Positions 1 through 64,000 of a stretch of 64,000 nt of DNA are shown here, piece after piece (position 1 is the stretch's first letter; each line of letters starts with the position of its first letter). The notes below the pieces were generated by a model. The model searched no databases. It was given only the letters and a program-made list of their open reading frames with translations, and had not been told where the DNA came from. Position numbers and translations under genes: made by a program. Location: positions 96,191,024 through 96,255,023 of the forward strand of contig NC_068988.1 in assembly GCF_001194135.2 (NCBI RefSeq), written 5' to 3'. Source of the DNA: Octopus bimaculoides. Taxonomy: Eukaryota.

Positions 1-1368
1 CAGTCAAACTTCTCTCATATTATACATTACTGATTTAAAAATGGAAGGACATATCGGATTATATAGTCCAAGACTATGTTGGAGAAAATAGACGGCTGAC
101 ATGGAGCTAACAACTAAAACAAAACCCAACACGTGTCTTTAATTTGATATAAATCCATATTCTGATGAAGTTCCTTCTAACCACTGCTTCATATTGCTTT
201 CAGAATTTCTGTAATCTTTTCTTTTACTAGTTTCAGTCATTAGACTGCGACCATGCTGGGGCACCGCTTCGACGGTTTTAATCTAACAAATCGATCCAAT
301 TATTTATTATTTTTTAAAGTCTGGTACTTATTGTATCGGTCTCTTTTTGTCGAAACGCTAAGCCAAGGCAACGTAAACAAAGCAACGCTGGTTATCAAGC
401 GATGTAGAAGGGACAACTACAAAGTCTCTCTCTCTCTCTCTCACACACACACACGTATACTCGACAGGCTTCCACACAGTTTCCACCTACTAAATTCACA
501 CACAAGGCATTGGTTGGCCCCGGACTCTAGTAGAAAACACTTACCAAGGTGCCACACTGACAAACTGAAACCAAAACCACGAAGGTTGCAGAGCAAGCTT
601 CTTAATCACACACCTGTGCCTAAGGTGTATAGGTTATGTATTCTACACAATTTCACTCTACAGAGCAGTGAGGGCCTGGAATTGTGTCTGGTGGAAGACA
701 GATATCTCTTGTCTGTGAAAGTTCCTCCTTTTGTTGTTGTTGTTTAGTTCCAGATCAACCTTGATTGAGCACAATCTATGATCAAAAGTATTATGTCCAT
801 CCCAGCTTTTTTAGGGATATCTAACATTATTTAAGGTGTCCTTCTCTTTAAGACACATCAAAGAAGAGAAACCTGGCTTTCTTAAAAGATACTTGCCCAA
901 GGTGCCACACAGTTGGACTGAACTTAAAACCAAGCGGTTGGGAAGCAAACTTCTTACCACACATAGAAATAGAGTAAGAAATAAGATTAGCCTTGGTTTA
1001 AATGTTGAAAACATATTTACATTTTACATGCTGGGACCACTTTAAAAGTATCTGTGCTGGTGCCATGTAAAGAGTACCCAGCACACACTGTAAAACGGTT
1101 GGCATTAGGAAGGACATCCAGCTGCAGAAACCATGGCAAAAGAGACAATTGGAGCCTGGCTAATTCTCTAGCTGACCAGCTCCAGTCAAACTGTTCGACC
1201 CCTGCCAGCATGGAAAATGGAAATTAGATAATGATGATGATAGAAAAGAAAGAAAGGCTGAAAATGTAAGAATAGGTTGTCATTTTAAGTCTCTCTCTCT
1301 CAGAAGCACTTTGTATTTGCAAAGTTTGTTTTGTTCAAAAGCAAAACAAAAGTATTCAAAATATTTAC

Positions 1369-1497
1369 CTAAACTCTTCATTGTTTTTCGGATCAAAGTC
1401 TTGATTGGCTCCGACATTGGTGGGGTTGATATGGCCTTGCTGAAACAGGTCTACCATGATATCACTGACGCTGCTGAGTATAGACATGTCTTTTAGC
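1369..1497 (-). CDS. CPLANE1: CPLANE1 coding exon 32 (LKDMSILSSVSDIMVDLFQQGHI..)
   Basis: AG/GT ends, phase 2 to 2; resembles the late LS.VADII..L motif of CPLANE1. Confidence 0.78.
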
Positions 1498-4400
1498 CTG
1501 TCAAAATAACACAACACTAGTCAGAGGTCTTGGGTTTATAATGTTGCACAGACACGATTAGAAGTGAGATATAAATAAACAGATAATATGTCTCCATTAA
1601 TTCAAAGCTTAATGAATCATACCTGGTTTCTTTTGTCTACATATTGTCAGGATAACCATTTGCTTTTCAATCTTCTTCTTTTCTCTCATTGTGTATCATT
1701 AATTCTATTGTATTGGATAAAATAGGCAACAGTCTAGTGTTGGCAATCCCCAAAAGGAGTGACTTTCTGCCATTATTAGAAATCAGGGCAGTATACACAA
1801 AATACCTTGTGGTATTTTGTTACTTTCTAAGCTTAAATTATGCTGGAGCTGATTTCTTTACCTTTAATCTTTCTCTAATTACATTTATAAAATAGTTACA
1901 AGTCAAGATTTAATTAGTTGTTGCCTTTCTCCAAGACTGAGACCTTCAGCTTTATGTTAAAAATCATTATTACTATTCATCATCATCCAGTGTTTTAAAT
2001 CCAGGTTTTGTCTCCGTTAATGGCCGGATCTACCTCAATGCCATAGCAACCGAGGTAGGCAAGTGCAGAGCACCCCAACCTTTGGGCTGACTGGTGCCCA
2101 TTCTCCTTTGCTATCATGAGGCTTTTTTGGGGCTGGATTTTCTACGGGGAGCATGCCCTTGCTTACCCCCAACCTCAGTTTCTAGGTCCCGTGACCATGG
2201 TTTTTAAGAAATGTGGTGGAAAACTAGCTCAGGAAAGCAGGGATGCTACTCCCTGAGACCACTTTTGGAGCCCCCCCTACTATCATTGTTGCATAATATA
2301 AACTACATAAGTAATAATAATAAATTGATTTCAAATTATGGCACAAGGCCAGCAATTTGGGGGGAGGGTTCCAACAGGGAGGCATTGCACATAATTACAG
2401 TAACGTGGATTGCAAGGTATTTTTTGTAATGTCGCATAACCAGCCCCAGCCCACTCAAAAGTACTTTGGATCGTAGGGCGACATGCTGTGCTTGAGGAGA
2501 CCTACTGAGTCAAGTACATCAAAACCAAAATCAAATGGAAATTGTAGTTGTGATCCACGTGCCAGTGGCATGTAAAAAGCACCATCCAAACGTGGCCAAT
2601 GCCAGCCGCCGCCTTGATTGGCTTCTGTGCCAGTGGCACATAAATAGCACCAATTGATCATGGTCATTGCCAGCCTCCTCTGGCCCCTGTACTGGTGGCA
2701 CATAAAAAGCACCCACTACACTCTCGGAGTGGTTGGCGTTAGCAAGGGCATCCAGCTATAGAAACTTTGCCAGATCAGATTGGAGTCTGGTGCAGCCTCC
2801 TGGCTTCCCAGACCCCAGTCGAACCGTCCAACCCATGCCAGCATGGAAAACGGATGTTAAACGATGACAATGATAATGATAATTTAAAAGAGAATGTTTC
2901 AGAAAATGGAATGGTTAAAACATAGATACACAACTGTTGAAGAATTCCAATTTAGGAACAGAATAGTTGTAAAAGGGGGAGGTAGAAAAAAAAACAAAAC
3001 AACCTGAATTTGATAGAACCCGTTACAGTAAATAAACTAAACGAATGCTTGGTGTTATAATTGGATGCTTTATTAAGTAGAGTCCAATTAAAACAAATGT
3101 TGAGAAATATTTACTTTAGGAGATGAAAATAGATGAAATGAAATTAAAGCAACTTTTTTTAATTTCTAATTGAGATCAAGAATTTTATAAATAGACTGTA
3201 AAATAGCAAAATGAGACTAAATGTGTGTGTGTGTGTAGGTGTGTTTGCAATTAACAAACGGGAGAAATGTACTCAATATATAGTGTATAGTATAATTATT
3301 TATCTGAAAAAGTACCATCCAAATGTGGTCGATGCCAGTGCCGCCTGACTGGCTCCTGTGCCAGTGGCACGTAAAAAGCACCCACTACACTCTCAGAGTG
3401 GTTGGCATTAGGAAGAGCATCCAGCTGTAGAAACACTGCCAGATCGGAGTGGAGCCTGCCAGTCCCAGTCAAACCGTCCAACCCATGCCAGCATGGAAAA
3501 CAGACGTTAAACGATGATGATGATGAATTTCATTTGACCAAGTGTGAACAATGGGAGTCTGAGTATAGTAGCAGCTGCTGTCATCACTTGGCATCGTGAG
3601 AGAGTTGGGTCACGGTGTGTGTCATTCTGGATCATTTGACATGAACCCAACACACAACCCCGGCTTTAGATTAAAATTAAGACTGTCTTCATGTGATTAT
3701 TGATAGACTGAAATAAACCAGCACACAAGAGGCAGATTTAGAAACAACTAATCAATGAGGGAAGGAAAGTCTTTGTCATAACAAAAGATTATAGAATCAA
3801 TCGAGTAAATAAAAGTTCAAAAACGTTATCTAGGTTAGGCTTAATGCAGATTATTTAAGAGAACTTGTTGAATCCATTTTGAGAGTATATTTTACTTGTT
3901 TCAGTCACTGGAATATGGCCATGCTGGGGCACCACCTTGAAGAATTTTAGTCAAAGAAATCAACCCAAATACTTGTCCTTTTTTATATAAGTTTGTCAAG
4001 CAATGGTGACAGGGGACAAACACTGACACACATGCGTGTGTGTGTGTAGATACACACACAACAGGCTTTGTCCTTATTAAGTTGTCCTTATTAAGTTGGT
4101 GTTTGGCACATGAAATTTTGATGGAAGGTTTTAACTTAAATCATTTTTAAACTGGAAGTTTGTATCACACAATGAAGGGCAACCTCAGGTGGTTTGGTAC
4201 CAAATGGGTTAAACCACAAACTCATGGATTCTGAGATCATATCCAATCAAAGCGGGACATTGCCAGAACAGCTGTCTGGCTACCGTGCCGGTGGCACATA
4301 AAAAACACCATTTGAGTGTGATCGTTACCAGCGTCACCTTACTGGCACTTGTGCCTGTGGCACGGGAACAAAACATTCGAGCAAGGTCGTTGCCAGTGCC

Positions 4401-7400
4401 TCTGGACTGACTCCTGTGCAGGTGGAACGTAAAAAACACCATTTGAGCATGGCCGTTGCCAGTACTGCCTGACTGGCCCTTGTGCCGGTGGCACGTAAAA
4501 GCACTCACTACACTCTCAGAGGGGTTGGCATTAAGAAGGGCATCCAGCTGTAGAAACTGTGCCAGATCAGATTGGAGCCTGGTGCAGCCATCTGGTTCAC
4601 CAGTCCTCAGTCAAATCGTCCAACCCATGTTAGCATGGAAAACGGATGATGATGATGATGATGAATGAATTGATCCATTGATATAACATACCTTCCTCTA
4701 GAAAACATCTGCTATGGAGAACTTTATTCACAATTATAATTTGTATGACATAATAACCAATAACCAATCACATAGACACACATTAAACATAAAACAGCTA
4801 ACAAATATGGACAGATGTAAGTACAGAGTAACATGTAGATATATATAGACAAGCAGACTAACAGAAATAAATGATATGAAAAAATATTTAACTGGGTAAA
4901 ATAAAGTTTGGGCTGTAAAAAGGCCAAAATATATACATTTAACTAAATTCTTCACAAACACATAAACTGAGAAATCAAACCATTGTTCATGAGGTTCCTT
5001 GGATTTAGATTTTTCTGTTGTATTTCTGTCTTCCAGAGATTCTTGAATGAGAGATTCATGGTCTGCAGATGGTTGCTCAAGTTTGTCTTCCTAGAAAAGG
5101 TTCATGAAGCGGTTAATAGGTTAAGCTAAGAAGAAACAAAATTCAAACTATTAATAATGTTCGACATTACTAATTACTAACCTCTACTGAGAAATTAATT
5201 ACAGAAACAATTATTTTAAATAAACATTTCAACATTAATGACGAGTCAAAGAGTAGACTTGGTGACTCAGTAACTAAATAGCAAACTGAAAATAAGTGTA
5301 GAGAGTTGGTGTGGATGGTCGTTTCTTTGATGCAGTTCAAAGGGCGATGAGTGAAACGAATTCATTGTCAGCATCATTTAACCCTTTAGCATTCACATCA
5401 CTCTGTCAAACGTTCTGCTTATTCACATTGTCTTGAGTTAATTGTACATTATTTTGTAACTTTAAGATTTCAATGATACGATTGTTTAGTTCTAGAATGA
5501 CCATTGTAAGGTAGGTATGAGTGGCTGATAGAATATTTTGGCCAGTTTAAATGCTAAAGGATTTAGGTCCATCTTCCATGCTGGCATGGGTTGAACAATT
5601 TATAGGATCTGGTAAACCAGAGGACTGCATCAAGTTCAAATGTCTGTTCTGGCACAGTTTCTATGGTTGGATGCTCTTCCTAATTCCACAGTGTATTTGA
5701 GATTTGTAAATGTAAGGATAGCTATGAAGTTGGCATATTGGATAAACAACTGAGAGAAGATTCATGGTTTGTATCTCATCATTGTCACCATATTGTATTT
5801 GTTGTCAAGATATTTAAGCAGTCCACCAGGTAAACTGTAGCAAGATTATAAAATGAATAAATGTTTTATTAGGTTACAGAGCAGAGTGCAATTCTGTCTG
5901 TGAGTACAACTTGAAGAGGGACTGGCTCCCATAAACTGGTGTGCCCTAGATACACTACACAAAGAGAAAATCTTCAGAAGTTACTATTGGATCTAGGAAT
6001 TCTATCATGGGTTTTAAGTTATTCTATAAAAACTGAAGACTTGAGTTGACTCTGGGTCAACTCAAGCCTGAGAGAGATGAACCAAGATCAACAGCATTCT
6101 AGCCATGGTCATCTCATCTATTTGATGAATATTTATAGGTCAGCCTTATCAAAAAATTTAAAAGTACTATGACTAAAGGCATTCCAGATGTGACCATCCC
6201 ATCTTCACAGAATGACTTCACGAAAATTTACTTACTATTTCTAGCAGGTCAACTCACTGCATAAAAGCTTACCCATTACAGGTATATGAGACTATATTAT
6301 TTACAGAGTCCTCTCCTTATTTAAGATGGTGAGACGAGCTTTGAGAGAGAGTTGGCTACTATTTCTAGCAGGCTGAGTGACCATGTACAAGTTATTTTAG
6401 CTTGAAGTGTAGGTTGTTGTGTCAGGTGATGAAATAAAAACTGATGTATTCAAAAAAAAAAAGCAATCACTTACTGGTTCATCTAATTCTCCATATCTGT
6501 CAATCTCAATGTCATGTGGTTGTTGATGCTGATGATGTTGTTGTCTCAGGAGTGCTATATATGGTTCATAGTCTCTGACAGCTGGCTGAGGTTTGGAGTG
6601 ATATCGAGCATGGTCTACAACAGTTGATGAAGATGGAGTATTTTGAGAGACAAGATTTTTGATTTGGTTTCCAGCCACAATGGATGTTGGAGGATGCTGT
6701 GCCTGTTTGAAGTCATCTTTCGGCAACAGACTGTCGACATCGTAATGGTGTTGCTGAGCAATTAAGGAGTTAATTTCTTCGTTAAACTAGAAACAATATA
6801 AATAGACAACACAAAATAAGTTAAATAATTAAGAAAACAACCACAAAAATAACAACAATTTTACTATAATCTTTGACATTTTCTCCATAGATTTAATTTA
6901 GTTAGAAAGTAGCCTAAGAGAGGCCAAGTGAATTCAATGTCAATTGTCGTCGTCTTCATCTGGATGGACTAATATAAGAATATTATTGATTTTCTGTTGG
7001 TTATGATGAAGAGTGTTCCAGTTGATCTAATCAACAGATCAGCCTGCTTGTGAAAGTACAAGTGCTTGAGTACTCCTCAGACATACATAGTGTTGACATA
7101 GTTCTCCGGGAGATTCAGGTATGACAAGGCTGGCCCTTTTGAATTACTGGTAAAACTCATTTTCGTTGGCTGAGTGGAGTGGAGCGATGTGCTCAAGGAT
7201 GCAATGTACCACCGGGAACTGAACTCGTGACCTCACACACATGAAACAAATACCTGGACCTTGAAGCCTTCACACTGATTTCTAAAAACTGGAGTAAAAA
7301 CCAGAAATTTACATGGAGGGTACAGCTGATTAGATAAACCCCAGGTATTTGTTGTTTAGTTTTATCAATACCAACATGAAAGGCAGAGTCAACCTTGGCA

Positions 7401-8445
7401 TGTGTTTAACTTAGGACAAAACGATCTGTAATAAAATAGCAGAAGGCTTTTTGTCCAGCGTATATACACAATGGGCTTCTTTCAGTTTCCATCTACCAAA
7501 TCCATTCACAAGGCTTTGGTTGGCTATAGAAGAAGACATTTACCCAAAGTACTACTGCTATCTCTTAGCCCCCAACCTGTGTGTTCCACCCATACGTAAC
7601 AAGAAAACTTTTCACTCACCCTACCCCAACAAACCAATCTACATCTCTTCTCTTCCTCACATTTCCTCCTTCATACACTATGCCTAGTTCTCACTCCTCA
7701 ATCCTGTCCCCTGTTCCTCTGTATCATTGCTATCTGGTAGTCCCCCAACTCTATATATACCAAGGTCTTTTGCCACTTATTCACACACCCTTCACAATAT
7801 CCTGCCACATATTATGACCTTTGACCCTCAAGGGTCTGCCCTTGCACTTGCCACCATCTATATCTCTCTCTTCCTTTACTCAACCATCCCATTTATATTC
7901 TGATCCCTGTCCCTTGTAAGTATGCCTGGCATTTTGCCACCATCTTTATCCTGCTGTCTCTCTCTCTCTCTCTCTCCTTCTGCACTTCCCTCAGGTTGGG
8001 TAACCATGTATTTCCTTTGCACTTATTTCTGTCATCATTCCTGATCTCTCTCTCTGGCCAGGTAACCAGCAAGACACCTGTATCTGTCTCACTATAACCT
8101 TTCATCATCCAACACAAGATCACCTCCTTCAATGCCTCCTCCCCTCTTGAAAGTTTTCGTTTTTTTTTTTGTCCTGCAAGGTACTTAGTGACGCTGTCAG
8201 TGCAGGTGCCACTTAAAAGCACCCAGTCCACACAGTAAAGTGGTTGGTGTTTGGAAGGGCATCCAGCTGTAAAAACCTTACCAAAACTGACCTCGCCTGT
8301 GCTTGTGCCATGTAAAGAGCACTAAGTCCACTCTGCTGGGTGGTTGTGGTTAGGAAGTGCTGTAAAGATCCCGTCAAAATAGTCACAGAAGTCTGGTGCA
8401 GGCCCTTGTGAAACCATCCCACCCATGCTATTATGGAAGATGATG

Positions 8446-8512
<67 letters not shown>

Positions 8513-11500
8513 CATATATATACATATATATTATATTATAAATTGATATTTATATAAATATCGCTAATAACCTATATCTTCATAATAATATATCTTTACT
8601 CACCAGTTTTGTCTTTCTACTTTCCTCTTCCATTTTCAAAGAAAGTTTATCCAACACACCAAGTTGATGACTCATTTTCATAAGATTTGTCTTCAAGAAA
8701 TCTTGTGAAATATTTCTTGGAGTTTTTTGTTGAGGAACCAAGTTTTTAAAGCTGTGAAAATGAAATCATATGAAGAAAGATACCCATTATTTTAGTTCAG
8801 GAAATAATTTATTGTTAGCAATCTCTTGCTTCTTTCTCAACTATGACGAGTGTGTACATACATTTATGCATAGAAACTCTGGTAGTCATTCAACAGAAAA
8901 CAGACCAAAAATTCTTGTACTAATATCTAATATCATTAGCATTGACAAGAGTATTTTACAGTGGTAATTCTAAACTAAAACATTTATAAAATGTTGGTAT
9001 TTGTCAACTTCAACGAGCTCATGCCAGTATGTAATGGTGATAAGATTACGTTGTTGTTCCGTGCTACCATTTATTTGAACTGTTAGGACAGTAATTTTAT
9101 TACTTCCTCCGCCAGCTGGATTAATATCCATTTATTTATAAACACAGGGACCAAGAAAAATATTAATTCATGACATCATCAACATCATTTATGTTTATTT
9201 TTCCATGCTGTCATTAATTAGACAGATCTAGTTGATGAGCAGGCAGGATCATTAGCACATCAGACAAAATACTTTGTGGTATTTCTTCTAGCTTTTTACA
9301 TTCTGAGTTCAAATCCAGCTGAGGTCAACTTTATCTTTTGTCCTTTTGGAATTGATAAAATAAAGTACCAGTCAAGTACTGGGGGTCAATATAATTGTCT
9401 TGCCCCTTCCCCTCAAATTGCTAGTCTTGTATCAAAATTAGAAAGAATTAGATAGGTCTGCTGTATAAAGCGTATTGCAATCATCATCATCATCGTCATC
9501 AGACATATGATAAAAATCATTCCAGCCATGATCATTTTGTCTTTTTAAGAACATATAAGACTTCATATCTCATGTGTTTTCTTATTCAAGATGGTTAGGT
9601 GGGATTAGAGTGTGATTTAACTTCTATTTCTAACAAGTTGAACAACCACATAGAGGATCCCTCACATGCTTCCAAATAGTTGTTGTCCATTCACAACACA
9701 ATACCCCCACCCAGTGGAAACCACCTCTTCTGTCCATGTCTTGAAAGCTCAGCTGATTTCTTAGTTGTGCTCCAGCTTTCCTGCAAGTTAACATCACTCA
9801 TCCAATGGATCACACTCCACTTATTTCTTTTCAACCTCTCTCGGTTATCTGACAGAACCCACCACCAGCAGAAACACCCGCCCACCCCAAATTCTTAAAT
9901 ATCGATTTACCTCTGGAGGTTGACATCTTCGTTAAAAGAGGTCAGTTCAGCCAGGTCATAATTTCCTAATGGTCTGTCTGATGAGTTTTGTTGGATTAAT
10001 GGTTTGTCTGGTGATACTTGTGAAGTCTGAGGTTTGTCTGGTAAGTTCGGTGAAGAAATTAGTTCAGAAGCCAGTTCTTCAATAGAAGAAACTCTTTGAT
10101 TATTAAATGCTGGCAATGCATGTTTCTCTTGAGCAGCTTCTGTACAGTTCAGGTTATCGGATGGCTGCGAGATCTGGTCTGGTGTTTCAGATGACTGGAT
10201 TGAATCTTCGTTGATAGGTGAAAGAATTCTTGGTTCAAAGACTTTTGGTTGATTATTACTGCTAGGTGTAGGTGTTTTTTCTTTTCTTTCAAAAAGTCTA
10301 CTGTCTACTTGGAATGGTACAGGTGAAAGCTCACTTTCATACTTGAAATCTTGAAAAAAAAAAAAAAAAAAAAAAAAAAGAATATATATAAATATGAAAA
10401 CCTACAATTCCATATTGTGCTTTTAGGATTAATTTTCAAACAAAGCCTTATGGACACGATTTCTTGACTGGTTTCTTTAATCTTATTCCTTTAAATACAA
10501 GACTTAACGGTTCGGCAAAAGTGACCGATAGAATAAGTACTAGGCATACAAAGAATGAGTCCTGGGGTCAATTTGCTCGACTAAAGGTGGTGCTCCAGCA
10601 AGGCCGCAGTCAAATGACTGACACAAGTAAAAGAGCAAAAGAATATGTTGCTTACTATGGCTGGCCATAGCAACAAAAGAAACCAAAACCAAAAACAAAA
10701 AAGAGCAAAAGAATAAATGAAAGATTCCGTGATGGAATGAAGTTATGTCTATGCATGGGAGGTAACTCTGTAAAGGCAGTTGCATACAAAAGTGCCAATC
10801 ACTTACAGTGAATGGAACTTGTGGAAGAGAGAGACCCAGGAAGACATGTGACAAAGTATTGAAGGCTGACCTCAAGCTGCTGAGCCTTACAAAGACGACA
10901 AAGACCAAGATAATTGGCACCTTGACGTTCTGAAGAAGACCTGCCCACTACAGCAGAATTGATATCCTAAAACCTCCTAAGTAATGCTTACCCATGAGGG
11001 GCTCTGCCCTGTCAACCTTCCCTGCCTCCCCACACCCATCACTTCCACTATCACCTGAGACCTAGAATAGGCACATACTACAGCCCCTGGCTTACTCAGT
11101 TACCTTTCTTTCCCGCCCCAAACCACTTCCACTTCCCATTATCTTCTCCCACTTACCCTCTCCATCAATCACCTCCTTTCTGTACCTTCTCTCCCCTGTG
11201 CTGTTTGTTCTCCATCATTAACACCTCACTTACCTGCTTCATCTTCAAAGCCCTTGCATATCCACTGCAACCCCTGCTCCACAAAGCCTCTCCAATATCT
11301 CTCTTCATTTCCATCCTGCCTTCCCCCCCCCGGTCTAAACCTCCCCAACTCTTACCCCACCGCCACCAGTGTCCCTCGAACGCATGCTGTGACACATCTT
11401 TACTATCATCTCTCTCGCTCTCTTCATCTTACTCCTTTACTCTCTCATCTTTCCTTTCAAACTGAGGTATCCATGTCTTTACAGCAAGACCCCCTATCTT

Positions 11501-14500
11501 TGCCTTGTTAAAAAACAAAACAAAATACCAACAGATAAATAGCTTGTGAAAAATGAAATGCTGATTTAAAACTGATTATTTTCTTACCAGAGAGAAGTGC
11601 TTCCGTATCAATATAAGGTTTATAAACATTCACTGGTTGAGTCAACCTTGTATTCATTAAAGGCTGAGAAATGACAGGAGTTGCTTCAGAAATAGCAGCC
11701 ATCACAGAAGATGAAGATACATCAATGACATTCAAGAATGTATGACTAGATTCTTCTTTCTGAAATTATAGAATAATAACTAGTAACAGTAGATTCCAGT
11801 GGCTTTACTTTCAGGTGGTGTGTCCAGTGGTGTAGCTAGGTTAAATTGTGCCTGGGACAAGATGCAAAAATGTGCCCCACCCCCATTAAAAAATACACGA
11901 TATTATATAATACTTATTTGTTACAAGTAATTAATGTTTTAAAGCAATATTTTAGGAACAAATACTTCGCCAGGGTTCATTTACCTGTCAGTTTGGTACA
12001 GCCTGTAATTCAAAATATATTTTTTTAATGTTTACTTTTACGAAACCCCTTATTTTAACCATTTAATGCTTCAACTTCCCTGATTGAAACCTACATAACT
12101 AATGTGTGAAATGAAATGTAATAAAAAAAAAACATACAAATCTTTAAAGTCTCATCTTTCTTGCTTTTGATGAGGCGCTCCCCCCCCCACTTCAATCTGC
12201 ACCTGGGGCAAGTGCCCTCCCCCTGCATCTTGCCCTAGTTATGCTACTGGGTGTATCTAAGGAAGTCAGCTTAGGAGAGTCCTGACTCCCTTCAAACTAT
12301 ATCCACAAGAGTCACAGAGAATTTGAAGACAGTGATGCAATTATAATGAACCCACCCCCCATCAAATTTACAGTACTTTCATTGCTTTCCACAATTAGAT
12401 TTTAATTGTGAGGGCTGAGTCAGAAGAGGAAGTGTCGTACGTATGACCTTTGACATGTTGTCTGAGGCTAATGAAAGAAAAGAAGGACACTTGGTTTGAA
12501 TGTTTGTAGCAAGTTGAATATATTAAGGGTGGCACCTAAGGGTCAGTGATGTTATTAAATCGGGAGATGAATTAGGTCTGTCAGCCATGAACAGGGACCG
12601 TCTATCTGATGGTCTTCTACACAGTTTGTGTGTGTGTGTGGTGGGGGTTTGGTGGTGTATATATTATATACATAAACTTGGCTGTAAGTAGAAGAAACTT
12701 GCCCAAGGTTCCACACAGTGATATTGAACTCGGAGCCATACGATTGCAAAGCAAACTCCTTAGCCCCATGGCCATACTTACACCTGTTATTCTCACCTGT
12801 AATTTAATTCTTCAACAGTGAGGTGGTCTGAAATGTTTTGATATTTTCTTGATCAAAGGTTGCATTCCACTGACCCCCGCCCACCTCAGCCAGTTCTCCA
12901 ATGTTACAGACAACTTCACTCGCAATTAATAAGAAAAGTTTAATTAATTAACAGCTAAAATACTGACACAGCAGTGTGAAGTACTAAAACAGAGTGCTTT
13001 GGAGTTCTGTCTACTGGAATATGTGAGTTGGGTGGGTGGGTGGAGTGTGGTTTTGGCTTTTGATGGCTTACTTTTGGATGCAGCAGAACCACCGCCACAA
13101 ATATTCCCTTACTATGCTGAAGATGGAGTAAAAGAGTGGACAATATAGATGGGATGGTCATGGCTAGAACACTTTTGATCATAGATCTTCATAATCAGAT
13201 CTGGTTTTCAGGTTTTAAACATCACCACCACATTATCGAAGTAAGTAAAATATCAAACATTGTTGGTAAACTTGATTCCCCACGCATTCACCAATGCCAT
13301 AGAGAATGGAACAAATTCTACCTTTGTAGCTAAACAAACTGAATAAATAAACAATTATTTCAGAAAACAGAACAGGAACAACAACAACAACAGATTTTGC
13401 AATAAAATGGTCAAATATGGAATCGTACGTTTTTCAGAGTTGGAGATCTGCTTTCTCTTGTATGTTGGTCTTTTAGAAGCAGGTCGTTGCATTGCAGATT
13501 TAGGAAGATATCAGGAGTGAGAATATTTCCTTGGTGCCCTTCAGTGTCCTTCGGTGTCATCAGTTCAGTGACTGGATCTGAACCTGGTTTACAGGACACG
13601 AAAACAAAATCAGTTTAAAAAATTTTTTTTTTTATACACAAGTACAGTTGTTTGGTGGAGGTGAAATGTGTGTGTGAGGTGGGATAATTGATGTTAGAAT
13701 ATTACTGGTACTTAGAAAAAAAGATGAATATCTTTAACAGGTTTTCAATACTTATTAGAGTCTCATCAGGTGTTTACATCACTTGACCAATCTGAGAGAA
13801 ATAAGCAGTTAATTAAGTCAGCTTTATGAACACTTGGGTTGAGGAATCTTTGAACGATGGTGCTTAGCTCAGGTTTCAAAACATAGAGAAACAAGAAATA
13901 CCATAAAAGAGAGGATGTCAGCTTACTGCAGATGACCTGAACCCGTTCCTGACAACCAGGCGGACGAAGCTTCCTTGAAACAACAAATTACCAGCCATAA
14001 ATCTGAGCAATTACTTCAATATTTTTTCCATTCACCATCTCACTTGTACCTTCTCAATTAAGACATAATTAAAGTGTTAATTAAATTACCAGTGTCTTTA
14101 GTGATGGAAGTAGCAGCATCAGTCGTTTGTTTTATTTCTTCAAGAACAGCATCAGTCACAACACTCACATCAGACGTTTGTTTCTTTGCTTCAACTGCAT
14201 CCATCTGAAAATACATCACAAGAAACACAAACTAGGCTATTCTTTTTGCTTTCTTTCAATGGTGTCAATCATTCAATTGTGGCCATGCTGGGGGGCACTA
14301 TCTTAAAGGGGTCTTCTTTTTCTTTTTTTTTTGTTGGTTATATGTTTCTATTAAGCCTGGTACTTTGTCTAATTTAGCAATTACATAAAAGGGAACATCC
14401 ATAAAAAAGGGCTGAAATGGAACCAAATGGTCTTTGGCATTTTGGTTTGATGCCCTGATTCTAGCATTCTTCGTGGATGCTTTATCATTTTAGCATCAAA

Positions 14501-17500
14501 CAAACAAACGAACCTAAGTATTGGGTTTGATTTATTTGATTAAAAACCCTTCCAGGCAGTAATCCAAAAGATGATTAGGAAAACCAGGAATGTAATTATG
14601 ATAGGAAAAAGTCATATAAAATTGTTATTAGGTTAATATTTACCTTCTTAGATTCAAGTCTTAATTTTTGGAGTTTTGTTGCAACATCATATTGAATTTT
14701 GGAGTAGTTGTTTGTACGAACCCCTAATTCAGCCCCCAATTTTAGGAAATTGTCAAAAGAACCTATTGAAAGAGAAAAAAAAAACAAAAAAACAAAACAA
14801 AAAGAAGTTCAGAATAATTTTGTATTAAAAAAAAACCCCAAAAAAAACCCAGTTAGATTCACCTCAACATTTAAATTTGCCAAAATATTTTCGTCGCTTT
14901 GAGACCGCAACCTATTCACTGATAAGAAAACTTTTTTGTTAAAGTAAAACTATAAAAACAATATTTATTGTGGCTAAATCAGTAAAATATGATTAAATAT
15001 TGATATCTGGCTTCTTCACTTATCAGGAAACTAATTTCCTATCAATAAGCAATAACCAATTAGAATTAAATTTTCAACATATAGGCACAGGAGTGGCTGT
15101 GTGGTAAGTAGCTTGCTTACCAACCACATGGTTCCAGGTTCAGTCCCACTGTGTGGCACCTTGGGCATGTGTCTTCTACTATAGCCTTGGGCTGACCAAA
15201 GCCTTGCAAGTGGATTTGGTAAACGGCGGCGCTGGCATCGGCCATGTTCGGATGGTGCTTTTTACGTGCCACTGGCACGGGGATCACAACTACAATTTCC
15301 ATTTGATTTTGGTTTTGATGTACTTGACTCAATAGGTCTCCTCAAGCACAGCATGTCACCCTATGATCTAATGTACTTCTGAGTGGGCTGAGGCTGGTTA
15401 TGCGACACTGGTGTAGGTCACAGCTGTGGACTCACTTTATTTGCCGGGTCTTCTCAGTCACAGCATACCTCGAGAGGTCTCTGTCTTTCATCATTTCCTC
15501 TGTGAGGCCCAACGTTCGAAGGTCATGCTTCACTACCTCATCCCATGTCTTCCTAGGTCTCCCTCTACCCTGGATTCCTTCCACTGTTTGGGAGTGGCAC
15601 TTCNNNNNNNNNNCCTCATCCCATGTCTTCCTAGGTCTCCCTCTACCCTGGATTCCTTCCACTGTTTGGGAGTGGCACTTCTTCACACAGCTCTTCTCAT
15701 CCATCCATAGTACATGACCATACCAATGCAAAAAGCAACTATAATATAGAACACTACAAAATGAAAATGAAACAACAACAAAAAAAGATGTTAAGGGCCT
15801 TTTGCTTTTGATTCTGAAAGACTTCATAAAGATCAAAGCAATCCTATTGACTTTAATTTTAAAGATTAGTTTTCCTTACCAGGGTTGAAAATAAAATCTT
15901 TGTGAATTTTTTCTGGTTCCAATTTCTTCTCTTCTGGTTTCTTTAATGAGACTGAAGATTCCATTTGATCTTTATCCTATAATAATAAGGGTTCCTTTAT
16001 TATCCACAAAGGGGTTTACATTAAGGATAGCACAGGACAAAACACTGAGTGTGCATGCATGTGCGTATATGTGTGTGCGCATGTGTGTGTGTTGTGGGGA
16101 TTTTGTGTGTAAACAGGTTGAACAAAATAAAAAAAAAGTAGTAATAAAATTTTAACAATGAATATTCCTCAAAAGAGATTTGAGGGTTGCTCATGGAAAA
16201 ACCCTGGGTGCCCTGACTTCTGGGGAAGGTGTCATTTCTCAGTTCTTTATCTCTGGTTTTAATACTAATAATAATCCTTTCTATTATAGGCAGAATCAGC
16301 AGCCCACCAGATGAAATGTTTAGCAGCCAATTTAGCCCAAATTCTGATGGGGTTGGTTTTACTTTTTATCCTCTTAGGGTTAATGGAATAAGAACCAGTT
16401 GAGCATTGGAGTCGATGTAAGCAACTTATCCCTAAAATTTCTGGCCTTGTGCCAGAGTTTGAAACCATTATACAAGTGATGGAAGATCAGGAATTCTATA
16501 ATATCAGAATAACTGTCATGTCTGACGTTGCTCACTTCTAAATCCTTCTGTATTCAAAATTTAAATTCGAAGCAACATCAAATTTGCCTTTCACTTTGGA
16601 AGGATTAATAAAATAACCTAAAGATATTTACTGAGACTGATTATAACACCTTTTGCCTGCAATTAACCATTTACTTACACAATTGTCTCTTACAAATTAT
16701 TATCCAGGTACCAATAAAAGAATCATTACTTTTTCAACATTCCTCATATGCAAAATCTTTCTTTACCTCAACTTTTCTCTGTGTTTTTTCCAAACTTTTC
16801 GTTTCTTCTTCTTCCTCCTTTTTCTTTCTTCGAATGCTTCTATTTGCAAAAATAAAAAAAAAGCAAACCTTCAACATATCTTTAATACAGTTTCCCTATT
16901 CAGCAAACAGATTACGTAACAAGTTTAACTAAATGGAACACATCATCATCATTGTCGTCATCGTTTAACGTCTGCTTTCCATGCTGGCATGGGTTGGACG
17001 GTTTGACTGAGGACTGGCGAGCTAGGAGGCTGCACCAGGCTCCAATCTGATCTGGCAGTGTTTCTACAGCTGGATGCCCTTCCTAATGCCAACCACTCCG
17101 AGAGTGTAGTGGGTGCTTTTTATGTGCCACCGGCATAGGAGTCAATAAGGCAGGCCTGGCAACGATCACATTCGGATAGTGCTTTTTATGTGCCACTGGC
17201 ACAGGGAACCAGTCAGGCAGCACTGACATCAGCCACAACTACAATTTCCATGTTTCACTGCCGTGTAGCATGGCAGTACTCTCACACATGCATCACACAG
17301 TCCACCTTTCACTCTGAGTGAGAGGCCCTTTGTCACCAGGAGGGGATAGGAGCTTTCTGAACTTTGCCCAGGCTATTATTAACTTCATATGGAGAGGAAT
17401 CAGTTATGACCTTTTCCAGGGCCACAAGATGAGTGGGAAAAAGAGAAGAGGTTATTGTCAGAGTAAAGGCCTGGTATAAAAACTTGCAACAGAATAAACT

Positions 17501-18884
17501 CTGCTAGAGGTACCCAAGGGCCCCGGGGGTGGAGGTTAAACCAGATGACTGGTTTAGTCCATCACTCACTGTCATCAGTCACTCTTTTTATTTGACTAAA
17601 AATATAATCAATGACTTACCGTTTGAGATTGTTGACATGAGAGTCTTTGTAGACCTTTGATTGTGTTGATTGTCCATCTTCTCCAGAAGGTGGTTGCTTC
17701 AGCTTGAGAGGCTGAAATTGCGATGGAGTTGGGCTGCTTTTTTCACTCTCTTCCTTCAGTTTCTCTAATTCCTTTTGCTGAAACTTTATAAAGTTTTTCT
17801 TTTTATTTTCATTTTTCTCCAGAAGTCTTTGCTTAAAGCCAGCAATGAGTTCAGGTGGTATCAGCTGACAAGACAAATGAGAGCTGAGCATCTCTGATTT
17901 ATCTTTGGGGATTTTTAGTAATGGCATGGGGGAAGGTTCTGCTGGTTCTTCCACATCAGAAGAATCAATCAGAAATTTAAAAGTCTGTTTAGGAAATTGC
18001 ATTGTGTTGATATTAGTTGCATTGTGATAATTCACAAATTGGCTGCTGCCAGAATTTGCAGATTTGTGGGAGGAAGAAACTTTGTTGTTCATTTCCACAG
18101 TTTCTGGCCTCACTTGAGGAACACATAAATAAGGTTCTGGAATTTTAAAAATATTGGGTTGTTTCTTTGTAAGACAAAGCAAAGGCATTCTGGCAGGGTT
18201 CTCTGGCTTTGATTGTTGCATCTCCTGCTTATTAACTGCAGAAGGTTCTGTTACCGAATTAAGTTGCGGCAATGACAACAAGGGGGGAGATTCAGAGATG
18301 ACATTGCCAAGATTAAATAAATGGTAGTTCTGATGCGAACCTTCGTTGGTTACACTACCCGTCGTTACATCAGTTACTCTCCTGTTATCATTAACAATCT
18401 GTTGGTGCTGGTAATTTTCTGAAGGATCAATCCTTTGATAGTAGTTCTCATTATTCAAAGGTTTTGAAATTAAAGTTGAAGAACTTTCTTTTCTAGTCTG
18501 AGATATTTCTTGAAGATTTTCCAATTCCTTTAAGACTCCTCTAATATTTCCAGCTGAGCTTTTTGGAGGTTTTAGGGTTCTTAGTCTGAAGGATGAGGTA
18601 GAATCTGGTGCTCTGATATCAACTTGTGTCTTTTTAGAAGATATTGTCACAGGTGGTCTTTGATTCTCAGACTCTGAATCCGAACTAAAACTATCCTCAG
18701 CCACACTGGTACCAGCTGGAATCTTATTTGTGCTGTCTGCTCTCTTGTTTCTTTTGTTCTTTACCTTTTTATGAGGTAACAAGGCAGCTATAACAGACTG
18801 GAATTGGTCATTTTGAGCCTAAAAAATAAAAAAAATACAAAAACCAAAACATTAAAAATGGCAAGGCATTAATAAACTGTAATA

Positions 18885-18917
<33 letters not shown>

Positions 18918-21900
18918 AATGAATTTTTGTTGCAACAATTTTAGTTACATATTAGTTTTGTGTAACTAAATACACAACATTTGAAATAAAAGAAACATTT
19001 CTGAGGGTGAGATTGAGGGGGGAAGGGGGAGTGATGTGACTCTTAGTAAGCTGTGGATCATCAACTTACTAATTAAAGACACAAACAGAATGTTTTAAAT
19101 TAAATTGAAATGCAAACTAAAGAGCTCAGTAAATAAAAATCTAAAGTAAATGAATCCTCAGTTTTGAAGAGGAGCCCTCCGGTGGCTCAATCTACTGAGC
19201 CACCTACTCATTGTATTAATATGTGAGGTGACTGAGTACTACACAAACTCAAGGACCCTAAATGTGTACATTAATTTACCTAAACTAAATCTATTGTTGT
19301 TGTTGTTATTAATTTTCAGAAGTCTGGTGCAGGCTTCTGCCTGGCTGGCTCTTGTGAAACCGGTCCACCCATGCCAACATAGAAGGTGGATGTTAAATCA
19401 TGATGATAAGAAGAAGCTGATGGACTTAGTTCTGATTAAAAAAGTGATAATCATTGGTGATGGCCATGCTGAGACTCCATACTCTAGGCTCAGCTCCTGT
19501 CAATCCAACCAACCCATGCCAGCATTGAAAACAAGGTTATGATGAGATTTTCCAAGAATGTTATACAAATTTGACAGATATTACAAATGGAATACATTAA
19601 ATCAAAAATCATATTTGATTTTTACATACTTTTTACGGATTGAATGCATTTGTAGATTTTTGAAGGAGTTGAGGAGAGTAAGACAGTCTAGGATGTATTT
19701 CTTTAACAGCACCAACTGGAATGGTAGCCTTTTCTTTCTGATGTTATAGAATAATGAATTTCATTGCTTCAGATTAACCCATTTAGAGAACAATGCTGCT
19801 TTCAAAATTTAATGAATGCTTCTTAAAAATAAGAAACTAGGCAATATGTTTGTCTATGATGTGTACTCGTTAGCAATATGAATCTGAACAACTAGAAAAG
19901 AGGTGAAAGGGAGAAAATAAAGAGAACGACTTGCTTACATCGATCAGCTTTTGGATTTCCAGTTGGATAACATCCATCACATCCTGTTTTACATTTTGCT
20001 GGACTTCAGAAATGATACTTTCTTTGTTGAGTTCTTGTCTTTTAGATTTGGTTTGGTTACCTAAAGAAGAATGTGTTTCTGATAAAACACTATTTTTGGT
20101 ATTGCATACTGTTGATTGTGAAGTCTGAAGAGGTTTCTGGTTTGAAGAAACGTCTACATCATCCAAACTGTCTGCTGTAAATGATGATGTAACAGAGACA
20201 CTGAGGGGATCACTGTGGCTTCTGGAAAATAAAACGAAACTTCATTTAATAAAATGTTTCCAATTTTCAATCTGCTGTTCCTGAAGAGAAACTGCAGAAA
20301 CTGGTGAAAAATAAACAGAATATGATTTGATATTGAAGATATTAAGCACGTGAATAATAGAACGGTGAGCTTCAGAGTAATGAAATTAGTCTCAATAATG
20401 GAAAAGTAAAACTTCATTTTCATTTTCTACATTATTCTACACATGTGGCAAATAATAAACAAAATGGCTTTGCCTGTATGCTACACGACAGGGTTTGAAC
20501 TCTTAATCTTGCAATCAGTAGATTAGCAGAACCAGGAGTGCATCAGAAAAGAACTTATTGCAATGTAAGTTCAAATCTTTCTGAAAACAATTTTATCTTT
20601 TATTCTTTCTGAGACTGATAAACTAAGTACCACCCAAATATTGGAGTTGATTTAATCAAGTTTATCTGCGCCCCCTCCCCCACTCCCCACTTGCCAGAAC
20701 CTAATCTACTTCAGATAGTTGCTTAATTTACAACATTGGCTGTAGGACTTTGAAAGAATTGACTCACTCTTGGGGCTGTTGAATCTCAGAAACTGCTGAG
20801 ACATTGCTGAGTTCTGTGGCAAAACTCCTTTCATTGATACTGAAAAATATGCAAATAAAATTATATATAATAAAACAAAAGTTTGCACATCAGCACCATT
20901 TTATATGCAATCATAGAAAGGAAAATCTTGAATTAAATAGTTTTACATTAGTTTAGAATTGACTGAAAATATTTATATTGAAACCACCATCATTTCGTAG
21001 AACTTACAGTAAATTTCTTCAAGCAAAACCATCACGTAAAAACAAAACCAAATATTATGCTAAGATAATGAGGGCTAGTAAGAGGTAAAGGTGGGGAGCA
21101 GAATAGATTTCTGCTGGAGCACCGTTCAAGCATGGGTCGATGCCAGTGCCGCCTGACTGGCTCCCCATGTTGGAGGCACATAAAATACACCATCTGAACA
21201 TGGCCGATGCCAGTCCCCAACAACTGGCTCCTGTGCCGGTGACACATAAAAAGCACCATCCAAGCATGGTCGATGCCAGTGCCGCCTGACTGGCTCCCAN
21301 NNNNNNNNNNNNNNNNNNNNNNNNNNNNNNNNNNNNNNNNNNNNNNNNNNNNNNNNNNNNNNNNNNNNNNNNNNNNNNNNNNNNNNNNNNNNNNNNNNNN
21401 NGGGTCGATGCCAGTGCCGCCTGACTGGCTCCCCATGTTGGAGGCACATAAAATACACCATCTGAACATGGCCGATGCCAGTCCCCAACAACTGGCTCCT
21501 GTGCCGGTGACACATAAAAAGCACCATCCAAGCATGGTCGATGCCAGTGCCGCCTGACTGGCTCCCATGCAGGTGGCACATAAAAAGCACCGACTACACT
21601 CTCAGAGTGGTTGGCATTAGGAAGGGCATCCAGTCGTAGAGACCTAGCTAAATCAGATTGGAGCCTGGTGCAGCCTCCTGGCTTGCCAGTCCCCAGTCAA
21701 ACCGTCCAACCCATGCCAGAATGGAAAACGGATGCTAAACAATGATGATGATGAATGGGACAATGATTAAATTTTCAGGTATTAAACATGAGTAGTTTAC
21801 TCAGTGGTTATGAGTCAGTCAACCAGTGTATACCCTGGTTCAAATCCAAGTGGAATAAGCTGGTGGCATCACAATTAGGGGAATAACTAAAAGGAAATCA

Positions 21901-24900
21901 CCCTTGGTCTGACAACAGAATGGGAACACTCTACGCTTACGGATTTAATAAAGAGAGCCAGTGAGGCGGCACTGGCAATGACCACGCTTGAATGGTGCTT
22001 TTTCTGTGTCACTAGCATGGGATCAGTCAGATGGCACTGGCACTGACCATATTCGTACGGCGCATTTTACGCGCCACCGGCACGGATGCCAGTCCGCTGG
22101 GACTGACATTGCCATGCTCGAATGGTGCTTTTTATGTACCATTCAGGTGGTGCTGGCATCAGCCATGACAATGATTTCATTTGACTCAACAGGTCTTCTC
22201 AAGCACAGTATATTGCCCAATGATTGAAGGGTACTCTTAAATGGGCTGGTTATGTGACACTGACATCCACCCCTGCTACTGACTTGGTTACCTAGGTAAC
22301 GGAAGCTATCAACTACTTCTAGTTTTTCCCCCTGGCATGTGACGGAAGCTGTTTTCTGCATATTTTTTTTTCCCTAATGGCCCTGTCAACTACATTGTTC
22401 CACCACCACGTTACCTTAGGTCAAGAGGGGACTTTGCACCATCCACAGATCTGGTCAGTAGCCTTAACAGGTTGTCCCATAGGAACCTCCAGTTGTCTTC
22501 CACATTATGTGATGCTATGTCCTCCTCTTTTTTGTCAAAAGCTTCGAGTAATATGTCTCTAAATCTCTGTCCATTCACAGGAAATTTGTAAACATTACTA
22601 AATTTACTACAACTTGATTAAGTTTTTCGATTCACCAGAGGTAATTATAATGTTTGGATTAGTTACTAGCGTCTAAAGTGTTTTTCAGTAAACAGATTTT
22701 CGCATACCTTAAACTCCTCTTCTCCTAACAAGCTGCCCCCTCGGGTTTCATAGCCTTGCAAGCTGCATGGCGACCTCACTAGTGTCAGTGGCATGAAAAA
22801 AGCATTCAGCACATACTGTAAAGTGACTGCCATTAGTAAGGGCATCCAGCCATAGAAACCCTGGAGTACAATGCAGTGTTTGAGCCTAGTGAAGTCAGTT
22901 AAACCATCCAACCCATGCCAGCTTGGAACATGGACACTAAATGATGATGATGATGATGATGTTCGGTAGTCACAGCTGCAAACGCAAAGTTACTAATTAA
23001 GTCAGTAAGGGAATTTTCACATGGTCATTCAACCTGCAAAAAATAGCAGCCAAATTTCTCTCTCTTTAGCTTAACCAGGAGGAAGGACTCACAACCTGTT
23101 GTCTTGAAAGAATAAGCATACACGCTGGAGAATTAGTTCATCTTTGATCAGAGCTAATCAAAGACTAAATAACAACAATAACAACAATAATTACTAATTT
23201 ACTCACGTGTAGAGAACGTATTCGTATGCTTGATTCACTTCTTCCTGTTCTTCTTCTTCTTCCTCTTCCATGTTTTTAAACTTGAGAGGTTTCATCGTTT
23301 CCAAAGAGTTCCTCACAATTTTCTTTTTTTGCTTTTTCTTTTTTTTCTTAGTTTTGCTTGATGACAAAGATTGAATTTCATGTTCATTACTGGCTTCAAT
23401 TCCATTCTCTGAACTTCTCAACCATTTTCTAAATTCTTCTTTATCAAATGAAAGAGCTGGAGGAAGCGAAGGCTCTTTGTCTTTTGACAGAGATGAAGAA
23501 TCACTCTTTTTCTTTCTTTTCTTCTTTTCTAAGTGACTTCTGGAACTCTGAGAAGTCAGTTTCTTGGAGGTTTCTTTTAGACTGGAAGTGAACTGGACTG
23601 AATGGTTACCTGTAGTTGTATTGGTTAAAGGATAGTACTTCTGTTCCAAAAGCCACAAAGCAAGAACCAGCAACTGAGGCTGGACAATGGCATGCATGGC
23701 AGAATCTCCATCTTTTTGTTCCTCTTCGAGTTGAGAAATGAGAACTTGGTTCTTTTTAGCCCACATAATCAACCAATCAACCAACTGGTTCAGTTTCAAA
23801 TATTGAGAACCAAAATCAATATCAAATGACCACAGAATATTTTGTTTGTCAGAAATATTATCCAAAGATTTTGATCTGTTACTCCGTGGCATCGTCATTT
23901 CTCTACATCTGTCCTGCCTCACTTTAGCTTGGCTCCACAACTGTCTTCTCTCAATTGCAGTCATTTGACTAACAGGACTCGTAGTCGAGTAGTGATACGA
24001 AGCATCGGCTGAATGGCTTCGGTTAAAAAGACCTTTGATTTTTTTAGGAGTTTGTTGATTAACTGAACCAAAACTTGGGTCCAATATATTACTGGAATCT
24101 TTGAAATTGGTCGCTTCTTTGCATGGTTTTGATAAAATAAGCAGACTCTGTTTAGGATGTCGACCTGTCATTGTTCGAAATGGCATAGATTCCATTTGCA
24201 TGGCTGCAATTTCTTCCGTGAATACGTCAAGCAATGGGTAGACTGACTTTGGCTGTGATCTCGCTTCTTCCAGGAGTTTTGAAAAGGAAATGTCATAAAA
24301 CATATCCAAGAACTTACCATATGATTCACATGTTTCAAATGGAAAAGAACCAACACTAATACTATGTTCTGTGGCAGTTTGGGAATCAAACATAAACTCA
24401 CAGTAATTTCCAAAGTAGTTCTTTTTTTTATCCATTGTCTTTTCCACAGAACTGCAATATTCTTGGAAGTAGACTGACAAAGACTTCTCAGATGAAGAAC
24501 TTCTTCTGATAATGCCACTTTTTTGCTTAATACTTTGGACCTTGATAACTGGAAATGTTTGCCATCGTTTCAACAAGATTTCCAGTTTTTCTTGAACTTC
24601 AGAATCAAGCTGTTCCGCATCATGACAGAAAATTGCCAGGATTTGAGCTGTATAAACTGAAGGTTCTAACTCTGATAAGACTGAGAGAAGAACTTTGTAC
24701 GACCATGCTTCATCAGCTAAATAATGGCTGAACGGAATAAAATGGACATTCCAGGTAAGACAAACTTCACACAAAGCACACCATTCTTCATCTTTTAATG
24801 TGGATGGTTTCTTAAAAAGTAAATAAAATGAATACAGAAAATTTTATTTAATATTTAGTAAACAAAAGAGAGTTTTTTTTTTTCTAAAAAATAAATTAGG

Positions 24901-27900
24901 GAAAAAAGTAATTTTAATATATTTAAAGAGAGATTAACATGTGTATTCTAGTTTTAGAGAAGGTAGATTCTGTTCCTGCAAGTTGTAAGAGGCAACTAAA
25001 AGGGTTGGCAACACAAAGGGCACCCAACCCAAGAACACAGACTCAGTAAAACCAGTCAACTGATGCCAGAAGGGAAAAGTGGACATGGTGTTGAAGATAA
25101 GGATGCTTAACCCTTTAGCATTTAAACCAGCCCCTATTTGGCCCAAATAGTCTCCCAGTTTTATGTTCAAACTGAACAGATCTGGCCTCTCACACCTACC
25201 CTACAATGCCATTCTAAAAATAAACTATCACATCATCAAAATCTCAAAGTAACATGTTAACATGAGATTAACTCAAAACAATTTGAATAAATAAACATTA
25301 CATTTAACAGTAATCTGAATGCAAAGGGGGTTAAAGGGAGAAACTTAGAGGGGTGGGGGTGGGGTATTAAATGTACTGTGGACTGACCAATAGAAGACAG
25401 GAAAAAAAGATGGAGGTGCAAGCAAAACTGGTCTGAGTTTACTTTGCAGCTCTGTGGTTTTAGGTTCAAGCCAGGTATGTGGCACTTTGGATAAATGTCT
25501 TCTACTATAAGATTTCGGTTGACCAAGCTCGTTATTGTTGTTGTTGTGTAGGAGACTTTATCCCTTGCCTGGTGCCTTTAATAGGGGTAATGTCTTCATT
25601 CTCTAAACCACTGGAGGATAAAGACATTACTGTCCTAGGCTGAAACTCTGTACACATCCATGTAGGCGTGGTTAAGTGACCACAGATTGTTTTGTAACCA
25701 TGTAGCTTTGTATTCCATTCCTTTCTAAATATCCGGAAGCTAATACAGGATGGGGATTATACATGGATAAACCAAAAATAGAATTACACAGAATAAATAA
25801 ATGGTCAGCCAACTCTGGGGAGATTTGGACTCAGAATGAAGCGAGCCAAACTTAAAATGTTTCTGTAAGGCATTTAGTTTAGCAATCTACCAGTGATGAT
25901 AATGAAATTAGTAAAAGTTAAGAACACTTACAATGCGCTGCCTTTCAATGTAAGATCTACGCAATCTGTTATGCAATGACAGCTGGTCACGGACATGTAG
26001 GAACCAGGTGAGTCCACAAAAGTTCCGAAATGAAGAGAATATTGGTAAAAATTTAGTATTAGTTGTAAATGATTGAAGATTAGATTTCACACTTCCCAGA
26101 TGCAAAAGTATATCTGGAAATTCTGTAATTGGACCATCAAATTCTTTCTATATAAAATGAAAATGGAAGAAAGAGAGAATATGGTTAAAAAAATTTCCAG
26201 CACTTTCTACAATGGTTACCTTTTTTTTTTCATAATTCAAAGTCATTCTAAGACAATCACATCATCAAAATCTCAAAGTAACATGTTAACACATGACTGA
26301 CTGGCTCCCATGCTGGTGGCATGTAAAAAGCACCCCTACACTCTCGGAGTGGTTGGCATTAGGAAGAGCATCCAGCTGTAGAAACCTTGCTAGATCAGAT
26401 TGAAGCCTGGTGCAGCCTCCTGGCTTGCCAGTCCTCTGTCAAACCGTCCAACCCATGCCAGCATGGAAAGCAGACGTTAAACAATGATGATGATGATGAT
26501 AATCTTCTGTCACTGATACTTCGTTTAAATTTTGAAATGTATCCAAGTAAAATAATTGTTTCAAGATGATTTAATTGAAGGAAGGATGTTTTCTTAGAAT
26601 ATCAGAAATGAACAACACTGCTTATATGACAGTGGCACTCATTTACAATTATCACACAAGGTCAAAACGAAGAGACACAAACAAACATAGCAAAAACACA
26701 CACACACACAACGGGCTTCTTTTAGTTTTTGTCTACCAATTCCATTCACAGGGTTTTGGTTGCTCTGGGACTATGGTAGAATACACTTGCTCAAGGTGCT
26801 ACGCAGGAGACTGAACCTGAAACCATGTGGTTGAGAAGCAAACTTCTTAACTACACAGCTACACCTGTCCTGCAACACTACTCCCCACCTCACCTGAGAG
26901 GTCTTGTCTAGCAAATTACCTGATGACCTCATTGGTGCAGGTACCACATAAAAAAGCACCCAGTTGACTCTGTTAAATGGTTGGCATTAGGAAGGACATC
27001 CAGCCATAGAAACCATGCCAAAGTAGACAGCAGAGCTTGGTACAGTCTTCTGATTTGTCCCTTCCTGCCGAACTGTCCAACCCATGCCAGCAGGGAAAAA
27101 AGATATTAAATGATGATGATGATGCAATACCCCCACCACACACACACACACACACACACACAAATGCATGACAGCTGCAACTGAAATTCGACTAATGTCA
27201 TGATCTGAAGCAGCACAGATGTGGCTTTTCAGTTCTGCTAGAGATCTCCCCTCTTTTGCACAGATGTGACAATGATGGGCACCTTTTGCAGCCAATGTCC
27301 ACAGAGTCATCACCCATGATGACACATACCTTCATTCCATCATGGAATTTGTCAACGAGGCTTTTGCCTTTGCTTTCAGCTATGGCCAGCCATATTAAGC
27401 AACACATAACTGAGAATCTTAAAAATCAAGCGTGTCATTACCTGAAGCATTCTCATGTCAAAGTAATTAAGAAATATAAAAATAATTTATAGGGTTAAAT
27501 GATAGGTGACTAAACTTACTCCAAATTTATTTGCAGATCTCTTGGAGACTGTCATCAGTTGCTGAATATACCATTGTGCCAATGGCAGAGACAATTTGGC
27601 TCCTTGAAGAACAATCAGTATAAGACGTATCAAAACTGAAGTCTTGTGTCTCAGTTCCTTCTCTTGGATTAAAGCAGCAGACTTTATTGCTGAACCATTC
27701 TAGGAAATAAATGAAAACAATTTTAAAAGAATATTTATGAGTAACTATGAAAGACAAAGGAAGAATAATTCATGAAAACCCTAAGTCTGAAAATAAATCA
27801 GAAATAATTAATACTACCATTACGAACAAAAATAATAACTTCCTTTTTATACATTAAGCAAGAGCACATGCTTTTGAAAAGATTAATTGAAAGCGCTCGC

Positions 27901-30900
27901 ACACACTGAGAGAAATAACTTCTCTTTGGAACCTCCATGCAAAACCCCTTCTATTTCTTACTTTCTCCTCAAACTCATCAATCATCCCCCCACTCATGTC
28001 CACGATTCACTACATTCTCTTCTACAGGTTCTGTCCAGTCCATGCTAGAATGGAAGACAGGCATTACATGATGATGATGATGATGATGAAAAGAATAATA
28101 GATAAACTTTGAGTAACTATAAATTACTTACCAAATCAGAAGGTTGCCATAAATAAAATGGAGGTGCAGGTAGATGGAAATCACTTGGAACACTGGCAGA
28201 GAAATTGCTCACCATATTTTGAAGAGATTCAACTAGAATAGGGAAAAGCCAAGTGACCAAGTCAACACCACAGACTATCCCGGTGGTCAATATACTATCA
28301 ATGGCTGTGGTCAGCTGAATTTGATGATGGTCATCCTTCACTTCAAATACATCTTTCAAAGAGACAGACAATGATAGAGAGACATTAAATGTGAAAGACA
28401 TAAATGCAATAAGGAAACAAGTAGACAGTCCCCTCCTGCCACTCACATGTGAAACCCAATGGCTGAGAGGTCAAAATATTGGAACACTGACCATATCATT
28501 GTGAGTACAGAGCTTACAACTATCAAAACAACAGATGTAAAATGACCATCATCACCATCATCACCATCATTTAATGTCTGTCTTCCATGCTGGCATGGAT
28601 GGGATGGTTTGATAGGAGCTGCACCAGTTTCCAGTTGTGTGTTTTGCCATGGTTTCTATGGCTGGATGCCCTTCCTAACACCAACCGCTTTACAGACCGT
28701 ACTGGGTGCTTTTTTACATGGCACCATCAAGTAACTTGCAAGACAAAGACCCCCCTGGCTGAGAGAGGGAGTGGAACTGAGGGAGGTGGTTTTGGGTTAG
28801 AGTATAATAGAGGGATTCAGTGACCAGTGCTGTGGTCAGAAAAGTGATGGAGAAGAGTTGTGGGGAAGAGACATGCCATGAACAAACTCGGTGGAGGGGA
28901 ACAGACATAAATGATATGCTTTTAGGACCTTCAATTGTCCTGATATGGATGGGTCATCTCAAACAAAGCAAATTACCAATCATCATAACCATTTGGCATC
29001 TCTTTCATGAGACTCAACATCCAGAGGTCATTCTCGACTACTTTTTCAACTGAAGTTACTTTTTAAAATGTGACCCCTACCCTAGTGGTCATCAGACCAC
29101 ATTTTAAATCATTGTAATGTCATAACAATGTCAACAACAACAACAAGGCAAGCCACAGTGTAACACAGATGAATCTGTGTATGATTACCTTTATATTCAT
29201 TACAAGTGGAAGACATTGTGTTTGGATGTGTAGGTAACAAAACAGACAGTTTCCTCTTCAAGATTTCAGATGGATGAAGATCTTCTGGAAGGCTGAGTTC
29301 CAAAGAATCTCTAAAAAAAGACAAAATTATAATAAAGAAAAAGTACATAGAAATTATTTCAATGTTTAGGAAAGAAACCAAACTATTATATTTACTTTTT
29401 GGTTCTGACAGCAAGAAGGGAATGAATATAAAGGAGGAAGCAACCAAACCTTGAAATAACCAGCATTGACAGAGTTTGGGTCAAAGAGTTCTGTTAGTAT
29501 GTATTACAATGAAGAATTCTGAATCCCAGAGATGAATAGTAAGTAGAGTTGATAGACAGGACCTTAACTAGGTAGTTCTTGTGTCAGATAGGAGTAAAAG
29601 GTTTACCAAAGCTAAGAGCAACAAAACTGCATGTCTCAAAGTTCTGAAGAGTCAAACAAAAGCATCAATTTTCAAAGAAACCAATGTGAAAACAACAAAG
29701 AAAGAAAAAGACCATATTAAGCTTGTTGTTACCAGATCCACCACCACCATTATCTGTAAATGTGTAAACATAACCAACCTTTCGTAGAGCATAGGAAAGA
29801 TCTCCCTGTGTTTCATGAGTGCAGCGGATATTGAAAGAGCAGCTTTCCAGTCACCAACTTTGTTGGAAAACCAAGCAGCTTCTGGGACAAGGCCACTGAG
29901 GAGAAGGTATTCCAGGCATCGACTGACTGTCCATATATCTTCCAGACCACTTGAGCTGACTACTGAAGTCACATCTTGCTGGAACTTTGGTATTATTCGT
30001 TCTTCTAGAATTCACACAGAAATATCATAGAAAAGCAACAATTAAAATATACAAATGAAAAAAAGTACAATAAGAATTTCAAATTTCATAATTATATTTC
30101 TAAAGAAGACTAAATAATACATCTTTGTAGATTATATTGTTGATATTTGAAAGTCTTTTTAAATTGAAATGATTAACTTAACTAGCAAAATTTTTACTGC
30201 AGGACTAGCTAACTTTAAGTGAGTTTTGGTTAAAGATCATATGATGTCTATGCTTCGTCAGGAAATGAAAAATTAAATTTAGGAAATATTTAGTAATATC
30301 TGTTTTTAAACTAAAACTTGGATTATACCACAAATTATGTATTTCTTAGTCCATTTTCACATTTTGGATATCATCATCATCATCCTCATCTAATGTCCGT
30401 TTTCCATGCTGGCATGGGTTGGATGGTTGGATACTAAATATATATTGTTTTACTAAATTAACACACACACACATAATATATATGTACACACACACAAGTA
30501 TGTATGTTAATACATATATACATATATATGTGTGTGTGTGTATGTATGAAATGGTAGATGAATGTATAAGAAATTGCAAATAGATTAATTACTTACTCAA
30601 GGTATGTGGAGAAGCGTGACACAAACGAGGAAGTGGTGATGGAGAATTTGGAGGGAAAATAAACAGCTGCATGTTGCAAAAATACATGGCCATGTAACGT
30701 GCAAGAGTCTGCACTACTTGTCGGATTGCTGGATTCTTGATGCAAGGCACTTTTTGCTGAAGAGAGAGAGAGAGAAAGAGAGAGAAAGAGATATTTGATG
30801 GAGTGAAACAAAACAACTAGCAAAATAAGTAAGGCAAGGCCTCTTTATTAAGGAGACGGTGCAGTTAAATCAAAGGACAAGAAACTAAGAAGACTATGAA

Positions 30901-31985
30901 AGGTTAATTCCTTCAATGGCAGAAAGGGAGAGTGGAACTAAATGCCTTCTGGTATTTAACTAAATCCTTAACATTATAATTCCCTTGTTAATAATAATAA
31001 CAGTAACAACAATCCTTTTTATTATAAGCACAAGGCCTGAAATTTTTTGGTGGGGGAGGCTAGATGATCACATTCTTTTTTATCCTAAGCACAAGGCCCA
31101 AAATTTTTGGAGAGGGTGCCAATCATTTAGATTGACCCCGTACACAACTGGTACTTAATTTATCGACCCCCGAAAGGATGACGGGAAAAGTCGACCTCAG
31201 TGGAATTTGAACTCAGAACATAAAGACAGACGAAATACGGCTAAGCATTTCGTCTGGCGTGCTAACAATTCTGCCAGCTCACCACCTTTGATCAGATTGA
31301 CTCCAATGCACAGCTGGGACTTTGACTCTGAAAGCATCAAAGACAAAGTTGACCTCAGTTTGCACTCAGAACACAAAGATGGACAAAATGCTGCTCGGCA
31401 TTTTGTCCAGCAAGCTACCGATTCTACCCGGCAAGATAAAAGCTGAAAAAAATATCATCGGAAGAAATTGAAATTCAAAATATCAAGGCATGAATCTAAA
31501 TATTTGTAAGAAGTTTTAGAAAAATAAAGCTGGTATTAAGAAGTTTCCAATAATTGTACCTGAGATGATATGGAAGTGTTCATGATAGTAAGAAACGACG
31601 GTGGGTTCAGATCCTGTGAATTCTCGAATTGATCTTTTGAGATGGCCTTGATGTCATCTTTCAGAACTAAAGTCTCCACCATTTCCATGGCTTTTGCCAA
31701 TTGACCTCTCAGTAAATAAGTGTAGAGGAGGGCATGAAGAATACAGGAAGAAGTGGTATTCGAGGAATAAGTTGCATCTGGAAGAAGAATAAAAGAGTAT
31801 GATAGAACTGCGGTGCCAAAGACCAAAATGTGTTTGTATAAAGACGTGTGGGTGTGTGTGTATACAAATACAGAGACATAAGAATGTGTGTGTGTGTGTG
31901 TGTTTGTGTAAAAAGATGGCTGCATGGTTGAGGAGTTTCATTCCCAATAATGTAATTTCAGGTTCAGTTCCATTGCATGGCACCC

Positions 31986-32016
<31 letters not shown>

Positions 32017-32498
32017 GTNNNNNNNNNNNNNNNNNNNNNNNNNNNNNNNNNNNNNNNNNNNNNNNNNNNNNNNNNNNNNNNNNNNNNNNNNNNNNNNNNN
32101 NNNNNNNNNNNNNNNNNNNNNNNNNNNNNNNNNNNNNNNNNNNNNNNNNNNNNNNNNNNNNNNNNNNNNNNNNNNNNNNNNNNNNNNNNNNNNNNNNNNN
32201 NNNNNNNNNNNNNNNNNNNNNNNNNNNNNNNNNNNNNNNNNNNNNNNNNNNNNNNNNNNNNNNNNNNNNNNNNNNNNNNNNNNNNNNNNNNNNNNNNNNN
32301 NNNNNNNNNNNNNNNNNNNNNNNNNNNNNNNNNNNNNNNNNNNNNNNNNNNNNNNNNNNNNNNNNNNNNNNNNNNNNNNNNNNNNNNNNNNNNNNNNNNN
32401 NNNNNNNNNNNNNNNNNNNNNNNNNNNNNNNNNNNNNNNNNNNNATTCTGGTGCCTAAACATAAGTACCATATTCAATTTTTGAATCTAAATCTAAAC

Positions 32499-32543
<45 letters not shown>

Positions 32544-34980
32544 TGTAGCCCTGGGTTAACCAAAGTCTTGCGGGTGGATCTGGCAGATGGAAACTGAAAG
32601 AAGCCTATAGTGTGGGTGCAATGTGGTAGGATATATGATTACAGTCAAAGAGTTATACCCAGTGACTAGCATAGCAGTATGATTGTTGATTGCTACAAAG
32701 GTAAAGGAGATCCATCAAAGACAGGTAACCTTAGAAGAATCAAAGAATCCGGTTATGAAGATCATGGAGAAAGCCATAGCACAATTGATACATGACAGGA
32801 GACCTTGATGAGATGCAATTTGGAAAAAGTGCCTTGGATGCAATCTTCCTAGTGAGGCAACTGCAGGAGAGATACTTGGCTAAGCATAAACCACTATTCC
32901 TGGCCTTCATTGACCTGGAGAAAGCATTTGACAAGGTACCACGTACAGTATTCTGGTAGACACTTAGGAAACTAGGCGTTGATGTACCAGCTTGGCACAA
33001 AAATGCAGGAAGTGAAGTGAGAGTCAACAATGATTTCAGAGACAAATTAAGCATGAAGGTAGGAGTTCATCAAAGTTCAGTCCTCAGTCCTCTCCTGGTC
33101 ATCCTAGACCTACAGGTCATCCAATATGCTAATGATCTGATTCTTATTTCTCAAAAATTTCAATTAGCTGAGCTTACGGAAATTAGCTCCCTTACTAACT
33201 TTTAGATTTTAAACACTTATATGTGCATTTGTCTCCAATTTGCAAGGATAGTCACACAAGTTTTTCAAGTTGCTGTACTACATTACTAAAAGGGCATTCA
33301 TTATGTGGAATCCCCACCACCGAATGCTCATATTTACACCAGAATCTGCATTTTTCTAAGATTTTTACAGACTTTTGTATCATTCAATCTTGTGATTTTC
33401 AAAAGAAAAACAAAAAATACACACACACACACACTGACACACATACATAAAATCCCCCAAATGTTATAAAGCCTTACCTTTTAATTTAGCCAGCTGTTCT
33501 TTCCAAGCATCCTCAGCCAAAGTATGTCTCGATTCTAAACTATATCTCTCACCTAAGATTAAAATAAAAGAAAACAAGAATTTTTAGGCTAAAACTGCTA
33601 AAGAATTTAATTATTACTATTGAATATATATTATAATTATAGTATAGACTTTAGCATATTTAGGAACACACTATACAGTATAATTAGTATGCTGTACAAT
33701 ATGTATCATACTACATAGAATCTTGCAGAGAAAGAAATATGAGATTATATAATATTAAAGCTTTTCTTTCAGAGGCATTAACAACATAAATGAAGTGAAA
33801 CAGCTTGAACTAGGACAGAAAACAGTCTTAGGTGTGGTTTCATCTAGAGTTTACTTAAAAACTGAAACCACTAAACAAAACACACACACATATATCATGA
33901 TGATCATCATCAGTTAACATCTGTTTTCCATGCTGGTATGAAGTGAAGATACTCCTGAGTGGCTCAACATCAGGTTTTATCTGGAGCTAAACAAATAATT
34001 ATGTAGATCTTCTCATGAGGCTTATTCAAAGCCATAAAGATTTAAACATGTTTATGAAGGATGCAGTGAAGAGTTTGTAATAAGACAGAACCAATAAATG
34101 GACCAGCACCTTATTGACTCTTCAAGCTGCAGCTCCTGGCAAAATAATAGACTCTAAAAATATATATATTGTATTCTTACAAACCTTATTGCTCGACTAA
34201 AATACTCCTCCTTTGACATCCATGTTGAAATGGGTTGTACAGGTTTGCAAAAATTATTACTCTTGTTATCTCCATCCTTAGCCAGAAGACTTTATTACTC
34301 TTCTCTGTAGAAGACTTTATTACTCTTCTCTGTTCTATATCTCTACATTTAAACTTATCTTTATACATACCTTTGCTAATATTACAAGGTCTTTCTTTGA
34401 TGTCTTGTGTGCTGGACAAATTGGAGAAAAGAAGTGTGTTGAGACGCTGGAACAATTCCCTGAGTATTTCTGAGAACTCACTTTCCTGCTGGCGTGGTGA
34501 CTTTTTTTGTCTTTGTTTGAAGTTCTCAGCTGCAACCATCTCAGCATGTTTCATTAACAACTTCCATGTTGGTAACAACCTTTACAAAAAAAAAAAAAAA
34601 ATGCATCAGGAACAAATTCAAGCTTATCAGGTTTTGTTTCATGTTTCTCAAAACTGTTTCATATTGATTTTAGCAATGACAGGATTTACAGCTAATATGT
34701 TTTTATGGTTGCAACAATATCTTGCCTGTACAATTAATAAAACTAAAATAGAAGGAAAATATGACCATCAACTGCCCATGGATAACTTAGATGATTTAGA
34801 TAAGGACTTATACTCCACAGTTCTAAATAAATTAAAAGTAAATATAGGCGCAGGAATGGCTATGTGGTAAGAAGCTTGCTTCACAACCACATGGTTCCAG
34901 ATTCAGTCCCACTGCATGACACCTTGGGCCAACCAAAGCCTTGTGAGTGGATTTGGTCGACGGAAACTGAAAGAAGCCTG

Positions 34981-35011
<31 letters not shown>

Positions 35012-38000
35012 ATCATCATCGTCGTTTAACGTCCGCTTTCCATGCTAGCATGGGTTGGACGATTTGACTGGGGACTGGTGGACCAGGAGTATATATATAT
35101 ATTTATGTGTGTGTCAGTGTTTCTCTACACCATCGCTTGACAACCAATGCTGGTGTGTTTACATCCCTGTCACTTAGTGGTTCAGCAAGAGAGACCGATA
35201 GAATAAGTACTAGGCTTACAATGTATAAGTCCTGGGGGTCGATTTGTTTGACTAAAGGCGGTGCTCCAGCATGGCCTGCAGTCAGATGACTAAAACAAGT
35301 AAAAGAACAAAAGGATCAAAGAACTTACTCTTGTAAAGAACTATTTTGGATTGTTTGCTCAACATTGGGTTTCTTTTTAGGAACTTTCTTTCTTGAATTC
35401 AAAGTCTTTAAGCTATTTCTTGATGGTTCATACCAACTATTATCTTCTGATTCTGTGTTTATTTCCAGAAAAGGATCTTCCCTTCCCCTGGCTTTTGATG
35501 GTGGATATTTTGAAGACCAGGTGTAAGTCTTGCTAAGAATTTGGTTAGTAAAGTTGAGTAAAGCTTCACATCCCAGAAGTGTTTTAATAGCAGGATCAGA
35601 TTTGGAAAGGTTCTTGTTATTAAGTATAAGTTTAACGACTTTATGAACAAAACAAATGATGACATTGAGATGTCGTTGATATAAGAAATCAAAATGAAGA
35701 AGATGTAAAAATTCTCTAAACATTCGAATCAAATGAAAAAGAGATGATTTATCTGACATTTCATTCTTTAAAGACTTGGTTAATGATGACACCTCAAGAA
35801 AAAGCTGGAACACCTTGGAGGTATTCAGTAAGGTTGCTTTGGTAATTTTTGCTCTTGTGGGATCCCAGATACAACCTGATGTCACCTCAAGTTTCCAAGC
35901 TAAGAGCAGACTGAGATAAATATTTTTCAAAATTTCCGAGTGGGTTTTAGAAGTTTTTGGCTGTAATTTGCAGTTGTTGGTTAAAGGAACACCAAATGTA
36001 ATGACTCCAGCATCTAAATTCCTAAGATGATCCTCTTGAACAATGCTTTGGTCACTATCTTCTGAATGTGTTCCATCTTCAAAGTGATAGGATCTGGGAG
36101 GTTGCAATAAAGCAAGGCTGCTAATGTTTTCCTTGAGAAAAATTCCATCAGCCGAGTTCTGTTCTGAATGGGTAAAATCAAGTTTGTATTCTTTACTTAG
36201 TATAGAAAGCTTCTGAGAGGACCAAGAGACGAGGTTTTGAACCAGAGACAAACAGTCCAAATTGTAAGGCAGTTCAAGAACAGTCACAAGAAAGCCATCA
36301 CTACAAATAATAATTGGTAAATGTGGATGAGTGCTTATTGAGAACTTTTGAGGAGTGAGAATCTCATTTCGTTGATTTGCCCCGACTTTTGATATATTTT
36401 CATCTCTGTGAAAGAATAAAAAAAACAAAAAAACAATCTTATCAATGACTGAGAAACAAAAATTACAAAATCATTAAATAAAATATTTTTGATATTTTTA
36501 CTTCAATAAAATAAAAGTTTATTTATCAATGTATAAAGTAATGTGATAAAAGTATTTAAAAAATACAATAAATAGAATCTAAGCAATTCATTATCTTTGT
36601 GATGATATCAGTTTTAGGTGAATACAACAATATTTCACCTGAAAAATGTGAAATGTCTTTTAAATCAAAGAAATTTTAAGGATCAGAACTTAGCTTCCTT
36701 GTCATGGTGTTAAATGGATGAGAAAAATTATCTCACAGAAAGGACATTGGTCAGTCACAAGTAGTAACATTCCCAGATCTGATATTATTGGCAACAAGGT
36801 GAACTCAGGTGCATAGAATTAAGTGTTCGTAAAGAAGCTGGAATAACTGCAAAACTTTTGAGCTGGAACTCAAATAGCTGACCAGTCTTTCCTGTTAAAA
36901 CAATTTGTGGCTGATGTTGACTGGCACCTGTGCTGGTGGCATGTAAAAAGCACCATTCAAGTGTAGCCAATGCCAGTGCCACCTGGGTGGCACTGGCATT
37001 GGTCATCATTTGAGTGTGGCCAATACCAGTGCCACCTGACTGGCTCCCATGTTGGTGGCACATAAAAAGCACCCACTACACTCCCAGAGTGGTTGTAGAA
37101 ACCTTCTCAGATCAGATTGGAGCCTGGTGCAGCCTCCTGGCTTGCCAGCCCTCAGTCAAACCATCCAACCCATGACAGCATGGAAAGCGGGCGTTAAACG
37201 ATGACTGCAGAAAGGTGAATTGAAAAAAAAAAACTTGGTGGTCATCAGTTGTGTTTGTCAATGTGCACAATAGGAGATGAATGAAATTAGNNNNNNNNNN
37301 NNNNNNNNNNNNNNNNNNNNNNNNNNNNNNNNNNNNNNNNNATAGAAGCAAAACAAACAAAAAAATATTTGGAGATGACAAAGTCAGACGTGAGAATGGT
37401 TCCATGATGATAGATGTTGAATAGTCCTAAGTAACAAATGGACAAACAGATTTGAAGAAGATGAAAATTATTAATGTGATCACCATCATCATCATCATGC
37501 TCTCCCCAACCTCACCCCCCAATGATGGCTAGGATGATGATGGATTGGAAAGACGGGGCTGTATTTTTTAAAATTTTATTTCATTTGCCAAGCTCTGCTA
37601 GTTTTATTCAGTTGACAGGAAGAGGTTTGTAAGGATTCTTGTGGTAATCTGAACAAAAAAAAAAAAAAGATTGCATTAATTACCTTACAATAATAACCGG
37701 ATGAATTGGTAGGAAGAAGGCTGGTCCCATTTCTTGGGACAATCCATTGGTCTTCAAAAGTACAGGTTCACCAAGACGAGGAAGAATACAAACAGAGCCA
37801 GAGTTGAGTATACAGACGACAAACAAGTTATTGTACGTCCATTTCATAGAAGCGATCCAGTAATAACTGTCAAAACAAAAAAAGATAAAAATAACAACAA
37901 CAATAACAATAATGGTTTCAAATTTTGCCACAAGGGCAGCAATTTTGGGGGAAGGGAGAAGTTACTGAGCAGTGATCCCTTATGTATCAATAGACCCCTG

Positions 38001-41000
38001 ATTGTTTACTGACAACCACCTTTTACCCTGTGGGGGCAACTGGTATTTATCACTTATCTTGTCCTCAGTCAGCTCAATATTTGTTTTGTCCTCTTTTAAG
38101 TTCAATACCAAATCAAGCAAGTAGATAAAGATGAGGACCTCAATGTGGGGCATCTCTTCAAGGAGGGACTTCAGCCTTTTTTGTGCAATTATTTTCAATT
38201 TTTTTCTTTTTCTTTTTTTAATTATTCCTTTTGGTTGCCTTTAGTTAAGTTTAAAAACAGAGTGTCTTACCAGTTCCATTGCATGCGTTCAAAGCAAGCT
38301 TCTGGTCTGAAGGGTTTTCCTTACTTACCCCTCACTAGGCTTAGAGACCCTACAAAACAAAGGTCATAAGCACTGCCCTTCCTTCTCTCACTAAATCCTT
38401 AAACAGTTCTGCTAATAATGTTGTTTAGTTACCTGAAATGAGTTGATGAAGATTCATTCGTACCATTTCCTTTCATGTCTGTCACAACAGTTGTATTTGT
38501 AAAAGGAGACAAAAACATTATTTTGTTTTGGTTGGCAACAGTCTTGTTGATGGCAACGGCAAGTATTTGGCCATCCCTGGAGTAGGCAGCCACTGGTTTG
38601 TCATTCATCTTGTTCAGTGCAATGTCAGTTTGGTTGTAGCTAACAGACATCCAATCAAAGTTAAATGGATAGAAGCTGAAAGCAAGACCAGACATGAATT
38701 TAGATTACAACAACAACAACAACAACAATGCCGCTGCCGCCACCACTACCACCACCACAAACCATCAGTGATTTTAAAACTTATTTCCTCATGGAACCTT
38801 TTATAGGATTTCCAAAAATTAGTGGAAGCCCCTAATCCTACCTGCTTAATTTAACAAAACATTAAATGAAATAACAATTGTTTTAAAGAGAGAATTTATT
38901 TACGGAAAAGAAACAAGTAATCAGCATGACAATTAGTATGAAATCTAATTTGGAAAAAAATTCTTTTTGAAATTCTTTTTCTCCTGGAGCTCCAGAATTT
39001 TCTTTGGAATTCATTTTAGGAAACATTGTTTCACAGAATTGCTTGACCTGCTTGAAATATTAATCAAATTGGATTTTTTAAAAATGGTTTGCAAACAGGC
39101 TTTGTGAACTCTGACACTTATCCATGTGTTGACCATTTTTAGAAAACATTCTTCATAGGCTGTTTCTGACAAATCAACTCAGCTTCTTGACAGATGGGAC
39201 AGGGTTCCAAGAGAAACCCCTTATGGTACAAGGCTTTGAAGCAGAGGCCAAACAGAAAAATCAACAACAGAAGATAAGAGGGGAGCATGATTAAAACCAT
39301 GATGGAACATAAAAATGGAATATTTCAGACCCAGTTTCAAACTCAGTTTGGACCGGCAGTATCTGTTCATACAACCTGTGATCTGGGTTCAAATCACATT
39401 GAGGTCAGCTCTACTTTTCATCCTTCCAGAATTGATAAAAAAAAAATACAAATCAAGAGCAGTGGACTGACAGAATTGTCAGACAAAATGTCTCGGGACT
39501 TTTGTTCTGGTTCATTGCATTCTGGGTTTGTCCGAGACAACATTGGTATTGGGCTGTATCAGCTCTCGCCTTTCCCTTGAGCAATACTAGTGAGGGGTGG
39601 AGAGGGAAGACTTGCTGCATGGACAACTATCAGTTTCCATTAAAAAAAAAAAATGTTTAGTCCAAGTCAACCACCTTGAAGAGGAACTTTCAAGGTGGTC
39701 GACTTGGAAAATTGCTATCCAGATCAACCTTGTTGACCCAACTAATGGAGGCCTTAAAATTCATTTGGGATAAACACTTGCACCCTAACAATGCTGGTTG
39801 TATTCTGTCTTCGAATGCACAAATTGATGTCTCATCAGGTGGTGAAGCAGCTCTGAAGAGGCTTTAGCCCCTTCCACTGTGATACAAGAGTTGCCCCAGG
39901 ACACCCACCAATATAAGCAATACCAGAACTGCTTGGAGTCACCTACTGATGTACTTAACACTAGAGCTGCCTGGGGTCGCCCACCGATGTAGATGACAAA
40001 ACTCCAGCATAACAATCTTGAGCTGTTATGCAAGAGTCTTGTTGCCTACATTAAGAAAAAAAAATGTCAAGTTAGAAGGAGAAAAGCAAGATGAGTTAAA
40101 GACTGGTTGATATTATTTGTGAATCTAAATACATTAAAAATTAAATTGAAAAAAAAAAAAAAAACCCCAAAGATTATTTAAAAACTGTGTCTTACCTTGA
40201 TGTCGGAGGTAAAGCAGCAGATAAGAAGTTCAGGTAGAGTGTAATGATGGTGAAAGCTTGTTTGTCAGACAACAAGAAGGAACAATTGCAACAGCAGCCA
40301 ACAACCTGCAACATATAATTTATAGGAAAGTGAGGGCTAATACGTTTCATGTGGTAAGCCATCATCATTATTTGATGTCTGTTTTCCATGTTGGCATGGA
40401 TTGGATGGTTTGACAGGGTCCAGTGAGCCACAGAGCTATGGTTGAGCTCAGCTTTGACATGATTTCCATGGTTGGATGCCATTCTTAATGCCAACCATTT
40501 CACAGTGTATAGCAAGTGTTTTGCTTCTTTTTCCTTTTTGTGCAAGTGATGTTGCTGAGTAACTTGCCAATAATTAAAATTACGCATTTAGTAACGAAGA
40601 AAAGGAAAAATAATTATCTGTGTGACTATTTTTGGTCAAAAAAAAAAAAAACAAGAAAACCACAGAATTTAAATTAAGATTCCTAAAATATAAAGAAGGC
40701 TTGCACTTTCAATTGTAGTAGTTCTATGATTGGCAAGAATGCATTGCCAATGATGAAACTGCATTTCTTCAAACCCAAAGTCAAACTACAAATAACCCTC
40801 ATGCAAAATGGAGACAGAGATACTTACCACATTGCTATAAAAGATGGCTGTTATTACAGATTGATTAGCCATTCTAAAAATATCTTGAACGTTTTCAGAA
40901 ATATCAACTGGATACCAGCAACCAGCATTTTGTTCCTTGATTGAAACTGAAGAGACTGATGACCAAAGCCAAATATAGACACTGCCATCACTGGCAGCAA

Positions 41001-42010
41001 CCAATATCTTCGTGGCATCATCAGATAGGTAAATGCTGTAAGAATCTAAAGAGGAAACAAAATTAGGCATGGCACAACAAAAAGAAAAGAAATAACAACA
41101 ATTAGATTTTCTAATTGAACTCTATCATTTAAGCTTAATTAAAATATAGTTTGTTTTTAAAATAAGAAAGTTAATTATGCTTAAATCCAAATTTTGCCTC
41201 ATATTTTTTAATGATATTTCACCTCACAACTTTTTTGATGCAAATTTTTGCTGCATGGGACAAAAACTATGAAATTCATGCTTTCTTCTATCATTTAAGC
41301 CAAGATAAATATATATTTCGCTTTTAAAATAAAAAAGTTATTTAAATCTAAACTTGATTGGTGTTTGTTACTTACTCTCCCATAACGTTGCTACAAATTT
41401 TGATGTAAACCTTTTTCTACTGGACCAAATCTCAATTTTTTAATGCCAAAATGTAGCTAGGGACCAGTCCTCTTCAAAAATGTTAATGGTTAAGAACTGA
41501 ATTAGCAACAAACTCCCAAAGACGCTCAGTGTTAGTAAATTGTGGCCTTAAGAATATTATTCAACTACTACTGTAGTTGAATGATATATAACATGCCAGT
41601 ATGGACAATGGATGTTAAATGATGATACACACACACACATATATATATAAGCATGGCTGTATGGATAGTGAGTTCACTTTGTTATTATCTGGTCCCAAGT
41701 TCTGTATTACTGGATGGATGAATAGATAGATCAGACCAGATTAGACAGATATATTGTGTGTATGTGTGATTGTTCTAATAAACAATTTGCTACACATTTA
41801 CAATTAAGTTAGAAAGATTACATGAAAGGTAAAAATGTCCATTTTGCTTCCATACCTTGGTTTGTTCCCCAATTTGAAATATACTGAGGAAGCCCTTCAA
41901 TCATCCACACTTTGTTGCCATCTTTTTTCCAAAGAAATACTGACCCATTCTGGAGCAAACCAGCTAAGTACAATCCTGAAGAGTAAAAAAAGAATTTTAC
42001 ACACACACAC

Positions 42011-42048
<38 letters not shown>

Positions 42049-44182
42049 AATAGAATCAGGAGGTATGAGAAGTTAATACAGATTTATTATCTCCATGTGA
42101 TTACAGCTGTTTCAGAACCTTCTCCATACTATATATTTTAACATTCAAAATTATATACATTTTACATTAATCTGTATATTTAGCATTCTATACTTATTCT
42201 TTACTCCTTGTGGAAACATTTACTACTTGGAAAGCCTAGATTTTAGGTTGCATGAACAAGTAATACTACATTATAATTCAATTACTCTATGAGCTGACAA
42301 CCAGTCTCTTGCTGGAATGCTTACTGTGAATTCTGTTTGATACTCTGAATCCAATTTTCTATTTCATATGTTTTATGTATATTATATAAAAAAGACTATA
42401 ACTTGAATTCTGGTTATATGTATTTTCCTTGTTTTTTTAGAGCAAATTATGTAATTTTATGGTAAAATACTTCAAGTTTTTGACATAAGTTCTTGAACAT
42501 TTAAAAATTTCAAAGGAATCTGGCCCTTAGAAACCAGGAAAACAAAAGAATTTTGTTCATTATTTTACCAATATGTAAGGAATATTTTCTGCCAATTCTG
42601 AATGACATGGAAATGAAAAGACTGCATGAACAGTACTTCACAGACAACACTCAGTCACAAAGATATCATGGACTGAAATATTTGCAAAAGATTTGAACCC
42701 ATGATATCCAATATTGTTTCAGTGTGTCTGGATCAGTCTCAGATCATCTGGGGATTTTATCAGCAACAGTCCAGTGTCTTACCCAGAGTGAGAGACTTAT
42801 TTCTCATCTCCTTCACACCATGACATCAGCTTTAATGCTGTGTGAATGTCAAGCTTTGAATTCAAAGCAGTGAAGATCCAACCAGGACTATATTAATCCA
42901 AACCAATGAAATAAACTTCTTTTGTCAAATGTCTTCCCAATGGACATTTCAAAATATGATCAAGCTATCTTTTCTTGGAGATTATTTCAACAAAACAAAA
43001 GAAATTTCTTTAAATGATAAATATATCAAGTGAACTTTTACCATTGTTTGAGCAATTTACAGAAATGCTGTCAGCCACAAGGGGTGATACTTTAGGAATA
43101 GTTTTCTTTGTCTTCCCATCTGGAAGGTACAGCAGACTTATTCGTTTTGGATCCAAAAGAATGAGGCTTTCTTCTTCCTGAAGCAGGAGAATAAAAGGAA
43201 AAAAAAACCCATTAATTATTTCTAAATTCTAAAATAATCATATCTTTGAGGAAGCCATGTATCCAGCTCTTCAACACAACACCTGCTTCTGTCTCTGTCA
43301 AACTCTCATATCCCTTAATATTATGCTTCATTCTGTTGAGGGGTTTTGTCTTGTAGGAATTTGGTCACTTCACCAGTTCTGGTACTACACACACACACAC
43401 ACAGACAAAAAAAAAAAAGAAAAAAAAAGAGCACTCAGTACACTCTGGGAAATAGTTGGCGTTAGGAGGAAAGTGGTAATAACCACGCCAAGGCAGACAT
43501 TGAAACTTGGTGCAGCCATCTGGCTCCTCCGTTCATGTCAAACCATCCAGACCCATGTTAGCATGCGTAAAGAGACATCAAATGATGATTTAGACTGATT
43601 TTGTAAAAAAAATTAACCTTTTTTAACAGGTAAAAAAAAAAAAAAAAAAAAAATTTGTTTTCCATTTATGAGAATTTGTGCAGAATAAGATGACAGTTCA
43701 AATTATAAAAATTACAATGCAATTTTTTAAAATTAAAGATTTAATGTCAATTTCAGCATACAGATATTAGATTCTACACATTTCCATGAAATTCTACCAG
43801 AAATATACACATAAGTACCTTTCCTAATGACTAAAACTTGACCTGATTGTAGGCTAGAATCATTATTATTTTAAGGTCTGATTTTCTTATTGGAACCGGT
43901 GCCCATTACAGCATTTCCTCATTCCTCTCCATCTTGGATAATCTCTTTCATTCAATCTCAACAGAACAGAACTTCTCTTCTGCCAAAGGAACTATTCACT
44001 ATCAGAACATGGCATCTCCCCCCCCCCCCCAGTACTGTTGTCTCTCCTCCTAAATACAAACTGGCAGTAAAGTAAATCTAATGCTTTACCTTTCCAATCC
44101 AAAGAATCTGTGACCATGGTTTCTTTCTTTTAATGTTTGTAGAAGCAATAACATTCAAATGAAGAGTTAGGTCTTCTACCAT
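1369..44182 (-). CDS. CPLANE1: CPLANE1/JBTS17 (C5orf42) ortholog, ciliogenesis and planar polarity effector; 32 coding exons in window, 3' end probably beyond the left edge
   Basis: Spliced exons all have GT-AG ends and matching phases. Peptides match motifs I recall from vertebrate CPLANE1: IKRKKPWSQILWIGK, AYSRDGQILAVAIN, YWIASMKW, HPHLPIIICSDGFLVT, WTVSRCLEYLLLSGLVPEAAWF..GDWK, HLPAPPFYLWQP, LAQWYIQQL, FRNFCGLTWFLHVRDQLS, QLIPPELIAGFKQ. Confidence 0.92.
2455..2880 (+). mobile_element. RTE-tail SINE-like element with 3 tandem modules (representative; other copies ~1030-1240+, 3305-3525+, 4255-4665+, 5567-5695-, 8180-8450+, 16940-17250-, 21120-21755+, 21960-22160-, 26295-26500+, 26915-27125+, 28555-28760-, 36920-37205+, 48060-48340+)
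   Basis: Shared 3' sequence ..AGGAAGGGCATCCAGC..CCGTCCAACCCATGCCAGCATGGAAAACGGACGTTAAACGATGATG in many copies. Confidence 0.85.
4981..5090 (-). CDS. CPLANE1: CPLANE1 coding exon 31 (EDKLEQPSADHESL..)
   Basis: AG/GT ends, phase 0 to 2. Confidence 0.72.
6475..6786 (-). CDS. CPLANE1: CPLANE1 coding exon 30 (FNEEINSLIAQQ...LDEP)
   Basis: AG/GTAAGT ends, phase 0 to 0. Confidence 0.8.
8455..8502. repeat. (TA)n microsatellite
   Basis: Direct reading. Confidence 0.95.
8604..8751 (-). CDS. CPLANE1: CPLANE1 coding exon 29 (..LMKMSHQLGVLDKLSLKMEEESRKTKL; coiled-coil-like)
   Basis: AG/GTGAGT ends, phase 2 to 0. Confidence 0.82.
9911..10349 (-). CDS. CPLANE1: CPLANE1 coding exon 28 (FKYESELSPVP...EDVNLQ)
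   Basis: 439-nt open exon after a long poly-T acceptor tract, phase 1 to 2. Confidence 0.82.
11588..11759 (-). CDS. CPLANE1: CPLANE1 coding exon 27 (KEESSHTFLNVIDV..)
   Basis: AG/GT ends, phase 0 to 1. Confidence 0.8.
13429..13583 (-). CDS. CPLANE1: CPLANE1 coding exon 26 (SDPVTELMTP..ILTPDIFLNL..)
   Basis: AG/GT ends, phase 1 to 0. Confidence 0.8.
14090..14204 (-). CDS. CPLANE1: CPLANE1 coding exon 25 (MDAVEAKKQTSDVSVVTD..)
   Basis: AG/GT ends, phase 0 to 1. Confidence 0.75.
14644..14762 (-). CDS. CPLANE1: CPLANE1 coding exon 24 (SFDNFLKLGAELG..RLESKK)
   Basis: AG/GT ends, phase 1 to 0; joins exon 23 to give FIFNPGSFDNFL. Confidence 0.8.
15432..15725 (-). mobile_element. RTE LINE ORF2 C-terminus
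   Basis: KCHSQTVEGIQGRGRPRKTWDEVVKHDLRTLGLTEEM; 68-bp duplicate across the N gap. Confidence 0.85.
15880..15976 (-). CDS. CPLANE1: CPLANE1 coding exon 23 (DKDQMESS..KDFIFNP)
   Basis: AG/GT ends, phase 0 to 1. Confidence 0.78.
16767..16839 (-). CDS. CPLANE1: CPLANE1 coding exon 22 (SIRRKKKEEEEETKSLEKTQRKVE)
   Basis: AG/GT ends, phase 2 to 0, needed to keep the frame. Confidence 0.78.
17620..18818 (-). CDS. CPLANE1: CPLANE1 coding exon 21 (1199 nt, low-complexity region with PLLxL motifs and QLIPPELIAGFKQ)
   Basis: Long ORF, AG/GT ends, phase 0 to 2. Confidence 0.9.
19939..20221 (-). CDS. CPLANE1: CPLANE1 coding exon 20 (SHSDPLSVSV...IQKLID)
   Basis: AG/GT ends, phase 2 to 0. Confidence 0.82.
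20768..20839 (-). CDS. CPLANE1: CPLANE1 coding exon 19 (INERSFATELSNVSAVSEIQQPQ)
   Basis: TTTTTCAG/GTGAGT ends, phase 2 to 2; frame-neutral, so potentially skippable. Confidence 0.7.
22190..22345 (-). mobile_element. RTE LINE fragment
   Basis: GEKLEVVDSFRYLG.QVSS.GG. Confidence 0.75.
23207..24810 (-). CDS. CPLANE1: CPLANE1 coding exon 18 (1604 nt)
   Basis: Longest ORF in the window, AG/GT ends, phase 0 to 2. Confidence 0.92.
25111..25330. mobile_element. piggyBac-type MITE (second copy 5382-5561)
   Basis: TTAA on both sides; TIR CCCTTTAGCATT..AATGCAAAGGG. Confidence 0.75.
25932..26147 (-). CDS. CPLANE1: CPLANE1 coding exon 17 (KEFDGPITEFPDILL..FRNFCGLTWFLHVRDQLS..)
   Basis: AG/GT ends, phase 0 to 0. 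Confidence 0.92.
27520..27699 (-). CDS. CPLANE1: CPLANE1 coding exon 16 (..LRHKTSVLIRLILIVLQGAKLSLPLAQWYIQQL..)
   Basis: AG/GT ends, phase 0 to 0; different frame from the listed 27527-27757 ORF. Confidence 0.88.
28132..28352 (-). CDS. CPLANE1: CPLANE1 coding exon 15 (..FHLPAPPFYLWQPSDL)
   Basis: AG/GT ends, phase 1 to 0. Confidence 0.9.
29189..29310 (-). CDS. CPLANE1: CPLANE1 coding exon 14 (DSLELSLPEDLHPSEILKRKL..)
   Basis: AG/GT ends, phase 2 to 1. Confidence 0.85.
29779..30004 (-). CDS. CPLANE1: CPLANE1 coding exon 13 (..WTVSRCLEYLLLSGLVPEAAWFSNKVGDWK..)
   Basis: AG/GT ends, phase 1 to 2. Confidence 0.93.
30597..30756 (-). CDS. CPLANE1: CPLANE1 coding exon 12 (..VVQTLARYMAMYFCN.QLFIFPP..)
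   Basis: AG/GT ends, phase 0 to 1; VVQ..AR.MA.YF.N motif. Confidence 0.9.
31020..31285 (-). mobile_element. tRNA-derived SINE, third family (another copy ~9235-9450+)
   Basis: Minus strand GAGCTGGCAGAATTGTTAGCACG..GAGTTCAAATTCC..GGGGTCGATAAATTAAGTACCAG. Confidence 0.75.
31560..31777 (-). CDS. CPLANE1: CPLANE1 coding exon 11 (..ILHALLYTYLLRGQLAKAMEMV..)
   Basis: AG/GT ends, phase 1 to 0. Confidence 0.85.
32019..32445. other. Assembly gap (others: 15604-15613, 21300-21401, 37291-37341, 50264-50513)
   Basis: Runs of N. Confidence 0.99.
32640..33310 (+). mobile_element. RTE-clade LINE reverse transcriptase fragment (degenerate)
   Basis: DAIFLVRQLQERYLAKHKPLFLAFIDLEKAFDKVPR, VGVHQSSVLSPLL, YAND (YADD-like). 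Confidence 0.9.
33478..33552 (-). CDS. CPLANE1: CPLANE1 coding exon 10 (ERYSLESRHTLAEDAWKEQLAKLK)
   Basis: AG/GT ends, phase 1 to 1; too short for the ORF track. Confidence 0.8.
34371..34579 (-). CDS. CPLANE1: CPLANE1 coding exon 9 (LLPTWKLLMKHAE...)
   Basis: AG/GT ends, phase 2 to 1. Confidence 0.85.
34846..35315 (+). mobile_element. tRNA-derived CORE-like SINE (composite, with (TA)n/(TG)n spacer and 3' domain); other copies ~216-620-, 15085-15225+, 26700-26870-, 62350-62600, 63860-64000+
   Basis: A-box-like GTGTGGTAAG, B-box-like GGTTCAGTCCC, CORE-like GGCACCTTGGGCAAGTGTCTT. Confidence 0.8.
35329..36405 (-). CDS. CPLANE1: CPLANE1 coding exon 8 (1077 nt; HPHLPIIICSDGFLVT...)
   Basis: Long ORF with AG/GT ends, phase 2 to 2. 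Confidence 0.92.
37684..37866 (-). CDS. CPLANE1: CPLANE1 coding exon 7 (YYWIASMKWTYNNLFVVCILNSGS..GPAFFLPIHP)
   Basis: AG/GT ends, phase 2 to 2. Confidence 0.9.
38433..38675 (-). CDS. CPLANE1: CPLANE1 coding exon 6 (..AAYSRDGQILAVAINK..)
   Basis: AG/GT ends, phase 2 to 2. Confidence 0.9.
40196..40305 (-). CDS. CPLANE1: CPLANE1 coding exon 5 (VVGCCCNCSFLL...)
   Basis: AG/GT ends, phase 0 to 2; CC.CSF motif. Confidence 0.85.
40828..41045 (-). CDS. CPLANE1: CPLANE1 coding exon 4 (SYSIYLSDDATKILVAASDGSVYIW...)
   Basis: AG/GT ends, phase 1 to 0; beta-propeller-like strands. Confidence 0.88.
41856..41975 (-). CDS. CPLANE1: CPLANE1 coding exon 3 (LYLAGLLQNGSVFLWKKD...)
   Basis: AG/GT ends, phase 1 to 1; LAG.L..G..FLW.KD motif. 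Confidence 0.9.
43042..43177 (-). CDS. CPLANE1: CPLANE1 coding exon 2 (EEESLILLDPKRISLLYLPDGKTKKTIPK...)
   Basis: AG/GT ends, phase 0 to 1, 136 nt. Confidence 0.88.
44090..44182 (-). CDS. CPLANE1: CPLANE1 coding exon 1 (MVEDLTLHLNVIASTNIKRKKPWSQILWIGK); exon extends into 5'UTR to an acceptor at 44234
   Basis: ATG at 44182, donor AAG|GTAAAG, upstream acceptor TTTTAACAG; KKPW..I.W.GK motif. Confidence 0.9.
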
Positions 44183-45019
44183 ATTGACTTTGGCTTTTAA
44201 ATAGATATTTCACATTTTACTACTGGCTTCCTACCTGTTAAAATAAAGAAAATATAATTGTCATATCATATATATATATATATAATTTCATACAAGGTTT
44301 CCTGAGCATAAATGTGTAAGAAAAGGGAAGTTTCAAATGAATGAAACCCCAGTGCATAACTCATTACATGTTTTATTAGGGATGCAAAATTAATGATGAT
44401 GATGATGTGTGGGTCTGTACATGTTTAGTGTTTTGAATAAATACAGTTCTTTTGAATGTCTGTGAAGGTGCATGGCTCTGTGGTTGGAGCGCCGAGCTTA
44501 CGACCGTGAGGTTGGGAGTTCGATTCCTGGACCAGGCTGCATGTTGTGTTCTTGAGCAAGACATTTTATTTCACGTTGCTCCATTTCACTCATCTGTAGA
44601 AACATTTATAAGAAGGTGGTTTTCAAAAGATATTTTACGTAAGACTTTGCTTGCTGTGTGTTATATGAAATTGCTATTGTAACATGAGTGACCTCACCAC
44701 ACCAAATAATTGTAAAGTGAGCTGGACGAAGTAGCTTCTGCTTAGTGGTTTGACACACTAGCTAAATTGCTATGGAATAACAGCTGGTTATTTTAAAGAG
44801 AGAATATATTGGCAAATGTAGTTCTAGAAGAGCTATTTCGGAAAATGAGAGGGGACGGTCACGGTTGCACAAACTTGGATCGTAGGTCTGTTCGCTCAGG
44901 GCTGAAACCGGTACTAAACAACTCTAACAATTGTTAAACAGGCACTGGAATTTGGTACATCTCAGCACTGTAAAGTTTGGGAATGTTGTACGAAAAAAGT
45001 GTTTCATTAAGTTACAAAC

Positions 45020-45090
45020 CTTCTTCGAGTCTGAACATGGAACTGAACAATGGACGCCAACAAGTTAACTTGCGGTAGTTACACAGCACA
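45020..45090 (-). promoter_or_regulatory. Candidate non-coding first exon / promoter region of CPLANE1
   Basis: Coding exon 1 has an upstream acceptor, so a non-coding exon must exist. There is a plausible donor GAAG|GTTTGT at 45020 in CpG-containing, non-repeat sequence, with a degenerate X-box-like GTAACTACCGCAAG. Confidence 0.3.
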
Positions 45091-45372
45091 AAAACCTAAG
45101 GGGCTTCTCCCAAAATATGTGAGCGTTTGTGTGTGTGTATATATGTATATGTGTGTGTGGGCGTATGTATGTTGGGCGTGCGTGTCAGCACTTCGAAAGT
45201 TTTCTGGGTAAAAACAAATTTATAGCTTTTTAAGTATGAAATAATTTCAGAGATTGAAGTGTAGCAACCGAAAAGAGAACTTCTAATTTTGTTTCAATAA
45301 ATTATAATTTTCCTTTAAAATCTATTAAATAAAATAAACAAAGTGTATATTTAAGCCATAGCATATATATAC

Positions 45373-45403
<31 letters not shown>

Positions 45404-45835
45404 TGTATTCATATATACACACATTGAGACTTGGAGTGATGGTTCTTAGCAACAGAAATACAAAACTGTAATACAATGTAGAAAAATGTGGACTTAATGA
45501 TTTACGAGGCGTTCAAAGAACCTATATACTATAAGAATAAAGAGAAAGTTACAAAAGTAAGCCTAACAAGTTAATACTATTGAATCAATAATATCTACGG
45601 TCGTTTCAAACAAAAGAAACAAAATATAGTGGATGTGATAAAAAGTGTGTAGTTACTTGCCAACCGAAAGTAAACAATGTCTGGTCTCCATATTTAAAAC
45701 TCTACAGGTTCTCCCGTCATGCATCCGAAATAAGAGTTATTTCCCCTTTCGGTCTCTTGGTTAAAGTGCGCGACCGACTTTGAAATTCTTTCCGTTCTTT
45801 GACTGTTTCCTTTGTGTTACGGTTGCCCGGTAGAG

Positions 45836-46165
45836 GCGCAATGGCAGCGGTCACAGGATCGCGGTTTCGATTCCCAGACCGGGCGTTGTGAGTGTTTATT
45901 GAGCGAAAACACCTAAAGCTCCACGAGGCTCCAGCAGGCGAACCCTGCTGTACTCTTCCACCACAACTTTCTTCCTGTTTCTGTTGTACCTGTATTTTCA
46001 AAGGGTCAGCCTTGTCACACTGAATATCCCCGAGAACTACGTTAAGGGTACACGTGTCTGTGGAGTGCTCAGCCACTTGCACGTTAATTTCACGAGCAGG
46101 CTGTTCCGTTGATCGGATCAACTGGAACCCTTGACGTCGTAAGCGACGGAGTGCCAACAACGGTT
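45836..46165 (+). mobile_element. Young tRNA-derived SINE (CpG-rich); decayed copies at ~7020-7250- and 63550-63820-
   Basis: B-box GGTTTCGATTCC, many intact CpGs, 3' GTGCCAACAAC tail; explains the 161-aa antisense ORF 45717-46202. Confidence 0.8.
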
Positions 46166-46879
46166 GCCCGGCGATCTTCGTAAACATGTTATTATCAGAC
46201 AATAAAACTGAAAAAAAAAAAAAAAAACTAAGGGGAAAATGTCTACATCCCTATAGCGTCTTTGTTTTCAATCATTAGACCGCAGCAATACTTCAGCATC
46301 AACTTGAAGAATTTTTGGCGAACTTAGTCTATCGGTCTGTTTTAACGAACCACTACGTCACGGACACGTAAACACACGCCTACGAAATCCACTCACGGGG
46401 GATTGAACGCGGAACCATGTGGTTGGGGAGCAGACTTCTTACCACTGAGCCACACTTGCGTCTGGAATTAATCTTCACGAAAATTTGTGCTTTTTAATGC
46501 TCTTTTCTACAAATACTTTTTAAATGGTGAAGATTACGATAGTGACCTTGCACACATACATACTGACACAATTTTTTCAAAATTTCTTCATTTTGTGTGT
46601 GTGTGAATGTGATGTGTAATGCAAGTGTTGAGAAATTAAGTACCAGTTGCGTACTGGGGTCAATCGAATTGACTACACCCACCAAAACTTCGGGCTTTGT
46701 GCCTAGAGTAGAAAAGAATAGGTTGTAACATTATTTTCCCAGGGAACCCATTTTTGCTCTTGCATTCCAACGGAGGTAGGGAGGGATGAAGTATGTGCTA
46801 ATTTTGCTCACTGATGATAACAATAGCTGAGAAGGGATGAGATGTGATGGGTATAGGGGCAGGGCCTAGCACGTATAGG

Positions 46880-47420
46880 CATAAACAAAATATTCTTTGG
46901 ACTTCATTTTCGTGACAGATGGATTTTTCCTGAGCACAGTGAATTGGCAATCATCTTTGCCCTTTATCATCTCCTCTGTGAGGCACAGCATTTTTAGATC
47001 AGCCTTTACTACCTTGTCCTATTGTCTTCCTGGGTTTCCCTCTTTCATAAGTTTCATCCACTTCTAGTGATTGGTACTTCTTTATACAACTGTCCTTATC
47101 ACATTACATCTGATTCCTCTTACGCATAATTTTCTTTCAACACATTTGTACTTTATTTGTTCTACTCTAACATTGCACATCCAATGGAGTAAACTAACTT
47201 CATTGGTCCTCTGCATTCATGGCCCATATCTCACAGCCATGTAGCATTGCTGTTTGTACTCAAGCATCATACAATCTGCTTTTCACTCTAAGAGAGACCT
47301 TTTGTTGCCAAGAGGTAATAGTCCTCCAAACTTTCTCCATCATATTCTTATTCTAGCAACTATACTTTCAGTATATCCCCCTCCACTGCAAATTAGGTCA
47401 CCTAGATAACAGAAATTATT
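46880..47420 (-). mobile_element. RTE LINE fragment (post-RT region)
   Basis: FCYLGDLICSGGG..ESIVARIR; LYDA..AMLHGCEIW. Confidence 0.8.
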
Positions 47421-48934
47421 TGTGTGTCCTACTACAAACTGTGATGGCTTCAACCATACAAAGCTTATATAATTTACAACTGAAACAAAAAAAATGAAGG
47501 CCAAGACACAGTCAGTACTCACATGACATACAATTATTATTGTCCTCACAACAAAGAAATTTTAGCAATATAAATGTGATTTTATAATGAAATAACTGAA
47601 CCTGTTTGAGTAACAAAAGACCGAATTCATTTCACTTGTCGATGAAACACCTTTTATTCAGCAAAGTTGAGACATTTGTGTCAATGCAGGGGTTGTAGTA
47701 GTAGTATTGATGTACACTAGTGGTAGTGGTTATGTCAGGGACAGGTTTCACTAGAACACTACTCCTACAATGAACGTGACCAAATTTGCCGAGTTGAAAA
47801 TATTAATTCTCTCTACTTAATGGTTAAGATGTTGCGTTCATCATCACAAAATGGTTTTGATTCCCAGACTGAGTGGAGCATTGTGTTGTTGAACAAAACC
47901 CATCATTTAAACATTGTTCCAGTTCACTCGACTGTGACCCATTCAGAAGGGTAAATGTCACTTCTATGCCATGGCAACTGGCCCAGTCAGTCTTGGACTC
48001 ATGATAGAACTTACTGCTCTCTTAGTACTGTGTCCACACTATATACTGCTGACTATTCAACATGCATCTGAATGTGGCCGATGCCAGTGCCTCTTGACTG
48101 GCTCCTGTGCCAATGGCATGTAAAAAGCACCATACAAGTGTGGTCCATGCCAATGCCTCCCGACTGGCACGTAAAAAGCAGCATTTGAGCATGGTTAATG
48201 CCAGTGCCCTCAGACTGGTCCCATAAAAAGCACTCACTACACTCTTAGGGTGGTTGGCATTAGCTGCAGAAACATTGCCAGATCAGATTGGAGCCTGGTG
48301 CAGCCTCCTGACTTATCAAACTGTCCATCCCATGATGATTAGCTGATTATGAAGTGTATTCTATTGTGATGCCGATTAAGTGACATCCTATAATTTAATA
48401 AGCAGGAGAGAAAGAAGGGTCATCATCTTGTACGAAACAAGAAAATAAGGAAACCATTGTGTGTGTGTGTTAGTCTCCTTGTCTTGGCATCATGTGATGG
48501 TTGTTTAGATGTGCTGCAGCAGAACCATCTAAATAACAGCTCCACTCAGAAGGTTGAAAGAGAAGATATTGCTTTGTGAAGAAAGAACACCGTGTATTGA
48601 ACATCTGAGAACCAAGTTGTATTTCTTTTTTTTTACACCTTTTACTCAAGGTCTCAGATATGTACAAGTAGAATAAGTTATACAAAACATTTACAAGTGA
48701 AGACCATATTCATCTTTTGTGGAATCCAAGACATAGTGGCTGAATGTCTACTTGCTGTTGCTTGTCTCATGGTTGTGCATCTCTCTCCAAAGTGAGATTA
48801 AGAGCTGAGGCAGTCATGTCTTGCTCCTGTCAGCCGCAGTGAGAAAGACAGAGAGGTAAGTCCTAGAATTCCAAAGTTACAAGCTACTCCACCTAGCCAT
48901 TCTGAATTATTTCTCTTAGCTGTGTGTATATATA

Positions 48935-49225
48935 TTGGGTTGACAAGTAAATTTTGTTTTTTAGTGAAATAAATCATTTCTTTTCCTACAAAGAATGAAC
49001 TTTAATCAATTATATATTTTCCATTTTGTCCGATGACCTACCAACTTCATGATCCCACACTCATCATAGAACTTCCGGTTTCATGTCATCATTATTGAAC
49101 GTTTTACTATTCAAAGAATTTTGCAAACTTTCAAATAAATGGTAATCTGATGGTGCAAAGCCTTTATGGTGGACGTGGAATCACCTCCCAACCAAGATCC
49201 AATAATTTTTCATGAGTTAGCAAAG
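48935..49225 (-). mobile_element. Mariner 3' fragment
   Basis: Minus strand encodes LAPSDYHLF..LQNSL; TIR TTGGGTTGACAAGTAA preceded by TA. Confidence 0.75.
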
Positions 49226-50110
49226 CCTTGTGATCAGTTTTCGTCATTTGTTTTTCTTGGGGTTGCCTTCACAGCTACCAAGAAGGCAATTGTTTGATTT
49301 TATTCTGAGAAGATACTCATTCAGAGTGAAAGGTAGACTGTATGACGCTTGTGGGTGAACAACTATGCTACACAGCAGTGAAACATGGGCCATGACTGCT
49401 GATGATATGCGTAGGCTTGAAAGAAATGAAGGTAGTATAATTTGCTGGATGTGTAATGTCAGTGTGCATACATGACAGAGTGTAAGCGCCCTGAGAGAAA
49501 AGTTGGACATAAGAAGCCTCGGATGTGGTGTGCAAGGGAGACAACTGCATATGGATGAGGACAGCTGTCAAGTGTCACACCCTAACAGTGGAGAGAACCC
49601 GTGGAAGAGGTAGACATGGGATGAGGTGGCGAAAAACACAAACTTCTGTAAAACCAGGTTCTGGTGGGAGCTGGATGCTTTTTATGTTGTACTGGCACCA
49701 GGCTCTTGAAGACCAATCCTCTTCACCAGGGGATGAGGAGCCATAACACTTGTTTTGTATAGAGAGATGTTTTTGCTTTATTGCCTTCATCCTTATTCTT
49801 CTCACTCAGCAGCGAGAAAGAATGAAAGTAAATGTAAACAATGCAAAGAAAAGGGGGAGGGGAAGAGAAGAGTCACTATCTCTGGTACCAGTTTGAGCAG
49901 AGAGAGAGAGAGAGTTGCTGCCAGATCCCTTGCACCAAGTACACCTTGACAACAAAAGTATTAACAGGTAAGACAGGCAAAATGTGACCCATGACCCAGT
50001 AACTCTCAAAAAGAGTCAATAACTCTAAAAATCCAATGCACTTTTCGGCAAATTAATGCATTCATGGGTTAAGCAAATAACAAACAACACAACAAGAATA
50101 AAATTCACCC

Positions 50111-50116
50111 TTTATT
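50111..50116 (-). terminator. RPS20: RPS20 polyadenylation signal
   Basis: AATAAA 16 nt after the TAA stop. Confidence 0.8.
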
Positions 50117-50132
50117 GCAAAATGTCCATGAT

Positions 50133-53100
50133 TTATGCATCTGCAATTGTAACTTCAACTTCAACACCAGGTTCAATGCTGATAGATGTCTGAAAGATCT
50201 TGTTAAGGAAAACCATTACATGCAGAAAATAACAGCCAAAACTCTTCTGATGACAGTAAACCTNNNNNNNNNNNNNNNNNNNNNNNNNNNNNNNNNNNNN
50301 NNNNNNNNNNNNNNNNNNNNNNNNNNNNNNNNNNNNNNNNNNNNNNNNNNNNNNNNNNNNNNNNNNNNNNNNNNNNNNNNNNNNNNNNNNNNNNNNNNNN
50401 NNNNNNNNNNNNNNNNNNNNNNNNNNNNNNNNNNNNNNNNNNNNNNNNNNNNNNNNNNNNNNNNNNNNNNNNNNNNNNNNNNNNNNNNNNNNNNNNNNNN
50501 NNNNNNNNNNNNNATCAATATTAATTAACTGACCAAAGCCTTTTGAGTGGATTTGGTAGACCTGACAGAATAAGTAGCTGCATTTAACAAAAATTAAGTG
50601 CAAGGGTCAATCATTCAACTAAAAACTTCAAAGCAGTGTCCCAGCCTAACGAGTGAAACAAAAGATGTCACAAAATGATTCTGAGAGATGTGAAAGCTAA
50701 AAGCAATTCTATCAAGCCTTTTCATGAGCAAAAGTGACAAGCATACTGGGATTGAAGCATTCACACATACAAGGAGAATGAGAATCGTCAGTAACTGAGA
50801 GGCAGGCGTGTATCGTATTGTACAAGAAAGGAATAGGCACACCCAGAGTTACACTTAACATCACAAATATGAAAGATGGCCACACAGTGTCAAGCCGAGC
50901 ACAACTGTCACCTTATGATCGAATTCCACATGGTTCTATGCTTGATAAAACATTACAAGGGTTGGAGGGAGAAAGAAAAATTGATACTTTATTTACTACT
51001 ACATACATCAAGGCCAATACAATCTACTAAAACCAATGACCCACTATGTCAGAAACAATCAATAAAATTGTGCTGCCATCAACTGAAGTAAGTTGTAAAA
51101 ACAACCACTGCTTAGTGACAGCAAATTTATATTTGCACCGTATACCACTAAATACTACTAAGTTATTAGTACATAGCCGGCTTAGTTAGTGCAGTGATGA
51201 TTATTGAGTAGTTTCTGTGCAAACACTTGTCCCCCATCCCCTTTACCCTGTATGAATAGTAATTTGACGTATATACAACAACCCAACAATAACTGGCATT
51301 CTTTTGTTTTGACTCAAAAAATCATAACACAGAACTTGGTAATTTCTGTGAGCACGTGTCATCTTGTCAACTGTTAGTTGACGTATTGAAATGGAAAGAG
51401 AAAGCTAACAGGTGCTTGTTTCTGTGTGTGTGCATTCATGTTTATTCCTGTATGTTTGTGTGAGTGCGCCCCTTCAAGTTTAAAAATGCGACATTGTTAG
51501 CGTAATTTCATTACATCTACATTCCATAACACACACATACAACCCATTAGCTTTCTCTTTTCCACTTCCATACGTCAATTGAAAGTCGACAAGACGACAC
51601 GTGCTCACGGAAATTACTGAATTTTGTGTTATGATCTTTCAAGTCAAAACGGAAGAATGCCCAATCATTGAAACCGTTTCACCCCACCAAACACTGTTTA
51701 TAAAACAAAAATACAAAAGGATACAATCTGTTTTACTATCTCTGATGGACTGTGCAGATCAATAATTCTTTTGTGAATTCTCATCTGGTACCTGTCCCAT
51801 GTTTTGGATCCTTCTCCACAGGGGGTCTTTCTTGTAGTGATACGGAGAATCTTGGTAGGCATACGAACAGGACCTTTAACTTTTAGTTCTTTCTCTTTGG
51901 CTCCTCTGATCAGATCAGCACACACTAAGTTGAAAGAAAAGGCATTTAAAAATATTAACCACCAGCCAACATATTTGATCCAACAAACCAGAATTATGCA
52001 CATACATCCTCGTTAAACAATTAAACATCAAAAAAAGAAATCACCTTCAGGCCATGTTCACTTTGCATTGTTGTAATGAAAGTACAATATATTCCATTAG
52101 GCATAACACCACCCAAAAACGAAAAACCTCCAAAACCAGTTTGAGAGGAACTTGATATACAAAAATACTCACCCTTTTCTAAGCTCTTTACATTCCTACT
52201 CGTCAAGGTGATGCGAATTCTGTGAACTGGAACATCTTCAACTGGAGCCTTACCAGTATCTTTAGCGCAATGAGCCTGAATTGAAAAGTTTCCATCAATT
52301 GAATATTCAGAGTGAGAGAACAAAAACACTAACAATTTCTACGGTGAATTCAGAGGGTTTCAACAAGTAACAGTTTTAGTATTCGTTCAGCTGAAGTCCA
52401 GTGTTTATTGAACAGTCCTCTGATCAAAGATACTCCACACACAAATGCCATTCAACCCAATGTATTAAGACGGCAATGACAAGTTATACCAAGAGGCTTC
52501 ATTGTCTCAAATGTAAACTGCTCACAAGAGCCAAAGCATGCCATAAATGTTAGCAGTGGACAAACAGGTAAATACAGACACACATCACTAATCCATGAAG
52601 GTGATCAGCAGAGCAGACAGAATATTTATTCAGTGCGACAACCAAGCGTTTGATATTTTAAAACTCCAATCGTCTACCGTAATTTTATCAAAAAATTTTT
52701 TTCTGAACTAAAACTCATGAATTTTTTTAATCAATCGGAACATACGGCAGCGCTGTATTTCATTTGAAATAGGGTAAAAAAAAATAATGTAATGCTGACA
52801 GCTAATTGCAAATTGTGAAAACAACCACTGTTTAGTGACAGCAAGTTTATATTTGCACCGTATACCACTAAATACTAAATTATTAGTACATAGCCGGCTT
52901 AGTTAGTGCAGTGACAACAACAGGTTTTGTAGGCAGATTACGTACAATACAAACAATGAGGAAACGAAGCACAGCATTTCCAGATTTTCAGAAAATACAA
53001 TATCCAAGTAAAGCATTCGTATATAAAATAAACCAGGTCGAGATCCCAAAATTATCCTCCAGTTTCTTGACCTACATCAATAATTATGATCAATGAAGCA

Positions 53101-53977
53101 CTCTTCCGGTAGTAATCAGTTACGGAAATTGGTAACAACAAAGTCGGAGAGAACTCGCGCCAATTATTTTTCGTAGAATTTATAAGCACAAATTGTAATC
53201 AACCCCCCCCCATTTTAGAAATGAATCCCTGGAAAACTCTGTAGGAAACATTTTTCAGGCAGTTGTGAAGAACAATTGAGTGGAAGCATCAACCTAATCA
53301 CGTCCCATGATGTCGGGAAATCTTTTAAAGGGTGACATATACTATTTAATGGATACTGGAGCAGCTGGAAGTCATAGAAAAACGACTGACCCTAATTAAA
53401 TCAGAACCTATAGATGGACAAAAAGCTTCCCATAATACATAACACATAATTAACCACATGTTGACAGAGCAAGCTAGATTGATTTGGCGATCTGGATTTC
53501 ATCGATCTCGTGTCCTAGATCCGATTAGGGCTTACCAGAGCTATACAACAAAGAAAAATAACTTCTAATATAGACAATTGAGAAATTTACTAGATTATAA
53601 TGAAAAGAGATAATTATATTTCGACAATCGTAATAATTTCCCCGGACAGAATGAAAAACGTGTACGTAAGAACTCCCACCCCGACCACAACTAAATAAGT
53701 TATTGCTGTGGAGTCAACATCGGGATATTTGCTAAAACAGATCATAAAGGTTAAAACGATATGAAGAATGCGGGAAGCGATGAATTTAATCCATTTAAAA
53801 AGAACCAAAAATCCGATGAACTTAAATAATAATTCGTAAAGACCGCATGGATTATGAAACATGGCGCCCACATGCTGTAAATTAATTGAGGACTTTTTAA
53901 ACAGAAATTACTAATTAAATATAACAATTGTAAACAAAATAGAAATTATAATTATAAATTTAAATTCTACATACCAT
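50133..53977 (-). CDS. RPS20: 40S ribosomal protein S20 (uS10), 120 aa; exons 53975-53977 (ATG), 52173-52275, 51725-51924, 50133-50189
   Basis: Spliced protein [60 protein letters not shown]...[27 protein letters not shown]; all junctions GT-AG and in phase; ATG|GTATGT first exon. Confidence 0.97.
51091..51197 (-). ncRNA. Box H/ACA snoRNA-like RNA, copy A (RPS20 intron 3)
   Basis: Near-identical to 52811-52914 while flanks are unrelated; long 5' hairpin, H box ATATAA, short 3' hairpin, ACA + 3 nt at the end of conservation; same strand as host. Confidence 0.65.
52811..52914 (-). ncRNA. Box H/ACA snoRNA-like RNA, copy B (RPS20 intron 1)
   Basis: Paralog of 51091-51197 with the same H box and terminal ACAATT. 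Confidence 0.65.
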
Positions 53978-54069
53978 TTTTAAAAATATTCTATGCTGGC
54001 CGACTTAATCAAAGACTTCCTAAGATCAGCGGTGAGCCAGAGAACGTCTTTGACGAGCGAAGCTCAGTT

Positions 54070-54082
54070 GGGAAAGAAAGAA
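54070..54082 (-). promoter_or_regulatory. RPS20: 5' terminal oligopyrimidine (TOP) tract / likely TSS of RPS20
   Basis: Minus-strand TTCTTTCTTTCCC about 100 nt upstream of the ATG, as is typical of ribosomal protein mRNAs. Confidence 0.75.
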
Positions 54083-54459
54083 TAATAGCTGCGCAGTTAC
54101 TAAAATCCGTACCAAAAATGGGGGTGAAAGGCTGTCAAATTTATTTCTTAGCTTTCAAATATTATAAAATGCATAGATATCGTTTATAACATGATAATTA
54201 AAATAGTTTTGAAGAAATTTAAATTTCATTCGCTCTTTCTGTATCAAATTTGAAGTATTTATAATATATTTTATTTAACTCTGCACCCTCATGGACGAGT
54301 CCATTATGTATCCGTTTTGACGTTATATTAAAAAATATTAAATACCCTCAAAAGGATCTAAACTCAAAGGTTTAAACACAGAATAAAAAAATAGACGACG
54401 ATGATGAAATTAAATAAATTTTAAAGGACAAAATGAATTTTCTTCCCAAATACCGGTTG

Positions 54460-54467
54460 TGACGTCA
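54460..54467. promoter_or_regulatory. CRE/ATF palindrome in the RPS20 / divergent-gene promoter
   Basis: Exact TGACGTCA about 22 nt before the AAGATGGC (YY1-like) motif. Confidence 0.5.
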
Positions 54468-54489
54468 TATGTACCACGTTATAGTCAAG

Positions 54490-54501
54490 ATGGCAACCAA
54501 G
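54490..54501 (+). CDS. Probable first coding micro-exon (MATK) of an unidentified divergent gene
   Basis: CAAGATGGC start context followed by AAG|GTAGGA donor; CRE TGACGTCA at 54460-54467; possible 26-nt exon at 55206-55231. Confidence 0.4.
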
Positions 54502-55789
54502 GTAGGAAAAGTCTTGGTCAATATTTCCTATAAATACGTTTACGTTTATTTTGGTTCCTCTATTTCTCCGCTTGCTCGATCATGTTTCTAACTCATATAC
54601 GCTATCTTTTAATTATTTTGACTGACATGCTTGTCTTTTAACTTTGACCTAAGGCTGACAGTTAAACGAAAATCAACAAGAACCAGGCTCCACAAATGTT
54701 TGTAATTCTTTCTCTCCCCCAACTTTTTATTTATGTCCTAATTTTTACCTCTCACTTTTTATTCCTGTTTTCAATTTTCCATTTGTTTCATGTTTCTCGT
54801 TGAATCTTCTCAAATTAGCAAGCAGATATACGTTTATACATCCACACATGCACCTTGGAGTCTAATATATTAATGTGCAAAACATTTTAATAATATTCAA
54901 AGTGTTTTATTTTGACAGTTTGCTGAACCATTTTGGGGTTTGATCTTTTTGGGTGGGGACCCACTTCAATGTATTTGTATGTTATCACGGCCAAAGTCCA
55001 CAAAAACTTAAGGTTCAGGATTTTGCTTGTCTTATGTGAATACCTGTACATTATTTAGATGTTCACTGTTTAAAGTGAAGTATTTAACTTCAAGTAAATA
55101 GAAAAATAAGTAAAAATACAGGAATTTATTAGAAAACTACATTTTATCTATTTTTTTTGTTAGTTTACCTTTAGGTGGTTCGTGTTGTTTTTTTTTCCTT
55201 TACAGATATTATCATTTTATAGACGTTTCAGGTAAAAAAAAAAAATACCTTCTACATAATCATCTGATTTGCTAAATGTTGAAGTGAAGTTTTTACTTTA
55301 AGTTGCCAACAACTTCGCTTTATTAAAGAAAAATTAAAAAAGTCGAAATGACGTCCGACACGTCTTTTAATTAATTTCTTTCTTTTCAAGTTGTGATGTG
55401 GCAGTTTTGTTATATGAATCAATTATAAACAATTTAAGTATTAAGTCAAAGGAGATTGTTTTAAGCTTTCTCCACTGACGTTCGCAATTCCAACTCCTAT
55501 GTTCCAAATATTTTCCTCTGACTCGATTTGACTATCTCTTATTTTTTTTTATTCGTCTCTGTAAGAACGCATTACGCAGCAGACAAGCAACAAAAAAACT
55601 TATATACGCTACAGTTCATTTCAAATTGATGGATGTTTTGGCTTCCTCGTCGAAGGCTCAAATCGAACTTTAAAGGCGTTGTTCCTCATAGGACAATATC
55701 ACTTTTAGACAGAAGAGGCCGCCGGTGCTCTTCTAGATAGACCCGTTCGGATACGTTCCGACCGACCTCAGTAATCGGAGCAGACGACG

Positions 55790-55815
55790 ACTACTACTAC
55801 TACTACTACTACTAC
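55790..55815 (+). repeat. (CTA)n trinucleotide repeat
   Basis: Direct reading; sits between a CpG-rich segment and an AATAAA-ended segment on the opposite strand. Confidence 0.9.
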
Positions 55816-57639
55816 ATTGTTTCAGTTTTATTTACCACCCAGGCTCATTCATTCTTGAATCAAAACGTCCAGAGTGTTACAAAATACATGGGGATACACA
55901 AAAGACGGTTATAGAAAAACGAGGAGCAGTAACGACATTATACAATACAAATTGGTGGCATGTTAAAAAAATTAAGCAAAAAGTCTCCGAAGAAATGACA
56001 CTAGTTAAATGATTGTACATAAACAGAAAAGAGACGGAACTTAGGAGAAATGCATTCCCTCCTGGGTGGGATCAAGGTTTTCCACATCATTGAGCATCTC
56101 CCTTTTGCATTTCTTCTGGGTACTGACTACTATTTTTCATGAAAATACCCGTGTTGGAATAGGCAAGAAAGGGCCCACGTCTCTTGTGATTTTTGTAGCC
56201 CACAAACGATATTTTTTATGAGCAGCTTATCTTCAGGTTTCCTATCTTCCATATCTGTGCGTTTTCTTTCCCTAAATGTTCCTGTGTTAAGTCCTTCATC
56301 AGTTCTTCATTTGCTGTACAAAGAACTGTCTTCATTTATTATACAAAGCCCCGTGAAAATCCTTGGACATTTTGCCAGTCTTTCCCATAAGTTCCCTTAC
56401 TTTGGTGGGGAGGGGCGGATTACTTTTTCCCTTTGTCTTTTTACGGTCTGTGGAAGTTTGCACCACCGGTTCCTAGTCCGTCTTGTTACAAGATGATGGA
56501 GTAATGCGACTGGAAGCAGAGCCCTTGGCTTCTTTATTACCTTCTGTGATTCAGGGCAAGATGAATTTTTTTGGCTCCTGCTGGAACTGTGATCAGTGGT
56601 GCCCTGGAAGTAGGTTCTGGGGCCTGCTCTTCTTGTTGGCTCTATGGCTGTCCACTGCTTTCTGTCTCACTTTTGGCTTTTGCTGCTCCAGAATAGCACT
56701 GTTCTCTTTGGTGGAATGGGCATTGTTATGAATTGTATGTCCATTCAGGCCTGTCCTGACCCTATATTTTTAGTCGTCCTGGTACTCACAACCACATAAG
56801 GGTAGTGCTGAGTCTGAAATCACCAATGCCCTGAAATAGAACCCTTGTGTTCTGCTGGCCCATATTTAGGGACGCAAGTTTGAAGGAAGGTGTGTGGTGC
56901 ACCAACTCTGCCTGTTACTTGCGTTGTCATGAGAGGGAAAGTTTCAAAGGCAGAGGGAGAGAGAAATAAAGGAATATTACTATTTATAGAGACATCGTTC
57001 AGTAATGACAAAAGGGTTATTGTTAACTGTAGAAGGACAGTCATTTTCTGAGATTTTATTTTTAACTTTGCTGAATAATATTATTTCAGTTCAATTATAA
57101 AACTGTATTTACATTACAGTTTAATTAATCACAATCACAAGTAGATTAATTGTTGACAAAGGTATGTGATTTCATTTAGATTTACACATACAGAGGATTA
57201 ATTCATTCTTTTTAGACATTTCCATGACTAACCATAATAGTTCAGCCACCACTGACCAATGCCTTCGTTGGAAATTGCAGTACTTTTGTATTTCATGGTC
57301 TGTCCCTGTGACTTATCTCCTGATGAGGTTCAATACAATGGAGCTACAAGTGTTATCATACTCTGCCTGTAGTTAATAAATGTAACGAATGCCCACCTTA
57401 GTTCATCAACTCCAGACAAATGTTCTTCTTCTGGTACCAAAATAGAAGTGTTTGAGTCGGCTGAGTTGGCAGTATCAAGAGAATGGTTTGTAGTATTTGT
57501 TACAGCATTCAAATATCATTATGGTCGACTTTGTCTTTATTTTTTATGGTCAACAAATAAAGAACCAACTTGCCCTTTTCTGTGGTAGATTCTTGTCTAT
57601 CTGCCTGCCTGCCTGCTTCTCTCTCTCTCTCAATGTAGC

Positions 57640-58250
57640 TGTGTAAAGAAGTGCCAATCTCTAACTGTGGAGGGAACCTGTGGTAGTGGTAGACCCAGGA
57701 AGACATGGGATGAGGTGGTGAAGCATGACCTTTGAACTTTGGGCCTCATGGTAGCAATGACTAGTGACAGACCTTTGGCGATATGCCGTGCTTGAGAAGC
57801 CAAGTTAAACTGTAGTTATGGCTGATGCTGGGGTCCTATAGCTGGCACCCATGCCAGTGGCTCGTAAAAAGCACCTTTTGAGTGTTGGGTGTCACGGGGG
57901 CAAGGTGGCTGATGCTGGTGGCATATAAAAAGCATTCTTTGAGTGTTGGGCCTCACAGAAGCAATGGCTAATGACCGAGATCTTTGGCATTTTACCTTGT
58001 TTGAGAAGACCCATGAAGCCAAGTGAAATTGTAGTCATGGCAGATGCTGGTGTCATGTAAATGGCAGCTGTGTTGGTAGCCCGTAAAAACACCCATTACA
58101 CTCTGTGGAGTGGTTGGCGTTAGGAAGGGCATCCAGCCATAGAAAACCATGCCAAATCAGACTAGAATCTTGTACAGCTTGCCGGCCCTGGTCAAACTGT
58201 CCACCCCATACCAGTATGGCCAACCGACTTTAAATGATGATGATGATGAT
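57640..58250 (+). mobile_element. RTE LINE 3' end including structured 3'UTR and (GAT)n tail
   Basis: GRPRKTWDEVVKHDL followed by GGCAC/GTAAAAAGCACC modules, GGTTGGCGTTAGGAAGGGCATCCAGCC and GATGATGAT; links the SINE-like tails to the RTE parent. Confidence 0.85.
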
Positions 58251-59193
58251 ATGTGCGTGTGTATATATATTGATTTGACTTAGACATTAGGTTTCATCTG
58301 TTTATGGTTTGATGACATAGTTGAATGAATTGCCTTATGAAATCAATATTATCAATAAATTTCAGTGTAGAGAATACAAAAATGTACCAGAACCAATAGG
58401 TATTTCTAATAGTCTCTTTATTGATTAACACTATCAAGCACCTTGCATCTGCTGTTTTCAATGACCTCCCATGTCTTCCATCATTACCCATTTATTTTAG
58501 TTTCTTATGTATCCCTATATCTCCTTCTTCATGGATTCTACACTTTGCACATCATTCTATGGCTTTCTCTTTTATTTTTCCTTTCTGATCCACTCCTATA
58601 TCTCCCACCTGACCCTTCTCCATGCTGGTTATTTCCCATCATCTGCACTCCCACCCTTCTTCATTAACCGCTACATTAACCTCTAACTCCCCCTGTTTAC
58701 TCCTCCCCACTCTTATGAAAACACTCCCTCCCTCCCATGTTCCACCATCCGTGTCTTCTCTCATGCTCACCTTCTTGTTCCTGGAGAGTTTACTTCCTTC
58801 TTCTTGTCTCCTTCAGCCATATATCTTTATTGCAAGATATATGCATTGGTCTTTCTCTCTCATACTTTTGCCTTTCAACACATGGCATACAGCCACCACC
58901 CTCCACCTTCTCCCAAATACTTCCTCTTAGTATTTGGGAGCTTTCTCCTTTTCCTCTGTTCTTTTCTGTGTTGCAAGTTACATGGCAACCTCTTTAGTGC
59001 TGGTGACACACTTTGTGCAGTGGTTGGCACACACATTCACATAACCCTTTCCTACTGTTTAAGGGTTAAATCAACAACTTGATGATGGCAAAAAGTCCTG
59101 CTTCAAGAGGTACTTTGAGAAATTGAAAATAAACTTACTCTTCCACGAAAAAGAAAATTCCAAATAGTTTTCGCTTCCTCACTGGCAGATATA

Positions 59194-60318
59194 CACTGAA
59201 CTGCAAAAGAAATGCAATTTTTTCAAATGTCATTTTTATATGGTTAATTCTCAAAATTTATTTTGGAGATGTATATGTAAACATTCCAAGATATGCTGGT
59301 TTATGGCTGAGACCCCAATTGCACGTAACCTTTCAAGTTTCCCTGAAATGAGACACCAACACGCAGCTGCGTTGAATGTCGTGGGTGGCAGTCACAAACA
59401 GTTGTCATGAAAACTGAAATGCATGTGCATCTCGTGGAGGTTATAGGTATAAAATCAACTTGAACCGCATTCCTGGCATTTGTAATTTGGACACATCAGG
59501 TATGACCCGATTGTCAGCAGCACAGAGAGAATAAGGTATAGGCCGATTGCAAGCAGAGCACACTGCCCTGGTTGTTGTGAAAGCTTACAATGTCCATGTC
59601 AGCACCATTTATTTCCTGCAACAGCAATACAACAACACCAACAGCACTGGAGACCATGCCCGCAGAGGGCACCCCCTGGTGACCACGTCCAGGCAGGACC
59701 ACTTCATCCAAATGCAACACCTCCGTTATTGCTCCAGACTGGCCAGCGTGACAGCTTGCAGGCTCATTGGCACTGGACAGTGACCCATCAGCGACCCATG
59801 TGTTGCCAGTGTCCTGCTCGAGGACCTGTCTTCACCCTCTGCCACCGTCAGGCACGACTACAGTGGGCTACACAGCACTGACATTGCCGGCTGCAACAAT
59901 GGAGGTCGATGGTCTTCTCTGATGAGCATCAGTACTCTGTTTCCATCTTGGATGGTAGTGAGAATGTGGCGTAGGAGGGGTGAATTCTAGAGACGCATGT
60001 GACTAAAGTTTGGTTGGAAGATTTTAATTAAAAACTTTTGAAAACAAGAAATTTGTACTCGGAGCCAGAGCCAGTTCCAGCCAGGTTGGTAACGAAAGGG
60101 TTTTGAATTGTGGAAGCTGAGTGGATGGACTGTGTCTGTGACTTGCAGGCCCTTGCCACATAGTTTCGCACTTATCATGGGTGGATTATGTTAAAGAATA
60201 CAAGAGTCTGGAATATCAGTGACATTATAGTTCAATGAGTTGCCAGTTCTGTAGATTGAGCAACTGGATTCTCTTCACCAAATCCAACATGGGATTCATT
60301 TACTTTTATTATTCTGTG
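59194..60318 (+). mobile_element. Degenerate Tc1-like DNA transposon (internally deleted, with nested MITE fragment at ~59990-60105)
   Basis: TA + CACTGAAC left TIR; transposase N-terminus TRLSAAQRE*GIGRLQA..NVHVSTIY..TTSRQDHFI and RLQWA..QWRSMVFSDE with stops and frameshifts; degenerate right TIR. Confidence 0.85.
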
Positions 60319-61210
60319 TGTGTGTGTGTGTGGCACATGTATCAGTGGAATATACTTAAGGTGTACTTGGTGTGTTCCCCTAAAAAAAAAAAATCATGAA
60401 ATAAACCATTTATGGAATTTTTATAAGTCTTCTGTTTGCAACTTGTTACTGTATCATTTCATGTTCACTTTTTATGATGGCATGTATTGGATAGGCCATC
60501 CTGGTTCAAGGCAGTTCTTAACTGCTCTCTCTGAGAGACATTGAAAATAAGTACCCTCCTAGAGGATCAGGGGGCCACATCTTGCTTGTGTATTCCATTT
60601 TGGTATAGTTTCTATGGCTGGATACTCTTCCTAACACTAACCATATCAAATTGTGTTCTGAGTGTGTTTTACTGCAATACCAGGGTCATTCTCGTGGTAA
60701 GATCAAGTTCTTTTCCATCCTGTATTATCTCTGATTGTCAATCTCTACATTTCAATTGCCCTGGTATTATCTGAGTTAAGCTGTAATCACCAGATAATCT
60801 GCACAACTTTTACTGAAAATTGAAGTGTGTGACATTGCAAATAGTGAGGAGGGAAGCATGAAGTTAGAAGTGGAAACTTATAACCGACAACTGCTTGCTG
60901 AGTCTTGAATTCATTTATAATACTCAAGTCACAACCAGCTAATTAACAGAGACCGTTAAGATGGTTAGTAGCTTGGCATCATAAAGACAATATTTGTGGT
61001 TGATTGTTAAGAAAGAAATGAGGAAGATTAGTCTTGAACTGTTTTTGAGTTTTTTGTCTGACTATTCATAATCTGCAGTATTTATCAATGAGCGATTAAA
61101 GCTTGAGTGATTAAAGCTTGTTGAGTTTTGAAGACAGACGAAAATGTGTAACATGATGTTTGTTTTTCCTCAAGTGTAATAATGCTATATTTGAAGTTAC
61201 CAAAGTAATA

Positions 61211-62095
61211 TGAGGTCTGATCAATTAGTATCCGGACTGTTGCTATAGTAACGAAGCTAAAGCACGCAGATTGAAGCCACTTGGCACAGGTTGACCATGA
61301 CCTATGCTGTGCATGTGCACTAAGTTTTAACATTCTAGCTCACTTCTGCTGTTTACAGCAGTGCTTGGAAGGAACATGTGTAACGTGTGATCATCGCATT
61401 GACCACAACAAAGTTATCATAGCGATACCTGCTCAAAGGCCTATGCAAAGTTGCAGGAAGCGTATGGCGAGGAGTGTATGGGCTGCACACAAGTGTATGA
61501 TTGGTTCAGATGTTTCCAAGATGGCCAAAAAAATGTCAATAGTGATGAACGTTCTGGGAGACTCGCAACCAGCAGAACTGAGATAAACATTGCAGATGTG
61601 TGGGCAGCTGTGAGGGGAAATCATCGAATCACTATCTGTGAGTTATCAGAAGATGTGCCGATTAGTTACGGTTCATTTCAGTCCATTAACACAGAAGATT
61701 TGGGCATGTGACGTGTGTCTGCCAAGTTTGTGCCAAAACTGCTTTCAGCTGACCAAAAAGACAGGTTTCAGTTGCACAAAATTTCCTTGATTGTGTTGAG
61801 AATGATGAAAACTTTTTGAAAATTTTGTGTAGATCTCTGAGCAGGTATCACCAAGCTTTTGGCAACATTTGATGCAGATTTTCTGCTCAACTTTCTGTCA
61901 TGGTCAATGCAATGAACACACGCTACATACCTTCCTTCCAAGTACTGCTGTAAACAGTGGAAGTGAGCTAGAACATTAAATCATAGTGCGCATGTACAGC
62001 AGAGTTCAAGGTCAATCTGTGCCATGCAGCTTCACTCTGCTTGCTTTAGCTTCTTTACTATGGCAGCAGTCTGGATACTTATTGATCAGACCTCG
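61211..62095 (+). mobile_element. Internally deleted mariner element with ~80-bp TIRs
   Basis: TIRs (T/C)GAGGTCTGATCAA.AGTATCC.GACTG.. at both ends; HTH peptide QEAYGEECMGCTQVYDWFRCF..DERSGR..RITICELSE; VSAKFVPKLL; no DD34D region seen. Confidence 0.9.
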
Positions 62096-62903
62096 TGTAT
62101 AGAGCTGGGAATTGAAGCTGGATTGTAAGGTTTAGCTCAGCATTTTACTTTTATGGTTTTATATATCTTTGCATTTCCAAAAGAGTAGAGTACAGCTGAA
62201 GCTTCAATTTGTGGCGATAGAGAGTTTCTTGTTTTGATTATTTTTATTGTGCATTTGTGAAGGTGAAGAACAAGCTCTGGAAAACTTTAAGATAAAAGAC
62301 TGCAAAATTAGCTTAAATTTATATCAGCATCGCTGTGTTTAACAAGCTTGCTTTTCAACCATTTTGTCTTGGGTTCAGTCCCACTGCATGGCACCTTGGG
62401 CAGGTGACTTCTACTGTAGATTTGAGCCAACCAAATATATATATATTCTTTCAGTTTCTGTCTATTAAATCCATTCACAAGGCTTTGGTCAACCTGAGTC
62501 TATAGTAGAAGACACTTGCCCAAGGTGTCACGCAGTGGGACTGAACCCGGAACCATGTGATTAGGAAGCAAGCATCTTACCACACTGCCACGCCTATTGT
62601 ATATTTATGATTTGTCTGTTTTGTTGTGTCCATCCTTCCCATGGTTCTCCATAGATGTTGGAACCAGCATTGTAAGCTCTCAACCAAGATTCATACTTCT
62701 TACAGATATAATGTAGTGTGCTGGCTCTTCACTAATTCCTTTAAGATGTATCACAGTGTTGATTTAACCTGTTTTGTTATCTCTGAAATCAATGTGGGTC
62801 ATTATGCTTTGATAGTTATGTTGGTTTGGTTCACAGAAAAGTCAGATTGTTTCCTTTGTTTGCTGTATTTGTAGCAGTAGAATAAATATTAGTTATGTGG
62901 GCA

Positions 62904-62944
<41 letters not shown>

Positions 62945-63057
62945 TTGTGTGTATGCGTGTAATCTTTTACTTTGTGTGTTCACTCTTATAAATATTTTTC
63001 TTGATGATTGTAACTAATACAGAAAAATGCTCATGTGTGTGTGTCTGTGCATACATG

Positions 63058-63079
63058 GATCTATCTATCTATCTATCTA

Positions 63080-63168
<89 letters not shown>
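63058..63168. repeat. Compound (TCTA)n-(TA)n microsatellite
   Basis: Direct reading. Confidence 0.95.
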
Positions 63169-64000
63169 GTTTTTATTTATAGTTGTTGAAGAGAAATTTG
63201 AACCAACCGAAAAGAATAAATCTTGAAGAAAAATTCAAATTAAGTTAATAATAAAAATAATTGTAACCTTCACTGAGGTTTCGTTTATACAATCAATAAG
63301 CTGACATCTGTTACTTTGCATATATTTTCCTCTGACATTCAGCTATAGCATATTGACAAAAAAAAATGTGTGTGTGTGTTTGTGGAGAGATGAAACTTTT
63401 TTTTCTTGTCTGTGTAGATATGGAGATTTGAGGCAGAGGCATGAATATCTAACTTGATCAAGGTTTTCAAGTTTGTAATTTAATAAATCTTGACCAACTA
63501 ATCCTCAGCAACTCCGTCTTCTTGGATAAACAGCTGGCATTTTATTGGTTGTGATGACGAATGTTCTAGCTGATTTGATCACTGCTCGTGAAATTAGCAT
63601 AGTACTCCACAAACACACATCTACCCTTAATGTAGTTCTCAGGGAGATTCAGCTTAATACAGAATGTAACAAGGCTGGCCCCTTTAAAAACCAAGTGTAA
63701 CTTTTGCCAGCTGAGTGGAGTAATGTGAAATAAAGTGTCTTGCTCAAGGAATCAATGTGCTGCCTAAAATTGAACTCACAACCTTACAATTGTGAACCAA
63801 GTACTCTAACCACTAAACTATGTCCCTTCACAACAAATAAAATACAAGATTAAAACAACCCACATAGTTCCGGGTTCAGTCCTACTGCGTGGCACCTTGG
63901 GCAAGTGTCTTCTATAGCCTCGGGGTGACCAAAGCCTTGTGAGTGGATTTGGTAGATGGAAACTAAAAGAAGCCCGTTGTATATATATGTGTGTGTGTAT

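Follow-up and report, generated by a model that had tools for sequence, protein, structure and literature searches.

Eukaryotic box H/ACA snoRNAs have a hairpin-hinge-hairpin-tail structure of about 130 nt, with an ANANNA motif (H box) in the hinge, an ACA box behind the second hairpin and 3 nt from the mature 3' end, two-sided pockets and a target-to-box spacing of 14-16 nt, and they are found within introns of TOP/ribosomal protein genes. SNORA70, hosted by RPL10, is the described family closest to the element reported here. Position 18S-1232 is assigned, as a prediction, to its 5' stem (Jorjani et al., 2016, PMC4914119, Table 2), and its conservation is given as "Vertebrates" (Jorjani et al., 2016, PMC4914119). 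Multi-copy intronic H/ACA snoRNAs are also seen elsewhere: bichir RPL10 holds two copies of SNORA70 in different introns, and Mytilus RPS20 holds a SNORA53-like pair in its introns (locus L128, 7850-8044 and 13455-13649; 79-80 bits), which belongs to another family, has other guides and shares no sequence similarity with the element below. Vertebrate RPS20 hosts SNORD54 (snoU54), a guide of the C/D class that directs 2'-O-methylation. This earlier statement was borne out by a snoU54 match of 56.5 bits in an RPS20 intron of Geospiza.

The window (the whole stretch of 64,000 nt of Octopus bimaculoides DNA that was analysed) contains two copies of an element in which nothing structural differs from the generic eukaryotic box H/ACA snoRNA. 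We conclude, with a probability of about 0.8, that each copy is a canonical box H/ACA snoRNA of ~130 nt, lying sense in an RPS20 intron, with hairpins that most likely guide 18S U1232 and ~U1725. Judged by its sequence features, the element is a previously unannotated but canonical H/ACA snoRNA pair.

RPS20 host gene and repeated element

The RPS20 protein encoded in the window is 86-93% identical to metazoan uS10. Mapping of its exons (Table 1) assigns copy B to intron 1 and copy A to intron 3, both on the minus strand, which is the sense strand of the gene; strand, host gene and introns are thus as the preliminary description gave them. The stretches 51090-51197 and 52810-52914 are direct repeats, about 93% identical over 108 nt (~105 nt) with a 3-nt indel, in segments of 68 nt at 94% and 42 nt at 98%. 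The flanks of the two copies are mutually unrelated and unalignable, again as first described. A 28-mer of the element, at ≤3 mismatches, had 2 matches in the 64-kb window versus 0 expected, and BLASTN detected no third copy of the whole element there. All differences between the copies fall into four classes: those in a loop or the hinge, those that preserve a pair (G:C to G.U, U:A to U.G), those compatible with the target (G.U to A-U), and those within the 3' pocket strand of hairpin 2. The window is repeat-rich, and a MITE-like inverted repeat lies in an intron that also holds the element; a mariner-like ORF was noted by eye near 61.5 kb. Viral contigs, scanned for exact patterns of the element and of an 18S 3' end, gave no match.

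BLASTN, motif scans and a covariance model detected no homologue in the RPS20 loci of Lottia, Patella, Mya, Mytilus, Physella and amphioxus or in the RPL10 loci of Haliotis and Magallana, and SNORA70 was not found in these two mollusc RPL10 loci. A hairpin in Patella intron 1 that follows AAUAAGCCGG (L002, about 3769) was set aside, as it has no recognisable H/ACA layout. Since no orthologue was found, there is no cross-species covariation, and the structural evidence, from two near-identical copies only, is thin.

Table 1. Coordinates of the RPS20 gene and of the predicted snoRNA features within the window.
Feature	Copy	Position	Strand	Basis or remark
RPS20/uS10 host gene		50133..54080	-	ORF and translation reading
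RPS20 exon 1		54080-53975	-	TOP-like CTTTCTTTCCC start; ATG/GTATGT
RPS20 exon 2		52275-52173	-	
RPS20 exon 3		51924-51725	-	
RPS20 exon 4, coding part		50189-50133	-	
N gap in RPS20 intron 3		50264-50513		
Predicted full-length H/ACA snoRNA, 132 nt, RPS20 intron 3	A	51066..51197	-	fold, Rfam covariance models, own covariance model
Predicted full-length H/ACA snoRNA, 130 nt, RPS20 intron 1	B	52785..52914	-	covariance model alignment, MFE
Hairpin 1 5' pocket strand UAACUAAGCCG	A	51178..51188	-	identical in copy B, 52895-52905
Hairpin 1 3' pocket strand GGUAUACG	A	51139..51146	-	identical in copy B, 52859-52866
H box AUAUAA	A	51127..51132	-	fits ANANNA; in hinge between hairpins
H box AUAUAA	B	52847-52852	-	fits ANANNA; in hinge
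Hairpin 2 lower-stem 5' arm GCUGUCA	A	51122-51116	-	
Hairpin 2 5' pocket strand CUAAGCA	A	51115-51109	-	
Hairpin 2 lower-stem 5' arm and 5' pocket strand	B	52842-52829	-	pocket strand CUAAACA
Hairpin 2 upper stem GUGGUUGU-UUUU-ACAAC(U)UAC	A	51088..51108	-	holds the ACA first taken for the box
Hairpin 2 upper stem	B	52808-52828	-	
Hairpin 2 3' pocket strand UUCAGUUGA	A	51079..51087	-	
Hairpin 2 3' pocket strand AAUUAGC	B	52801-52807	-	diverged
Hairpin 2 lower-stem 3' arm UGGCAGC	A	51078-51072	-	followed by ACA box, 51071-51069
Hairpin 2 lower-stem 3' arm UGUCAGC	B	52800-52794	-	ACA box, 52790-52788

Architecture and 3' boundary of the predicted RNA

The MFE fold of copy A has the hairpin-hinge-hairpin-tail layout (z = -3.34), and none of 200 shuffled sequences folded as well; full-length copy B folds in the same way (z = -3.08). 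Folding reproduced hairpin 1 as first described, with its UGCAC/GUGCA lower stem, internal loop and upper stem, followed by the H box, and supports the original assignment to the H/ACA-type guide RNAs. A C/D-box reading was rejected by eye, as neither strand has RUGAUGA and CUGA boxes in the proper order. A covariance model built from copy A scores 174 bits on copy A itself and aligns copy B end to end, across all 132 positions, at 120 bits (E about 1.6e-23). Standard pairs make up 29-30 of the 30 modelled pairs in both copies, copy B having 29 and one non-standard pair.

The preliminary description regarded the RNA as unusually short, with a second hairpin reduced to a ~30-nt vestige and an end shortly after ACAACT/ACAATT. 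This end is refuted by continuing homology: structure-aware alignment extends, at weaker similarity, ~25 nt past the limit of near-identity in both copies. The additional ~25 nt closes hairpin 2 with a conserved lower stem of 7-8 bp (GCUGUCA/UGGCAGC), and an ACA box lies downstream, 0-2 nt past that stem. The conserved stem and the downstream ACA indicate a hairpin 2 of ~62 nt and an RNA of ~130 nt, whose mature 3' end is a prediction. The stem is kept at 7/8 between the copies, although the adjoining pocket strand has diverged. Its upper counterpart is short (8 bp, one bulge and a 4-nt loop), and the ACA first taken as terminal is the base-paired 3' arm of this upper stem, in which two substitutions between the copies (C to U, A to G) still pair, as G.U and U.G. 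The truncated ~105-nt versions also fold less distinctively, with z = -1.8 and -2.0 versus -3.3 and -3.1 at full length. Counted on the sequence, the distance from pocket top to box is 14 nt in hairpin 1 and 16 nt in hairpin 2 (the latter in copy A). With the 3' boundary correctly placed, the apparent exception of a shortened RNA is gone.

Predicted 18S targets and resemblance to SNORA70

Target pairing was evaluated with our own pairing scan and duplex energies, against shuffled guides. The rDNA scanned consists of eukaryotic loci from metagenomes, from which the host's own 18S may differ; at the predicted sites, the host would be expected to carry CCGAUUGAAUGGUUUAGUGA and GGAGCCUGCGGCUUAAUU.

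On complementarity, the most likely target of hairpin 1 is the counterpart of human 18S U1232, in GGAGCC[U]GCGGCUUAAUU. With 18S CGGCUUA, directly 3' of U-G, the 5' strand of this hairpin forms an unbroken run of 7 Watson-Crick bp, and 2 more follow after one mismatch; GGU of its 3' strand pairs with GCC 5' of the site, which puts the target at 14 nt from the H box. The pairing is 3+7(+2) bp, with a 3' arm of only 3 bp and arm energies of -9.8 and -4.0 kcal/mol. Of the 8 rDNA loci tested, 6 gave this site as the top match, and it was seen repeatedly, in 34 rDNA loci of metagenomic eukaryotes. Alone it is not significant, as 7-26% of shuffled guides score equally somewhere in the rDNA unit.

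For hairpin 2, the most likely target is a uridine of the 5' strand of helix 44 in 18S rRNA, 33 nt to the 3' side of the SNORA70/U1692 site and hence at about U1725 in human numbering. In copy A, 8+9 contiguous bp form on both sides of the uridine in CCGAUUGAA[U]GGUUUAGUGA at a spacing of 16 nt: UCACUAAGC makes 9 bp with 18S GUUUAGUGA, and UUCAGUUG makes 8 bp (6 Watson-Crick and 2 G.U) with 18S CGAUUGAA, just 5' of the target. The arm energies are -11.7 and -7.1 kcal/mol. This is the top match for copy A in rDNA carrying CCGAUUGAAUGGUUUAGUGA, and 0-1 of 300 shuffled guides equalled its score. In copy B, a G-to-A change in the 5' strand replaces a G.U pair by A-U and leaves the target unchanged. 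Copy B keeps this strong 5' arm; its 3' arm has 4(+2) bp (+0.3 kcal/mol), and no better conserved site than helix 44 was found for the diverged pocket. The helix 44 site is variable among eukaryotes (GAAUGGC, GAAUGAU, GAACAUU and others). This uridine is not known to be a mapped pseudouridine in human or yeast, so a modification here would be lineage-specific. A Drosophila guide, "Psi18S-1854", may address the same position; literature searches for a Drosophila guide to this position returned nothing.

No Rfam family reached its gathering score anywhere in the window. Below threshold, four H/ACA models align globally over roughly 51202-51066 (copy A): DdR18 (24.7 bits), SNORA70 (19), snoR135 (17.6) and ceN45 (17.4). 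DdR18, snoR135 and ceN45 put the ACA box on ACAAUU at 51071-51066, while the SNORA70 alignment stops at 51071, 5 nt short. The score of SNORA70 (RF00156) compares with a gathering score of 40 (E=0.99 in a 2.2-kb search, 0.068 in a 151-nt search), and genuine SNORA70 sequences score 97-108 bits. SNORA70 is the sole sub-threshold H/ACA match that shares the hairpin 1 guide sequence: AACUAAGCCG occupies the position of the SNORA70 guide AAUUAAGCCG, with one U-to-C change. Hairpin 1 also resembles the SNORA70 5' hairpin in its CUGCA... lower stem, the 5' pocket strand AA(U/C)UAAGCCG by the upper stem and the ...UGCAAA before the H box, a frame that recurs in bichir RPL10 SNORA70 as CUGCAG..AUUAAGCCG..UGCAAA. 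In both RNAs the 5' strand dominates the interaction and its predicted target is 18S U1232 (PMC4914119, Table 2). The likeness and the target prediction are not independent, since both rest on the same 7-10 nt. The 3' hairpins differ: SNORA70 has GUGUAUG / CU.UAAGGG for U1692, whereas the element has CUAAGCA / UUCAGUUGA and a site 33 nt downstream. The 3' hairpin of the SNORA70 model fails to align to the element (local gap of 50 versus 40 nt), and no guide for U1692 is found in it. The hosts also differ, RPL10 for SNORA70 and RPS20 here.

Alternative explanations and possible evolutionary meaning

The preliminary description combined the ~105-nt boundary with a single pocket guiding 18S U651, the SNORA20 site, beside the SNORD54 target. 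The sharp fall in near-identity after ACAAC/ACAAU favors that boundary, and the UAUACG hexamer is real: it lies in the 3' pocket strand of hairpin 1, perfectly complements 18S CGUAUA 5' of U651, and recurs within the antisense element of the vertebrate RPS20 guide SNORD54, UAUACGCUAUU. Pockets moreover accept substrates with more than 2 nucleotides left unpaired, and a total of 8 bp can be enough (PMC6049503). We nevertheless consider this explanation very improbable. Beyond the proposed end, both copies continue into the lower stem with GCUGUCA and then ACA, and the 6-bp CGUAUA:UAUACG helix would leave 12 nt between target and H box rather than the canonical 14-16. The 5' guide strand is weak and displaced, with only 5 bp after a gap of 3-4 nt, and the arm energies are -4.1 and -2.8 kcal/mol. 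The 6-nt complementarity adjoining U651 is the only likeness to SNORA20, whose model gave no match to the element even at E≤10, and the snoU54 model had no match in the window. The complementarity is best regarded as coincidental, or as a secondary interaction at most.

A canonical H/ACA RNA of two hairpins but with other targets is unlikely. Such an RNA could address 28S GAGC[U]GGGUUUAG through hairpin 1, an snRNA or a lineage-specific rRNA segment, or could be an orphan. The 5' strand of hairpin 1 does pair over 7 bp with 28S GGGUUUAG in 17 rDNA loci, its U1232-type match does not stand out from shuffles, and the scan covered metagenomic rDNA. The 28S alternative, however, has only 2 bp on its 3' arm, and the hairpin 1 guide coincides with one assigned to a mapped human pseudouridine (PMC4914119). 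Chance can hardly account for the match of hairpin 2, with its 17 bp over both sides of the target, its correct geometry and ≤1/300 shuffles. That match also bears on the idea that the copies are a non-functional intragenic duplication or a transposon-derived fragment that folds by chance, since this would leave significant 18S complementarity unexplained (that of hairpin 2; hairpin 1 alone is not significant). The repeat-rich window, with its MITE-like repeat and mariner-like ORF, and the lack of an orthologue in the RPS20 and RPL10 loci searched are in keeping with such an origin, but we give it almost no credence. The limits of homology match the predicted 5' and 3' ends of the snoRNA, and each copy, amid flanks that cannot be aligned, has its H and ACA boxes, its two lower stems and its two 5' guide strands intact. 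Just two copies occur in 64 kb, both sense and in introns of one ribosomal protein gene.

We therefore retain the canonical snoRNA with two 18S targets as the best explanation. The RNA would read hairpin, H box, hairpin, ACA, in the sense direction within an intron of the TOP-type RPS20 gene. By analogy with the biogenesis of intronic H/ACA snoRNAs, exonucleolytic trimming would free the RNA from the spliced intron after its assembly with dyskerin, Nop10, Nhp2 and Gar1. Its pocket strands would then pair with rRNA on both sides of a uridine, placing that uridine for isomerisation. The sequence anatomy, boxes, distances and complementarity are observed; expression, processing, protein binding and actual pseudouridylation are what we infer.

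A further and tentative set of proposals, which we hold to be somewhat doubtful taken together, is that helix 44 carries a lineage-specific pseudouridine, that a SNORA70-type guide predates the protostome-deuterostome split, and that an arm of copy B is decaying or being retargeted. If true, the hairpin 2 modification would lie ~33 nt 3' of U1692, in the helix that carries the decoding site; a SNORA70-type Ψ1232 guide would have recombined with a different second hairpin and host gene; and copy B, with the sharp divergence of its 3' pocket strand, would show a guide arm in mid-decay or mid-retargeting. The rules of H/ACA architecture are unchallenged by these copies. If confirmed, they would be an unannotated H/ACA snoRNA gene pair lying below Rfam thresholds and would provide two testable predictions of 18S pseudouridylation in a poorly charted animal lineage. 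A guide listed as vertebrate-only (SNORA70 5' hairpin, 18S-1232) would then reach a protostome, and the pair would be an example of evolutionary reshuffling of guide hairpins and host genes.

The host gene and the duplicated element

The host is a minus-strand uS10/RPS20 gene, identified by ORF reading, upstream sequence and coordinate mapping, and its protein shares 86-93% identity with metazoan uS10. ORF reading and exon mapping verified the placement given in the preliminary description: intron 1 carries copy B, intron 3 carries copy A, and each is oriented as the host gene.

Features of the RPS20 locus and of the two H/ACA-type elements (copies A and B)
Feature	Position	Strand	Detail
RPS20 exon 1	54080-53975	-	TOP-like start CTTTCTTTCCC; 3' end ATG/GTATGT
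RPS20 exon 2	52275-52173	-	
RPS20 exon 3	51924-51725	-	
RPS20 exon 4, coding part	50189-50133	-	
N runs in the window (n = 5)	15604-15613, 21300-21401, 32019-32444, 37291-37341, 50264-50513		the last is an assembly gap inside RPS20 intron 3
Hairpin 1 strands, both copies	3' strand: 51139-51146 / 52859-52866		5' strand UAACUAAGCCG; 3' strand GGUAUACG
Copy A hairpin 2 lower stem		-	(U)GCUGUCA / UGGCAGC(A); fold
Copy A hairpin 2, 5' pocket strand		-	CUAAGCA; fold
Copy A hairpin 2 upper stem		-	GUGGUUGU-UUUU-ACAAC(U)UAC; fold
Copy A hairpin 2, 3' pocket strand		-	UUCAGUUGA; fold
Copy A ACA box	51071-51069	-	directly after hairpin 2
Copy B hairpin 2 lower-stem 3' arm		-	UGUCAGC; one U.G of copy A becomes U.U
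Copy B hairpin 2, 3' pocket strand		-	AAUUAGC; shorter and diverged relative to copy A
Copy B ACA box	52790-52788	-	covariance model and pairwise alignment

A repeat scan of the window paired 51090-51157 with 52810-52877 (94% identity, 68 nt) and 51156-51197 with 52873-52914 (98%, 42 nt); overall, the copies share ~93% identity over 108 nt with a single 3-nt indel. Their flanks are unalignable, a 28-mer from the element has exactly two matches in the 64-kb window at up to 3 mismatches (0 expected by chance), and BLASTN with the whole element found no third copy there. The repeat is real and not a locally dispersed one, as the earlier observation of two near-identical copies with unrelated flanks had it.

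Between exon 3 and copy A, intron 3 also carries an inverted repeat (51295-51397 / 51559-51661) with 103-nt arms, 83% complementary and 161 nt apart, which resembles a MITE or foldback element; its only model matches were weak ones to plant miRNAs. An EMP70/TM9SF gene is the head-to-head neighbour of RPS20 in Lottia (L001), Patella (L002), Mytilus (L128) and amphioxus (L130); no EMP70/TM9SF-like long ORF was seen upstream of the window RPS20 in 54100-64000. By eye, an ORF at 61451-61711 (+), reading ...SDERSGRLATSRTEINIADVWAAVRGNHRITICELSEDVPISYGSFQSINTEDLGM, is similar to the helix-turn-helix at the N terminus of mariner-type transposases.

RNA boundaries and the second hairpin

The preliminary description proposed an RNA of ~105 nt with a vestigial second hairpin. 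Folds cut at those ends gave z = -1.8 and -2.0, with small, unconvincing hairpins in the 3' part. Homology continues further, since the weak global SNORA70 alignment extends to 51071, past the proposed 3' end, and the flank alignment retains ~60% identity between the copies for a further 30 nt. Folds extended to 51063 and 52777 produced a hairpin-hinge-hairpin-tail structure with z = -3.34 (0/200 shuffles as good) and -3.08, respectively. The ACAAC previously read as the 3' box is paired in copy A, forming the 3' arm of the hairpin 2 upper stem. Copy B aligned to a copy A covariance model over all 132 positions (120 bits), and a gap-aware pairwise alignment likewise carried the match to the extended 3' end. 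The extended folds, the downstream ACA box and the 132-position alignment speak against both the short length and the vestigial hairpin.

When copy A alone was compared with Rfam at relaxed thresholds, global alignments were obtained with four H/ACA families: DdR18 (24.7 bits), SNORA70 (19), snoR135 (17.6) and ceN45 (17.4). Three of the four models set the ACA box on ACAAUU at 51071-51066, and the SNORA70 alignment stops at 51071. Because all four fall far under their gathering scores, these matches back the architecture and not family membership. Given the extended fold, the Rfam alignments and the copy B model alignment, the RNAs are predicted to span 51197-51066 and 52914-52785, or ~130 nt, which is ordinary for an H/ACA RNA.

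The copies differ by a 3-nt indel and a C to U change in the hairpin 1 apical region, where both keep a 6-7 bp apical stem, and by U to C in the hinge. In hairpin 2, the 5' guide strand carries a G to A change and the apical loop a U to C change; the upper stem has two changes that preserve pairing, C to U (G:C becomes G.U) and A to G (U:A becomes U.G). The hairpin 2 3' pocket strand has diverged, one lower-stem wobble pair has become a mismatch, and the ACA box is preceded by 2-3 additional nt. These differences fit a structured RNA, although two sequences provide weak evidence. Identity is ~95% across the first ~105 nt and much lower across the final ~25 nt; a gene conversion tract that ends inside hairpin 2 is one possible cause, and relaxed or altered selection on the copy B 3' guide arm another. 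The 5' pocket strands of hairpin 1 (51178-51188) and hairpin 2 (51109-51117) have the heptamer ACUAAGC in common, which could reflect origin by hairpin duplication, or chance.

Predicted targets in 18S rRNA

Targets were sought in 120 oriented, rDNA-containing metagenome contigs found with a universal 18S 3'-end pattern; the target U and the one after it were left unpaired, with the 3' pocket strand pairing upstream and the 5' pocket strand downstream.

Copy A hairpin 2 matches CUACCGAUUGAA[U]GGUUUAGUGAG in helix 44, with 8 bp upstream (6 Watson-Crick and 2 G.U; 3' arm -7.1 kcal/mol in duplex energy), 9 bp downstream (5' arm -11.7 kcal/mol) and 16 nt to the ACA box. This was the top match in 4/4 rDNA units with the exact sequence, and 0, 0, 1 and 0 of 300 shuffles were as good; the site varies among eukaryotes by rDNA comparison. 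In all 34 rDNA units with both motifs, the CCCUU[U]GUACAC uridine, which the SNORA70 3' hairpin (GUGUA / AAGGG) brackets, precedes the target by 33 nt, and on that spacing we take the target to be ~U1725 in human numbering. We know of no mapped pseudouridine there in human or yeast, and the predicted target may be lineage-specific. In copy B, every 5' arm pair with GUUUAGUGA is Watson-Crick owing to the G to A change (-11.7 kcal/mol), and the 3' arm retains only 4(+2) bp (+0.3 kcal/mol). De Zoysa et al. (2018, PMC6049503) report that at least 8 bp are needed and that pockets accommodate additional unpaired nucleotides of the substrate, in which case the unpaired U nearest the 5' end is modified; a 9+4 bp arrangement would therefore be plausible for copy B.

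The commonest hairpin 1 match, GGAGCC[U]GCGGCUUAAUUUGAC (34 loci), pairs over 3 bp on the upstream side and, downstream, over 7 contiguous Watson-Crick bp with 2 more past one mismatch (5' arm -9.8, 3' arm -4.0 kcal/mol), and lies 14 nt from the H box. It was the top site in 6/8 rDNA units tested and is not significant alone, since 7-26% of shuffled guides reach its score somewhere. By the H/ACA pairing rule, its uridine is predicted to be the one addressed by the SNORA70 5' strand AAUUAAGCCG; 18S-1232 is assigned to "SNORA70A/B/E/11/14 5' stem" (Jorjani et al., 2016, PMC4914119 Table 2).

The target proposed previously was U651, the SNORA20 site. UAUACG in the hairpin 1 3' strand is indeed complementary to 18S CGUAUA, just 5' of U651, but the target call does not follow: the H box would be 12 nt away, the 5' strand pairs over 5 bp only, 3-4 nt are unpaired first on each side, duplex energies of -2.8 (5' arm) and -4.1 (3' arm) kcal/mol come to about half those of the U1232-type site, and the SNORA20 model gave no match even at E<=10. 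As an H/ACA pairing U651 appears poor, and would be at most a secondary interaction given pocket flexibility. Vertebrate RPS20 does host the C/D snoRNA snoU54, as stated earlier (Geospiza RPS20 intron, 56.5 bits). Its antisense element UAUACGCUAUU (locus L131, 2814-2877) and the hairpin 1 3' strand share UAUACG, which is probably coincidence, yet ties one host gene to one 18S loop.

Relationship to SNORA70 and RPS20 snoRNAs of other lineages

Bichir (Erpetoichthys) RPL10 (L125) holds two genuine SNORA70 copies (97 and 108 bits), at 2341-2476 and 5820-5954, in different introns of one gene. No SNORA70 was found in a bat RPL10 locus (L124) at E<=0.1 or at gathering. The bichir 5' hairpin, CUGCAGCUUAUUAAGCCGACC...GGUGUGCAAAGGCUGCAGACA, has the same frame as CUGCACUAACUAAGCCGGCU...GGUAUACGGUGCAAAUAUAA of the window RNA, whereas the 3' hairpins are unrelated, and the window RNA further differs in failing the gathering score, in its host gene and in its second guide. 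Judged by sequence, it seems to work like the SNORA70 5' hairpin, with family membership not established; the likeness may be either homology or convergence on the same target.

Searches of the RPS20 introns of amphioxus and five molluscs, and of RPL10 loci from two molluscs, found no counterpart of the element. Mytilus galloprovincialis RPS20 introns (L128, 7850-8044 and 13455-13649) carry two SNORA53-like copies above the gathering score (79-80 bits), in the same host gene as the window pair but from a different H/ACA family. Multi-copy H/ACA snoRNAs in RPS20 are therefore not unusual, and the family differs by lineage.

We conclude that copies A and B are a predicted, apparently genuine pair of box H/ACA snoRNA genes that had gone unrecognised and have an ordinary architecture; the short length, vestigial hairpin and U651 target are not supported. 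The U1232-type and helix 44 sites, as the better-supported predictions, replace the U651 target, a result of modest interest.
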